A stretch of DNA of 42,455 nucleotides from a virus, in IMG/VR virus record IMGVR_UViG_3300029515_000012, positions 1-42,455 of that record, one strand, 5' to 3'. The position numbers and the translations under genes were made by a program. Numbering within the stretch: position 1 is the first letter of the stretch; each line of letters begins with the position of its first letter. Positions 1 to 42,455 of this stretch are shown here, one piece after another. Below the pieces are notes generated by a model. It was not told the DNA's origin. It ran no database searches and was given only the letters and a program-made list of their open reading frames with translations.

Positions 1-108
1 GCTGAATGAAAAGCATGCAGATTCTTCCATAAACGGGTATATCTGGCGCACAGGAAACGGCCTGTTTTCCGTGAGCGTAAATGTGGCCCTGCCCTTGGAC
101 GGAGATGG
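1..108. repeat. Terminal direct repeat copy 1 (identical to 42348..42455), a circular-closure overlap
   Basis: Read directly: gctgaatgaaaagcatgcag...ggacggagatgg is present at both ends, 108/108 identical. Confidence 0.95.
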
Positions 109-1027
109 CCAGACGCACGAAGCTACGCAAAGAACGGTTACGCCGGATATCACATGCGCCACGCACTCAAAATCCCTTCCGCCTGAGACGGAATACGATC
201 TCAAAGACACGGTCTCGAAAAATTGGAAAATCGAAAAGCAGGGAGACGGCTATGCCGTCTTGTTCAACGGTGCAGCCCTGACGGATTCTTCCGTTGTCCG
301 TTACGATTCTGCGCCACGGTACACCTTTGGCGATGGACGAAATTTTGGCGTTACATGGGATGTCATCCAAAATGAGCTTGTGGATGTATACGGCGGGTAT
401 CTGATCGTCCGGCACGAAAACGGGGCCCGGTATCTGGACTACGTCCGGGAAGTGCAGGAGAAAAACGGGCAGCCCATCGCATTCGGCACAAACCTGCTCG
501 ACCTGAGCAGCTACGTCAAAGCAGAGGATATCGTCACCCGCGTCATTGCCGTCGGAAAAAAGAAATCCGGCTGGTTTTTGTGGGAGAAAACCAACACCAT
601 CACGGCAACCGCTAACGACGCCACCGCGCAAAAGCTGTTTGGCATCATCGCGCGGGTCATTGTGCAGGACGGAACCGAAAACACAACGCAGTCGCTTCTG
701 GATGCCGCAAACGCGGAGCTGTCCAAAAACTTGCGTTACCTTGACGGAATCACGGTAAAGGCTGTGGACCTCAAGGATGCCGGCGTGGATATCGCCCGCC
801 TTGGCTTTGGCAAGATGACACACATCTACTCCAACCCGCACGGGGTGAACACCTGGCTTTTGTGCTCTAAGCTTGTGGAGCCTTTGGCCGCGCCGGACAA
901 AAAAGAATTCACGCTGGGCATTGATTTCTCCAGCGTCAGCGACTTGCAGGCCCTGAGCGCACGAAAAGCCAGTGACGCCTATGACCTGAGCCGCTCGCTG
1001 AAGGGCTATGCATCCGCAAAGGGGTGA
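1..1027 (+). CDS. Tail-associated protein (Tal, prophage-tail endopeptidase-type family), C-terminal part of the gene that starts at 41701 and crosses the circular junction
   Basis: The ORF from ATG 41701 is open to the window end. Through the overlap (42349 = position 2) it is in frame with the track ORF 71..1027, with no stop in 2..70. Total about 557 aa. It follows Dit. Confidence 0.8.
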   Translation, partial: LNEKHADSSINGYIWRTGNGLFSVSVNVALPLDGDGQTHEATQRTVTPDITCATHSKSLPPETEYDLKDTVSKNWKIEKQGDGYAVLFNGAALTDSSVVRYDSAPRYTFGDGRNFGVTWDVIQNELVDVYGGYLIVRHENGARYLDYVREVQEKNGQPIAFGTNLLDLSSYVKAEDIVTRVIAVGKKKSGWFLWEKTNTITATANDATAQKLFGIIARVIVQDGTENTTQSLLDAANAELSKNLRYLDGITVKAVDLKDAGVDIARLGFGKMTHIYSNPHGVNTWLLCSKLVEPLAAPDKKEFTLGIDFSSVSDLQALSARKASDAYDLSRSLKGYASAKG

Positions 1028-2123
1028 TAAATTGGATAAGACATTTGACGAAGCAATTTCCGAAGTCCGCAATGCAGAACGCGGCGTGGAAGTACGGGAA
1101 GCCCTTGCACAGGGCTTTGAGTATGTGAAGCAGTATGGCGAGGCTGTTATCGCGCGGCAGGAAGAAGCTGTTCAGAGTGCGGAAACAGCCACAAACGCGG
1201 CGGCAACTGCCACAGAACAGGCCGCAGCAGCAGCCCAGACAGTCAAAGACGCCACTGCAAAAGCCATAAGCGCAGCGCAAGAGCAGGCAGGTATTTCGGC
1301 ATCAAAAGCCGAGGAATCTGCTTCCAGTGCAGCAGGAGCAGCGGCCAGTCAAACTGCTGCCGCGTCTAGTGCATCTGCCGCAAAGGCCAGCGAGGAAGCA
1401 GCTGCAAAGAGTGCCGCCGACGCAAAGGTTATCGTGTCCACTGACACGACCCTGACCGTATCTGGTGCACCGGCTGACGCAAAGGCGACCGGCGACGCCC
1501 TGGCTCAGAGGTATACCAAAGCCCAGGCCGACGCCAAGTTCGGCACGCCGTACAGCCTGCCCGCAGCTACGGTCAGCACGCTGGGCGGCGTGAAGGTGGG
1601 CGACTATCTGGACATCGCCCCGGACGGCACCCTCAGCGCCAAAACGCTCAATGACAAGATTGCTGCCGCCGTGGCGGTAAAGTCGGAGCCCCGGCTGGTG
1701 TGGAATCACTACGAAGAAACCGGAAAAAGGTGGAAGACCTACGATATCAAAATGCCAGACGGTCTGGACTACGTGCACGTCAAGACGAAATATAACAGCC
1801 CTACCGGCGGGTACGGCGAGGAAGTAGACATTGCAAAAGGCGGCACCGCCAATCATAACTACGGAAATGGCACTGGAATTTTCGCATCCAACACGACTTT
1901 CCGGACAGACGGGACCCTGCACTTTGCAACAGAAACGTCGACCGGCGGCTACACCGTAGAGATCTGGCTCACCGGCTACCACTATCCCACCCTTGCCGAA
2001 CTGCTGACCGAGACCCAGGCCGCGCAGGCGGACACGGATGCCCTGGCGGTAGATCATGAATACCGCGTCGCCCTGCTGGAACTGGGGATGACCGACGACA
2101 CCACCACTGACACCACCACATAA
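1008..2123 (+). CDS. Tail fibre / receptor-binding protein 1
   Basis: 371 aa directly after Tal. Long Ala/Gln/Ser-rich coiled-coil-like stretch. Motif TLTVSGAPADAKATGDAL is shared with ORF 3554..5665. An alternative TTG start at 1032 is preceded by AAAGGGG. Confidence 0.7.
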   Translation: MHPQRGDKLDKTFDEAISEVRNAERGVEVREALAQGFEYVKQYGEAVIARQEEAVQSAETATNAAATATEQAAAAAQTVKDATAKAISAAQEQAGISASKAEESASSAAGAAASQTAAASSASAAKASEEAAAKSAADAKVIVSTDTTLTVSGAPADAKATGDALAQRYTKAQADAKFGTPYSLPAATVSTLGGVKVGDYLDIAPDGTLSAKTLNDKIAAAVAVKSEPRLVWNHYEETGKRWKTYDIKMPDGLDYVHVKTKYNSPTGGYGEEVDIAKGGTANHNYGNGTGIFASNTTFRTDGTLHFATETSTGGYTVEIWLTGYHYPTLAELLTETQAAQADTDALAVDHEYRVALLELGMTDDTTTDTTT

Positions 2124-2136
2124 GGAGGTAAAAACT

Positions 2137-2301
2137 ATGTTGTATCGTATCTGTAAACGCCTGATCGAGCGCGGCCAGACCACTGGCCTTGCGGACAAGC
2201 TGGACGTGTTCTACGCCATTGGCCGCATCACCGAGGCCGAGTACAAGGAGCTGATCGAGCTGCTGGAGGACAAGACCGGCAATAAGAACAAGGAGGCTTA
2301 A
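2137..2301 (+). CDS. XkdX-like small phage protein (54 aa)
   Basis: ATG lies 7 nt after TAAGGAGGT. MLYRICKRLIERGQTTGLADKLDVFYAIGRITEAEYKELIELL resembles XkdX (G-x-IT-x-E-Y). Located between fibre and lysis genes. Below the 60-aa track cutoff. Confidence 0.6.
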   Translation: MLYRICKRLIERGQTTGLADKLDVFYAIGRITEAEYKELIELLEDKTGNKNKEA

Positions 2302-2958
2302 ATGAGTAAAACAATCATGGACGTTTCCCGCTGGCAGGGCAACATCGACTGGGACAAGGTCAAGGCCAGCGGCAAGGTGGACGGTGTGATGCTGCGGGCA
2401 ATGGGCAACAGCAAGACAGGCGCACCCAGCAAGCCGTATCTGGACCCTACCTTTGCCCGCAACTACACGGAGTGCACTCGGTTGGACATCCCGGTGGGCG
2501 TGTATGGCTACTTCAAGGCCGTCAGCCGAGCAGAAGCTGACAAGGAGCTGGCCCTGCTGAAAAGCGCCCTGATCGGCAAGACGCTGCGCCTGCCGGTGGC
2601 TGTGGACGTCGAGGACGCGTTGCCCGCGAAGCTTAGCAAAGAGGTGCTGACCGACCTGACCGCTTACGAGCTGAAAACGGTGCAGGACTGGGGATTTTAC
2701 TCTATCTTGTACACCTACCTGAGCTATGCAGACAAGCACCTTTACATGACCGGCGCGGCGCTCAAGCCCTATGATGTGTGGCTGGCGGCCTACCGTAGCC
2801 AGAAGCCCGCCACGGTATACCCCTATGGGATGTGGCAGCATACCAGCTCCGGCAGCGTTCCGGGCGTTGCAGGCAATGTTGACCTGTCCATTGCCTACAA
2901 GGACTATACCAGCATCATCTGCAAGAAGGGCCTGACCCGTCTCCGGGAGGACGAATGA
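2302..2958 (+). CDS. Endolysin, GH25 muramidase (catalytic domain only)
   Basis: DVSRWQGNIDW near the N-terminus and a VAVDVED acidic motif are typical of GH25 lysozymes. AAGGAGG RBS. Confidence 0.9.
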   Translation: MSKTIMDVSRWQGNIDWDKVKASGKVDGVMLRAMGNSKTGAPSKPYLDPTFARNYTECTRLDIPVGVYGYFKAVSRAEADKELALLKSALIGKTLRLPVAVDVEDALPAKLSKEVLTDLTAYELKTVQDWGFYSILYTYLSYADKHLYMTGAALKPYDVWLAAYRSQKPATVYPYGMWQHTSSGSVPGVAGNVDLSIAYKDYTSIICKKGLTRLREDE

Positions 2959-3212
2959 GCGAGGCTATCACCGTAGCGCTGATTACCGGCGGTCTGAGTT
3001 TGATCGGCGTTATTTACTCCAATAGCCGCACAGCGCAAAACATGGATGCAAAGCTGGACAAGCAGCAGGCCATCACCGAAACCAAACTGGAAGAACTTAC
3101 TCGTGAAGTGAGGGAACACAACAACTTTGCGCAACGAGTCCCGATTTTAGAAGAGCAAATGAAGGTCGCCAATCACCGTATCGCAGACCTTGAACAGGAG
3201 AAAGGAAACTGA
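2955..3212 (+). CDS. Membrane-anchored coiled-coil protein of the lysis cassette (holin-like or accessory)
   Basis: N-terminal hydrophobic helix ITVALITGGLSLIGVIY followed by a heptad-like charged segment. ATGA overlap with the endolysin stop. Confidence 0.5.
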   Translation: MSEAITVALITGGLSLIGVIYSNSRTAQNMDAKLDKQQAITETKLEELTREVREHNNFAQRVPILEEQMKVANHRIADLEQEKGN

Positions 3213-3214
3213 AC

Positions 3215-3550
3215 ATGGCAGCAATTCTTAATTTCATCCCCGCCCCCGTCGCAATCGTTCTCATCATCGTCGGCTTTGTGGCTCTGGCAGTCGGCGCTAT
3301 CCGCATGGGCTATAAGCAGCTGGTCAAAGATCTGGCCTATGACCTCGTGTGCAAGGCCGAGGACAGCATCATGGGCAGCGGCCAGGGCGCAAAGAAAAAG
3401 AAGCAGGTCTTTGACGCGCTACGTGCGGCCTGCCCTGCATGGCTGAAGCCTATCATCACGGATGAAGTGCTTGACGCGGTGATTGAAAAGGCCGTAAGCC
3501 TGATGAAGAAGGCACTGGCAGATAATCATCCTGCTATCAACAAGGAGTAA
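3215..3550 (+). CDS. Holin, LL-H-like family
   Basis: Single N-terminal TM (IPAPVAIVLIIVGFVALAVGAI), GSGQGAKKKK and a C-terminal DAVIEKAV motif as in LL-H type holins. Adjacent to the lysin. Confidence 0.65.
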   Translation: MAAILNFIPAPVAIVLIIVGFVALAVGAIRMGYKQLVKDLAYDLVCKAEDSIMGSGQGAKKKKQVFDALRAACPAWLKPIITDEVLDAVIEKAVSLMKKALADNHPAINKE

Positions 3551-3553
3551 TTT

Positions 3554-5665
3554 ATGATCGAGCTAAGCGTATCTCTCGCATCCAATGGCGTCGTCAAAGT
3601 GCCGGGCTATGAGCAGCTGGTGCGCTTTGGCTACACCAAAAACTGGGGCGTGTACCGCCTTGCCGTCACCGCTTCCGGCGAGTGGGAGGGCCTGACCATC
3701 CGGGCTTTCTGGCACGTCCCGGACGGCAAAGACCCGGCATCCTCGCTGGTGGTGGACGGCTATGTGGCCGTGCCCGCCAGCGTGACCGCACAGCCCGGCA
3801 ATGGGTGCGTGACCTTCGAGGGAAGCGATGGCACCCGCACCGTGACAAGTGCAGATCTGCGCTACCGTGTGGCCGCCAACTCCGGCACGGAGGACGGCAG
3901 CATGCCGGAGCCTGGCACCCCTGCATGGCAGGAGCTGGTGGATGCCGTGCACACCGATGCCACCGCCGCAGAGCAGGCTAAGACCGACGCGCAGACTGCA
4001 GCACAGCAGGCAGGAGCAGCCGCACAAAAGGCCGCTGCCAGCGAGAAAGCCGCCGGTGACGCACAGAAAAAGGCCGCCGAGAGCTTGCAGGAGCTCAAGA
4101 ACGGCATTGCATCCGGAGACTTTAAGGGCGAGCCGGGCACATCGCCCACAGTCACCGTGCAGGATATCACTGGCGGCCATCGTATCGTCATCACCGACGC
4201 GACCGGGACCAGCTCTGTCGATGTGCTGAATGGCAAGCAAGGCGACCCAGGTAGACCGGGTGATACAGGCGCAACACCTGAGCTCACAATCGGTACGGTG
4301 GAAGAGGGCGACGCGCCATCTGCGACAATTACTGGCACGGCTAAAAATCCCGTGCTAAACTTTACACTTAAAAGCGGCGCACCCGGCAAAGACGCCACCG
4401 TAGATGCCACCCTGAGCCAGAGCGGGCAGGCAGCTGACGCTAAAGTGACCGGCGATGCGCTGGCAAGCAAAGCAGTCATCGACGACGCCACAGTCGGCAC
4501 CGACGCATGGAGCAGCAAGCACATCGTGGACATGCTCTGCCCGCCCATCTCTGAAACCGGGAATCCTGTTGTGTGTCACCCCGTGGCGGGGAGTAAACTT
4601 TGCTGTAAGGTGAGCTGGGAGCCGACGCAGGAGGGCAGCGGTGACCCAAGCCCGGATAACATCCGGCCTATTTCCGGGCGGGATGCGGTGAAAGTGGAAC
4701 GGTGCGGGGAGAATCTGCTGAATTTGCCTATTGAAAAAGAATCGGGTGGAATCAGTGTTACAACAGAACCTGATGGGCGCTATCACTTGAGAGGCACATT
4801 GAATATGGACGGATTTTCGTGTAGCATCGGCACCGTCCGCCTGCCAGCAGGTACATACACTGTAAACCGAGCTTCAATCAGTACTCCTTTGTCTACTAAT
4901 GCAATTGTAATTACACTCAGAAAAAATACACCTACCGGCAGTGTAGCTTGGATTGAAACAAGTATCGGTGTCGGCAAAAATACTGGCAGCTTAGCCAAGC
5001 CAACAAATATTTCAATTTCCTTTTATGGCGCAATCGCATCTATTAAAAAGGGCACGGTGATAGATACATATTTTGAGCTTATACTTGTTTCTGGCACCAC
5101 CGCCCCCACCACCTACGCCCCATACACCGGCCAAACCTCCACTCTGACCCTGCCCCGCACCATCTACGGCGGTACGGTGGATGCAGTGACGGGAGAGGGG
5201 CAGGAGGCGTGGAAGTTGTTGACGCTGGATGGAACGGAACCATGGAATGCCGTTGGATCAGGTGATACTCTTTATTTTCAGAGCACTTCGATTTCCATTG
5301 GAACAAGAGTGCTGTCCAGGGGCGATTATTGCACAACGTTCCCTATTGCATCGGTTTCAAGTTCGAATACGGTACAAGGAGTAAACGGGTGGAAAACATC
5401 CCTATATCTGCGTTGGTCTACATTTGCGAACGTTGCCGCTTTGAAATCCTACCTCGCCGCCCAGTACGCAGCCGGAACCCCTGTGCAAGTCTGCTACAAG
5501 CTCGCCACTCCCACCCCTTTCATCGCGACAGGCGCACAGCCTATCCCCGCCCTCCCCGGCGTGAACACACTGATGACCGACGCGGACAGCGTGACGGTGA
5601 CCGGCAGAGCGGACCCCATCAAGCGCATCACTGACCTTGAGGACGCAGTAGCGTCCATGACCTAA
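3554..5665 (+). CDS. Tail fibre / receptor-binding protein 2 with collagen-like segment
   Basis: 703 aa. Ala-rich coiled coil, Gly-X-Y run (GEPGTSP...GKQGDPGRPGDTGATP), and motif TLSQSGQAADAKVTGDAL shared with fibre 1. The C-terminal half is AT-richer. Confidence 0.7.
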   Translation: MIELSVSLASNGVVKVPGYEQLVRFGYTKNWGVYRLAVTASGEWEGLTIRAFWHVPDGKDPASSLVVDGYVAVPASVTAQPGNGCVTFEGSDGTRTVTSADLRYRVAANSGTEDGSMPEPGTPAWQELVDAVHTDATAAEQAKTDAQTAAQQAGAAAQKAAASEKAAGDAQKKAAESLQELKNGIASGDFKGEPGTSPTVTVQDITGGHRIVITDATGTSSVDVLNGKQGDPGRPGDTGATPELTIGTVEEGDAPSATITGTAKNPVLNFTLKSGAPGKDATVDATLSQSGQAADAKVTGDALASKAVIDDATVGTDAWSSKHIVDMLCPPISETGNPVVCHPVAGSKLCCKVSWEPTQEGSGDPSPDNIRPISGRDAVKVERCGENLLNLPIEKESGGISVTTEPDGRYHLRGTLNMDGFSCSIGTVRLPAGTYTVNRASISTPLSTNAIVITLRKNTPTGSVAWIETSIGVGKNTGSLAKPTNISISFYGAIASIKKGTVIDTYFELILVSGTTAPTTYAPYTGQTSTLTLPRTIYGGTVDAVTGEGQEAWKLLTLDGTEPWNAVGSGDTLYFQSTSISIGTRVLSRGDYCTTFPIASVSSSNTVQGVNGWKTSLYLRWSTFANVAALKSYLAAQYAAGTPVQVCYKLATPTPFIATGAQPIPALPGVNTLMTDADSVTVTGRADPIKRITDLEDAVASMT

Positions 5666-5676
5666 AGGAGGTACAT

Positions 5677-5913
5677 ATGGCAATTAAATCGAAAGCACGC
5701 CACGACCTGACCCTGCGCTCCATCAAGCGAGAAATCGCCGCCGGACGCGACGTGGCATACTGGCTGGACAAGGCTTACACCCATCTGGACAGCGGATTGC
5801 TGACGGAGGACGACATCGCAGAGGTGGAAGCTCTGGCAAAGGCGTACTATGACGCACTGGACGCGGAGGACAGCGCGATTGATGCGCCGGACGATATGAC
5901 GCAGGAGGAATGA
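5677..5913 (+). CDS. Hypothetical acidic protein (78 aa)
   Basis: ATG is preceded by AAAGGAGGT. Immediately follows fibre 2. Confidence 0.5.
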   Translation: MAIKSKARHDLTLRSIKREIAAGRDVAYWLDKAYTHLDSGLLTEDDIAEVEALAKAYYDALDAEDSAIDAPDDMTQEE

Positions 5914-5928
5914 CCATGAGCAGCACTA

Positions 5929-6140
5929 CATATCCTGAAAAGTGGCCCAAAACGGCCATTTTAACAAATGAGTTCAACTTTTTAGCTGTTAAAAGTCGAA
6001 CTCATTGCGATTTTGGTAACGTCAACAAAATCGTGAAACCTGACCATTTTGCCAACCCCGGCAAAATGTTCGCCGCACAAGAACAATTTCGTGACATCAC
6101 GAAAATGGTGACAAAACGTCACCATTTTGCCGTGCTTGGC
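5929..6140. repeat. Array of seven consecutive palindromes/hairpins, including two roughly 47-bp imperfect direct repeats
   Basis: Hairpins read directly: 5929-5952, 5957-5996 (16-bp arms, 1 mismatch), 5998-6023, 6035-6058 (CATTTTGCC-N6-GGCAAAATG), 6077-6094 (TTTCGTGA-ca-TCACGAAA), 6095-6115 (ATGGTGAC-N5-GTCACCAT), 6110-6139 (CACCATTTTGCC-N6-GGCAATATGGTG). Confidence 0.85.
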
Positions 6141-6252
6141 AATATGGTGCGCAACGCCGGACAGCTGCCGCAGCCTTTCTGGCTCGGTGCTGCCTGTGGC
6201 GGCGGCTCGTGTGGTGCTGCCCGCTGCGCTGCAAGGACTTGACCGGCAGCAG

Positions 6253-6420
6253 ATGACCACCGCGATCAAAAGCGCACCGCTTGGGAGGGTAGACCGTAAG
6301 ATAGCCTTACTGCGGTACGTTGAGCGGCTCCCGCTGCCGGACATTGCAGCACAAACACATTACAGCCGGACAGCGATAGGCTACCGGCTGAAAGGCATTG
6401 AAAAAATGCTGAATGTGTGA
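6253..6420 (+). CDS. Small sigma-70 region-4-like HTH protein (start uncertain, frame open from 6127)
   Basis: RKIALLRYVERLPLPDIAAQTHYSRTAIGYRLKGIEKML resembles a region 4.2 HTH. No convincing RBS. Confidence 0.4.
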   Translation: MTTAIKSAPLGRVDRKIALLRYVERLPLPDIAAQTHYSRTAIGYRLKGIEKMLNV

Positions 6421-6479
6421 TATACTGTTTATACCGTCCGAAGTAGAGTACACACACTTCGGAGAAATGTGTACAGAGA

Positions 6480-6517
6480 GCCAGCGGAAGAACGTTTACC
6501 CGCTGGCTTTTCTTTTT
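6480..6517 (+). terminator. Rho-independent terminator
   Basis: GCCAGCGG-N12-CCGCTGGC followed by TTTTCTTTTT. Confidence 0.8.
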
Positions 6518-6635
6518 GCACGAATTGTGGTATAATAATCTCAACAAATCTGCCCGGCCTCTCGAAGAAGCGCATTAGGGTGGATATCTGAACCCATCAA
6601 GCCTCTCAACGATGCGTATCATGGTGGGTCTTTAA

Positions 6636-6706
6636 GGCTATGTAGCTCAGTTGGTAGAGCAGGGCGCACCCCGTCTATTGCGCTGGTTCAATTCCAGCCA
6701 TAGCAA
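6636..6706 (+). ncRNA. tRNA-like element or tRNA pseudogene with a 5-nt loop in place of the anticodon loop
   Basis: Acceptor GGCTATG/CATAGCA (1:72 mismatch). Canonical D arm GCTC-AGTTGGTA-GAGC. Stem GGGCG/CGTCT (2 G-U) closing only CACCC. Canonical T arm GCTGG-TTCAATT-CCAGC. 71 nt, no CCA. Confidence 0.4.
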
Positions 6707-6835
6707 GTCCGAAAATGCTTGAACGGTTTTGAATAGTGCGCATACGTCAAAATTGCGATAGCAGAAGTAGGCATTTTTAGTTGATACAGTCTCCCACCCG
6801 CCTACTTACAGTGCGTACCATGCGGGAGACGCAGA

Positions 6836-6877
6836 AATCCCCCGGTGTTCCGTTTGGAGCATTGGGGGATTTTTTTA
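6836..6877. terminator. Terminator hairpin between convergent units
   Basis: AATCCCCC-N20-GGGGGATT followed by TTTTTT on the plus strand. It abuts the stop of the minus-strand gene 6875..7576. Confidence 0.7.
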
Positions 6878-7576
6878 CTTTTTCTTCAATTCCTCAAGCC
6901 TGCTGGAAAGCTCTTCTTCCCATCCTTCATGTTCTTTAAGGTATGGGGCGTAGATCAGTTCTTCGGCCTCTTTGCGGGCCGCAACGGCTTCCTCGACGGT
7001 GTCGTAGCTGCCGAGATGGTACTGCTTCCGCCGAAAATTGATATATGCACGCCATCGGCCATGGTGGTCTTTGCACACGCCATTTGCGCCAGAAGTGGAA
7101 TTTTTATTGATATGGCCTCCAACCCTTGTGCGAATCGACATAATGGAAGAGCCACCCGCGTAAGCTGTGCTGTGAATTGCCCCGGTTTTCTCTCCAATGT
7201 CCCTGTTGCAATCTGCGCAATGCTGGATCCGAGAAAGCCTTGTGATCTTTACGGTGGTTTCCTTCCCACATTTCGGGCAAATAGCACGGCACAGAAAGCA
7301 ACCTGACCTCTTTTCGGGCAAAACTTCCAATACTTTCCATCCGTTAATGACGTGTCCCTCTTTTTCCTTTGCCTTTTTCAGTCTTGCGCTTGTCAGGCCT
7401 GGCTTTTGCCCTCGATTCGCACAAGACAGACAGCTGCGGCTTTTGCCAAGACGCAGGGAGCTGTCATACACGTCTTTTACCACTCCGCACTCACACTGGC
7501 ATGTGTAGTAGTGCGGCTTTTCAGACGGCGCAAGTACCGTCCACTTTCCAAAATGCTTTCCAGTCAAATCTGCCAT
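6875..7576 (-). CDS. AP2-domain DNA-binding protein with two Cys4 zinc-ribbon-like modules
   Basis: C-terminal GVCKDHHGRWRAYINFRRKQYHLGSYDTVEEAVAARKEAE fits the AP2 pattern. N-terminal repeats: GKWTVL..CQCECG..CLSC and GWKVLE..CPKCG..CADC. Confidence 0.65.
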   Translation of the reverse strand: MADLTGKHFGKWTVLAPSEKPHYYTCQCECGVVKDVYDSSLRLGKSRSCLSCANRGQKPGLTSARLKKAKEKEGHVINGWKVLEVLPEKRSGCFLCRAICPKCGKETTVKITRLSRIQHCADCNRDIGEKTGAIHSTAYAGGSSIMSIRTRVGGHINKNSTSGANGVCKDHHGRWRAYINFRRKQYHLGSYDTVEEAVAARKEAEELIYAPYLKEHEGWEEELSSRLEELKKK

Positions 7577-7586
7577 AACATTCTCC

Positions 7587-7904
7587 TCAGATCAGCCCAT
7601 AGTGCTCGGCCAGCAGGAAGCGGACGTATTCCGGGCAGTCGCGCTCGCCCAAACACCACCCCTGCACCGTGCGGCGCGGGATGCCCGCACCCTTTGCAAA
7701 GGCGGTCTGGCTGATGCCGGATGCCACCACCATCTCCCGCACGCTCATGCGTGCTGCTGCCCAGATACGGCCCAGACGGTCTTTCTCGGCGTCCAGATCG
7801 GCGCAGCCATCGGAATCGTCCGGGATGCTGAGGGTGACGTTACCGAGAAAAACTTCTTTCGGCTGCTTGGCAGCCATGTCAAAAAGTTCTGCTTTGCTAT
7901 ACAT
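7587..7904 (-). CDS. HTH DNA-binding protein (C-terminal HTH), candidate autoregulator of this operon
   Basis: MSVREMVVASGISQTAFAKGAGIPRRTVQGW helix-turn-helix pattern. Lies downstream of the acidic ORF on the same strand. Confidence 0.6.
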   Translation of the reverse strand: MYSKAELFDMAAKQPKEVFLGNVTLSIPDDSDGCADLDAEKDRLGRIWAAARMSVREMVVASGISQTAFAKGAGIPRRTVQGWCLGERDCPEYVRFLLAEHYGLI

Positions 7905-8013
7905 GGTTGACTTCCTTTCTTTCGCATGATAATATGTTCGTGTACCTCCATGGTACGTCTTTCACAAAATCCCCTGTCAGATGTTGCGAGCATCCGGCAG
8001 GGGATTTTTTTAT

Positions 8014-8340
8014 TTACAGGTTAATCCACTCTTCGTTCTCTTTGAGTGTCTCGACGTACTGGGGGTAGAGGTCGCTGATGATGACGTCCTTCTCCATGTC
8101 GTCCAGCTCGCCCTGCATGACGGCTTCGGACTGCTCCTCGGTCAGATTCATGTCGGCGGTGATGGTCCACTCGGCATCGTCATGATTGTGTACGAGGTTG
8201 CCGTCGGCGTCGATGTGAGCGTAGATCGTCCAGACGGTTTCGCCGTCCTCACAATCCATGGTCTTGTATTCGTTAGGTTCCACCTCGGTGCCGTTCTCCA
8301 TGACCTTTGCGGCGAACTCTTCAGCGTTAAGGATCTTCAT
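8014..8340 (-). CDS. Very acidic small protein (108 aa, about 28 D/E versus 5 K and 0 R by hand count)
   Basis: ATG lies 7 nt after GGAGGT on the minus strand. The track ORF start at 8355 sits inside that RBS. Confidence 0.65.
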   Translation of the reverse strand: MKILNAEEFAAKVMENGTEVEPNEYKTMDCEDGETVWTIYAHIDADGNLVHNHDDAEWTITADMNLTEEQSEAVMQGELDDMEKDVIISDLYPQYVETLKENEEWINL

Positions 8341-8387
8341 ATTTTTTACCTCCATGTTGTTGTGTGTTGGTGTCTTTCACTGTCTTT

Positions 8388-8416
8388 ATTATACGCTCAT
8401 TGAGCGCAAAAGTCAA
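8388..8416 (-). promoter_or_regulatory. Sigma-70-type promoter TTGACT-17-TATAAT with a palindromic operator in the spacer
   Basis: Minus strand reads aggcTTGACTtttgcgctcaatgagcgTATAATaaagaca. The palindrome CGCTCA-N-TGAGCG (plus coordinates 8394-8406) sits between -35 and -10. Confidence 0.75.
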
Positions 8417-8434
8417 GCCTGTTTGTAAAATTTT

Positions 8435-8449
8435 GTGCTCAATGAGCAC
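8435..8449. promoter_or_regulatory. Second copy of the palindromic operator (GTGCTCA-A-TGAGCAC)
   Basis: Shares the core GCTCA-N-TGAGC with site 8394-8406. Centres are 42 bp apart. Confidence 0.55.
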
Positions 8450-8553
8450 TTTTTTCTTTTGGCAAAATAGAGCATTTTTGTCCTTCGTTGGTCGCTCGTT
8501 GCCTCTCCCGCCGGGCGGATCTGCTACACTGGGCGCAAAGGAGGCAAGCGCCA

Positions 8554-8931
8554 ATGTGGATCAAGTTCAGCCCCAACCCCCACGGGGGCAGCGTCGGGGA
8601 TTGCGCCGTGCGTGCTGTAGCGGCTGCCACAGGGCAGAGCTGGGAGCAGGTCTACATTGGATTGGCGCTGACCGGATTTGCTCTCGGCGATATGCCCAGC
8701 GCCAACCGCACATGGGGCGCATACCTCCAAAAGCACGGATTCAAGCGTCGCCTTGTCGAGGCGGACTGCACCACCTGTTACACGGTGGCAGATTTTGCCC
8801 GGGAGTACCCGAACGGCGTGTATGTACTGGGCTGCTCCGGCCACGTTCTGGCCGTGGTCAACGGCGACTGGCTAGACAGCTGGGACAGCGGCGCAGAATG
8901 CCCGATATACTACTGGTACAAGGAGGACTAA
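8554..8931 (+). CDS. Hypothetical protein with a papain/C39-like Cys..His..Asp signature
   Basis: AGGAGG lies 9 nt upstream of ATG 8554. Motifs GDCAVRAVAAATG and GHVLAVVNGDWLDSWD. The fold assignment is an inference. Confidence 0.55.
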   Translation: MWIKFSPNPHGGSVGDCAVRAVAAATGQSWEQVYIGLALTGFALGDMPSANRTWGAYLQKHGFKRRLVEADCTTCYTVADFAREYPNGVYVLGCSGHVLAVVNGDWLDSWDSGAECPIYYWYKED

Positions 8932-8934
8932 GCA

Positions 8935-9378
8935 ATGCCGATCTATAACGGATACCCACAAGTGTATTACCCGCAACAGCCGCAGGGGCAGCTTGAACAG
9001 CTCAGGGCAGCACAGTACCAGCCCCAGCCCGTCATGATGCCGACAATGCAGGGGCAGGCCGCACCGGCTGACAGCGGTTTTATCTGGGTACAGGGTGAAG
9101 CGGCAGCTCGGGGCTATCTGGTCGCCAACGGGAGCCGGGTGCTTTTACTGGATGCCGATTCCGATACATTTTACATCAAAGAAGTGGGACAGGACGGCAG
9201 GCCGTTCCCTCTCCGCATCTACGACTACAAAGAACGCACCAGCGGCCCCAAAGCGTCGATCGCTGCCACGCAAGCCGCAGGCGGGGAGTATGTCACTCGT
9301 AAGGAGTTCGACGCGCTGGCGGCAAAGCTGGCGGCGTTGGAGAAGCAGGAAGCACCAGAGCCGGAAAAGGAGAGCTAA
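8935..9378 (+). CDS. Hypothetical protein, Pro/Gln/Tyr-rich N-terminus, Ala/Glu-rich C-terminus
   Basis: 147-aa ORF, tightly spaced after 8931. AAGGAGGA upstream. Confidence 0.6.
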   Translation: MPIYNGYPQVYYPQQPQGQLEQLRAAQYQPQPVMMPTMQGQAAPADSGFIWVQGEAAARGYLVANGSRVLLLDADSDTFYIKEVGQDGRPFPLRIYDYKERTSGPKASIAATQAAGGEYVTRKEFDALAAKLAALEKQEAPEPEKES

Positions 9379-9381
9379 ACG

Positions 9382-9606
9382 ATGAGCAGCAGCTTGTATA
9401 ACTCGATGGGCCGACAGACCCAGAACCCCATTGGCGGGCAGTTCCAGCAGTTTATGGGCCAGATGCAGGGGAAGAACCCGCAGGAGATGATAAACCAGAT
9501 GCTCACCTCCGGGCAGCTCTCACAACAGCAGCTCAACGCCATTCAGCAGCGGGCACAGCAGATCGCGCCGATGCTCAACGGCATGAAAAATATGTTTGGA
9601 TTCTAA
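9382..9606 (+). CDS. Hypothetical Gln-rich small protein (74 aa)
   Basis: AAGGAGAG upstream. Spaced 3 nt after the previous stop. Confidence 0.55.
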   Translation: MSSSLYNSMGRQTQNPIGGQFQQFMGQMQGKNPQEMINQMLTSGQLSQQQLNAIQQRAQQIAPMLNGMKNMFGF

Positions 9607-9659
9607 AATGCGGCCGCATTTAGAATAAATTTCAAAATCTAACGTAAAGGAGTAAAACT

Positions 9660-10499
9660 ATGTCTCTTTCTTCTGATAGCACGGTTCTGACCATGCCGGT
9701 ACAGCCCGCCAACGGTTACAGCAACGGCTTCAACGGCTGGGGAGGCGACTGGATGGGTTGGATCGTCCTCTTCCTGATTTTCGGCATGTTCGGATGGGGC
9801 GGCATGGGCGGCTTTGGCTGGGGCGGCGGCATGGGCGGCGCTTCGCCTTATATGACCAGCGCTGTCACACAGGCAGACCTGCAGCGCGGCTTCGACAACC
9901 AGAGCGTTATGAACAAGCTGAACGGGCTGGAAAGCGGCCTGTGTGATGGCTTCTATGCCATGAACACCGGGATGCTTCAGGGCTTCAACGGCGTGCAGCA
10001 GGGCCTGAACGGTGTCACCAACGCCATGCAGCAGGGCTTCAACAGCACCAACGTTGCGCTGATGCAGGGTCAGAATGCTCTGGCTACACAGCTGGCAGAC
10101 TGCTGCTGCAAGACCCAGACCGCGATCCAGGGCGTCAACTACAATCTGGCCACGCAGGAGTGTGACACCCGGAACCAGATGCAGCAGGGCTTCTGCGCAA
10201 CGCAGAACACCATGAACAACAACACCCGGGACATCATCGAGAATCAGAACAGCAACACCCGCGCGGTGCTCGACTTCCTGACCAATGATAAGATCGCCAC
10301 CCTGCAGAGCGAGAACAACGAGCTGCGCCGGGCTGCTTCTCAGGATCGCCAGAGCGCGTTCCTGACCACCGCGATGAACGCGCAGACCAACCAGATCATC
10401 GGGACTCTGCAGCAGAAAGCTCCCGTGCCTGCGTATCAGGTGCCCAACCCCAACGCCATTTACTATGGCTGTGGGACCGGCTGCGGCAGCTGCGCATAA
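9660..10499 (+). CDS. Hypothetical membrane protein with a Gly/Trp-rich TM segment, Gln/Asn-rich QQGFN-type repeats and a Cys-rich C-terminus
   Basis: AAAGGAG RBS. GWGGDWMGWIVLFLIFGMFGWGGMGGFGWGGG. Repeated (M/V)QQGFN. Ends YYGCGTGCGSCA. Confidence 0.65.
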   Translation: MSLSSDSTVLTMPVQPANGYSNGFNGWGGDWMGWIVLFLIFGMFGWGGMGGFGWGGGMGGASPYMTSAVTQADLQRGFDNQSVMNKLNGLESGLCDGFYAMNTGMLQGFNGVQQGLNGVTNAMQQGFNSTNVALMQGQNALATQLADCCCKTQTAIQGVNYNLATQECDTRNQMQQGFCATQNTMNNNTRDIIENQNSNTRAVLDFLTNDKIATLQSENNELRRAASQDRQSAFLTTAMNAQTNQIIGTLQQKAPVPAYQVPNPNAIYYGCGTGCGSCA

Positions 10500-10591
10500 C
10501 CGAATCACGACAGCTTTTTGAGTGGTTGTTTCCAAAATGGAAATGCCCATATCAAAATGTTCAGCCCCTGAGCTGATTTTGCAAACCAGAG

Positions 10592-10620
10592 CGCCGGGGC
10601 AGTAGTCCCGGCGTTTTTAT
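10592..10620 (+). terminator. Rho-independent terminator
   Basis: CGCCGGG-N8-CCCGGCG followed by TTTTTATT. Confidence 0.8.
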
Positions 10621-10639
10621 TATGAAAGGAGCCGATAAA

Positions 10640-11065
10640 ATGGCTGAATTTACATCTGTCGCAACCCAGACTGTGGCAGTTGGGCAGAACCTTCCCCTCA
10701 CCGAGACTGCGGCGAAAGCGCCTGCGTGCATTGTGCACCGTGCTGGCAGCGGCCTTGTGACGCTGCGCGGCCTAACAAGCGGGCAGTGCCGGGCCCGCTT
10801 CAAGGTGAGCTTTGGCGGAAATATCGCCATTCCCACCGGCGGCACCGTGGGGCCCGTTTCCGTGGCGCTGGCTGTCGGCGGTGAGGCACTCAATAGCGCG
10901 ACCGCCATTGTCACACCTGCTGCAGTCGAAAACTACTTCAACGTTTTCGTTGCTGCGTTCATCGAGGTGCCGCGAGGCTGCTGCTTGACCGTGGCGGTTA
11001 AAAACACCGGCACGCAGGCGGTCAACATTGCAAACAGCAACCTGATCGTTGAGCGGGTAGCATAA
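10640..11065 (+). CDS. Hypothetical beta-rich protein, possibly a BclA-C / C1q-like jelly-roll
   Basis: AAAGGAG lies 7 nt before ATG 10640. The alternating hydrophobic pattern and length resemble exosporium BclA C-terminal domains (weak, by eye). Confidence 0.5.
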   Translation: MAEFTSVATQTVAVGQNLPLTETAAKAPACIVHRAGSGLVTLRGLTSGQCRARFKVSFGGNIAIPTGGTVGPVSVALAVGGEALNSATAIVTPAAVENYFNVFVAAFIEVPRGCCLTVAVKNTGTQAVNIANSNLIVERVA

Positions 11066-11081
11066 GAAAGGAGATAAAGTC

Positions 11082-11483
11082 ATGCTGGATAAACTGAATC
11101 ATCTGAAGGATGAGATGTGCGACGAGCTCATGGAGCTGACCGACAAAAAGAACCGGTCCCCTGGCGATGTTGAGATGATCGGCGAGATCGTGGACATCAT
11201 TCTGGACATCCACCGCATTGCGGACTACTGCGAGGGCGGAGAGTACAGCCGAACAGGCGAGTGGGAAGCTGACATGCGCGGGACTTTCGGCCACGATGCC
11301 GGAAACGGTTACAACCGGGGAAACAGCTACGCCAACCGTGGCCGTCACTATGTGCGCGGTCACTACTCCCGCACGGATGGACGTGAGCGCATGATTTCTG
11401 ACATCGAGGACATGATGCAGGAAGCCACCGGTGCAGAGCGTGACGCCTACAAGCGGGCGGCAGACATCCTGCGCAACGCATAA
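11082..11483 (+). CDS. Hypothetical protein (133 aa), acidic helices flanking a Gly/Arg/Tyr-rich centre
   Basis: AAAGGAGA RBS. Compact spacing within the operon. Confidence 0.55.
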   Translation: MLDKLNHLKDEMCDELMELTDKKNRSPGDVEMIGEIVDIILDIHRIADYCEGGEYSRTGEWEADMRGTFGHDAGNGYNRGNSYANRGRHYVRGHYSRTDGRERMISDIEDMMQEATGAERDAYKRAADILRNA

Positions 11484-11500
11484 GAAAGGGGGCGGCAGGT

Positions 11501-11830
11501 ATGGATATTGACGAGATCAATGAGCACATCCGCAAGCTCAAGTGCGAGGAAACCAGCTGGCAGAGTGTCAACAAACTTGCCGCCCTCTGCACTGTGCGGG
11601 ACGAGTTGGAAGAAGCGCACGCGCCTGAAACGCAGATCCAGTCATTGCCGCCCGCGACTTATGCGGCGGCATACTCCACAAAAGCAAATCCGCAAAGCGA
11701 GTTCGTGGAAGCGGCCAGCGCCGCGCCCTTTGGAGGCTTGATGGAAGTGCTTGATGAGCACATGAAGGCAATAAAGCTGGTGTACCCGAAAGAGTATGAG
11801 CTAGTAATGCGAAAGATAAGCGACTTGTAA
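11501..11830 (+). CDS. Hypothetical protein (109 aa)
   Basis: GAAAGGGGG upstream. Last gene before attP. Confidence 0.55.
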   Translation: MDIDEINEHIRKLKCEETSWQSVNKLAALCTVRDELEEAHAPETQIQSLPPATYAAAYSTKANPQSEFVEAASAAPFGGLMEVLDEHMKAIKLVYPKEYELVMRKISDL

Positions 11831-11942
11831 AAAGACATAGAGTGTGCTATTTTCACATAGGCTTCAACGTTTGGGCATGGGATATATAGTCTAACGGAAA
11901 GCCAACAGATAAATAATTATTTACAGTAAAACGTAAAATAAA

Positions 11943-11992
11943 TTTGATTTGTAATCAGTGGGTTGCGGGTTCAACTCCTGTCACCAGCTCCA
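11943..11992 (+). other. attP core candidate: 3-prime half of a tRNA-Thr(UGU) gene (anticodon arm to CCA)
   Basis: Loop TT-TGT-AA. T arm GCGGG-TTCAACT-CCTGT. Acceptor 3-prime strand CACCAGC, then T and CCA. No matching 5-prime acceptor strand or D arm upstream. Lies 112 bp from the int stop. Confidence 0.7.
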
Positions 11993-11999
11993 AAAATAA

Positions 12000-12043
12000 A
12001 CGCACGAACGATAAAAACAAATCGTTCGTGCGTTTTTCTTTTT
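12000..12043. terminator. Strong terminator hairpin after the tRNA fragment
   Basis: ACGCACGAACGAT-N8-ATCGTTCGTGCGT followed by TTTTTCTTTTT. Confidence 0.85.
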
Positions 12044-12103
12044 GCTTGAAACGCCTTAAAATCTCCTGAATGAGTGTGATAATCTAACAAACAATCCAAC
12101 AAA

Positions 12104-13237
12104 TCAATACTTCATTTTTTGCATTTCCTGCAACAGATAAGCCGGGTCATTGTGGGACACGTACTTGTTGGCCGTGGTGGAGAAATTTTTGTGACCCAAG
12201 ATGGCCTGCACGGCGGTCTTTTCCAGGCCGCACTCCACCATCTTACTACTGGCCGTGTGGCGCAGCGTGTGTGGATGCACGCCCTCTATATGGCATTCCT
12301 GCATCAACGCTCGGAACTTTGTAGCCACGTTGCGCTTATCCAGCTTTGTGCCGGCCTTGGATGGAATCAGCCATTCGCATCCGCTGTCAAGCATCCAAAA
12401 GGCAATGATCTTGTAAATGGGCTCAAGGATGGGGATAATGCGGTTTTTGCCTGCCTCGGTCTTTTCGCCGCCCTGCATGTACCGCTCTTTCAGATGCACA
12501 TCCTCGCAGCGCATGGAAAGCAGCTCGTCAATGCGCATACCGGTGTACAGCAGCACCATGGCGATCTGTGCCGTTTGCCCAAGCCTTGGGTCATTCTGTC
12601 GGCTGCTGATCTGCTCGATCTCTTGGGCGGTCAGTGTGCGCTCTGCTTTTCCTGTAGCCGCCGGAAGCTGCAGCAGCATGGCATAATTTTTGTTTATGAT
12701 GTCCTGTGCCATTGCCCACTCGCAGATCTGGCTGAAAAGTGTGCGCTGCTTTTCGCAGGAGCTGCGGGAAAGCCCCTTTTCCACCATTGCGTCAATGACC
12801 TGTTGATAATCTGCCGCTTTCAAGTCCCGCAATTGTCGGTCGTATAGCGGCGCAGCCTTTGCATAGGCCAGCTCGTACCCCTTTTGCATGTCCGTGCTAA
12901 GCTTGTCAAATTTGGGCTGCGCTTTCCATTGGACATAGGCATCCGCAAAGGTGCACTTCAGAAGCGCAGCGGGGGTGTTCTGGGCGTTGTAAGCGTCCAG
13001 CGCTTGTACTGCTTCGCCTGCCGTTTCAAACGTGCCCAGAACATCCCTGCGGGCTGTGAGTGCAACATACGGTCTTGCCCGCGTCCCGCTCAGTTTATAC
13101 ACGCTGCCGCTGCCCTTTGGACGGCGTCGCTTTTTTCTTTGCTGCGGGGCGGCTTCCGGCTGTTTCTTCCCGCACCACGGACAAAAAGAAGCACCATCCG
13201 GGATCTCCTTCCGGCAACATGGCCTTACGCATTTCAT
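12104..13237 (-). CDS. int: Tyrosine integrase with N-terminal zinc ribbon
   Basis: GMRIDELL (Arg), HTLRHT (H-x-x-R), LGH and the Tyr in ANKYVSH. N-terminal CCRKEIPDGASFCPWCG. AAGGAG RBS. Confidence 0.9.
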   Translation of the reverse strand: MKCVRPCCRKEIPDGASFCPWCGKKQPEAAPQQRKKRRRPKGSGSVYKLSGTRARPYVALTARRDVLGTFETAGEAVQALDAYNAQNTPAALLKCTFADAYVQWKAQPKFDKLSTDMQKGYELAYAKAAPLYDRQLRDLKAADYQQVIDAMVEKGLSRSSCEKQRTLFSQICEWAMAQDIINKNYAMLLQLPAATGKAERTLTAQEIEQISSRQNDPRLGQTAQIAMVLLYTGMRIDELLSMRCEDVHLKERYMQGGEKTEAGKNRIIPILEPIYKIIAFWMLDSGCEWLIPSKAGTKLDKRNVATKFRALMQECHIEGVHPHTLRHTASSKMVECGLEKTAVQAILGHKNFSTTANKYVSHNDPAYLLQEMQKMKY

Positions 13238-13240
13238 AGC

Positions 13241-13828
13241 TTACTCCTTTTTTCGCCCGATGTAACTCTGCGCGCCTTTTTCCGAAGCTTCACGCCCGGC
13301 CTTGTAATTTACCTTCAAATCGTCTATGGGCGGCTGTGGGTCGTCCGGACAGGGGTCTAAGCCCATGTTCTGGGCAAAGTTGTATTGGTTGATGATAGTT
13401 CCGCACACGCTGACCCGGTTGTTGAGTGGGCAGTGCAGGTTGGCGGCTACCTCGGAGATCACAGCGGGCGGGCTGCTGCCATGGTTGCCCTTCAGCACGA
13501 AAAGAAGCAGTCGTTTCGTCAGCGGTGGCAAGTTTACCACAAAGCGGCACAGCTTTGCGTCCAGCTCTGTGTCGGTCTTTCCGTCATCGGGTGTCGCGTA
13601 CAGCTCCGGGTGGATCATCTCCATAAACACGGCGATGGGGGATGCCCCGCAGGCCGTACACCAATCCATGATCTCGTCGCTGTCCGGGCTGGTGCAGCCT
13701 TTTTCCCAGCTCTGCACTGTTCGCTCCCCTTTTTCGATGCGCCTTGCGATCTCCGCTTGACTCAGGCCAGCAGATACCCGTGCTTTTGCAAGCGCTTTTC
13801 CGATTTGGCTCGCCGTAAAATAACTCAT
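13241..13828 (-). CDS. XRE-family HTH regulator with a roughly 130-aa C-terminal domain, co-oriented and contiguous with int
   Basis: LSQAEIARRIEKGERTVQSWEKG HTH. Likely start is MSYFTASQ (GGGGG upstream) rather than the track start at 13924. Confidence 0.7.
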   Translation of the reverse strand: MSYFTASQIGKALAKARVSAGLSQAEIARRIEKGERTVQSWEKGCTSPDSDEIMDWCTACGASPIAVFMEMIHPELYATPDDGKTDTELDAKLCRFVVNLPPLTKRLLLFVLKGNHGSSPPAVISEVAANLHCPLNNRVSVCGTIINQYNFAQNMGLDPCPDDPQPPIDDLKVNYKAGREASEKGAQSYIGRKKE

Positions 13829-13866
13829 ACTTTCGCCCCCATAAAACCAACGTGTTTTTAACAGAA

Positions 13867-13893
13867 AATGGCGCAGATTTTTTCTGCGCCATT
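13867..13893. promoter_or_regulatory. Perfect 10-bp inverted repeat AATGGCGCAG-N7-CTGCGCCATT in the divergent region
   Basis: Read directly. A related half-site AACGGCGCA lies at about 13923. Confidence 0.5.
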
Positions 13894-13986
13894 CGACAAA
13901 AAATATCCGTATTTTGTTTTCCAACGGCGCATGGTAAAATCTGGATTATAAATCGTAGACGTGCACAAAAGAAAGGGGAAAACAAA

Positions 13987-14097
13987 ATGGATTTTGAGCA
14001 AAGAAACGGTAAAGGAACCGAAACGACCATCATCGACGGAATGCCCGCCAGCATCCTGACCGGCACCGAACGCACCCCTGCACCTTGGGAGGAATAA
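13987..14097 (+). CDS. Small hypothetical ORF (36 aa)
   Basis: AAAGGGGAA lies 7 nt before the ATG. Abuts the next ORF. Confidence 0.35.
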   Translation: MDFEQRNGKGTETTIIDGMPASILTGTERTPAPWEE

Positions 14098-14100
14098 GTT

Positions 14101-14313
14101 ATGAAAAAGCTGTCACACTTTCGCACCCATGCCCGTGCCCTGCTGGCCTGCTATTTGGATATGACCCCGGAGCAGCAGCGCCTTGCTCGCGCTTACATTC
14201 AAGATAAGGCCCTGCCGGAGGTGCAAGCCCTGCGTAACGCAGCCGGTACGCCCGGCGGGGCGCTGGCTGCTGACTTGCTGCAAAATTTGCAGCAGCCTTG
14301 CAACCGCGAATAG
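14101..14313 (+). CDS. Hypothetical protein (70 aa)
   Basis: GGGAGGA RBS. Confidence 0.5.
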   Translation: MKKLSHFRTHARALLACYLDMTPEQQRLARAYIQDKALPEVQALRNAAGTPGGALAADLLQNLQQPCNRE

Positions 14314-14392
14314 CAACGTGCATGTCGCGCGCATCTTGCAAATACGCATTTTTTTGTGGATTTTTTCACTAAAAACAGTGCACGAATGGGGA

Positions 14393-14421
14393 TTGACGGA
14401 AACAACCAGCGGTTTTATAAT
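14393..14421 (+). promoter_or_regulatory. Near-consensus sigma-70 promoter TTGACG-17-TATAAT firing antisense into gene 14438..15055
   Basis: Read directly: TTGACGgaaacaaccagcggtttTATAAT. No plus-strand ORF with an RBS follows. Confidence 0.6.
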
Positions 14422-14437
14422 GTGGTTGTGAACAGGC

Positions 14438-15055
14438 TTACAGGCCCAAGCGCTTACGCTGTTCCTCTTGCGATTTTCTGAAATTATCGTTGTGTGCCTC
14501 AATTTCGGCTTCAATTTGAGCGGCAATGTCTTCCCAATGGCTTGTATCGCCACCTGCTATCCGGCGGTTGATCTCCCACACGTCCAAATGGCAACAGCCA
14601 CGGCCAAGTGGAGCAACGGCTGCCTTGCAGTCGGTTACATAAGCATTGTCTTTTAGCTCTTGTTTTCCAAGCTCTGTAAGCTCGTATTTTTGCTTATCGT
14701 TCATCCGAATAAAGCCGCTAGCTTCAAGCGTTTTCAAGTGAGATCCAACGTTTTTGATGCCATACTGGTACCACCAGAGCCCCGGATAACCGTGCTTTGG
14801 ATGCGGGTACAGCTTTCCGCTTGAGCAATAGCTCAAAAGCTTGATTTCCGCAACGTAAAGGCCACGCTTTGACGGGTAAGAAATCTTTTTCCGTTCCTGA
14901 AAAGTAATGACTTTGCATGTGCCGTTTACGGCATCAAAAGACATCGACGGCGCATAGTCTTTATAATAAGACGGATCTTGATAATACTGCCGCTCTTCTG
15001 GAGGGATAGGCGGTTCTACGTCCTGATTAAAGGCAAAAGCAGTGAATAAATCCAT
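14438..15055 (-). CDS. Hypothetical cytoplasmic protein (205 aa) with a possible winged-helix segment
   Basis: Spaced 3 nt after the upstream gene. LEASGFIRMNDKQKYELTELGKQEL resembles a wHTH wing. AT-richer than the flanks. Confidence 0.65.
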   Translation of the reverse strand: MDLFTAFAFNQDVEPPIPPEERQYYQDPSYYKDYAPSMSFDAVNGTCKVITFQERKKISYPSKRGLYVAEIKLLSYCSSGKLYPHPKHGYPGLWWYQYGIKNVGSHLKTLEASGFIRMNDKQKYELTELGKQELKDNAYVTDCKAAVAPLGRGCCHLDVWEINRRIAGGDTSHWEDIAAQIEAEIEAHNDNFRKSQEEQRKRLGL

Positions 15056-15058
15056 TGC

Positions 15059-15964
15059 TTACACCTCTTTTAGCTCTTCAAGCTTCAAATCCAGATAGCT
15101 TCTTGAACGCACAGGCATTTTGTCAAAGTAAGGCTCAAAGGATGCATACCACCTTTGATTCGAGTTTGTGCGTCCGCGTTCCGTTTTAAGGGTAGAAAGC
15201 TTTTGGAGCTGCTTTATATAGGCATTGTCTATCAGGACGTTTACGGTGTCGGCAGTGGTTTCCTGACTGAGAGCTTGAGCTTTCAAAGAGGAAAGGTCAC
15301 TGGTGAATTTTATCCCTTTCTGTTGCAGTTCGAGCATGTTGTCCAACCGTTCCATAGCGAGATCGTACCTCGAAAAGAAAGTTTCCGGGTTAGTCGTTTT
15401 CTGCATGATATTCAAGGAATCTTGAAATTCATCCATGAAAATCTTGGCGTTCATCCGGTCAATTTCCGCTATTGCTTCTTCTGGGGTAGTCCTATCAACG
15501 CTTTCCATCGCAGGGGAATTAAAAGTATCTGAAGCAGCCGCGGTGTCTCCTGAATGATAAGAGCGGTATTTGGTTTTGTTATAATCGACAACGCAAATTG
15601 CTGCGACCAAAAAAGGGAAAGCGAAGAAAGCGATGAACAAAAAACAAATTTCCGAAATATCGAAAGAAGGCTTCCAGATGCTCAGTATAGGACACAAGCA
15701 AATTAAACCAATTGCAAAGCAACCAGCCCACTGTAAAAGCGTAGGCCTTGCGTCTTTCCATTTTACAGATGCTCGCTTGTACGGCGTTCTTTCCTTGTAA
15801 GTCGGTTGAACTGTAGAACCAGAAGGAACGGAAGAAATGATAGCTTTTGCAATCGCACGCTGCGTGCGTTTGCTTGGCGTGATAGTTTTCTTTACCTTCT
15901 TAAGCCAGCGCCTGTTTTCGCGGTCTCGTTGATCGTAAGCCGAAACTTTTCCGCGCCGTGACAT
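15059..15964 (-). CDS. Hypothetical membrane protein (2 TM) with a basic N-terminus and a helical C-terminal domain
   Basis: TM helices LLQWAGCFAIGLICLCPILSIW and ICFLFIAFFAFPFLVAAICVV. ATG at 15964 lies 7 nt after GAGGTG. Confidence 0.65.
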   Translation of the reverse strand: MSRRGKVSAYDQRDRENRRWLKKVKKTITPSKRTQRAIAKAIISSVPSGSTVQPTYKERTPYKRASVKWKDARPTLLQWAGCFAIGLICLCPILSIWKPSFDISEICFLFIAFFAFPFLVAAICVVDYNKTKYRSYHSGDTAAASDTFNSPAMESVDRTTPEEAIAEIDRMNAKIFMDEFQDSLNIMQKTTNPETFFSRYDLAMERLDNMLELQQKGIKFTSDLSSLKAQALSQETTADTVNVLIDNAYIKQLQKLSTLKTERGRTNSNQRWYASFEPYFDKMPVRSRSYLDLKLEELKEV

Positions 15965-16007
15965 GCCGCAACACCTCACACATATTTACTATAAGGAGGA
16001 ACCAAAA

Positions 16008-16115
16008 ATGCAGGACACTTCATTCAGCCCGGACGAAATCAGAAAAATCATCGAAAAGCTAAAGAGTGACCCTGCATTTCGTCAGAAAGTCCTCGTTATT
16101 CTTAATAAGGATTAG
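16008..16115 (+). CDS. Small ORF (35 aa) with a strong RBS, convergently overlapping the CI-like gene stop
   Basis: TAAGGAGGA lies 8 nt before the ATG. MQDTSFSPDEIRKIIEKLKSDPAFRQKVLVILNKD. Confidence 0.35.
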   Translation: MQDTSFSPDEIRKIIEKLKSDPAFRQKVLVILNKD

Positions 16116-16447
16116 AGAAGTTCTCGGATAGCGTTCTTTTTCGCTTCCGAAGCTCCAAGAATCCGTCTTACAAGCTCAGCGTCTTCAGGAGACAGGCTGG
16201 ACAAGTCCACGCCCTCCGGGGTGCTGGGCTTTTCTTTTTGTTCTTCGCCCATAAGCTCTTCAATAGAAATTCGTAGAAAATCAGACACAAGCAGTAGCTT
16301 ATCTTTCGGCGGATAGCGCTTTCCATTAGCCCATTTTCCTACTGTTCCGTTGGCAAATTTCAAATCTTTCTCCATTTTTGTAATGGAGCTTCCTTGATTT
16401 TTGCACGATACACGGATGAATTCTACCAGCTCAGGCAAAGAACGCAT
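16112..16447 (-). CDS. CI-like XRE-family repressor
   Basis: HTH SSITKMEKDLKFANGTVGKWANG. ATG 16447 lies 6 nt after GGAGGAG. Divergent from the Cro-like gene. Confidence 0.8.
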   Translation of the reverse strand: MRSLPELVEFIRVSCKNQGSSITKMEKDLKFANGTVGKWANGKRYPPKDKLLLVSDFLRISIEELMGEEQKEKPSTPEGVDLSSLSPEDAELVRRILGASEAKKNAIRELL

Positions 16448-16461
16448 AAAAAACTCCTCCA

Positions 16462-16506
16462 ATAGCCTAATTTTCTATTGACAACTAGAAAATTAGGCTA
16501 TATAAT
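16462..16506 (+). promoter_or_regulatory. Early rightward promoter TTGACA-17-TATAAT embedded in a perfect 16-bp inverted-repeat operator
   Basis: ATAGCCTAATTTTCTA-ttgacaac-TAGAAAATTAGGCTAT. -35 at 16478-16483 and -10 at 16501-16506. Confidence 0.8.
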
Positions 16507-16641
16507 AGAGAGCGTAAGGAGCAAACAAAACCAAAGCCCCTGACAATATTATATCGGGCAGACGCTAGATTTTATTCACTTTGTACCTCGCAACTACATA
16601 GTAGCATATTTTCTAGTGATTTTCAAGCCCGGAAAGGAGAA

Positions 16642-16875
16642 TTGCTAGTGAATGTATCAAAAATTGACCAGTTTTGCAAGTTGCACGGGCTGAGCCGCAC
16701 CGATCTGGAGGCGGCGGCGGGCCTGAGCAACGGCGCAATCGGAAAGTGGGAGCGCTCGATTTACGGGCCCAGCCTTTCACAGCTGCTCAAGCTCGCAAGG
16801 TATTTCAAGGTTACACTGAACGAGCTTGTGGTCTACGATGAGGAAGGAAAAGAAAAGGAGAATACAAGTGCCTGA
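16642..16875 (+). CDS. Cro-like XRE-family HTH protein
   Basis: LSRTDLEAAAGLSNGAIGKWERS HTH. An alternative GTG start at 16648 follows AAAGGAGA. Confidence 0.75.
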   Translation: MLVNVSKIDQFCKLHGLSRTDLEAAAGLSNGAIGKWERSIYGPSLSQLLKLARYFKVTLNELVVYDEEGKEKENTSA

Positions 16876-17065
16876 TTTTGAAACATTTTTGCTTGCGCTT
16901 GCATCGATTGCGCTCATTGTCGTTGCTTTTGGCTTTTCGTGGTCCGTCATTTCCGGCCTTTGGTGGCTTATCTGCATGCTCATCGGTTGGGAGTTCTCTT
17001 TCGGCGTGGCCACCGCAATCTGGATTGTGGCGATGCTTCTGAAATGGGTGACAAGCCATGATTAA
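16868..17065 (+). CDS. Small membrane protein (2 TM, 65 aa)
   Basis: GTG lies 7 nt after AAGGAGA. Hydrophobic LLALASIALIVVAFGF and VATAIWIVAMLL. Confidence 0.5.
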   Translation: MPDFETFLLALASIALIVVAFGFSWSVISGLWWLICMLIGWEFSFGVATAIWIVAMLLKWVTSHD

Positions 17066-17267
17066 GCCCGAACCGTGGACTGGCCGTCTGATTGGCCGGA
17101 TGCACAACAACCAGATTACAGTAGACGACGTAGCAAAGCATCTTGGATTTTCGAGAAGCTACTGTTCACTGATTTTGAACAGCAAGCGCAACCCTCCCGG
17201 CATTCGGGAAAAGATGGAAACTGCCGTCAGCGAGATCATCAAGGAAAAGGAGGACAAAACGGCATGA
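17058..17267 (+). CDS. Small HTH DNA-binding protein
   Basis: ITVDDVAKHLGFSRSYCSLILN HTH-like segment. Confidence 0.5.
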   Translation: MIKPEPWTGRLIGRMHNNQITVDDVAKHLGFSRSYCSLILNSKRNPPGIREKMETAVSEIIKEKEDKTA

Positions 17268-18076
17268 GTGAATTAAACAATCTCATCCCCATTAGCTACG
17301 ACAACCCGGAGCGCCCAACGGTGAGCGGCCGGGAGCTGCACGACTTCTTAGAAGTCACGACCCGGTACAACGATTGGTTTAACCGTATGACCGAGTATGG
17401 TTTCACTGAGGGCGAGGACTATTACTCATTTTTGAGTAATAGGTCTGACGGTCTGGCAGGCAAACCCCGCACCGACCACCAGCTCACCATCCCGATGGCG
17501 AAGGAGCTGTGCATGATCCAGCGCAACGAGCGTGGCAAGCAGGCCCGGCAATATTTCTTGGCCGTGGAGGCGCAGTGGAACAGCCCGGAAGCGGTCATGC
17601 GCCGTGCGGTGCTTATTGCAGACCGCAAAGTGAAAGAGCTGCAAAGCGTGAACCGCAGCCTGCTGGCCGAGAACAACGACCTGAAGCCGGATGCGGAGTA
17701 TGCCCGGGCGGTGTGCGTGGGCAAGAACTGCCGCACCACTACCAGCCTTGCCAAGGATTACGGCCTGAGCGCCGAGAAACTCAACAGCATCCTCCACGGA
17801 CTGAAGATCCAGTACAAGACCAGCGACGGCCAGTGGGTGCTATACGCCAAGTATTGCGGCAAGGGCTACACCAAAAACCGCAAATCCACGCCGTTCCAGC
17901 ACAAGAGCACCGGCGAGTGGGACACCAAGAACACCACCGTATGGACGGAAGCCGGACAGCGGTTTATCTATGAGCAGCTCAAGGCCGTGGGAATGCTGCC
18001 CAGCGTGGAGCGCAGGCAGAGCGTGGAGCAGATGGAGCTTGCCGCCCGGCAGCGCGACCAGGACGGCGTGGCGTAA
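17264..18076 (+). CDS. Antirepressor (AntA/ORF6N-type N-domain plus KilA-C-type C-domain)
   Basis: RPTVSGRELHDFLEVTTRYNDWFNRMTEYGFTEGEDY and the C-terminal TTSLAKDYGLSAEKLNSILH pattern. ATGA overlap start at 17264. Confidence 0.75.
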   Translation: MSELNNLIPISYDNPERPTVSGRELHDFLEVTTRYNDWFNRMTEYGFTEGEDYYSFLSNRSDGLAGKPRTDHQLTIPMAKELCMIQRNERGKQARQYFLAVEAQWNSPEAVMRRAVLIADRKVKELQSVNRSLLAENNDLKPDAEYARAVCVGKNCRTTTSLAKDYGLSAEKLNSILHGLKIQYKTSDGQWVLYAKYCGKGYTKNRKSTPFQHKSTGEWDTKNTTVWTEAGQRFIYEQLKAVGMLPSVERRQSVEQMELAARQRDQDGVA

Positions 18077-18106
18077 GGATACAAACTTATTTTGGAGGTT
18101 ACTATT

Positions 18107-18808
18107 ATGAAAAAAGCTACTACTAACGAGACCACGTTTATCTGCGTCAAGCCTATCATTAAGGCTGAGTGCACTATTCGCATTGTGGGCGACAGCCCCC
18201 TGCTGGTGCATGCATGGAGTGAGAAGGCCAAGAAGGAGATGCTGCAGGGCCAGCAGGGCAAGAAGCTGCTGAAAAAGGACAAGGTTGCCAAGAACCCGGC
18301 GGGCGAGTGTGCCGAAGCTCTCTACTGGCTGGATGGCAAGCCGGACATTGATTACAGCGACTGGACGGAAGATTTGCTGCACCAGTACGGCAAGACGGCT
18401 CGCTTTGGCTTCCCGGCCTGCGCCGTCAAGGCTGCTGCCATTTCCGCAGCATACCGCATTGGCGCGATGAAGAACAAGGTCACCGGCAACGGTCTGTTCC
18501 ACGTTTTCGGCATCGATGACCCGGAATTTATCGAGATCAAGACCTTCGATGAAAGCAAGCCCAAGTTTGAGATGGCAGAGGACGAGGTGAAAATCGGCAT
18601 GGGTACCTCTGACCTGCGTTACCGCCCGAAGTTTTACAACTGGTACGCAGATCTGCGCATTGAGTACAACAGCGGCAGCGGCATGATCGACCTGGACAGT
18701 ATCCTGAACATGATCGAGCTGGGCGGCGACATGTGCGGCCTGGGCGAGTGGCGCATTGAGAAGGGCGGCAGCTGCGGCAAGTTCCACGTCAACAAGAACT
18801 TTGATTGA
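18107..18808 (+). CDS. Hypothetical conserved early protein (233 aa)
   Basis: GGAGGT lies 9 nt before ATG 18107. No family recognised. Confidence 0.6.
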   Translation: MKKATTNETTFICVKPIIKAECTIRIVGDSPLLVHAWSEKAKKEMLQGQQGKKLLKKDKVAKNPAGECAEALYWLDGKPDIDYSDWTEDLLHQYGKTARFGFPACAVKAAAISAAYRIGAMKNKVTGNGLFHVFGIDDPEFIEIKTFDESKPKFEMAEDEVKIGMGTSDLRYRPKFYNWYADLRIEYNSGSGMIDLDSILNMIELGGDMCGLGEWRIEKGGSCGKFHVNKNFD

Positions 18809-18815
18809 TCTGGCT

Positions 18816-19145
18816 GGCTAGGCGAGCCAAGGCGGGCATTGGCATGTTAAGCTTCGGCAGGGCCGGTTAGGCGAGCTACGGCGTTGTGTGGCTAGGTACG
18901 GCAGTCATGGTTAGGAGCGGCGGAGTGAGGAAGGCTCCGGTTAGGCTGGCAGGGCTAGGAATGCCGAGGATTGGAAAGTCAAGGCGTGGCTGTTATGGAC
19001 AGGCTAGTTTCGGAAGGTTTTGACCGGGTTTGGATTGGCTGGTTCGGTTAGGCGGGTTAAGTCTGTGTGGGGCGCATTATGGCAAGGCTGGTGGGGCGAG
19101 TTGAGGTACGTCATGCTCGGGTGGCTTCTGGATGGGCTGGTTAGG
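18816..19145 (+). repeat. Iteron-like array of 8 perfect GGYTAGG heptamers (plus 2 variants), all on one strand, in a G-rich, C-poor non-coding region
   Basis: Copies start at 18816, 18865, 18890, 18909, 18939, 18953, 19046 and 19139. Variants at 19002 and 19055. Confidence 0.8.
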
Positions 19146-19224
19146 TGAGGTCTGTTCGGCTCAGGCATGTTTTGCCGTGTTTCGGCTGGCATGGAATGCC
19201 AAAATCAAAAACAGGAGGTTGCAT

Positions 19225-19788
19225 ATGAAAAATGTCAAAGGTTATGCGTGGAAAAACGAGCGCACAGCAGCGTTCTACCACGCAACCGCAGAACAGGCGC
19301 ATGAAGCGTTTGAAGAAATCCGCAGGCGGGACGGCAAACTAACCCCGGCGGCGGTGGTGGACAGCGCAAGGCCGGAGGAATCGGTGCTGCATGAGGACTT
19401 CGAGTGGCGGGACGATGTTGCCGCCGAGAAGTACCGGCAGGGGCAGGCCCGCCAGATGGTCGGCGCGGTGCGCATTATCCGCGAGGAGCGCCCGCCGGTG
19501 CGGGCATACGTCAATGTCAAGGTAGTTTCTTCCCTTCCGCTGAAAGCCGCTGATTGCATCCGGGAAGCGGATGAAGAGCCGGAGCAGGCTACCGAGGAAG
19601 AGAATGAGGGCCGCTGCTATATGCCGCTGGAAGAGGTTTTGCAAAAGCCAGACCTCTGCAATCAGATGATGGCAGATGCCCGGCGGGATGCTCAGACCTA
19701 TAAGCAGAAATACAGCACTTTGGCAAGCCTTGCAAGCATCATGCAGGCTATCGACCAGACGTTTGAGGAGGACACCGCCCATGAGTGA
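19225..19788 (+). CDS. Hypothetical protein (187 aa)
   Basis: ACAGGAGG RBS 8 nt before ATG 19225. The track start at 19132 lies inside the repeat region. Confidence 0.6.
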   Translation: MKNVKGYAWKNERTAAFYHATAEQAHEAFEEIRRRDGKLTPAAVVDSARPEESVLHEDFEWRDDVAAEKYRQGQARQMVGAVRIIREERPPVRAYVNVKVVSSLPLKAADCIREADEEPEQATEEENEGRCYMPLEEVLQKPDLCNQMMADARRDAQTYKQKYSTLASLASIMQAIDQTFEEDTAHE

Positions 19789-19967
19789 AAAAATCATCGC
19801 CTACAAGGCCATGGACAAAAATATGCAGTGCCGTGGCAAGCAGTACGAAGTGGGCAAGACCTACCATGAGGACAAAGCTGATTGCTGCCACGCTGGTATG
19901 CACGCCCATCAGAGAAAACGTTTACTATACCCTCAAAAATGGCGAGTTTGTGGAGGCTGAGCCGTGA
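19781..19967 (+). pseudogene. Frameshifted, truncated remnant of a phage gene
   Basis: MSEKIIAYKAMDKNMQCRGKQYEVGKTYHEDKADCCHAGMHA (frame A) appears to continue as PIRENVYYTLKNGEFVEAEP in another frame (track ORF 19785..19967). Confidence 0.35.
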
Positions 19968-20081
19968 AGAAGCATTACAACAAGCGCTGGCTAGAGCAGC
20001 GTTGGGACGCAAGGCAGCCGGAGCGGTTGGAGCATATCCGGCTGAAACGGCAGCTGAGAACAAAAAAGGAGGTGGACGATA

Positions 20082-20318
20082 ATGAAGCCGAGCATGGGAA
20101 TCGCAGAGTGCTGCCAGATCATGCGTGATAACAACATTTCGGTGAGTGAGCCAAATTTAAAGGCGATGATTCAGGCGGGTAGCTTTCCCCAGTGGGCGGT
20201 GCCATCCGTTGGCACGGACAATGCGGCTCCGTTGATTTCTCGTGCCGGATTTGTGGCGTGGGTGAAGGACTTTTACAAGCTCGAAAAGGTTTACACAAAG
20301 GAGGATCCGAAAGAATGA
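20082..20318 (+). CDS. Excisionase-like / MerR-type HTH DNA-binding protein
   Basis: AAGGAGGT RBS. MGIAECCQIMRDNNISVSEPNLKAMIQAGSFP...ISRAGFVAWVKDF fits the small excisionase-type HTH pattern. Confidence 0.5.
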   Translation: MKPSMGIAECCQIMRDNNISVSEPNLKAMIQAGSFPQWAVPSVGTDNAAPLISRAGFVAWVKDFYKLEKVYTKEDPKE

Positions 20319-20599
20319 AACTCAAATCTACTACTTACTACTGGTTGGCTGTCGTTTTTGGCGGCGTTGGAATGGGCACAGCTATGGGCGCAGAGGGCAC
20401 CGCGCAGACCACCGGATATATCTCCGGCACGCTGTTTGCGGTGTCGCTGGTGCTGATTTTGGCCGCTGTTCTGCTGGCTCGTCTGGGCTTTGCCGCAGAG
20501 GACAGGGAGAGAGCCGCAAAGCGGCGAAAGTACGGCAAGATCAACCGCACCCACGCCCGCAACCAGGAATACCCGGAGAATCAGGAGCGTGGGGCATGA
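20315..20599 (+). CDS. Small membrane protein (2 TM)
   Basis: ATGA overlap. YYWLAVVFGGVGMGTAMG and LFAVSLVLILAAVLLA. Confidence 0.55.
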   Translation: MKLKSTTYYWLAVVFGGVGMGTAMGAEGTAQTTGYISGTLFAVSLVLILAAVLLARLGFAAEDRERAAKRRKYGKINRTHARNQEYPENQERGA

Positions 20600-20805
20600 T
20601 GACGGCCAAAGAGTACGTTGAGGGCAAAGTCAAGTCCTACACGCGGCTTGCCGAACGCTGCAGGCGAGAAGCCGAATCCTCAGACGACATTGTTGTTCGG
20701 GCCGGATGCTCCGCACGGGCAAACGTCTGGGAGATGTGCGCCGAAGAAATGGACAACGTGCGTGAGATGCTGCAAGAGGAGTCCGGGGAGATCACGTATG
20801 CCTGA
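20596..20805 (+). CDS. Hypothetical protein (69 aa)
   Basis: ATGA overlap with the previous gene. Confidence 0.5.
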   Translation: MMTAKEYVEGKVKSYTRLAERCRREAESSDDIVVRAGCSARANVWEMCAEEMDNVREMLQEESGEITYA

Positions 20806-21061
20806 CACTGTCCACCATGTCATGTGGTACACCGTCTGGGATGCCAAGACCGGAGATCTGGTAGCATCCGGCACGGCGGCAATGTGCGCCCGACGGCTGG
20901 GGTATTCCAGCTCCGGCAGCTTCGCCAGCGCAGTGAGCCACTGGCTGCACGACGGAAGCCGACACGTCAAGTACACCATCCGGCGGGAACGCATTCCCCG
21001 CAGCGAGGTGGACAGCCTGCCGCAGCGTCGCAAGCGTAAAAAAGAAGCAGCCTGCCCGTGA
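20798..21061 (+). CDS. Hypothetical small basic protein (87 aa)
   Basis: ATG at 20798 overlaps the previous stop by 8 nt. Basic C-terminal tail QRRKRKKE. Confidence 0.5.
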   Translation: MPDTVHHVMWYTVWDAKTGDLVASGTAAMCARRLGYSSSGSFASAVSHWLHDGSRHVKYTIRRERIPRSEVDSLPQRRKRKKEAACP

Positions 21062-21142
21062 TACCAGCACGGACAGACCACAAGGTGACGGGGTTCCAGA
21101 CCTCCATCACCACAAAGATATCACAAACAGGAGGTTTTTACA

Positions 21143-21337
21143 ATGCATGACGTGGCATTTTACTATTGCTACGGACACCGCAAAGAGCACTGCAGCATTG
21201 ACGTGCAATGCTTCGAGGGCGAGCCGGTCAAGGCCAGCGTGGACGCCCAGCACTGGGCAGATGAGCAGATCCAGACCGGCGAATACAGCCAGATCGACGT
21301 CAAGGACGCCCTGGGCAACCTGATCTATTCGAGGTGA
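21143..21337 (+). CDS. Hypothetical protein (64 aa)
   Basis: ACAGGAGG RBS. Confidence 0.5.
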   Translation: MHDVAFYYCYGHRKEHCSIDVQCFEGEPVKASVDAQHWADEQIQTGEYSQIDVKDALGNLIYSR

Positions 21338-21343
21338 ATATTT

Positions 21344-21988
21344 ATGCAGAAAGAACGCATGAAGCGTATGACCAAGAGGGAGCGCGTCAAAGACCTTTCC
21401 AACAAGGCCGAGGGTATTTACTACTATGTCGGCCCGCAGCACATGACGTTCCGGCTCATCAATGCCGGAAATGACCTCGCAAGCGAGATCAACCACGCAG
21501 TGTCCTTTTTCACGACGTTCGCCGAAAAAGGGCACATGGACGATACTTTCAGCCGAGCCGTGATTGACAACATTTACAGGATGGTCGGAAGGATGATGTG
21601 CGATATTGACATCATCCACGCAGCGGGCGGCGCGGAGGTCATGCCTGAACCGTACGAAAGCATTGATTTTTGTTACGGGAATGAGTACCGTACCCTGCTG
21701 CATGAGGCAGTCATCAATGGCTTGCCAGACAACTACAAGGGGCCTCAGCAGAATCCGAATGTGATAAACCTTGTAAAGCCGTCTGTGTCCTTTAAAGACC
21801 CCATGGAAAAGTTCGACTTTGACCCTGACGAATACAATGACGGCGAATTTATGAGCTTTACCGAGCACGAAGAGCCGCGCGACCGCAAAATTGTGTTTCA
21901 CTGCACAAAGTCGGATCTGGATGCGATCAAGCGCTTTGCAAATATCATTCAAATCAAATTCACAGAGGAGGAAATCCACCATGCCTGA
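21344..21988 (+). CDS. Hypothetical protein (214 aa) immediately upstream of RecT
   Basis: 8-nt overlap with RecT. No nuclease motif recognised by eye. Confidence 0.6.
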   Translation: MQKERMKRMTKRERVKDLSNKAEGIYYYVGPQHMTFRLINAGNDLASEINHAVSFFTTFAEKGHMDDTFSRAVIDNIYRMVGRMMCDIDIIHAAGGAEVMPEPYESIDFCYGNEYRTLLHEAVINGLPDNYKGPQQNPNVINLVKPSVSFKDPMEKFDFDPDEYNDGEFMSFTEHEEPRDRKIVFHCTKSDLDAIKRFANIIQIKFTEEEIHHA

Positions 21989-22631
21989 TACCGCTGCCAA
22001 ACTAATCACTGTCGAACAGCAACAGCCTGCGCAGGTGCATGAAAATGCTATCCCCCAGGCAATTTCAGAAGAAACCACCATTCAGAATTCCAACGCGAGC
22101 GCCGCAATCAGCAGTTGGAAGCTTGCTTGCAGCATGGGGAAAGCCTACGCTCAGCTTCCGGACGGCATGGTTCCGCAGAGCTATAAAGGCAACGTTGCTG
22201 CCTGTGCCGTTGCCTGCAATATGGCAGCCAGAATGGGCATGGACCCGGCCTTCGTCATGCAGAATCTGTATGTCGTGCGGGGTAATCCGTCCTGGAGCGG
22301 CAAGAGCTGCAAAGCCCTGATTGATAATTCCGGACAGTTTGCCGGTCGCACCCGCTACCGCATGGAGGGCGAGGAAGGCAAGGACAACTGGGGATGCCGC
22401 CTGATCGGTGTGGACAAGGTCACCGGTGAGAAAATCGAGGGGCCGAAGGTCACGGTTAAAATGGCAAAGGACTCCGGGTGGTGGGACAAGCCCAACAGCT
22501 TCTGGCCCAAGATGACCGAGATGATGCTCAAGTATCGCGCAGCCGCTTATTTTGCCCGCGCGGAGTGCCCGGAGGTCCTCATGGGTGCAAATGTTGACTG
22601 TGAATCTTACGAAGCCCCGATGGAGGATTGA
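21981..22631 (+). CDS. recT: RecT-family single-strand annealing protein
   Basis: MAARMGMDPAFVMQNLYVVRGNPSWSGKSCKALI and KYRAAAYFARAECPEVLMG are typical RecT blocks. Followed by SSB. Confidence 0.75.
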   Translation: MPDTAAKLITVEQQQPAQVHENAIPQAISEETTIQNSNASAAISSWKLACSMGKAYAQLPDGMVPQSYKGNVAACAVACNMAARMGMDPAFVMQNLYVVRGNPSWSGKSCKALIDNSGQFAGRTRYRMEGEEGKDNWGCRLIGVDKVTGEKIEGPKVTVKMAKDSGWWDKPNSFWPKMTEMMLKYRAAAYFARAECPEVLMGANVDCESYEAPMED

Positions 22632-22634
22632 TGC

Positions 22635-23108
22635 ATGCTTAACGTTGTAGCCATCATGGGCCGCCTTGTGGCGGACCCGGAACTCAAGACCACCACGCAG
22701 GGCACCAGCGTGTGCCGTTTCCGCATTGCCTGCGACCGAAGCTATGTCCGTCAGGGCGAGGAACGCAAGGCCGATTTTATTGACATTGCCGCATGGCGGC
22801 AGACTGCCGAGTTCGTCTGTAAGTATTTCCAGAAGGGCAGCCTGATCGTCATCGACGGCAGCATCCAGACCCGCCAGTATCAGGACAAGAACGGCAACAA
22901 CCGCACCGCTTTCGAGGTCGTGGCCAACAATGTGAGCTTTGCGGGCGCAAAGGCGGCGGGGAAGTCCGCTGCACGGAGTTTTGAGCAGCAGACGCAAAGT
23001 TATGCACAGCAGGCAAACGCCTCTCACAGCGCACCGCAGGCCGGTTACGCGCAGGGCGAGCCGGACGACTTTGACGAGATCACCGACGACGGCGACCTGC
23101 CGTTCTGA
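22635..23108 (+). CDS. ssb: Single-stranded DNA-binding protein
   Basis: MLNVVAIMGRLVADPELK OB-fold N-terminus, Gln/Ala linker, and acidic tip DDGDLPF. Confidence 0.92.
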   Translation: MLNVVAIMGRLVADPELKTTTQGTSVCRFRIACDRSYVRQGEERKADFIDIAAWRQTAEFVCKYFQKGSLIVIDGSIQTRQYQDKNGNNRTAFEVVANNVSFAGAKAAGKSAARSFEQQTQSYAQQANASHSAPQAGYAQGEPDDFDEITDDGDLPF

Positions 23109-23166
23109 TAACTGGCAAAGCGCTGTGCTATCTGGCGTTACGGGCGTGCAAGGAAGGAGGTGGAGC

Positions 23167-23976
23167 ATGGAAGAGGAAGTAAGGCCAAAGGCTTTGATGA
23201 TCCCGTTTGACAAGTTCGTCATTCTGGATATCCTCCCGCCGGAACAGTACAAAAACGTGGTCACCCAGATGCGGCAGTATGTGGAGCTGAATCGGGAGCC
23301 GGAAGAGCTGCAACCCATCGAGCGCATGGCATTTGAAGCACTACGCCCGTTCATGAACGAAAATATTAAAACGTATAAACGCAAAATTGACGCGCAGCAC
23401 ACGAACGGCAGCAAAGGCGGCAGACCGAAAAAGCCAAAAGAACCCAACGAAACCCATGGGTTTTCTGAGAAACCCAACGAAACCCATGGGTTTTCTGAGA
23501 AACCCAACGAAACCCATGGGGCACCAAAGTACAAAGTACAAAGTACAAAGTACAAATCTAATACTGACGTATTAGAGAGAGATGGAGACGCTGACGCGTC
23601 TACTACCCCCTCCCCAGCAAAATCGAACCGTTTCCATCCGCCGGATGCTGTGGAGGTCAAGGCGTACTTTACCGAAAAAGGCGGCACGACAGAGCAGGCC
23701 CAGAGGTTCCTGGATTTTTACGAATCCAACGGGTGGAAGGTGGGTAAGAACCCCATGAAGAGCTGGAAGGCAGCTGCATCCTGCTGGATCTCGCGGGACA
23801 AGGAGCGGCAAAAAGCCCCTGCGTTCCAGCGCAACCCGGTTCGGTACGTTTCCCGCCCGCCGGAGGAAGCCGAGAAGGCCGTGGATTTCATGAGGGACGC
23901 ACCGGACCGCACCATGAAGTGGCTCGAGAAGCGAAAAAAGGAGGAAGAGAATGCCCCGATACAAGGTGATCCTTGA
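23167..23976 (+). CDS. Replication-associated protein (replisome-organizer / DnaD-like C-terminal domain) containing internal DNA repeats
   Basis: GGAGGTGG RBS before ATG 23167. C-terminal FLDFYESNGWKVGKNPMKSWKAAASCWISRD motif. Repeats at 23441-23552. Confidence 0.55.
   Translation: MEEEVRPKALMIPFDKFVILDILPPEQYKNVVTQMRQYVELNREPEELQPIERMAFEALRPFMNENIKTYKRKIDAQHTNGSKGGRPKKPKEPNETHGFSEKPNETHGFSEKPNETHGAPKYKVQSTKYKSNTDVLERDGDADASTTPSPAKSNRFHPPDAVEVKAYFTEKGGTTEQAQRFLDFYESNGWKVGKNPMKSWKAAASCWISRDKERQKAPAFQRNPVRYVSRPPEEAEKAVDFMRDAPDRTMKWLEKRKKEEENAPIQGDP
23441..23521 (+). repeat. 30-bp tandem repeat x2.7, each unit carrying the 14-bp perfect palindrome AAACCCATGGGTTT
   Basis: aacccaacgaaacccatgggttttctgaga at 23441 and 23471, with a partial copy at 23501. 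Encodes the peptide PNETHGFSEK repeated. Confidence 0.9.
23525..23552 (+). repeat. 7-bp tandem repeat CAAAGTA x4
   Basis: Read directly. Lies in-gene, giving the 21-bp periodic peptide KYKVQST. Confidence 0.9.
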
Positions 23977-24130
23977 GTGCAGCGGCCCGGTTGGAGATGC
24001 AGCACTCACCTACCGCATGACGGCATCCAGTCCGCAGGCGGCAGAATTCAGGGCCTGCCAGATGGCGGGCGACCACTACCCAGAGTATACGGATATTCAG
24101 GCCAAGAGAATGGAGGTCGAATCCCCATGA
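23951..24130 (+). CDS. Hypothetical protein (59 aa)
   Basis: AAGGAGGAAG RBS before ATG 23951. Below the track cutoff. Confidence 0.5.
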   Translation: MPRYKVILECSGPVGDAALTYRMTASSPQAAEFRACQMAGDHYPEYTDIQAKRMEVESP

Positions 24131-24315
24131 CGAACCAGACATGTAAGGACTGCCCGGAGCGGCACACGGCCTGCCACGACACCTGCCCGCGCTTTGCAGA
24201 GTGGAGAACGCAGCACAAGGCAGAATTGATCTACACCAACGCCCAGCACGCCGCAGAGCGCATCAACCGCAACGATTTCAACAAAGAGGGATGGATGGGA
24301 GGAAGAAAACGGTGA
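24127..24315 (+). CDS. Small Cys-rich (zinc-binding?) protein (62 aa)
   Basis: ATGA overlap. CKDCPERHTACHDTCPRF. Confidence 0.5.
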   Translation: MTNQTCKDCPERHTACHDTCPRFAEWRTQHKAELIYTNAQHAAERINRNDFNKEGWMGGRKR

Positions 24316-25005
24316 AAGTTCTGATTGCCTGTGAGGAATCGCAGGAAGTGTGCAAGGCGTTCCGGGCAAAAGGGCATGAAGCCTACTCCTGCGATATTCA
24401 GGAGCCGTCCGGCGGGCATCCCGAGTGGCACATTCTTGGGGATGCGCTCAAGGCCATTAGGGGGGCAGGTCGTGACCATGGACGGCGTAACGCATGACGT
24501 TGGCAAGTGGGACTTGCTCATTGCACACCCGCCGTGCACTTATCTTTCCAACGCGGCGACAAGAGCGTACAGTTTGCGAGTAACGCCAGCTGAAAAAGTT
24601 GTAGCGCGATGGGCAAAGCGCGTGGAAGCTGCAATTTTCTTTATGCAATTCATGTTGGCAGACGTTCCGCACATTGCGGTGGAAAATCCAGTGGGTATCA
24701 TGAACACTGCATACAGAAAAGCTGACCAGATCATTCACCCGTACTATTTCGCAGAGAATGAATCTGACGAGGAAAATTATCACACGAAGCGCACTTGCCT
24801 TTGGCTGAAAAACTTGCCGCCTCTGGAACGGAAAAACAACTTTTCACCACCAGAGCCCGTGTACGTCTCAACTGGGAAAAATCCCAAGAAAATTAGCTGG
24901 TGCGAAGGCATACGCAACACGCACAACGGCCAAGAGGGCCGGGCAAAAGCCAGAAGCAAAACCGCGCCGGGCGTTGCAAAAGCAATGGCCGAACAATGGG
25001 GGTAA
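24312..25005 (+). pseudogene. DNA methyltransferase (C5-cytosine-like, PPC and ENP motifs) interrupted by a frameshift in a G6 tract
   Basis: The N-terminal part VKVLIACEESQEVCKAFRAKGHEAYSCDI (frame of 24312) stops at 24497. The remainder, WDLLIAHPPCTYLSNA...VENPVG, is in the +1 frame. The junction is at GGGGGG, 24460-24465. Confidence 0.7.
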
Positions 25006-25008
25006 AAA

Positions 25009-25248
25009 ATGAAAACGGTACAGACGGCACAGACGAAGAAGTACAAGCCCGGACAGTATATCGTTTCGCTCGATCATCTGATGGAGCAGGAACTTGTTTA
25101 TTACGGCGGGAAACTGCTCTACAAGGGATGGTTTGGCAACTGGCAACTGTGGTATGCGAAAACTGAGCTTGCCAGACTGCGCATTCGGGAAGCTGTGAGA
25201 ACGGAGGAAGAACATGAAACCGAAAACGAAATCCGAGCTGATGACTGA
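25009..25248 (+). CDS. Hypothetical protein (79 aa)
   Basis: ORF 3 nt after the methyltransferase stop. Confidence 0.5.
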   Translation: MKTVQTAQTKKYKPGQYIVSLDHLMEQELVYYGGKLLYKGWFGNWQLWYAKTELARLRIREAVRTEEEHETENEIRADD

Positions 25249-25702
25249 ATGGGCAAACCAGCCGGATCAGCTCAAGAAAGAGCGGGAAGTCAAGGCCATC
25301 CGTAAGGCGATGGACGATGCCCGCGCCGTGCTGCAGGACGGTCTGACCCGGTACGTCAAGAAAAAGACCAAATCCCGCAGCATGGCAAAGGCTGAAGCTG
25401 ACCCTTTTGCTGAGCTGGAAGGCTGGGAAAGCATGGAGCAGATCCAGGATGCCTACGGCTATGGCGAGATCGCCGCTGACAGGCGGGACAAACTCAACGA
25501 CCTGTGGGAAGCCCGGGAAGCTGCCAAGAACAGCCGCAAGGGCGCAGACAAGTACCACGACCTTGTGACGGAGATGCTGGAAACGGCCATCCGCCGGGTG
25601 GGCAATGAGTACGCAGATATGCTGTTTGAGTATGACCAGCAGCGCAGAGAAGCTGAAAAGCAGTGCGAGCAGCTGGCAATGGATGGGATGATGAAAAAAT
25701 GA
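25214..25702 (+). CDS. Hypothetical coiled-coil protein (162 aa)
   Basis: GGAGGAAG RBS before ATG 25214. Confidence 0.55.
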   Translation: MKPKTKSELMTEWANQPDQLKKEREVKAIRKAMDDARAVLQDGLTRYVKKKTKSRSMAKAEADPFAELEGWESMEQIQDAYGYGEIAADRRDKLNDLWEAREAAKNSRKGADKYHDLVTEMLETAIRRVGNEYADMLFEYDQQRREAEKQCEQLAMDGMMKK

Positions 25703-25839
25703 AAGCAGTCCTTTTGAGCATCCGGCCTGAATGGTGCAGGAAGATTCTCAGCGACGAAAAATCTGAGTCCGCCAATATAAAGCTAGACGCAGCCCTCACG
25801 GAGATGGGAATTGATGATCTGATGGAGGATGTGAAGTGA
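25699..25839 (+). pseudogene. N-terminal remnant of an ASCH-domain gene (46 aa)
   Basis: MKAVLLSIRPEWCRKILSDEK matches the typical ASCH N-terminus. The sequence then diverges and terminates. Confidence 0.4.
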
Positions 25840-26036
25840 TAAAAAAATCATACACTGTTCTTCCTTGCCCAAAGTGCGGGAGTGGACTTCTTGCATGGGG
25901 AAAGAAAATCAAGTCGGTTAATCCGAAGCTCACAGTGCTGTCGGCCCAGGGGACTGAACTTTGTTGTTTGATGTGCGGGCATTACGCACCAACACTCAAG
26001 CAGTGGAACAGCGAGGAACGAAAAAAATGCACCTGA
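25836..26036 (+). CDS. Zinc-ribbon protein (66 aa)
   Basis: CPKCG...CLMCG pairs. GTG start overlaps the previous stop. Confidence 0.5.
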   Translation: MIKKSYTVLPCPKCGSGLLAWGKKIKSVNPKLTVLSAQGTELCCLMCGHYAPTLKQWNSEERKKCT

Positions 26037-26404
26037 CCCTCTACGGCGACCCGCGCACCAAGAAAAACTCCGCCCGGATCCTCCGCACACGCTCTGGAGC
26101 CCCATTCGTGGCCCCCAGCAAGGTTTATGTGGATTATGAGACGGACTGCCTGCGGCAAATCAACAGGCCGCGCAGCCCCATTTCTTCCCGTGTAAACGTG
26201 CGGTGCGTGTACTACATGAAGACCGCCCGCCGGGTCGATCTGGCAAACCTCATCGAGGCGACCACGGACATCCTGGTAAAAGCCCGGGTGCTGGAGGACG
26301 ACAACAGCAAGATCGTTGCCGCCCACGATGGAAGCAGGGTGGATTATGACAAGAAAAACCCAAGAGCTGAAATTTTGATCGAAGAAATGGAGGATAAGAC
26401 ATGA
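26027..26404 (+). CDS. rusA: RusA-family Holliday junction resolvase
   Basis: LTLYGDPRTKKN, VRCVYYM, and DLANLIEATTDILVKARVLEDDNSKIV (DxxN...DD pattern of RusA). Confidence 0.8.
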   Translation: MHLTLYGDPRTKKNSARILRTRSGAPFVAPSKVYVDYETDCLRQINRPRSPISSRVNVRCVYYMKTARRVDLANLIEATTDILVKARVLEDDNSKIVAAHDGSRVDYDKKNPRAEILIEEMEDKT

Positions 26405-26556
26405 TCGGGGAAATTTGGATTCAAGCAAACATGACCGAAGATGGAACTGTTCATCTTCTGGTTGCGCCGGGTATCGCCGATAAAATCAAGAACGTTGTCG
26501 TTTACGAAATCGGTAGTCTAGCCGTAAAATGCACGTTTGAGGAGGAAAGCCAATGA
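26401..26556 (+). CDS. Hypothetical protein (51 aa)
   Basis: ATGA overlaps on both sides. Confidence 0.4.
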   Translation: MIGEIWIQANMTEDGTVHLLVAPGIADKIKNVVVYEIGSLAVKCTFEEESQ

Positions 26557-27008
26557 TCCGCACACGGACACCTGAAAGTGATGCACCAAAGCCGGACAGA
26601 ACCGATTACTGCACCGTTAAGGCGTGGCTGAACCGCTACCGCGAAGCAGAGAAAAGATACTACTTGCTGTCTGACCGGCTGGCCGAAGCACAGGAGGCCA
26701 CTCGGCACATTACCCAGAGCCTCAGCGCGGCCCCCGGCGGCAGCAAAGATGGCCAGAGCCTTGCCCGGGCGGTGGAACGTGAGGAGGAAGCGGAGCGCCG
26801 CGCTTATGAGCAAAGAGCGGTCTGCGACAGGCTGTTCCTCGAGATCAGAAACGCGCTCGCCCGGATCCAGAACGAAAAAGCATACACGGTGCTGTACAAG
26901 TACTATCTCGATTGCCTCACGTGGGACAGGGTCGCAAAAGATATGAATTACTCTTTGCGCATGGTCTATGTCTTGCGGCGCAAAGCAATGGAGGAGCTGA
27001 GCCTTTAA
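26553..27008 (+). CDS. Sigma-70 region-4-like late gene regulator (RinA/DUF1492-type position upstream of terminase)
   Basis: C-terminal YTVLYKYYLDCLTWDRVAKDMNYSLRMVYVLRRKAMEEL is a region-4 HTH pattern. Last early gene before the tRNAs and TerS. Confidence 0.65.
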   Translation: MIRTRTPESDAPKPDRTDYCTVKAWLNRYREAEKRYYLLSDRLAEAQEATRHITQSLSAAPGGSKDGQSLARAVEREEEAERRAYEQRAVCDRLFLEIRNALARIQNEKAYTVLYKYYLDCLTWDRVAKDMNYSLRMVYVLRRKAMEELSL

Positions 27009-27194
27009 AAACATTGCACTGTCATTACATTGCGGTTTCACTATCGCATGGTGTAAAATTGTATCATCGGAAAAGCCAAAAGGCAAACCGATGCATGCAG
27101 CCTCCGAAACGTGTCCCTTCTTGGCATTTTCCTCCTTTTCTGCTTGCAGGCACTGGGCTTTGCTCTCTCTTCACGTTTCGCGGGCTGCTTCTAT

Positions 27195-27265
27195 GCGATA
27201 CACTGACACAAAGGCAGCCTGCCGCTCATGAGAGACAGGAGGCGGTTCGATTCCGCCGTATCGCA
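27195..27265 (+). ncRNA. tRNA-like element a: perfect acceptor and T arms, no canonical anticodon arm
   Basis: GCGATAC...GTATCGC (7 bp). T arm GGCGG-TTCGATT-CCGCC. Middle is CCTG-ccg-CTC-atga-GAG-a-CAGG and contains CTCATGA. About 71 nt. Confidence 0.4.
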
Positions 27266-27269
27266 CCGT

Positions 27270-27415
27270 ATGGCGCATGGACTAGACAACCCGCAAGGCC
27301 GCACGTGCAACCTCCCGTGCCGAGAAAAGGCCTTGGAATCCTTGCCAAGGTGTAGCTTTCCTGACAGGATGTGCGCCAACCAACAGCCCCGGCGGCGAAC
27401 CGGAGCTGTTTTTAT
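27270..27415 (+). ncRNA. Structured non-coding RNA candidate ending in a terminator
   Basis: Nested helices: GGCGCA..TGTGCGCC, CAAGGCC..GGCCTTG enclosing GCACG-N10-CGTGC, and CCTTGG-N8-CCAAGG. Terminator CAGC-c-CCGG-N7-CCGG-a-GCTG plus TTTTTAT at 27384-27415. Confidence 0.45.
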
Positions 27416-27417
27416 AT

Positions 27418-27487
27418 GGCCGCCTGAGCGCAGTTTGGAGCGCGGCGCGTGCGTGTAGACACGGCTGGTTCGATTCCAAGGGCGGCT
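27418..27487 (+). ncRNA. tRNA-like element b: acceptor and D arms present, weak T stem, no canonical anticodon arm
   Basis: GGCCGCC/GGCGGCT. D arm GCGC-AGTTTGGA-GCGC. T loop TTCGATT. Only the CGTG-taga-CACG hairpin sits where the anticodon arm should be. Confidence 0.3.
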
Positions 27488-27492
27488 TTTAT

Positions 27493-27568
27493 ACTCCCGT
27501 AGCTCAATTGGTAGAGCGCTGGTCTCCAAAACCAGAGGATGCAGGCTCGGTCCCTGTCGGGAATGCCA
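27493..27568 (+). tRNA. tRNA-Trp (anticodon CCA), CCA-encoded
   Basis: 76 nt. D arm GCTC-AATTGGTA-GAGC. Anticodon arm CTGGT-CTCCAAA-ACCAG. T arm GCAGG-CTCGGTC-CCTGT (unusual T loop). Discriminator G then CCA. One C-A mismatch in the acceptor stem. Confidence 0.75.
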
Positions 27569-27701
27569 TCTGCGTGCCCTGTGAGGGGGCCGCGCAGCAC
27601 GCCGGGTGTCTGGCGGCGTACGTTCCGGACACAGCAGCGCCCACCGTTTGACGCCTGTCCAACGCAACTGAATGCGGGGCGCTGCTTATTTTAACATTTT
27701 G

Positions 27702-27732
27702 ACCGTTCGGGTTTCCGGGCGGTTTTTCTTTT
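27702..27732 (+). terminator. Rho-independent terminator after the tRNA cluster
   Basis: 9-bp stem ACCGTTCGG-gttt-CCGGGCGGT (2 G-U) followed by TTTTTCTTTT. Confidence 0.7.
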
Positions 27733-27748
27733 GCAGGAGTTTAGAGAG

Positions 27749-28225
27749 GTGGTGTCGGTGGGTGCGAAGCGGCTGACAGACAGGCAGAAAAAGAAGATCA
27801 TTGCTGACTATGTGATGCTGCAGAACTATGTGCAGACCGCCAAGCTGAACGATGTCGCAGAGAGTACCGTGCGGAAGATCGTAAAGGAAAATCCGGACTG
27901 TGCGAGACTGTGCGATGAAAAAAGAGAGGGCAACGCCCGGGATATGCTTTCTTATCTGGAAAGCAAACGGAACGAGGCCCAAGAGCTCCTCGGAATGTAC
28001 CTGAAAGCGATGGCGGACCCGGACAAGATAGCAGAGGCGACGTTGCCGCAGCTGTCCACAGCGTTTGGCACCATCGTGGACAAGTTTGCCGTGCTAGACG
28101 GCCAGAGCGATACGGAGACCCCAGACGATGGCCTGCTTGAGGCTCTGAGCGCTGCCGCAGACATAAGCCCCCCGGATGACGTGAGTATGCTGCCAGAGGA
28201 AGAGGACGACCATGCGGAAAAGTAA
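27749..28225 (+). CDS. terS: Terminase small subunit
   Basis: N-terminal HTH (LTDRQKKKIIADYVMLQNYVQTAKLNDVAESTVRKIV). Directly precedes TerL and overlaps it by 14 nt. GTG 27749 lies 9 nt after AGGAG. The track start at 27731 lies in the terminator T-run. Confidence 0.75.
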   Translation: MVSVGAKRLTDRQKKKIIADYVMLQNYVQTAKLNDVAESTVRKIVKENPDCARLCDEKREGNARDMLSYLESKRNEAQELLGMYLKAMADPDKIAEATLPQLSTAFGTIVDKFAVLDGQSDTETPDDGLLEALSAAADISPPDDVSMLPEEEDDHAEK

Positions 28226-29459
28226 CGGTTTTCGCTGGAAAGCCCTCAGCCAGCGGCAAAAGCAAGTCTTGAGCTGGTGGACACCGCAGAGCGCATACAG
28301 CGGCTACAACGGCATCATTGCCGATGGTGCTATCCGCTCGGGCAAGACCTTTGCCATGAGCTTTTCCTTTGTCCAGTGGGCTATGACCTGCTACAGCGGC
28401 CAGCAGTTTGCCATGTGCGGCAAGACCATTGCCAGCTTCCGACGCAATGTGCTTGGCACGCTCAAGCAGCAGCTTGCAGCCCGTGGCTACAATGTCAAAG
28501 AGCATCGGGCAGAAAATTTCATGACCGTCAGCAAAGGCGGCAAATCCAACGAGTTTTACTTTTTCGGCGGCAAAGACGAGAGCAGCCAAGACCTGATCCA
28601 GGGCATCACTCTGGCTGGGGCATTCTTTGACGAGGTGGCCCTGATGCCGCAGAGCTTTGTCAATCAGGCCACTGCCCGCTGTTCCGTCACCGGGTCAAAA
28701 TTCTGGTTCAACTGCAACCCGGGCAGCCCACAGCATTGGTTTTATCTCGAGTGGGTGCGGAAATGCCGTTCCCGCAAGATGATGTACCTCCACTTTACGA
28801 TGGACGACAACCTGTCACTCTCCGAGGACATCAAGGCTAGATACCGCAGCCAGTACAGCGGGGTTTTCTATCAGCGCTACATTCTGGGCCTGTGGACGGT
28901 GGCAGAGGGCCTTGTATATGACATGTTCGACCGAAAAAAGCATGTCGTTGATGAGCTGCCGGAACTGTCCCCCAAAAGCGCCTATGTGGCGTGTGACTTT
29001 GGCACCCAGAACGCAACGGTCTTTTTGCTGCTCCAGAAGCAGGCAGATGCAGACTGCTGGATCGTCACCCGGGAGTATTACTACAGCGGGCGAGAGCAGA
29101 AGCGGCAAAAGACCGTGGGCGAGTACGTCACAGATCTCAAAGCGTGGCTGGACGGCCTGAAACCGGAGCGGGTCATCGTAGACCCCTCGGCCCTGCCACT
29201 GATCACTGAGCTGCGCAAGAATGGCTTTACACAGACCCCCGCAAACAACGACGTTCTGAGCGGCATTCTGGACGTGCAGACCATGCTGCAGACCGGGCGG
29301 CTGAAGATATACAAAGACTGCAAGCACACGCTGGAAGAGTTCGGCGTGTACGCTTGGGACCCAGATAAAGACGACGCCGTGCTGAAGGTCAACGACCACT
29401 GTATGGACGCTATCCGATATTTTGTGCGCACGAAGCGCCTTGTGAAACTGAGGGATTGA
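28212..29459 (+). CDS. terL: Terminase large subunit (PBSX/XtmB-like family)
   Basis: Walker A DGAIRSGKT. Typical length and position. The C-terminal nuclease region contains DHCMDAIRY. Confidence 0.9.
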   Translation: MRKSNGFRWKALSQRQKQVLSWWTPQSAYSGYNGIIADGAIRSGKTFAMSFSFVQWAMTCYSGQQFAMCGKTIASFRRNVLGTLKQQLAARGYNVKEHRAENFMTVSKGGKSNEFYFFGGKDESSQDLIQGITLAGAFFDEVALMPQSFVNQATARCSVTGSKFWFNCNPGSPQHWFYLEWVRKCRSRKMMYLHFTMDDNLSLSEDIKARYRSQYSGVFYQRYILGLWTVAEGLVYDMFDRKKHVVDELPELSPKSAYVACDFGTQNATVFLLLQKQADADCWIVTREYYYSGREQKRQKTVGEYVTDLKAWLDGLKPERVIVDPSALPLITELRKNGFTQTPANNDVLSGILDVQTMLQTGRLKIYKDCKHTLEEFGVYAWDPDKDDAVLKVNDHCMDAIRYFVRTKRLVKLRD

Positions 29460-30844
29460 TTTTGAGCACTGTATACACATTCCAGACCTTTCAGCAGGCG
29501 CAAGCCGCCGGGGAACAGGCTGATTTTGTCCGGCGGTTCGTGCAGCAGCACTGTGCTTCCGGCCCTTACAGGATGGCGCTGGACGCTGACCTGTACGACG
29601 CTCAGAAAAACCCGGGCGCGGAACGCTTTTCCCAAGCCTACGCCTTTATGCTGAAGCGCCTTTCCAAGAACACGCGGCAGGATGTTCCACGGCCCGATAT
29701 GGTCAAGAGCAATCTGTTCCGGCGGCTCAACAAGCAGCGTGCCACCTACTCCCTGGGAAACGGCGTCACCTTTGCGGATAAGGACGTGGACAAAGGAAAA
29801 CTGGGGGCTGAATTTGACGAGCAGATCCAGAAAGCCGGATACTTTGCCCTAATCCACGGTGAGAGCTTTGGCTTCTGGAACAACGACCATCTGGTGGTGT
29901 TCAAGCTGACCGAGTTTGCGCCCCTGTACGATGAGACCTCCGGCTCCATGCGGGCCGGGGTGCGGTTCTGGCGGCTGAATCCTGACACGGATATGCACTA
30001 TGTCCTGTACGAAGAGGACGGTTACACCGAGTACACGGAAAGCAGGATCGGCAGCACTATGCAGGAGACGGCCCCGAAGCAGGCATACAAGAGCGTGACC
30101 GTCTCCACCCCCGGCGGCGGGCTGGAAAGCGTGGAGGGGGAAAACTACAGCACTCTGCCTGTGGTACCGCTGTGGGGATCCGACCTGCATCAAAGCACCC
30201 TCGTAGGCCTGAAAGCCTACATCGACAACACCGATCTGGTGACGTCCGGCTTCTGCAGCGACTTGCAGGATTGCGCACAGATTTACTGGCTGTGCGAAAA
30301 CTTCAACGGAATGACCGATGATGAACTGCAGGAGTTCCTTGCGAAGCTGAACCTCTACCACATCGCCGGTGCGGACACCAGCGAGGGCGGCAAGATCACC
30401 CCATACACCAGCGAAGTGCCGGTGACTGCCCGGCAGACCCTGCTAGAGCTGCTGCACACCCGGGTCTATGAGGATTTCGGCGGTCTGGACGTGCATTGTG
30501 TCAGCGCAAACAGCACCAACGACCATCTGGATGCAGCCTATGAACCCATGAACCAGAACGCAGACGACTTCGAGGCTCAGATCAAACCTTTTGTTCGTCA
30601 GATCTGTGCGCTGGCTGGCTTTGGCAGCGCAACGCCGACATTCAACCGGAGCCGGATCGTAAACACCGCAGAGCAGGTCAGCACAGTAATCTCCGAGGCG
30701 GCGATCATTGGGCAGGACATGGCCATTGACCTACTGCCAAACCTGACCCCGGAGCAAAAGGAAAAGGCTCGGGCGGCGCTGATGGCTGAGAGTGCAGAGC
30801 GGGAGACCGTGGACGAGGAGGAGGAAAACAATGGCAGCGAATGA
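29456..30844 (+). CDS. Portal protein
   Basis: 462 aa immediately after TerL with an acidic C-terminus. The start is uncertain (TTG 29456 or 29462). Confidence 0.8.
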   Translation: MILSTVYTFQTFQQAQAAGEQADFVRRFVQQHCASGPYRMALDADLYDAQKNPGAERFSQAYAFMLKRLSKNTRQDVPRPDMVKSNLFRRLNKQRATYSLGNGVTFADKDVDKGKLGAEFDEQIQKAGYFALIHGESFGFWNNDHLVVFKLTEFAPLYDETSGSMRAGVRFWRLNPDTDMHYVLYEEDGYTEYTESRIGSTMQETAPKQAYKSVTVSTPGGGLESVEGENYSTLPVVPLWGSDLHQSTLVGLKAYIDNTDLVTSGFCSDLQDCAQIYWLCENFNGMTDDELQEFLAKLNLYHIAGADTSEGGKITPYTSEVPVTARQTLLELLHTRVYEDFGGLDVHCVSANSTNDHLDAAYEPMNQNADDFEAQIKPFVRQICALAGFGSATPTFNRSRIVNTAEQVSTVISEAAIIGQDMAIDLLPNLTPEQKEKARAALMAESAERETVDEEEENNGSE

Positions 30845-31649
30845 AACCTATGAAGAGTTCGTGGAGAAGTTCAAGCCGAAAAAGACTACTGACGACTGCT
30901 ATACACCGCCTAGCGTATACGCTGTTATCCGGGACTGGGCCTGCAAGGAGTACGGCATCGACCCGGCCAAAATTGTGCGTCCATTTTATCCCGGCGGCGA
31001 TTATGAGAATTTCGACTACCCGGAGGGTGCCGTTGTTCTGGACAACCCACCGTTTTCAATCCTGTCCCGAATCTGCGGGTTCTATCTCGATCGTGGCATT
31101 CCGTTCTTCCTATTCGCTCCATCTTTGACAGCGTTTTCTGGAAGAGCAAATAATATGCGGATGAACCATATCATTTGCGACTGTAGTATCGAGTACGAAA
31201 ACGGTGCAATCGTCAGAACAAGTTTTGTGACCAGCTACGGCGGGGACATCATAGCGCAAACAGAACCTCGCCTTACGAAGCTGGTAAACGATGAGGTAGA
31301 ACGCCTTAGACGCACCAAAACAGTACAGCTGCCAAAGTATACATACCCGGATAATATTGTAACGGCTGCAATGCTACAACGATACAGCCATTACGGTGTG
31401 GATTTCAAAATTCATAAAAAGGACTGCGCTCCAATTTATGCGCTGGATTCACAACGCTCCACGGGGAAAACGATTTTTGGTTCAGGTCTGCTGCTGTCTG
31501 ATTGTGCTGCGGCTGATTGTGCTGCGGCTGAAAGGGCTGCGGCTGAAAGGGCTGCGGCTGAAAGGGCTGCGGCCATAAAATGGGAACTGTCCGCCCGGGA
31601 GCGTGCTATTGTGGAGTATCTGAACAGCCATGAAGAAAACAGATCTTGA
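30831..31649 (+). CDS. DNA N6-adenine methyltransferase-like protein (DNPPF motif) with a C-terminal tandem-repeat linker
   Basis: DDCYTPP and VLDNPPFS motifs. GAGGAGGAGGA RBS before ATG 30831. Inserted between portal and head-morphogenesis genes. Confidence 0.65.
   Translation: MAANETYEEFVEKFKPKKTTDDCYTPPSVYAVIRDWACKEYGIDPAKIVRPFYPGGDYENFDYPEGAVVLDNPPFSILSRICGFYLDRGIPFFLFAPSLTAFSGRANNMRMNHIICDCSIEYENGAIVRTSFVTSYGGDIIAQTEPRLTKLVNDEVERLRRTKTVQLPKYTYPDNIVTAAMLQRYSHYGVDFKIHKKDCAPIYALDSQRSTGKTIFGSGLLLSDCAAADCAAAERAAAERAAAERAAAIKWELSARERAIVEYLNSHEENRS
31500..31574 (+). repeat. 15-bp in-frame tandem repeat x5 (gattgtgctgcggct x2, gaaagggctgcggct x3)
   Basis: Read directly. Encodes DCAAA DCAAA ERAAA ERAAA ERAAA. 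Confidence 0.95.
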
Positions 31650-32667
31650 CCGCATCACCACCCGGCAGCTGAACCGCCTGCGCCGCCGCATTTTGCGGGT
31701 ATACGGCACAGCCCGCCGGGAAATGACCGAGCAGCTCACCGAGTTTCTTGGAAAGTACCGAGCGTTGGACGAGCGCAAGCGGGCACAGCTGGATGCGGGC
31801 GAGATCACCGAAGAGGATTACTGCATCTGGCTGCAAAATCAGGTCTTTCAATCTGATTTGATGCGGTCCAAGCTGGATGGCATCACCCAGACCTGTACCA
31901 CAGCACAGCAGACGGCCTACAAGCTGGCCCGGGACGAGCAATACAACATCTTTTCCTTTGGCGCAAACTGGGCGTTCTACGAGCTGGAACAGGCTGCAGG
32001 CGTGACGTTCGGGCTGACCCTGTACAACACCGAGGCAGTCAAGATGCTGCTGAAGGAGAACCCCAAGCTGGTGCCCAACAAACGTATCAAGAGCGAGAGC
32101 AACCGCACCTATGATGCCCGGGTGTTCAACCGCTACGTCATGCAGGGCATCGTGCAGGGCAAGAGCGTCCACGACATCGCCGTGCAGGCCGTAAACGGCA
32201 TGGCAGACACAGAGATCCACTGGGCCATGAACAACGCCATCACGGCGCTCACAGGCGCTCAGAACGCCGGGGCATTGCAGCAAATGCGCAACGCCCAGGC
32301 TTTGGGCATCGAGGTCAAAAAGCGGTGGAACTCCACCCACGACTACCGCACCCGTGAAATGCACCGCCTGCTTGACCAGCAGACGGCAGAGCTTGACGAG
32401 CCGTTCAAGGTCATGGGTTACGAGATTCAGCGGCCCGGAGACCCCAACGCGGCCCCGGAGATGGTTTACCACTGCCGCTGTGTGCTGTCCTCTGCGCTGG
32501 GTAAGTACCCCCGGCAGAACGCCATGCAGCGGGACAATGTGACCAAAGAGACCACGCCCGTCATGGACTACACCGAGTGGTATAAATCCAAGGGCGGCAA
32601 AGAGAAAGAACAGATGTGGTGGGCGGAAGAACGCAAGAGAAAAAAGGAGGTTGCAAAGCATGGATGA
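31630..32667 (+). CDS. Head morphogenesis protein (SPP1 gp7 / Mu F-like)
   Basis: RWNSTHDYRTREMHRLLDQQ...FKVMGYEIQRPGDPNAAPEMVYHCRC is the hallmark C-terminal block of this family. Confidence 0.85.
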   Translation: MKKTDLDRITTRQLNRLRRRILRVYGTARREMTEQLTEFLGKYRALDERKRAQLDAGEITEEDYCIWLQNQVFQSDLMRSKLDGITQTCTTAQQTAYKLARDEQYNIFSFGANWAFYELEQAAGVTFGLTLYNTEAVKMLLKENPKLVPNKRIKSESNRTYDARVFNRYVMQGIVQGKSVHDIAVQAVNGMADTEIHWAMNNAITALTGAQNAGALQQMRNAQALGIEVKKRWNSTHDYRTREMHRLLDQQTAELDEPFKVMGYEIQRPGDPNAAPEMVYHCRCVLSSALGKYPRQNAMQRDNVTKETTPVMDYTEWYKSKGGKEKEQMWWAEERKRKKEVAKHG

Positions 32668-32893
32668 GAAGAAACCTTGCAAATTTTGCGAGAGGCTTGC
32701 GTGGTGGAAGAAAAATTCCCCCAAAGGAGAGAACGGCCTTTACACCACGTTTCAAGTCAGTCTTATCACAAAAACGCACAGGAAAGGCGCAGGCGTGTGC
32801 GGTACGGTAACGCATCGTGCCGGACAGCTGAATTTCTGCCCCGAGTGCGGTCGTATCTTAAAGAAAAAGCGAGAACCGAGGGATGAACCGTGA
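32660..32893 (+). CDS. Zinc-ribbon protein (77 aa)
   Basis: AGGAGG lies 9 nt before ATG 32660. CKFC...CPEC. Confidence 0.55.
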   Translation: MDEKKPCKFCERLAWWKKNSPKGENGLYTTFQVSLITKTHRKGAGVCGTVTHRAGQLNFCPECGRILKKKREPRDEP

Positions 32894-33342
32894 ACTTTAA
32901 CTACGACATCAAATTCACCGACAACACCCCGCAGCTGCATGAGGCGCTGGACTCATGGGCAGAGCGGGTGCTGACCATCTGGGGCATGAAGGTGCAGGAC
33001 TACGCACAGCTGCTTGTGCCGACTGGCACGGAGGACAGCACCGGCATAGAGGGCTACGTGGGCGGTGCGCTGAAAGCATCCCTTACCTACGTTGTATCTG
33101 CGGCACAAAAGACCGTGACCATCGGCAGTAACCTGTTTTACAGCGTGTATGTGGAGCTGGGCACGGGCATCTTTGCCGAGAAGGGCAACGGACGCAAAAC
33201 GCCGTGGGTCTGGAAAGACTTCAACGGCAAATGGCACTTTACCCGTGGTATGGCTCCACGCCCGTTCCTGCGCCCTGCGGTGGAGGACCACATTGACGAA
33301 CTGCGGCAGATCGCCGTGGAAGAAGCAGAGAAGGGAGAATGA
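32890..33342 (+). CDS. HK97 gp10-family head-tail protein
   Basis: YSVYVELGTG and RPFLRPAVE motifs typical of the gp10 family. Confidence 0.7.
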   Translation: MNFNYDIKFTDNTPQLHEALDSWAERVLTIWGMKVQDYAQLLVPTGTEDSTGIEGYVGGALKASLTYVVSAAQKTVTIGSNLFYSVYVELGTGIFAEKGNGRKTPWVWKDFNGKWHFTRGMAPRPFLRPAVEDHIDELRQIAVEEAEKGE

Positions 33343-33722
33343 CTATGAGAAAGATTTTTGCAGCAATCACGCTTTTGGCTGTGTTGCTTCTGTGCGGATG
33401 CTCTGAGGCTGACAAGGCGAACGCCAACATCTCAAAGCAGGCAGACTATTTCGAGAGCGAGCGCAAGATCACCGTCTACAACGCCCGCACGGATAAGGTC
33501 ATCATGGAAGCCGAGGGCTATATGTCCATTTCCAACAACTCGGACAACGAGTTGGTCTGCACTGTAAAAATCGGCCCGGACACCTATCGCAAAAATTACA
33601 TCTACCTCAACAGCTACACCATGTATGTGGTGGAGGACATTACCGGCACCCATACCGACCCGTACCACTATAAACTCTATTTCCACACTGACGTTTTGCC
33701 GAGCGTGGAAGTCAAACCGTAA
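33339..33722 (+). CDS. Predicted lipoprotein (127 aa)
   Basis: Signal peptide MRKIFAAITLLAVLLLCGC with a lipobox-like LCGC. An alternative start at 33345 lies 6 nt after GGGAGA. Confidence 0.65.
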   Translation: MTMRKIFAAITLLAVLLLCGCSEADKANANISKQADYFESERKITVYNARTDKVIMEAEGYMSISNNSDNELVCTVKIGPDTYRKNYIYLNSYTMYVVEDITGTHTDPYHYKLYFHTDVLPSVEVKP

Positions 33723-33735
33723 AACCTAATATCTC

Positions 33736-33768
33736 AGCGGTTGGCGCACAGCGTCAGCCGCTTTTTTA
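33736..33768 (+). terminator. Rho-independent terminator
   Basis: 8-bp stem AGCGGTTG-N11-CAGCCGCT followed by TTTTTT. Confidence 0.7.
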
Positions 33769-33769
33769 T

Positions 33770-33843
33770 GCCGTTTTCGCTCAATGGCAGAGCTGCTGAT
33801 TTGTAACCAGCGGACGCGGGTTCGATTCCTGCAAGCGGCACCA
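33770..33843 (+). tRNA. tRNA-Thr (anticodon UGU), CCA-encoded
   Basis: 74 nt. Acceptor GCCGTTT/AAGCGGC. D arm GCTC-AATGGCA-GAGC. Anticodon arm GCTGA-TTTGTAA-CCAGC (one A-C). T arm GCGGG-TTCGATT-CCTGC. Discriminator A then CCA. Confidence 0.85.
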
Positions 33844-33941
33844 CACCGGCAGCACGTCCGGCAACCGCCTACAAAACGTAGGCAATTCACAAATCCGATG
33901 GCGAGCACGCCAGCCCGAGCATGGGCAGAAAGGACTATCAC

Positions 33942-34529
33942 ATGGCACTCAAAAGAGCTGACATCCGCACGATTCTGGAGAACACCGAAACCTCCAACGA
34001 TGACAAGGCGAAAGCCATTCTGGACGCCCTGCACAAGGAGACGGACGATCTCAAAGACCAGCTGGATGCAGAAAAAACAGCCCGCACACAGGCCGAGAAA
34101 GAGCGGGACGAGGCCAACGGCGGCAAGCAGGCCGCTGAAAAGGCGCTGACCGACTACAAGGCCCAGCAGACCAAGAAGGACACCCACGCAGCCAAGGAAG
34201 CCAAATTCCGGGAGCTGCTGAAGACCGCCGGGGTGCTGGACAAGTATGCAGACCGCGTTGTGCGGCTGTCCGGCGAGGACATTGACAAGCTGGAGCTGGA
34301 CGAAAAGGGCGAGGTCAAGGATGCCAAGAAGCACACCGACAGCCTGAAAGCTGATTGGGGCGACTTTGTGGCTACGACCACGACCACCGGCGCGAAGGTG
34401 GACAACCCGCCCACCAACACCGGCTCCAAAATGACCAAAGACCAAATTTTTGCAATCAAGGACGCTGGCGAACGCCAGGCCGCGATTGCTGCAAATGCCG
34501 ACCTGTTTACAGGCGGCGGAAAGGAATAA
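33942..34529 (+). CDS. Scaffolding protein
   Basis: Charged coiled-coil protein directly upstream of the capsid gene. ATG 33942 follows GAAAGGA. Confidence 0.75.
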   Translation: MALKRADIRTILENTETSNDDKAKAILDALHKETDDLKDQLDAEKTARTQAEKERDEANGGKQAAEKALTDYKAQQTKKDTHAAKEAKFRELLKTAGVLDKYADRVVRLSGEDIDKLELDEKGEVKDAKKHTDSLKADWGDFVATTTTTGAKVDNPPTNTGSKMTKDQIFAIKDAGERQAAIAANADLFTGGGKE

Positions 34530-34532
34530 CAT

Positions 34533-35432
34533 ATGGCAGCAAAAGAAGGTATCACCATGACCACCGATATCACCGTAGCCGCGCGTGAAATCGACTTTGT
34601 GACCCGCTTCCAGCGCAACTGGGACCATCTGCGCACCATTCTGGGCATCATGCGCCCCATCCGGATGCAGCCTGGCACCGTGCTCAAGAGCAAGTATGCA
34701 CAGGGCACCCTGCAGAGCGGCACCGTGGGCGAGGGCGAAGAGATCCCGTTCAGCAAGTACACCGTCAAGGAGAAGGAGTACGGCAAGATCACCATCGACA
34801 AGTACGGCAAGTCTGTCACCCTTGAGGCAATCCAGAATTACGGCTACGATGTCGCCGTGCAGAAGACCGATGATGAGTTCCTGTACGACCTGACCGCTCT
34901 GGTAACGGATAAGTTCTACAAGTTCCTGAACACCGGCACCCTGAAGGGCACTCCCAAGACCTTCCAGATGGCGCTGGCACATGCCAAGGGCGCGGTCGAG
35001 AACAAGTTCAAGACCATGCATCGCACCGTGACCGGCGTTGTTGGCTTTGTCAACGTGATGGACGTGTACGACTATCTGGGCAATGCCAATATCACCGTGC
35101 AGAACCAGTTCGGCTTCCAGTACATCAAGGACTTCATGGGTTACAACACCATCTTCCTGCTGTCCGACAGTGAGATCGCGAAGGGAAAGGTTATTGCCAC
35201 CCCGGTAGACAACATCGTCATGTACTATGTGGATCCTGCGGATAGCGAGTTTGCCCGCGCAGGTCTGGTCTACAGGACCGCAGGCGAGGCAAGCAACCTC
35301 ATCGGCTTCCACACTCAGGCAAACTACAGCACCGCAACCTCCGAGAGCTACGCCATTATGGGCGTGACCCTGTTTGCTGAGTATCTGGACGGTATCGCTG
35401 TCGAGACCATTACCCCGGGTGAATCGGTCTAA
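34533..35432 (+). CDS. Major capsid protein
   Basis: 299 aa after the scaffold. GAAAGGAATAAC RBS region. Size and position are typical. Confidence 0.85.
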   Translation: MAAKEGITMTTDITVAAREIDFVTRFQRNWDHLRTILGIMRPIRMQPGTVLKSKYAQGTLQSGTVGEGEEIPFSKYTVKEKEYGKITIDKYGKSVTLEAIQNYGYDVAVQKTDDEFLYDLTALVTDKFYKFLNTGTLKGTPKTFQMALAHAKGAVENKFKTMHRTVTGVVGFVNVMDVYDYLGNANITVQNQFGFQYIKDFMGYNTIFLLSDSEIAKGKVIATPVDNIVMYYVDPADSEFARAGLVYRTAGEASNLIGFHTQANYSTATSESYAIMGVTLFAEYLDGIAVETITPGESV

Positions 35433-35453
35433 CCTGCAAGGGGGTGACTTTGC

Positions 35454-35864
35454 ATGACCGTCCCTGAGCTGTGCGCCTACACGCACAATTTCTTTGACCG
35501 GGCAGACGACCCCATTGCAGGCGAGTTTGCCTTTGAGCCGGACACCGTGCCCGCCGGGGTGGTGCCGGGGCAGTATTTCCTTGTGTGCGGCTCCATCTTC
35601 AATGATGGCGTGCACATGGCCGGAGACGGAGACCTCACCGCCGAGACGTTCAACGGGACGGTGCAGCCCATGCGGGTTCCGCCTGCCTTTGTGGTGCTTG
35701 CCCAGAAGATCACCGACTACGACGCAAGACTCCCCTCCGGCGGTATGTATGTGTCGCAGTCGTTCAATGGGTGGTCCGGGTCCATGGCGACCGGATCCGA
35801 CGGACTCCCTGCGGATGGTCTGACCCGGTACCGCAAGGAGATCAACCAATGGAGGAAACTGTAA
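35454..35864 (+). CDS. Head-tail connector candidate (hypothetical structural protein)
   Basis: Position between capsid and adaptor genes. GGGGGTGA RBS. Confidence 0.5.
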   Translation: MTVPELCAYTHNFFDRADDPIAGEFAFEPDTVPAGVVPGQYFLVCGSIFNDGVHMAGDGDLTAETFNGTVQPMRVPPAFVVLAQKITDYDARLPSGGMYVSQSFNGWSGSMATGSDGLPADGLTRYRKEINQWRKL

Positions 35865-36235
35865 TGGCAGTCAACGACTTTGTCCGGAACACCGTCATGG
35901 ACGGTTTCAGCCGGAAATTCTGCTTTCTGGAAAAAAAGCTCGTTTCTGATGGGCTGTTCGGCTCCACCACCACATGGGTGCCGGGGCTGGAATTCGAGGG
36001 CGTAGAACGCCACGACACCACCATTGAGGCACAGCAGGCCGAGCAGCAGGGCACCGCTTCCACCTATTCGATCTACGTTGACAAGGGCGTTCAACTCGCC
36101 CCCTTCGACCGCATCAAGCGGTTGGAGGACGCGCAGGTATTCGAGGTCACATCTGCCAGCGCAGACAAGCTGTCTCCGGCGGAAAGCGGGATGAACCTTG
36201 CAGTTGTCCAGTGCAAAAAGGTGGTGTTGACCTGA
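35864..36235 (+). CDS. Head closure / head-tail adaptor protein
   Basis: TAATG overlap start with GGAGGAAA RBS. The roughly 120-aa size and position resemble SPP1 gp16-like proteins. Confidence 0.55.
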   Translation: MAVNDFVRNTVMDGFSRKFCFLEKKLVSDGLFGSTTTWVPGLEFEGVERHDTTIEAQQAEQQGTASTYSIYVDKGVQLAPFDRIKRLEDAQVFEVTSASADKLSPAESGMNLAVVQCKKVVLT

Positions 36236-36612
36236 TGGGCACAGCAGAAGCCATTACAACGGCGCTGAACAGCTTTTTTTTGCTGTTTGATATTCCTGTG
36301 TACCCGGAGGATTTTGTGCCGCAGGGCGCTTCCTTGCCCTATATCACAGTGCTGCCGGTCATTCCCAAAGGATTTGACGAGAGCAGCACCTTCCACGCGC
36401 GGCTTTGGTATCCGGTGGACGGCGGAAAGCTGTCCATCATCCGCAAAACAGATGAGATCCGCGCTGCCCTTGGCGATGGGCTTACCATCGAGTGCGAGGG
36501 CGGCGCGATCCTTTTATGCGCAGGCAACCCGTGGGCGCAGTCTATGGACAACACACCGGAAAAATACCTGTGCACATACCTTACTTTTGACGTCACATCC
36601 TTTGTGGTGTGA
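36235..36612 (+). CDS. Tail completion / neck protein candidate
   Basis: TGATG overlap. About 125 aa, immediately upstream of the major tail protein. Confidence 0.5.
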   Translation: MGTAEAITTALNSFFLLFDIPVYPEDFVPQGASLPYITVLPVIPKGFDESSTFHARLWYPVDGGKLSIIRKTDEIRAALGDGLTIECEGGAILLCAGNPWAQSMDNTPEKYLCTYLTFDVTSFVV

Positions 36613-36625
36613 GAAAGGATAACGC

Positions 36626-37186
36626 ATGAACAAAATGTATCACGCCATTTCGGCAGATGCTTTCAAAAAACTTCAGTTTCAGGCGGGTGCGCTGCTCAAA
36701 AAGTTTGACCCGGCGGGTACAACCCCCATTGCTGCAGAAGATCTTATCTGCCTGACCTCCGGCGGCATCACCATTTCCTGCAAGCCCAACACCATTGATC
36801 TGGGCGAGGATCTGGACGAAGTGCCCGAGAACACCTACCAGCTCAAGCACATCACCAGCTGGGATTGCGGTATGTCCACCACCTGCATGACCGTGAGCGC
36901 CGACACCATCAAGCTGGAGCTGGGCGCTGCGGACGTTGAAACCAACAAGATCACCGTGCGCGAAGACTACAAGGACGAGGACTTCCAGGACATCTGGTGG
37001 CATGGCAACCTGATCGGCGGCGGTTATGCCGCGGTTAAGCTGATGAAGGCTGTGAGCGATGGCGGCATCGAGCTGAAAACCACCAAGGACGGAAAGGGCA
37101 ACATCAGCCTGAGCTTGAAGGGTCACTACGACATGACCGACACCAGCAAGGTGCCTATGGAGTTCTACGTCAAGGAGGCAGAATAA
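36626..37186 (+). CDS. Major tail protein
   Basis: 186 aa directly before the G/GT chaperone pair and tape measure. GAAAGGA RBS. Confidence 0.8.
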   Translation: MNKMYHAISADAFKKLQFQAGALLKKFDPAGTTPIAAEDLICLTSGGITISCKPNTIDLGEDLDEVPENTYQLKHITSWDCGMSTTCMTVSADTIKLELGAADVETNKITVREDYKDEDFQDIWWHGNLIGGGYAAVKLMKAVSDGGIELKTTKDGKGNISLSLKGHYDMTDTSKVPMEFYVKEAE

Positions 37187-37660
37187 ATGATCCTTACCAT
37201 CAATCTTGACCCCGTGGAAGCGCTGCCCAAGCTGTATGATGCGGTGGACGGCATCACGCGCATGGTTATGGATGCAAAGGACAACGTGAACAACCCGGAG
37301 ACCAAGGCAGCCCGGGAGACCATTGTTACAAACGCCCTGAAGATGCTGGGTGCAGAGCCGCAGAACAGTGAAGGCAGCAAGAAAAAGCTGACCCCCAGAG
37401 AGTTTGCGCTTGCTGCGCTGGACTTTGTCAAGCCTCTGATGAAACTTGACCCTGAGCGCACCGTGAACGCCCTGCACCAGCTGTACACGCTGGAAGAGGG
37501 CGAAAAAGACACCCTGCCCAAGGCGTTTACTGCACTTACCAAGTCCGTGATGCAGAAAGACGTGCAGGATTTTTTGTCCTCTCTGGCAGACTTGAACGGC
37601 CTGAGTTTTGGCACTACGTCTGCCGAGCCGACCTCCAGCATCTCCGCGCCTACGGCTTAA
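37187..37660 (+). CDS. Tail assembly chaperone (gpG-like)
   Basis: Position before the tape measure. Contains the slippery heptamer at 37570. Confidence 0.8.
   Translation: MILTINLDPVEALPKLYDAVDGITRMVMDAKDNVNNPETKAARETIVTNALKMLGAEPQNSEGSKKKLTPREFALAALDFVKPLMKLDPERTVNALHQLYTLEEGEKDTLPKAFTALTKSVMQKDVQDFLSSLADLNGLSFGTTSAEPTSSISAPTA
37570..37576 (+). promoter_or_regulatory. -1 programmed ribosomal frameshift slippery site T TTT TTG
   Basis: The zero frame reads GAT TTT TTG. The -1 frame is open from at least 37501 to 37935, checked codon by codon. Confidence 0.7.
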
Positions 37661-37935
37661 AGTATTTCGTCTGGTTCGTAATCAGCGAGATGCGGGAACA
37701 GCAGCGCACAAGAGCATACCAGCTGTACACGGCTGATATGCTCTATCTTTGTGCTGTATCTCTTGGTCAGCCGGTGGAGAAGCCCTTCAGCGAGATCATG
37801 GCAGAGTACGATAAGCCACTATCCCAGCGCCGACACGAAACAACACTGGAAGAAGCGCAGGCGTGTTGGGAAAAGACGCTTGCAGACAGTAAAAAAGCCG
37901 CAGAGCAGAACGGAGGTGGTGAAGTACGGGCTTAA
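37576..37935 (+). CDS. gpT-like extension of the tail chaperone (G-T fusion made by -1 frameshift)
   Basis: The -1 frame relative to 37187..37660 is continuous from the slippery site through track ORF 37690..37935. It ends 5 nt before the tape measure start. Confidence 0.7.
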   Translation, partial: VLSGRLERPEFWHYVCRADLQHLRAYGLKYFVWFVISEMREQQRTRAYQLYTADMLYLCAVSLGQPVEKPFSEIMAEYDKPLSQRRHETTLEEAQACWEKTLADSKKAAEQNGGGEVRA

Positions 37936-37940
37936 ATGTT

Positions 37941-40900
37941 ATGCACTTGATGGCAAGTTTGGGCATGGATACCTCTGACTACGAGCAGAGCATCGAGGAA
38001 GCAAAAGAACAAACTAAATCATCCGTTGCCAGCATGACAAAGGATTATAACCGTTTGTATAGCGATGTTTTGCATCTCACTGCTGCTTATCAAAAATCCA
38101 GCAAAGAAACCGGAGAAAATTCCAAAGCTACCAAGGACTTAAAGCAAAAGCTGTCAGACGCACAAAAGCAGTTGGATGCAACGGCTAGAGGGTTAAATAC
38201 TGCGCAGCAGTATATGGATAGCTTTAGTAAAAAGACAGATACCGCCGGTAATTCATTGGCTTCTGCCATGACAAAGGCACAACTCTTAGCTTCTGCTGTA
38301 CAGACCGCTGCAAGAAAAATTAAAGATCTGGCCGTTGGGTTTGTGCAAACCGGTATGCAGTACAACGCCCAAATCGAAACTTACAGAACCGCGCTCACAA
38401 ATATGCTTGGTGATGCCGAAAAAGCCAACGCGATGCTCACCAGCATCAAACGAGATGCAGCAAGAACGCCATTCAGCACGGACGCACTTGTTGCGGCCAA
38501 TCAGTATCTTTTGAGCGCAGGTGAAAATGCAGAGTACAGTCAAAAAACAATTCTTGCGCTTGGCGATGCTATAAAAGCAACCGGCGGCGGAGACGATGAA
38601 TTAAACCGTATGGCGCAAAACCTCCAACAGGTTGCAAATGTTGGCAAGGCATCGGCAGTTGATATCAAGCAGTTTGCATTTGCGGGCATCAATATCTATC
38701 AGGTTTTGGCAGACTACACCGGCAAATCGGTGCAGGAAGTCCAGAACATGACCGTCACCTATGACGTGCTGACGCAGGCGCTGCAGGCTGCAGCCGAAGA
38801 GGGCGGGCGCTACTACGGCAGCATGGAGACCCAGAGCGAGACCCTCTCCGGCCGCATCACCACCCTGCAGGACAACGCCAAGCAGCTGGCCGGTGAGCTT
38901 TCCACCGGGCTTTCCAGCGCTTACGGCACCGTGGTGGAAAAGGCCAACGAGTGGGTCACCTCCATCCTGAGCGATGATGAAAAGTTGCAGCAGCTCAACA
39001 CTACCGTGACCGTTGTCACGGCGGCCATCGCTGCAGGCACCAGCGGATTTATCGCCTACCGCACGGCCATGGCCATCTCCGGCGTCATCAGCGCAGTGCG
39101 CAATGCCACCGAGGGCATGACTATTGCGCAGGCGGCCCTGAACGCGGTCATGGCAGCCAATCCCGTCGCCATCGTGGTGACGGCTCTGACTGCCCTTGCG
39201 GGCGGTCTGGCAACGGCCTATGCCGCAAACGAGGACTTCCGGGAGGGCTGGAACAGCGCGTGGAGTTCCATCAAGGACTGGTTTTCCTCGGTGGCAGACT
39301 ATATCCTCGACAAGCTGAATGTGATCATGGCCGTAGCCAACGGCGTCGGAAATGCGATCGCCGCACTTGGCCGCCTGGAAAGCCCTGTGGACGCCTACAA
39401 CGCTGCCTATCATCAGACCCGACAGAACTACGCGGACAACAAGACCCGGCAGCGGCAGAAGGACGGCGGCCATGCACGGCGCACCTCCAACGGCGGCATG
39501 TGGTCGGATAAGCTCCCGAACACGGCCAGCAACGCGGTCATCAGCAGCATTGCGCCTTCTACCGGCGGCACCACGAGCAAGAAGAAAGCCGCCTCCACAA
39601 AGTCCACCACCGAAACGGTCATTGCGTCGGTGTCCAACACCGTAACCACCAGCGCTATGAACGCTCTGGGTGCAGTGACCACCAGCGTGGAGACCCTGCA
39701 GGAAAAAGTCAAAGATTCTGCTGGTAAAATCAAAGATCGCGTAACTACGACCACAACCGAGACCGGCAAGGAAATGGTCAACGGCGTAGCTACCACCTAC
39801 AAAAAGGTCAACACCGTTGTGGACGGCGTCGTTACCAAGACCACCAAGGTCTATGATGACATGTCCAAGACCCTGACCGGTACCCTGACCAAGGTTGCAG
39901 AAACGACCTTTGACGGCATCACAACAAAAATCCAGGAAGCTACAGAAAAGTACGCCGACGGCAGCGAGCATATCAAGAAGACCGTCACAGAGACCGGCCA
40001 GCGCATCGGAAAGAACGGCGCGGAGACCTACGAGAAGATCATCACCTACATCGACGGCGTTCAAGACAAGGTGACGGAAACCTCCAACGAGATTGACAAG
40101 AGCGTAAAGGGTACCCAGAGCCGCATTGATAAAAATTTAAGCGGCATATCCGAAGAGCTAAACAAGGGAATTTTTGGTCTGGTAAAGAATTTCTTTAATG
40201 ATGCCCAAAATGGAAACTGGGGAAATCTTGCGCTAGATTTTGTCAACCTAATCTGGGGCGAAGTGTCTCAGGATCAGCGGGATGCCCTTATGGACTGGGG
40301 ACACAATGCGCTGAAAGCTATCAATGAGGGCTACTTCAGCGGCGGCATTGGCAAGGCGCTGGAGTCTATCCAGAGCATTTTTACAAACGGCATTACTGCC
40401 GGAGTGGATGGTGCCACTACGTCTGTAAAGGCGTTCTCTGAGATCGTGCAGGGCCTTGCGAGCTCTGGCGGCGTTGGCGGCGCACTTGGCAGCATTGTGC
40501 AGGGTTTTTCTGGTATGGCTGGCGGCATCACGTCCGCGCTTGGAACTGTGGTGTCGTTCATCTCGGCGAACCCGGTTTTAGGTATCATTCTCGGCGTTGG
40601 AGCTGTGGGTGCTGTAGCTGGCGGTATCGGGCTTGCGCTGTGGGCCAAAAACAAAAAGAGCAAAGACCCGGTCAATAATTACAAGAGCCCGTTTGACGAT
40701 GTGGGCGTGTACGACAGCCTGAACGAGTTTTCTACGCGGTCTGCGATTCAGTACCGCGTGATCGGACAGAGCAGCCACGCAGACAAGCAGACCAGCATTC
40801 TGGAGCGCATCGAGGAGCTTCTGGACGAGCATCTGCCTGCCATTGGCACCGGTCAGGTGGTCATGGATTCCGGTGAGCTGGTGGGTGTTATTTCGCCCAG

Positions 40901-40964
40901 GATGGCACAAAATGTTGACGCGCGCATCGGTGTGACCGTGACCCGGAAAGCGAGGGGCGTATAA
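37941..40964 (+). CDS. Tail tape measure protein
   Basis: 1007 aa. Block AARTPFSTDALVAANQYLLSAG...FAFAGINIYQVLADYTG is typical of the TP901-type TMP core. TM-like Gly/Ala-rich segments. Confidence 0.9.
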   Translation: MHLMASLGMDTSDYEQSIEEAKEQTKSSVASMTKDYNRLYSDVLHLTAAYQKSSKETGENSKATKDLKQKLSDAQKQLDATARGLNTAQQYMDSFSKKTDTAGNSLASAMTKAQLLASAVQTAARKIKDLAVGFVQTGMQYNAQIETYRTALTNMLGDAEKANAMLTSIKRDAARTPFSTDALVAANQYLLSAGENAEYSQKTILALGDAIKATGGGDDELNRMAQNLQQVANVGKASAVDIKQFAFAGINIYQVLADYTGKSVQEVQNMTVTYDVLTQALQAAAEEGGRYYGSMETQSETLSGRITTLQDNAKQLAGELSTGLSSAYGTVVEKANEWVTSILSDDEKLQQLNTTVTVVTAAIAAGTSGFIAYRTAMAISGVISAVRNATEGMTIAQAALNAVMAANPVAIVVTALTALAGGLATAYAANEDFREGWNSAWSSIKDWFSSVADYILDKLNVIMAVANGVGNAIAALGRLESPVDAYNAAYHQTRQNYADNKTRQRQKDGGHARRTSNGGMWSDKLPNTASNAVISSIAPSTGGTTSKKKAASTKSTTETVIASVSNTVTTSAMNALGAVTTSVETLQEKVKDSAGKIKDRVTTTTTETGKEMVNGVATTYKKVNTVVDGVVTKTTKVYDDMSKTLTGTLTKVAETTFDGITTKIQEATEKYADGSEHIKKTVTETGQRIGKNGAETYEKIITYIDGVQDKVTETSNEIDKSVKGTQSRIDKNLSGISEELNKGIFGLVKNFFNDAQNGNWGNLALDFVNLIWGEVSQDQRDALMDWGHNALKAINEGYFSGGIGKALESIQSIFTNGITAGVDGATTSVKAFSEIVQGLASSGGVGGALGSIVQGFSGMAGGITSALGTVVSFISANPVLGIILGVGAVGAVAGGIGLALWAKNKKSKDPVNNYKSPFDDVGVYDSLNEFSTRSAIQYRVIGQSSHADKQTSILERIEELLDEHLPAIGTGQVVMDSGELVGVISPRMAQNVDARIGVTVTRKARGV

Positions 40965-41704
40965 TGGCAAAATTGCAAGGCGCAAAAATCGGCGATTATC
41001 ATACCCTCACGGACTGGGGTCTGTACCTCAAAGTGGGCAGCCCGAAGATCAGCAGCGCGGAGGTGGACGAGTACCTGGTACAGGTGCCAGGGTCTGATAC
41101 CCTGCTCAACCTGACCAGTTCTTTGGACGGCAGGCCACACTACAAAAAGCGCACCATTACCATGGAGCTGCTGTGCAGGGCGCCCAAAAAAACCTGGCCG
41201 ACCCTTTACAGCCGGATCGCAAACGCCATCCACGGGAAATGGCTCCAGTGTAAATTCGACAATGACCCCAGTTTTTACTGGGAGGGCTTGTGGAGCGTGT
41301 CCATGACGCGCGACCGGCTTTCCAGTACCTTTACTATCACCGGCACCTGCGACCCCTTCAAACGCAGTGTATACGACGGCTCTGATGACTGGCTGTGGGA
41401 TGACCTTGTATTTGATACGGCGATTATCCGTAATTATACGGACATCCAGCTCAAAGCCAACGAGGACATCACCGTAACCGTCACCGGTGCACCAAGAGCG
41501 GCGGGCATCTACTTCAAGCGCAGCGAGGACGCTGCCGACATTGCGGTGTCTCTCAATGGCCTTGAGGTTGGCATCCTTGCAAAGTCTACAGAGTGGCAGT
41601 ACATTGAGGGCTTGCATATGCCGGATGGCGTTGTAGGTACTCTCATCTTTGCGGCGTCTGCGGATTGCAGCATCAGCATCCGATATCTGGGGGGCAGCTT
41701 ATGA
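40964..41704 (+). CDS. Distal tail protein (Dit, siphovirus tail component)
   Basis: 246 aa immediately after the TMP, with a 1-nt overlap (TAATG). Confidence 0.75.
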   Translation: MAKLQGAKIGDYHTLTDWGLYLKVGSPKISSAEVDEYLVQVPGSDTLLNLTSSLDGRPHYKKRTITMELLCRAPKKTWPTLYSRIANAIHGKWLQCKFDNDPSFYWEGLWSVSMTRDRLSSTFTITGTCDPFKRSVYDGSDDWLWDDLVFDTAIIRNYTDIQLKANEDITVTVTGAPRAAGIYFKRSEDAADIAVSLNGLEVGILAKSTEWQYIEGLHMPDGVVGTLIFAASADCSISIRYLGGSL

Positions 41705-42455
41705 GCTACAAAGTTTATGCGGGCGTCCAGACCGGCGTTGACGTGTGGAAGACAAAGACCTGCATTTACGACCCAACGGACTACACGGACACAAAAAAGC
41801 TCATCAGTCCAACTTTGACACGGGAGGTGAGCAAGGCCGGTAGCTTGGAATTCACCCTGCCGCTTGGCAATGTGGCCCACTCAGCTTTGCAAAAAATGCG
41901 CACGACCGTGTCCGTAGAGCAAGACGGTGTGCGCATCTGGGAGGGCAGGCCCATGAGCCATGAGCAGGATTTTATGCTGCGTCAAAAAGTCTTTTGCGAG
42001 GGAGAGCTGGCCTACCTCAACGACAGCTCCGTTGCGCCATATACAGCCAAAGACGTGACGATCAAGCAATTTCTTTCGTTCCTGCTGGAAAATCATACCG
42101 GCATGGTGGACGCATACAAGGCGTTTACCTGTGGAAATGTTGGCTTTCCGAGCACCAGCGTGGTGGTTCCAGAACTGCATAACTGCGTGATGAAACTAGA
42201 CTACATGGCAGGTACTCCGGACAGTGACGGCGATTATATGTATGAATATGGACTTTATACCTCATCCGGCGTTCAACTTGTGAGCCAATATGAAGCTGGC
42301 TTCTCGGATGACGACACGGCCCCGGATCCATCTGCGTACAGATGGACGCTGAATGAAAAGCATGCAGATTCTTCCATAAACGGGTATATCTGGCGCACAG
42401 GAAACGGCCTGTTTTCCGTGAGCGTAAATGTGGCCCTGCCCTTGGACGGAGATGG
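41701..42455 (+). CDS. Tail-associated protein (Tal), N-terminal part, continuing at position 1 (see 1..1027)
   Basis: ATGA overlap with Dit. No stop before the window end (translated by hand). The last 108 nt duplicate positions 1-108. Confidence 0.8.
   Translation, partial: MSYKVYAGVQTGVDVWKTKTCIYDPTDYTDTKKLISPTLTREVSKAGSLEFTLPLGNVAHSALQKMRTTVSVEQDGVRIWEGRPMSHEQDFMLRQKVFCEGELAYLNDSSVAPYTAKDVTIKQFLSFLLENHTGMVDAYKAFTCGNVGFPSTSVVVPELHNCVMKLDYMAGTPDSDGDYMYEYGLYTSSGVQLVSQYEAGFSDDDTAPDPSAYRWTLNEKHADSSINGYIWRTGNGLFSVSVNVALPLDGD
42348..42455. repeat. Terminal direct repeat copy 2 (identical to 1..108)
   Basis: Direct comparison. Confidence 0.95.

Follow-up and report, generated by a model that had tools for sequence, protein, structure and literature searches.

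What keeps seven short palindromes packed into some 200 nt of a phage genome, directly ahead of the reading frame of a small helix-turn-helix (HTH) protein? The locus lies in a stretch of 42,455 nt (the window) of IMG/VR record IMGVR_UViG_3300029515_000012. An earlier interpretation of the same letters (the sequence-only reading) put the open frames over the array down to its palindromy and named an operator, a centromere, an origin and a multi-hairpin regulatory RNA as candidate roles. We favor another explanation, to which we give a probability of roughly one half: the array consists of tandem, codon-phased DNA palindromes within the translated leader of a two-frame HTH gene, and its symmetry is kept by arm-to-arm correction.

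Seven stem-loops (S1 to S7) are present at 5939-6149, which agrees with the dense seven-hairpin array described before except that its end is at 6149 and not at 6140. No strand is assigned to the stem-loops, which are as follows:

5939..5962, S1 stem-loop, AAAGTGGCC-caaaac-GGCCATTTT
5967..6006, S2 stem-loop, AATGAGTTCAACTTTT-N8-AAAAGTCGAACTCATT, with 16-nt arms and 15/16 pairs
6008..6033, S3 stem-loop, CGATTTTGGT-aacgtc-AACAAAATCG, read as C-DFGNVNKI
6042..6071, S4 stem-loop, GACCATTTTGCC-aacccc-GGCAAAATGTTC, read as DHFANPGKMF
6084..6107, S5 stem-loop, CAATTTCGTGA-ca-TCACGAAAATG, read as QFRDITKM
6102..6128, S6 stem-loop, AAAATGGTGAC-aaaac-GTCACCATTTT, with its center on the middle base of a codon
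6120..6149, S7 stem-loop, CACCATTTTGCC-gtgctt-GGCAATATGGTG, read as HHFAVLGNMV

All units belong to a single family of short palindromes arranged in tandem, with roughly 12-nt arms, loops of 0-8 nt and a spacing of 33-39 nt; the centers of S4, S5 and S7 are 39 nt (13 codons) apart. Each unit reads H/Q/D-F-x4-K-M/I because the palindromes are locked to codon phase. The arms of S6 are common to S5 and S7, so these three stem-loops, and not just two as first thought, are mutually exclusive. The two direct repeats reported at about 47 bp are real but shorter, with 76% identity over 33 nt (6036-6068 and 6114-6146), and the motif ACCATTTTGCC-N6-GGCAAWATG occurs twice where 0 occurrences are expected. 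Sixteen hairpins with at least nine Watson-Crick pairs were counted in the window and six of them lie within 5967-6149 (183 nt), compared to a maximum of two per 250 nt in composition-matched shuffles. The density of hairpins at the array is far above chance, and no comparable palindrome was seen elsewhere in the window, which leaves a single cluster. The gene before the array (5700-5949) has a G+C content of about 57-62%; the value falls to 35-48% across the array and is 58-71% at 6100-6349. Near-identical repeats of fixed period, as in a CRISPR array or the repeats of a type III toxin-antitoxin RNA, were not seen, as the units differ and the best repeat is the 76% pair over 33 nt.

The reading frames over and around the array are best described together with their start signals:

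5903..5909, plus strand, Shine-Dalgarno sequence AGGAGGA of ORF-A, read directly, 6 nt before the ATG at 5916
5916..6242, plus strand, ORF-A, 108 aa, frame 0, open in all variants, with an MSSTTY start
6144..6185, plus strand, frame-0 segment encoding MVRNAGQLPQPFWL, conserved at the protein level
5982..6344, minus strand, antisense ORF, not a gene, open only through palindromy

ORF-A was compared among 118 distinct variants taken from 163 related gut-phage loci. It remains uninterrupted and in register in every one of them (118/118), at lengths of 114-273 nt in 18 length classes, and the other plus-strand frames are mostly closed. The ribosome binding site (RBS) and the M[AS]STTY start are kept, with AAGGAGGATATC-ATG or AAGGAGATTATT-ATG standing in relatives at the position of the Shine-Dalgarno sequence and start, and the frame-0 stop is found 54 nt past the anchor in 163/163 loci. 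Within ORF-A the MSSTTY start is followed by a hypervariable middle built of palindromes, a conserved MVRNAGQLPQPFWLG and an unconstrained tail of 18 codons that overlaps the HTH frame. Variation over the last 14 codons before that tail (6144..6185) falls on third positions; across 6144-6179, for example, CCT varies as [2,2,47] and TTC as [0,2,24] over its three codon positions in 127 unique sequences. The open frame, the start with its RBS and the third-position variation together indicate that ORF-A is a real, translated ORF. The comparison establishes the array as the hypervariable middle of ORF-A (5916-6242), which is translated from a strong RBS as the frame-0 leader of a two-frame gene; the array is not intergenic.

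The sequence-only reading had ascribed the openness of both strands to palindromy. This explanation is adequate for the minus-strand ORF 5982-6344, which has no family match in Pfam or PHROG and whose in-register frame is open in 89/118 variants (34 and 0 for the two remaining frames of that strand), but it fails for the plus-strand ORF with its RBS, start and 118/118 in-frame variants. As a practical matter, ORFs on both strands over palindromes need a comparative frame analysis before they are dismissed or accepted. The ORF-A protein gave no match in Pfam (even at E up to 10), PHROG or NCBIfam. Neither a Bro-N domain nor the C-terminal domain of the DinD proteins discussed below was found in it, and the palindromic motif alone is common to both.

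Downstream of the array the coding constraint passes from one frame to another within a few nucleotides:

6180..6192, plus strand, near-invariant 13-mer TGGCTCGGTGCTG, where frame 0 hands the coding constraint over to frame +1; putative site of +1 recoding or, alternatively, of a coupled start at GTG 6187
6198..6209, plus strand, near-invariant GGCGGCGGCTCG just past the frame switch, with no synonymous variation
6187..6420, plus strand, coding region of a sigma-region-4/KorA-like four-helix HTH protein, 77 aa (VLPVAAARVV...KMLNV), with frame +1 third-position variation from 6192
6437..6521, plus strand, two terminator-type hairpins that close the cassette (z = -3.7), the second followed by TTTTCTTTTT

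Third-position variability follows frame 0 up to 6179 and frame +1 from 6192, and the 13 nt between are near-invariant. The HTH is always in frame +1 relative to ORF-A, with an identical offset in 163/163 loci. Signals for an independent start are scarce: upstream of GTG 6187 a frame +1 start codon is absent in 44/135 loci, and a Shine-Dalgarno-like 4-mer precedes any candidate frame +1 start in 1/135. Three independent natural fusion alleles (2-4 samples each) carry indels of +TC, -T or -4 nt, all of which are inside the 13-mer. The cassette is read as a two-frame gene because the constraint switches frame in the 13-mer, the HTH has no RBS and the fusion indels fall exactly there. This gene is probably +1 recoded; a coupled start without an RBS at GTG 6187 would be the less likely route to the HTH. 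The small sigma-r4-like HTH ORF reported before does directly follow the array but it is not a separate gene from 6253, as the frame is constrained from 6187 and initiation signals are lacking. ATG 6253 was rejected as the HTH start, since the codon is ATA in the subgroup typified by locus L002 and frame +1 is constrained from 6192. Gene callers annotate the cassette in several inconsistent ways.

Programmed +1 frameshifting is found in prfB and in the structural genes of Listeria phage PSA, and translational bypassing in T4 gene 60. The cassette resembles these systems in its overlapping 0/+1 ORFs, a downstream frame without start signals, a nucleotide-invariant switch and a conserved nascent peptide just upstream. 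It differs from them in that the putative site has no stop codon, Shine-Dalgarno-like stimulator or re-pairing slippery codon; inspection of 6170-6200 gave no codon re-pairing in +1, no in-frame stop, no internal Shine-Dalgarno sequence and no known +1 slippery motif. It may be speculated that CUC (6183) and CUG (6190), which are 7 nt apart, serve a short hop. This is likely a new recoding event, and IMG/VR has more than 700 loci of gut phages with the cassette (538 plus 218).

The HTH, encoded by more than 538 IMG/VR loci, matches Pfam Sigma70_r4_2 at E = 0.0024 (17.9 bits, under the cut-off of 25.7) and positions 108-161 of TIGR02937 at E = 0.0012, under the curated cut-off. Its predicted structure has a pLDDT of about 90, and Foldseek aligned it with SigD region 4 (TM 0.73) and KorA (TM 0.65), with an rmsd of 1.9-3.3 A over 55-60 residues. 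The protein shares the four-helix HTH fold with RK2 KorA and with region 4 of sigma-70 and ECF factors; unlike these it has an N-terminal, disordered and variable tail without a family match and no region 2, and its sequence matches are under the cut-offs. It is not a sigma factor because region 2 is absent. A PDB sequence search with the HTH gave a chance match only, and no similarity was detected to the window's own sigma-like late activator (26553-27008). Two HTH subgroups exist, with 45/77 residues common between the two query sequences.

Lysis genes neighbor the array, which belongs to the terminal part of the late/lysis operon, and the terminase genes are 22 kb away. The scan for promoters and terminators at 5500-7000 found no promoter ahead of the array, which makes joint transcription of the cassette and the late genes probable. 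An integrase and a CI-like repressor are encoded by the phage; the scan of window ORFs revealed no genes of the ParA/ParB or ParM/ParR type. Pfam searches with the other unannotated ORFs of the window gave only a marginal match at 14438-15055 (HTH_12, 21.0 bits compared to a cut-off of 21.4). Matches to the terminase region are limited to distant Firmicute phages. The genome contig scan returned one 4.6-kb contig binned as Bacteroides sp. CAG:927, which is probably misbinned because of its G+C content of 58%.

The palindromes are members of a wider family. The DHFxDVxKMV motif of DinD/Bro-N genes is encoded by the same palindrome family in the same codon phase as the array units; in E. coli dinD the palindrome is GACCATTTCGAG-gagatc-CTCGATATGGTC. 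Both share the 12-nt arms with a 6-nt loop, the H-F-x4-K-M reading and the compensatory variants V-N, A-G, R-T, G-T and P-R/G, and they differ in that DinD has a single copy between Bro-N and the C-terminal domain where the window has seven tandem units. The mirrored residues x3/x6 of DinD are reverse-complement-compatible in 89/127 representatives, compared to 28.2 +/- 4.4 in shuffles, with 26 pair types. When a DinD sample was picked without reference to the motif, 81 of the 93 best hairpins fell on a codon boundary and 57/93 had at least 10/12 pairs, where shuffles reached a maximum of 9. Some DinD members have an entirely different stem, ACCTTGCTTCCT/GGGAAGCAAGGT; these members, and the persistence of the palindrome in a family below 50% identity, look more like functional selection than mutational upkeep.

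Beyond DinD, the archetype 22-mer was found in at least 50 flank contexts and is identical in phages of 28-59% G+C, which hints at sequence-specific recognition by some factor. All coding contexts found (DinD, portal, head protein and ORF-A) use the peptide reading HFVDVNKM. In locus L004 the S2 unit directly follows the portal gene and a relative of S3 is read as DFVNVNKI at the portal C-terminus; the S5 unit is the second commonest among relatives. Four Bro-N fragments end at the palindrome. As a check for a clean insertion, tblastn was run with the head protein of locus L282 (segment HHFVDVNKMV) and matched no homologue. No protein family was near the dispersed palindromes in more than 7/50 contexts, the seven being integrases, and our literature search on the palindrome sequence, or on palindromes, hairpins and cruciforms in connection with DinD/Bro-N, yielded no relevant work. 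REP/BIME elements are short dispersed bacterial palindromes with many extragenic copies per genome and a RAYT transposase. The units studied here are similar to them as imperfect palindromes of 20-40 nt that are sometimes clustered, have many unrelated contexts and often stand just past stop codons. In contrast to REP/BIME, the array units are translated in a fixed codon phase and make up a single cluster in the window, and neither a RAYT-type transposase nor another common neighbor was found.

The way in which the palindromes vary bears on whether they are kept as peptide, RNA or DNA. ORF-A could be a functional repeat protein whose H-F-x4-K-M repeats act as a peptide, for example in binding a metal or a partner, with the DNA symmetry secondary; the certain translation of the always in-frame ORF, the common HFVDVNKM reading and the frequent His, Cys and Met in the repeats would suit it. 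However, in module 1 92.5% of cells pair (84.1% in shuffles) and 49 cells carry double changes (19.6 in shuffles), with shuffles that take no account of relatedness, and slid controls pair at 56% or less. The stem triplets alternate as TTT/AAA, CTC/GAG, ATC/GAT and CCC/GGG, and the compensatory changes in both arms replace mirrored residues by dissimilar ones, always through reverse-complement codons (F-K, L-E, I-D, P-G). The sequence-only reading had named conserved residues with synonymous changes that break the palindromes as the sign of a coding repeat, and the opposite was seen. In some relatives the middle is swapped for unrelated non-repeat sequence, AlphaFold gives the ORF-A part a pLDDT below 50 and predicts a disordered spacer, and fusion alleles such as P0013 and P0012 read part of the array region in another frame. 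These observations indicate that the palindromes are kept at the nucleic-acid level, as had been proposed, rather than as a side effect of a repeat protein under conservation; such a functional repeat protein we regard as quite improbable. A less remote, though still doubtful, explanation is that the units are mRNA hairpins in the translated leader that hold up ribosomes, determine how efficiently the frame is changed, or serve to protect or process the late transcript at its 3' end. The folding check suggested before does predict a strongly structured RNA for 5916-6190 (-105.7 kcal/mol, z = -8.4), the exclusive chain of S5, S6 and S7 resembles an attenuator, the translated region is directly upstream of the recoding site, the central codon pair in DinD is unconstrained as for a loop, and single units in other phages stand just past stop codons or just before an RBS. 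However, G.U is not favored over A.C as a functional RNA hairpin would have it (far above A.C): mismatches are 23 G.T and 29 A.C in ORF-A and 37 and 42 in DinD genes, although these counts are not phylogenetically independent. Rfam scans by gathering and E-value thresholds found no match in 5916-6190 except a chance match to an miRNA model (E = 0.27), which together with the mismatch counts speaks against the regulatory RNA proposed before. Of 118 unique hairpins 18 are loop-less, one of them a 32-nt perfect palindrome, and three loop flips were seen (aaaac/gtttt, which affects the S6 loop in relatives, aaa/ttt and aacggc/gccgtt); neither is expected under selection for RNA structure. Some 35 nt separate the end of the last hairpin from the switch site, and 17/118 variants are without a hairpin of at least eight Watson-Crick pairs. 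The mismatch counts, the flipped loops and the loop-less perfect palindromes point to DNA rather than RNA.

At the DNA level the array might be a set of protein-binding sites, namely an operator, roadblock or decoy array for the adjacent HTH, or sites for a structure-specific or Bro-N/DinD-type protein that regulates the cassette or is titrated. We consider this unlikely, though not negligible. It fits with the HTH fold, as KorA is a dimeric repressor on a palindrome and the sigma domain binds the -35 element, with the two inverted TTGAC motifs of the archetype and half-sites of loose consensus CATTTYGKTGAC, and with the identical 22-mer in at least 50 contexts; equal counts of G.T and A.C are also compatible with symmetric recognition of double-stranded DNA. 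Against it, the stems differ within one array (GTT/AAC, GCC/GGC, CGT/ACG, GGT/ACC), the gap between GTGAC arms is 0, 2 or 5 bp, the HTH stays 95-99% identical while 17/118 variants are without strong hairpins, both HTH subgroups carry the same module repertoire, the window has no further such palindrome, 106/120 other occurrences have no such HTH nearby, and the contexts have no protein family in common. To our knowledge none of the parS, Rex, CodY, PrfA, LexA and FNR boxes fits the archetype in half-site spacing. The last explanation to be weighed, an essential cis site (a lambda O type origin with iterons, a partition centromere or a packaging site), is very improbable. The gene for lambda O has the iterons of the lambdoid origin embedded in it, and the array is similar in that dyad-symmetric units are clustered in frame in the gene for a DNA-binding protein, within an A+T-rich island, and the DNA dictates the local residues. 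It differs in that the units vary in sequence and spacing and are not identical iterons, are dispensable in some relatives and are only putative binding sites, and in that the gene closes the late operon, far from the terminase genes, and is not a recognizable replication gene; an integrase and a CI-like repressor are present, and ParA/ParB were not found. The region is hypervariable, and the 17/118 variants without strong hairpins argue against an origin, a centromere or an essential operator and show that the array is dispensable. An array that serves as operator, origin or centromere, as first proposed, is not likely.

For the tandem codon-phased palindromes of the two-frame gene, the following sequence of events is proposed. 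Ribosomes on ORF-A would reach the invariant UGGCUCGGUGCUG at 6180-6192, where a fraction would move to frame +1; the less likely alternative is a start at the RBS-less GTG 6187, and both routes would yield the sigma-region-4/KorA-like HTH protein. The palindrome region would encode a disordered spacer without sequence constraint, of which only the reading frame must survive. The symmetry would most simply be kept up by arm-to-arm correction, that is, by intrastrand template switching on hairpin-prone DNA, as suggested by the sequence patterns only, and recombination between similar arms would change the number of units and result in the hypervariable segment. The cluster probably tunes the number of ribosomes that reach the frame switch. 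Template-switch hotspots at quasipalindromes and inversions of hairpin loops are described from E. coli reporter systems and chloroplast non-coding DNA as single-site mutational curiosities. Like them, the array has perfect palindromes made by arm-to-arm correction, loops that are flipped and substitutions that come in pairs with no wobble intermediate; it differs as a family whose conservation extends over a whole protein family and whose units are amplified in tandem.

A palindrome family that includes the DinD/Bro-N junction motif and at least 50 other phage contexts is established by these comparisons. A broader claim can be made tentatively: codon-phased coding palindromes may be an unrecognized class of DNA element, a stem-loop of about 30 bp kept by reverse-complement codon covariation at the junction of Bro-N and the C-terminal domain of DinD in genomes as far apart as those of E. 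coli and gut phages, with copies in further phage genes and between genes and with tandem amplification here. Such an element would have a real function, either as an in-frame, orientation-independent recombination joint for module shuffling or as a cruciform-type regulatory site, and would be joined here by a new +1 recoding signal widespread in human-gut phages. DNA symmetry can in this way write protein sequence, with DHFxDVxKMV dictated by the palindrome and its residues not chosen for the sake of the protein. The 118 array variants within a single phage lineage provide a natural system for the upkeep and amplification of short palindromes and for their use as breakpoints in mosaic genomes. 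The DinD family itself is represented in 2077 of the 5426 complete E. coli genomes.

Codon-phased palindromes of one family are clustered in tandem to form the array, inside the leader of an HTH gene read in two frames; this leader is translated, disordered and hypervariable, and the symmetry of the array is conserved through paired changes in both arms. A reading of positions 5700-6600 together with a repeat finder gave seven stem-loops between 5939 and 6149, with arms of 9-16 nt and loops of 2-8 nt; the last three (6084-6107, 6102-6128, and 6120-6149) have arms in common. The dense array of seven inverted repeats described in the sequence-only reading is present. Of only 16 hairpins that a scan of the 42-kb window gave at ≥9 Watson-Crick pairs, 6 fall in a 183-nt stretch of the array, and composition-matched shuffles have at most two such hairpins per 250 nt. 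The N6-spaced motif that it reported as repeated, ACCATTTTGCC-N6-GGCAAWATG, was also recovered, with two occurrences and none expected. Folding of the array stretch as RNA, which the same reading had proposed, gave a predicted -105.7 kcal/mol (z = -8.4). The G+C content of the array falls to 35-48%.

Relatives were collected from four human-faecal phage records, from IMG/VR (>538 loci with the window-type HTH, and 218 with that of the second, L002-type subtype), and from a protein search that returned 685 clusters. At 163 loci an ORF with a strong RBS and an M-[AS]-S-T-T-Y start runs in frame through to the anchor GGTGCTGCCTGTGGCGGCGGCTCG. This ORF (ORF-A, 5916-6242 (+), 108 aa in the window) has conserved ends and a hypervariable, modular middle, and it is represented by 118 distinct nucleotide variants of 114-273 nt in 18 length classes. 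All 118 are open and all lengths are multiples of three; the +1 frame is open in 19 and the +2 frame in 3. The plus-strand ORF-A is real, and the proposal that palindromy explains the ORFs on both strands does not apply to it. That proposal stands for the minus-strand ORF 5982-6344, which is open because palindromy predicts an open in-register antisense frame, found in 89 of the 118 variants.

Sequence comparison points to the palindromes as a feature at the nucleic acid level. The forms of module 1 are listed here.

Forms of module 1 and the residues they code for
CATTTTGTTGAC / GTCAACAAAATG, HFVDVNKM
CATCTCGGTGAC / GTCACCGAGATG, HLGDVTEM
CATATCGGTGAC / GTCACCGATATG, HIGDVTDM
CATCCCGGTGAC / GTCACCGGGATG, HPGDVTGM
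CATTTTGCC-N6-GGCAAAATG, HFANPGKM

A coding repeat protein would keep its peptide while the palindromes were broken; the opposite was found, as pairing is retained while the residues switch between F-K, L-E, I-D, and P-G. In a covariation test of 40 variants of this module, 92.5% of the cells were paired versus 84.1% after shuffling (0 of 500 shuffles reached the observed value), and 49 cells carried double changes versus 19.6 in shuffles. Sliding the partners by 1-3 columns left at most 56% paired. Because 87% of the hairpin centres fall on a codon boundary or on a codon's middle base, the arms are read as reverse-complement codons.

The same palindrome is found elsewhere. Its core, ATTTTGTTRAYRTYAACAAAAT, has matches in at least 120 IMG/VR contigs; among those listed, only 14 have the window-type HTH nearby, and the listed contigs, of 28-59% G+C, represent 50 independent flank contexts. 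Many copies are intergenic (3' of endolysin or holin genes, or ahead of an RBS or a terminator), and small palindrome arrays without the HTH occur in loci such as L195 and L243. Such arrays in other phages hold three to five related palindromes (L195, 3340-3470; L243; L214). The L195 array lacks a start codon; it lies after a holin-like gene, with a terminator at its end. Those of L214 and L243 adjoin a fragment of a Bro-N pseudogene that contains internal stops. Where the unit is coding, its reading is always the same: a portal C-terminus reads DDFVNVNKIGTN and then stops, a head protein reads HHFVDVNKMV, and DinD-like proteins carry DHFVDVNKMV, the conserved motif of the DinD family. Four Bro-N fragments terminate exactly at the palindrome.

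In the DinD family (loci L372-L461), a 30-bp coding palindrome spans DHFxDVxKMV; it is conserved and shows covariation between reverse-complement codons. Among 127 DinD representatives at ≤50% identity, residues x3 and x6 of D-H-F-x3-x-x-x6-K-M-V have reverse-complement-compatible codons in 89, versus 28.2 +/- 4.4 in shuffles, none of 5000 reaching 89. The compatible pairs are of 26 kinds, including V-N, A-G/S/R, R-T/A/P/S, G-T, P-R/G, and E-L. Enrichment extends to the outer pairs of the motif; it is absent from the central pair and from non-mirror controls. In a second DNA sample of 93 unique genes, chosen solely by the downstream YACYL..NGDP motif, the best hairpin lies on a codon boundary in 81 and at a common distance from the anchor motif in 64, and in 57 it forms ≥10 of 12 pairs, where shuffles never exceed 9. 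The stems range from GATCATTTTCCC/GGGAAAATGATC to ACCTTGCTTCCT/GGGAAGCAAGGT, with 42 A.C and 37 G.T mismatches. The chromosomal dinD of E. coli (NZ_CP141787; locus L488, 468-497) has 11 of 12 arm pairs in GACCATTTCGAG-gagatc-CTCGATATGGTC, which codes for DHFEEILDMV. The DinD coding palindrome appears to be undescribed, as no published description was found in the literature.

In all loci the HTH (6187-6420 (+)) is read in frame +1 with respect to ORF-A, whose frame-0 stop always lies 54 nt after the anchor. A per-site variability table of 127 unique sequences determined that variation through 6179 falls at frame-0 third positions (this segment codes MVRNAGQLPQPFW) and from 6192 on at frame +1 third positions (coding VLPVAAARVV...). 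Between the constraint of the two frames the 13-mer TGGCTCGGTGCTG (6180-6192) is almost invariant, as is GGCGGCGGCTCG (6198-6209). The small HTH ORF previously placed from ATG 6253 was not borne out, as this codon is not conserved, being ATA in the second subtype, and frame +1 coding variation already begins at 6192. Natural in-frame fusions of the ORF-A and HTH parts exist in the protein database; the DNA of three such alleles carries +TC, -T, and -4 nt, all inside the 13-mer, and two of the three recur in two to four independent samples. Frame-0 constraint thus ends where frame +1 constraint begins and where the fusion indels lie, and the HTH is therefore read as a +1-recoded extension of ORF-A, the recoding being inferred to occur at 6180-6192; normally the HTH would be a trans-frame extension. 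The alternative is that translation of the HTH begins at a GTG without an RBS and is coupled to that of ORF-A. No frame +1 start codon is present between the upstream stop and GTG 6187 in 44 of 135 unique loci, only 1 of 135 has any SD-like 4-mer before a candidate start, and no canonical shift motif is present at the frame switch. Natural deletion alleles (P0086, P0113, P0017, and P0077) fuse other reading frames to the HTH: two attach 150-190 aa from the N-terminus of the 703-aa protein (3554-5665) at AAIK, and in two ORF-A is joined directly at RVDRK or IKSAPLG. Some phages can thus dispense with the linker VLPVAAARVV...QQM.

In the AlphaFold model of the fusion allele P0009, residues 1-65 have pLDDT <50 and residues 68-135 form four helices at ~90. 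Foldseek matched this model to ECF sigma region 4 (SigD region 4; TM 0.73, rmsd 1.9 A), to KorA of RK2 (TM 0.65) and to a YlxM-like protein, and sequence profiles agree weakly. Sigma region 2 is absent, so that the product is not a sigma factor; it would be a small DNA-binding protein.

Several roles for the array can be weighed together. Mismatches in the unique ORF-A-region hairpins comprise 23 G.T and 29 A.C, so that G.T is not commoner; 18 of 118 hairpins have no loop, one being a 32-nt perfect palindrome (L005), and three stems have reverse-complemented loops (aaaac/gtttt, aaa/ttt, and aacggc/gccgtt). These patterns fit arm-to-arm correction and small inversions, both of them events in the DNA. 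Selection for RNA stability does not account for them, and a multi-hairpin regulatory RNA of the usual kind, one of the roles first suggested, is disfavoured. The origin and centromere-like roles suggested with it are disfavoured along with packaging, because 17 of the 118 variants lack any hairpin of at least 8 pairs and still keep the frame and the HTH, so that the array is not an essential cis site. Intrastrand template switching would maintain the symmetry, recombination between arms would add or remove units, and the local effect may be limited to tuning ribosome flow. There is real room for the palindromes to have a function of their own, in protein binding, as a cruciform signal or as an in-frame recombination joint, because the DinD palindrome persists and the dispersed core is identical in sequence.

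The window is a temperate siphophage with the following features.

71-2123, tail genes
2302-2958, endolysin
3215-3550, holin
12104-13237, minus strand, integrase
13241-13924, minus strand, CI-like repressor
17075-18076, anti-repressor
26553-27008, sigma-like late activator
28212-29459, terminase large subunit
29456-30844, portal
34533-35432, major head protein
37941-40964, 1007-aa ORF upstream of Dit, probable tape measure
40964-41704, distal tail protein (Dit)

The array follows the lysis genes, the 703-aa ORF and a 78-aa ORF and precedes two terminator hairpins, which puts it last in the late operon; a promoter scan upstream of it gave no promoter-like site. Downstream, 6636-6706 (+) matches a full-length tRNA in Rfam (44.5 bits) with an anticodon loop of 5 nt, not 7, and no ARAGORN call, and is probably a tRNA-like element or a decayed tRNA. 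The abiF RNA motif has a match below threshold just 5' of it, at 6593-6629 (25.7 bits; gathering score 37). A gene for a free-standing AP2-domain HNH-type endonuclease (6875-7576 (-)) is convergent with the cassette, and close homologues lie ~1 kb from the palindrome in relatives from 4 of the 50 flank-context groups; its possible tie to the array is one of proximity.

A hairpin at 11996-12037, with 17-nt arms, an A/T-rich loop and a T-run just past the integrase stop, is a terminator and/or attP neighbour. The inverted repeat ATAGCCTAATTTTCTATT-gaca-ACTAGAAAATTAGGCTAT (16462-16501; 18-nt arms, 17 of 18 positions paired) adjoins the start of a gene for a repressor-like HTH protein on the minus strand (16112-16462) and is probably an immunity-region operator. 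In the middle of the early region, 21107-23687 has long ORFs on both strands with no Pfam or PHROG match. Genes for tRNA-Trp(cca) and tRNA-Thr(tgt) are located at 27493-27568 and 33770-33843, one before the terminase genes and one within the head gene block. The single match in a species-representative genome collection is a 4.6-kb contig (L171, CAVLAO010000101.1) binned as Bacteroides sp. CAG:927, which is probably a binning error because the 58% G+C and Firmicute-type genes of the phage are hard to reconcile with that assignment.

Follow-up and report, generated by a model that had tools for sequence, protein, structure and literature searches.

A membrane protein and a winged-helix-like protein encoded side by side between the integrase and repressor genes of a temperate phage form a candidate exclusion or defense cassette

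RexA/RexB of phage lambda and gp30/gp31 of the mycobacteriophages Sbash and Butters are two-gene modules similar to the cassette described here, which consists of two adjacent genes, A and B, in a viral record of 42,455 nucleotides (IMG/VR IMGVR_UViG_3300029515_000012; "the window" below means this whole stretch of DNA). Like RexAB, the cassette lies in the immunity region, pairs a membrane protein (A, with two transmembrane [TM] helices) with a soluble partner (B), and appears to be dispensable for the lysogeny switch. RexB is a channel-like protein with 4 TM segments, whereas A combines 2 TM segments with a large conserved cytoplasmic domain. In further contrast to RexAB, the membrane protein gene comes first, and cotranscription with the CI gene is doubtful, an opposite-strand open reading frame (ORF) lying between them. 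No sequence or fold homology of A or B to RexA or RexB was detected in PADLOC, whose models presumably include RexAB, in Pfam, or by Foldseek. Lactococcal Sie2009 and TP-J34 Ltp (Streptococcus thermophilus) are also membrane associated and occupy the same niche between integrase and repressor. However, Ltp acts outside the membrane, whereas A is predicted to be almost wholly cytoplasmic, with an external loop of just 6 to 9 residues (hydropathy). Known Sie proteins are encoded by single genes and the cassette by two, and Pfam searches gave neither a Lipoprotein_Ltp match nor any other likeness to Ltp or Sie proteins for A or B. The whole architecture of A (basic tail, 2 TM segments, and C-terminal domain) recurs in protein AUV56579.1 of Faecalibacterium phage FP_Lugh, encoded after the repressor gene and before int. 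The C-terminal domains of the two proteins share ~31% identity, but FP_Lugh has no B gene; the published FP_Lugh paper does not discuss the A-like gene.

An exact 108-bp terminal repeat (the overlap of its ends) shows the window to be the whole circular genome of a temperate phage, and not the integrated prophage assumed in the preliminary description of this DNA. Alignment of free and integrated forms located the attP core, which has a single match within the window; the tRNA-Thr gene is present in the integrated loci (L006 and L007). The host is probably Faecalibacterium or a related member of the Oscillospiraceae. Pfam assignments for all four neighboring genes agree with the earlier placement of the cassette between the int/XRE pair and the CI/Cro switch (Table 1). 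The inverted repeat and the promoter that it overlaps (16462..16506) are, from their sequence, probably the operator and early promoter of this switch.

Table 1. Coordinates of the cassette, its parts, and neighboring features in the window
Feature	Position	Strand	Basis or remark
attP core	11945..11992	+	Exact match to the 3'-terminal 48 nt of the host tRNA-Thr(UGU) gene
Tyrosine integrase gene (int)	12104-13237	-	Pfam
XRE protein gene, 195 aa	13241-13828	-	Pfam
Two small ORFs, 36 aa and 70 aa	13987..14313	+	Convergent with B; 3' bound of the cassette
Gene B, 205 aa, soluble protein	14438..15055	-	ORF, alignment, model
B residues 61-140, putative winged-helix core	14636..14875	-	pI 9.4; alignment, weak Pfam match, Foldseek
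Gene A, 301 aa, predicted inner-membrane protein	15059..15964	-	ORF, hydropathy, charge, AF2 model
ACD, A residues ~160-301, conserved all-helical domain	15062..15487	-	Alignments, AF2 model
Ribosome binding site (RBS) of B (GAGGTG)	15062..15067	-	Inside the last codons of A (..KEV*)
A residues ~76-127, two TM helices and short loop (WKPSFD)	15584..15739	-	Hydropathy scan
A residues 1-75, very basic tail, partly helical	15740..15964	-	22 K/R, pI 11.5
Conserved leader and RBS (AATATGTGTGAGGTGTTGCGGC)	15965..15986	-	Directly 5' of the A ATG
Small ORF, 35 aa, between CI and A	16008..16115	+	Strong RBS
CI-like XRE repressor gene	16112..16447	-	Pfam HTH_3 and PHROG 8
Perfect 16-nt inverted repeat	16462-16477 / 16486-16501		Overlaps perfect sigma-70 promoter
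Perfect sigma-70 promoter	16478-16506	+	Overlaps the 16-nt inverted repeat
Cro-like gene	16642-16875	+	Pfam

The ORF of A spans 15059..15979(-), and its ATG at 15964 gives a protein of 301 aa; the ORF of B spans 14438..15055(-). The stop codon of A (TAA, 15059-15061) and the ATG of B (15053-15055) leave a spacer of 3 nt, as the preliminary description had it. Since the RBS of B lies within the end of A, where the C-terminal ..LKEV is nearly invariant in the alignment of A homologues, the two genes appear to be translationally coupled. A small opposite-strand gene (14101-14313) flanks the cassette on the B side. GC content averages 45.5% in the cassette and 54.7% across the window, which places the cassette in the lowest 3% among windows of equal size. 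The estimate of 37 to 43% GC made earlier for positions 15541-15660 was accurate (38.3%); that of about 65% for int was too high (54.9% overall and 60% in the line cited, 12601-12660). The dip on which the proposed foreign origin rests is real but moderate, and it extends over the small ORF at 16008-16115 and the CI gene.

The leader directly upstream of A also precedes different cargo genes in sister phages (the 66 phages that share the neighboring XRE gene). On this sequence evidence it marks the 5' boundary of a cargo slot and is a probable promoter or translation initiation region of the cassette itself, although a promoter scan of the region upstream of A detected no strong candidate on the minus strand. 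The inverted repeat of the CI/Cro operator has no copy near the cassette, and coregulation by CI was therefore rejected; a search for other repeated operator-like sites around the cassette was likewise negative. The 35-aa ORF is conserved at the protein level in sister phages and sets the cassette apart from the CI gene. Because small opposite-strand genes lie on both flanks, the cassette is probably transcribed as a unit of its own and not merely within the CI or int operon.

Charge, hydropathy, and an AF2 model all agree with the initial view of A as a protein with a basic N terminus, two TM helices, and a helical cytoplasmic domain. Hydrophobic spans at residues ~76-97 and 105-127 correspond to modeled helices at 76-95 and 103-140, and residues 170-300 are all-helical (pLDDT >85). 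We refer to the conserved helical C-terminal domain of A as ACD. The N-terminal tail, which is mosaic among homologues, is predicted by the positive-inside rule to be cytoplasmic, so that tail and ACD would both face the cytoplasm, joined via a 2-TM hairpin. Conservation in the alignment of A lies in the cytoplasmic ACD rather than in the hairpin. Two ACD motifs, T-x-N-P-x-T-F-F-S-R-Y-D and L-K-T-E-(R/K)-G (also LKTxKGK), are invariant or nearly so. Homologues of A form 111 clusters; the identical protein is encoded on 151 public contigs, and many further contigs carry close relatives. By crude pairwise NG86 estimates, dN/dS was 0.17 for A, 0.11 for ACD, and 0.18 for B, and the linker of A (residues 136-160) was the sole relaxed region (0.44). 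Both genes are under purifying selection; positive selection was rejected, since all regions are purifying by this crude measure and there is no arms-race signature.

A profile of the A family recovered ACD in 413 representative clusters (50% identity), and a profile match of ~130 residues together with the motifs identifies A as a member. The protein matches PHROG 17596 (E = 1.7e-6) and PHROG 7974 (E = 2.5e-6), whose members share ACD; those of PHROG 7974 carry DUF4236 in place of the TM hairpin, and a DUF4236-ACD protein bridges the two groups (E = 1.6e-30 and 1.1e-13, respectively). Elsewhere ACD is fused to membrane anchors (2TM, 3TM, and TM2), to DNA-directed partners (SAP, FtsK_gamma, RNase_T, and a BFVD structural match to a "restriction endonuclease," E = 7e-3), and to partners without a known role (DUF4236 and TerB_N). 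ACD has no Pfam family, neither fold nor sequence-profile searches matched it to a PDB entry, and a literature search on DUF4236 returned nothing relevant. A degenerate NPxTFFSRYD pattern found no ACD loci in IMG/VR beyond those already recovered.

In B, a basic core with a putative winged helix lies between an N-terminal region that is acidic and rich in Pro and Tyr and a long C-terminal helix. For the possible winged helix noted earlier, the AF2 model (pLDDT 77) has an H-H-H-beta-beta topology and the best matches are winged-helix proteins, but every score falls below significance or family thresholds. In Pfam, B reached 21.0 bits against HTH_12 (E = 3e-4; cutoff, 21.4), 17.3 against HTH_45 (cutoff, 25.5), and 12.3 against PadR (cutoff, 27). 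The best PDB profile match was PadR (E = 0.089), and the top Foldseek matches, to Sso10a, PadR, MarR, and CggR DNA-binding domains, were nonsignificant (E ≥ 0.13). JGI names the protein "PadR family." The core of B is basic and, as in PadR, MarR, and Sso10a, has a predicted helix-helix-recognition helix-wing topology and the pattern L..LE..GFI...Y.LT..G. B differs from all three in a unique invariant aromatic loop (YPxPxxGYPGxWW, within the core signature GLYxAEIxLL...YPxPxxGYPGxWWxxYGI...KYxLTxxG) and in its extra N- and C-terminal regions, and from PadR in lacking a PadR-type dimerization domain. Homologues of B form 50 clusters, and its winged-helix family is widespread in Clostridia and Coriobacteriia. 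Longer relatives of 320 to 420 aa (Clostridia, Coriobacteriia, and Selenomonadales) share the core at 36 to 50% identity but have a SAP domain inserted within the wing and end in a TPR-like domain unrelated to ACD; the idea that the latter is a divergent ACD, which would give every B an ACD in cis or in trans, was rejected (hhalign probability, 0.6%). These long homologues often follow an XRE gene (11/83 neighbors) on mobile elements and prophages, and ~8 to 10 of the 83 immediate neighbors are known defense proteins (PD-Lambda-1, PDC-S11, type IV REase, HNH, PD-T4-1, type IIG RM, and PbeA). Some loci have B coupled directly to HNH_2 and Mrr-like nucleases.

The preliminary description had recognized no family for either product, and Pfam, NCBIfam, PADLOC, PDB, and Foldseek searches likewise gave no named function. 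Neither protein was assigned a function by Pfam or NCBIfam or matched PADLOC-DB v2 at E ≤ 1, and homology to housekeeping phage functions was sought for both and not found. Foldseek searches of BFVD with A returned only uncharacterized phage proteins and domain fusions. Among INPHARED phages, neither blastn with the cassette region nor tblastn with B gave a match.

The cassette occupies an accessory slot, in keeping with the hotspot proposed at the outset: sister phages carry varied cargo there, including an Ltp-family protein, lipoproteins, a DUF4428-SHOCT protein, and many others, and 39 of the 66 have no ACD or B gene at all. The Ltp-family protein was identified by its match to Lipoprotein_Ltp (E = 2.8e-29); Ltp is a known superinfection exclusion protein. 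We regard as best supported, at slightly less than even chances, the reading that A and B are accessory cargo of the lysogeny region acting as an exclusion or defense device expressed in the lysogen, a reading drawn from genomic context only. Of the original proposal of such a device, the co-conserved pair in a hotspot stands; PADLOC offered no match. ACD would bind B and tether it at the inner face of the membrane, and the module, which lysogens would transcribe either from the adjacent leader or through read-through of CI, would shield the lysogen from superinfecting phages. It might exclude them by intercepting, at the membrane, DNA on its way in or a protein that the phage ejects; alternatively, B and ACD might do the sensing and the TM hairpin bring about abortive infection, as in RexAB-type pairs.

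Distant ACD genes lie directly after a CI-type repressor gene and before the integrase gene in L119-122, L265, L266, L267/268, and FP_Lugh, with gaps of 1 nt in L266 and 1 to 17 nt in some unrelated prophages. Such a position would be typical of lysogen-expressed genes, but so tight a tie to CI, the closest association of the ACD family, would fit a role in lysogeny control just as well. In that case B would be a winged-helix transcription factor sequestered or released at the membrane by A via ACD, so that a membrane or envelope signal would act on prophage induction, excision, immunity, or host gene expression. The recurrence of this arrangement in many unrelated prophages, the basic, PadR/MarR-like core of B, the frequent place of its long homologues after XRE genes, and the existence of B-ACD fusions without TM segments (see below) would all fit. 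Both genes are, however, missing from sister phages whose CI, XRE, and int genes are similar or the same, including one whose CI is 89% identical. The module is thus not part of the core switch, and gene content shows A and B to be dispensable for the CI/Cro/int circuit. With no repeated operator-like site nearby and a slot otherwise filled with surface or membrane cargo of the Ltp kind, we regard accessory lysogeny control as unlikely.

The association of A and B extends well beyond this phage. B lies directly 3' of A in all 8 metagenome loci (two look-ups, in which A had 50% and 93% identity) and in all 27 informative viral loci (identity of A, 50 to 100%), so that the pair is co-conserved in 35/35 loci down to 50% identity of A, as a check suggested beforehand had asked. 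On four distinct viral contigs, the B domain is followed by ACD in single proteins of 417 to 427 aa, one of which occupies the same slot in a sister phage. These fusions have no TM segment; membrane anchoring is therefore not intrinsic to the B-ACD pair. The order is reversed on 6 contigs, where a DUF4236-ACD gene follows B by 15 nt; on a mobilizable element, a B homologue is preceded at 8 nt by a TM2-ACD gene. As few as 413 of 1.8 billion representative clusters contain ACD, so chance juxtaposition of the two domains is very unlikely. These sequence comparisons indicate that A and B are functionally linked. The contrary view, that two independent morons merely travel together and share no mechanism (A might, for instance, act alone in exclusion at the membrane, and B separately in DNA binding), draws on A-like 2TM-ACD proteins without B (FP_Lugh, L119, and L121), on the finding that members of either family usually occur apart from the other (ACD is nearby in only 1 of 74 genomic B loci), and on the slot being a mosaic of small, independently assorting genes. 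Set against translational coupling, invariable co-occurrence, and independent fusions and reversed-order adjacency, it seems to us decidedly unlikely.

An addiction module is a very improbable alternative. A small 2-TM protein with a DNA-binding-type partner in a tight operon could be a membrane-damaging toxin and its neutralizing or repressing antitoxin, stabilizing the prophage, and B homologues are paired with HNH_2 and Mrr-like nucleases elsewhere. Yet the conserved part of A is ACD, A-like proteins occur without B, and no toxin-antitoxin or defense model matched (no toxin or antitoxin family homology of A or B in Pfam, NCBIfam, or PADLOC). The putative toxin gene would also come first, an order atypical for toxin-antitoxin systems. 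Lysogenic conversion, in which A and B would alter host physiology (membrane or envelope function or stress tolerance) and not phage resistance, fits the membrane location and the lipoprotein or secreted cargo of the slot in sister phages, but is very unlikely given that both functional domains of A are predicted to be cytoplasmic, its external loop is minimal, and the domains to which ACD is fused suggest a link with nucleic acids.

Within the exclusion or defense reading, a more specific model can be put forward tentatively, and we think it somewhat unlikely as a whole. ACD may be a hitherto undescribed, repressor-linked hub domain of Firmicutes temperate phages that couples DNA-binding or -processing modules (the B winged helix, SAP, FtsK-gamma, and nucleases) to membrane anchors, and A and B may together form the split version of a new class of membrane-tethered sensor that excludes or aborts superinfecting phages. 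What it senses would be DNA or a phage component, and its mechanism would stand apart from any catalogued defense system. A recurring triad of winged helix, ACD, and membrane anchor, an idea that drew on tail-anchored winged-helix proteins of sister phages (106 and 134 aa), was rejected, as these assort independently of ACD.

The presence of the exact A protein on 151 public contigs indicates that the cassette is common in human gut viromes, where the phages that carry it probably infect Faecalibacterium-like bacteria, a group of key commensals. Because ACD genes lie right behind CI in many prophages and the cultivable FP_Lugh has an A-like gene, the family is experimentally approachable. If the exclusion or defense reading is true, the cassette would be a new, uncatalogued system shaping phage-phage competition in the gut, and it would provide a first function both for ACD, with its 413 clusters, and for the winged-helix family of B.

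The window begins and ends with the same 108 bases, an exact direct repeat; it is therefore the complete genome of a temperate phage (∼42.3 kb), assembled as a circle and free of host flanks, not the integrated prophage assumed in the preliminary description. Comparison of free and integrated relatives placed the attP core. Its sequence is identical to the last 48 nt (3′ end) of the tRNA-Thr(UGU) gene of the host; in integrated copies this gene is intact beside int. In a second group of relatives (exemplified by comparison locus L002), the integrase is longer and the integration site is a different one, beside DUF1836/DegV genes. The tRNA-Thr(UGU) carried by the phage is clearly unlike the host tRNA used for integration in sequence. 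The phage also encodes tRNA-Trp; one further Rfam match of tRNA-like type (44.5 bits) was not called by ARAGORN.

From attP onward, the gene order is int, a 195-aa XRE gene, two small plus-strand open reading frames (ORFs), B, A, a 35-aa plus-strand ORF, the CI-like repressor gene, the operator/promoter region, and the Cro-like gene. Both minus-strand ORFs of the cassette, A and B, are real and have the positions given in the preliminary description. Small opposite-strand genes flank them on both sides, and the cassette is therefore probably a separate transcription unit. Among sister phages (relatives with the neighboring XRE gene in common), the 36- and 70-aa ORFs are kept in some members, and the 35-aa ORF is maintained, its substitutions being conservative; where the CI is of another type, a different ORF of 37 aa takes its place. 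The Cro-like gene is faced by a perfect sigma-70 promoter (TTGACA-17-TATAAT). The inverted repeat that overlaps this promoter, also perfect (16 nt; ATAGCCTAATTTTCTA N8 TAGAAAATTAGGCTAT), is the probable operator of the genetic switch. Cassette GC content is 45.5%, versus 54.7% for the window, which ranks it among the lowest 3% of stretches of its size. The GC minimum of the whole window falls here, in a dip that takes in CI as well; int, earlier put at about 65% GC, measured 54.9%.

Coordinates of features in the window and in retrieved comparison loci (L-numbers)
Feature	Sequence	Coordinates	Strand	Remarks
Terminal direct repeat	window	1-108 and 42348-42455		
tRNA-like match	window	6636-6706		
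attP core	window	11945-11992	+	
36-aa ORF	window	13987-14097	+	high GC; between XRE gene and B, convergent with B
70-aa ORF	window	14101-14313	+	as for 36-aa ORF
Gene B	window	14438-15055	-	205 aa; start 3 nt past A stop
Gene A	window	15059-15979 (ORF)	-	ATG at 15964, 301 aa
Conserved leader	window	15962-15986	-	directly upstream of A ATG
35-aa ORF	window	16008-16115	+	between CI and A; strong RBS
Operator/promoter region	window	16462-16506		
Half-site-like copies of inverted repeat	window	16608-16619		
tRNA-Trp	window	27493-27568		
tRNA-Thr(UGU)	window	33770-33843		
Intact host tRNA-Thr(UGU) gene	L006	9728-9802		
Intact host tRNA-Thr(UGU) gene	L007	9727-9801		
HNH_2 nuclease and long B homologue	L012	2289-4548		
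Zn-ribbon/TM protein	L243	5787-6350		
DUF4428-SHOCT protein	L251	5653-6369		
Repressor, AUV56579.1, integrase	L270 (FP_Lugh)	3841-6775		

GAGGTG precedes the A start codon, and the ribosome binding site (RBS) of B, also GAGGTG, is made up by the last codons of A. The A protein begins with a highly basic tail (22 K/R in 75 residues, pI 11.5), followed by hydrophobic helices at residues ∼76-97 and ∼105-127 with a short loop between them, a low-confidence linker, and an all-helical C-terminal domain (residues ∼160-301, pLDDT >85 in the AlphaFold model) that we call ACD. The positive-inside rule predicts a cytoplasmic location for the tail as well as for the ACD. B has an acidic, Pro/Tyr-rich N terminus, a basic core (residues 61-140, pI 9.4) of predicted winged-helix topology, and a long helix at its C-terminal end. 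Purifying selection acts on A (dN/dS 0.17 overall, 0.11 in the ACD) and on B (0.18 overall, 0.10 in the winged helix).

Scans of Pfam, NCBIfam, PADLOC, and PHROG left both proteins outside named families, as the first reading of the sequence had it. A had no match in Pfam, NCBIfam, or PADLOC and only weak PHROG matches (17596 and 7974); B fell just under threshold on winged-helix models (HTH_12, 21.0 versus 21.4 bits; PadR, 12.3 versus 27) and had neither a PADLOC match nor a PHROG family. Profile searches against PDB sequences matched neither protein, and AlphaFold models (pLDDT 73 for A and 77 for B) had no significant structural match in the PDB: the best for A had an E value of 0.8, and those for B were generic winged-helix proteins (E ≥ 0.13). 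In BFVD, the A model matched only uncharacterized phage proteins and two proteins joining the ACD to a "restriction endonuclease" or "minor capsid" part. Both families are uncharacterized and missing from Pfam and defense catalogues.

Profile searches identify the ACD as a mobile domain. The A-family profile retrieved 413 clusters (50% identity representatives, E ≤ 1e-3), nearly all aligning to residues ∼160-295 only, with the signature motifs T-x-N-P-x-T-F-F-S-R-Y-D and L-K-T-x-K-G-K. Among 143 representatives, partner domains were DUF4236 (21), TM2 (4), Phage_min_cap2 (2), and SAP (2), with single cases of RNase_T, FtsK_gamma, TerB_N, Phage_Mu_F, and SHOCT; other ACD proteins have 2- or 3-TM anchors attached. 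In close relatives of A, the N-terminal and TM part is mosaic and the ACD conserved.

B, judged by an invariant core signature (GLYxAEIxLL, YPxPxxGYPGxWWxxYGI, KYxLTxxG), is the short form of a broader family. Long homologues of 320 to 420 aa occur in Clostridia, Coriobacteriia, Selenomonadales, and others, with a SAP domain inserted in the wing and a TPR-like C terminus; the latter was considered as an ACD relative and rejected, the domains being unrelated. Their immediate neighbors are varied and include XRE regulators (11/83), DUF4236 proteins (5/83), an Mrr-like nuclease with TM segments, a T5orf172 protein, ion channels, and, 28 nt upstream in four loci, an HNH_2 nuclease. Known defense proteins (PD-Lambda-1, PDC-S11, type IV REase, PD-T4-1, type IIG RM, and PbeA) account for ∼8 to 10 of the 83, which points to mobile or defense-island settings on the basis of ±1 gene only and no formal enrichment test. 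The HNH_2 nuclease (383 aa) and long B homologue of L012 to L015, in elements carrying serine recombinases, are a further candidate two-gene module with a B-family member at its base.

The slot occupied by the cassette is an accessory hotspot adjoining the repressor. The leader AATATGTGTGAGGTGKTGCGGYATG recurs in many of loci L175 to L254; in sister phages it stands in full before the A gene, a B-ACD fusion gene, or a gene for a 244- to 246-aa soluble ACD protein, and its core ATGTGTGAGGTG precedes the most divergent cargo genes (those for a 203-aa ACD protein, a DUF4428-SHOCT protein, and one lipoprotein gene). Cargo seems to be swapped directly behind a common leader and RBS. Across 80 sister phages (XRE gene 84 to 99% identical), the commonest cargo is the DUF4428-SHOCT protein (49/80 loci; 238 aa, PHROG 888), which comprises a DUF4428 zinc ribbon, a glycine-zipper-like hydrophobic segment, and a SHOCT C terminus; the soluble 203-aa ACD protein lies ahead of it in 23 loci. 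Other cargo includes tail-anchored winged-helix proteins (26/80), a 244-aa lipoprotein (11/80), and a Zn-ribbon/TM protein with two Lipoprotein_Ltp repeats (7/80; Pfam E = 2.8e-29). This last protein is homologous to Ltp of phage TP-J34, a known superinfection-exclusion protein that has reportedly been characterized experimentally. In the 66 sister phages with at least 3.5 kb available upstream of the XRE gene, an ACD gene was present in 27, 7 of which had B as well, and neither gene in 39, one of these having a CI 89% identical to that of the window. The pair could be an accessory regulatory device, with a transcription factor sequestered at the membrane, but we consider this unlikely, and it is weakened by the dispensability of the module among phages with the same switch.

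Distant ACD proteins share this niche: apart from one gene in a tail module, they directly follow a CI-type repressor (either XRE alone or XRE together with Peptidase_S24) and precede an integrase/recombinase (L119 to L122, L265, L266 with a 1-nt gap, and L267/268). The same order occurs in the cultivated Faecalibacterium phage FP_Lugh (MG711464), which infects F. prausnitzii: a LexA-like repressor, then AUV56579.1, then a tyrosine integrase. AUV56579.1 is a 302-aa protein with the architecture of A (basic tail, 2 TM, ACD) and has no B partner in FP_Lugh.

The two genes had been described as one cassette, and they do travel together: B directly follows A in 8 of 8 metagenome loci and 27 of 27 informative viral loci, at A identities down to 50%, across a 3-nt spacer or 4-nt overlap. 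On four distinct viral contigs, the B domain and then the ACD lie in one 417- to 427-aa protein lacking a TM segment; one of these (contig 033537) is a sister phage with the fusion in the same slot and CI, XRE, and int as in the window. Six other contigs show the reverse order (a long B homologue, 15 nt, then a DUF4236-ACD protein), and a mobilizable element carries a TM2-ACD gene 8 nt upstream of a B homologue. Because the ACD is rare, its fusion to the B domain and its repeated, independent placement beside B point to a functional link between the two, one that is probably physical. The link is facultative: of 74 genomic B loci, a single one had an ACD nearby, and many ACD genes occur without B. 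That A and B are two independent morons is quite improbable, a view weakened by the B-ACD fusions and the A-B coupling.

A and B are a translationally coupled, co-inherited pair of accessory genes under selection. One partner carries a membrane anchor and the other a basic core of predicted winged-helix topology; their domains are fused elsewhere, and the niche behind phage repressors is conserved. Tentatively, we read the pair as one in which the ACD would bind B, and which would be expressed in lysogens and act against superinfecting phages, through exclusion at the DNA entry step or through abortive infection of the RexAB type. A toxin-antitoxin-like addiction module and a conversion function altering host physiology are each very unlikely. 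Like RexAB, the proposed antiphage pair is an immunity-region accessory cassette of a membrane protein and a soluble partner, and this kind of element is already known; mycobacteriophage pairs such as Sbash gp30/31 are of the same type. What is new and testable is the linkage of the ACD with B and the association of the ACD with CI genes across Firmicutes phages, for which FP_Lugh offers a cultivable entry point.
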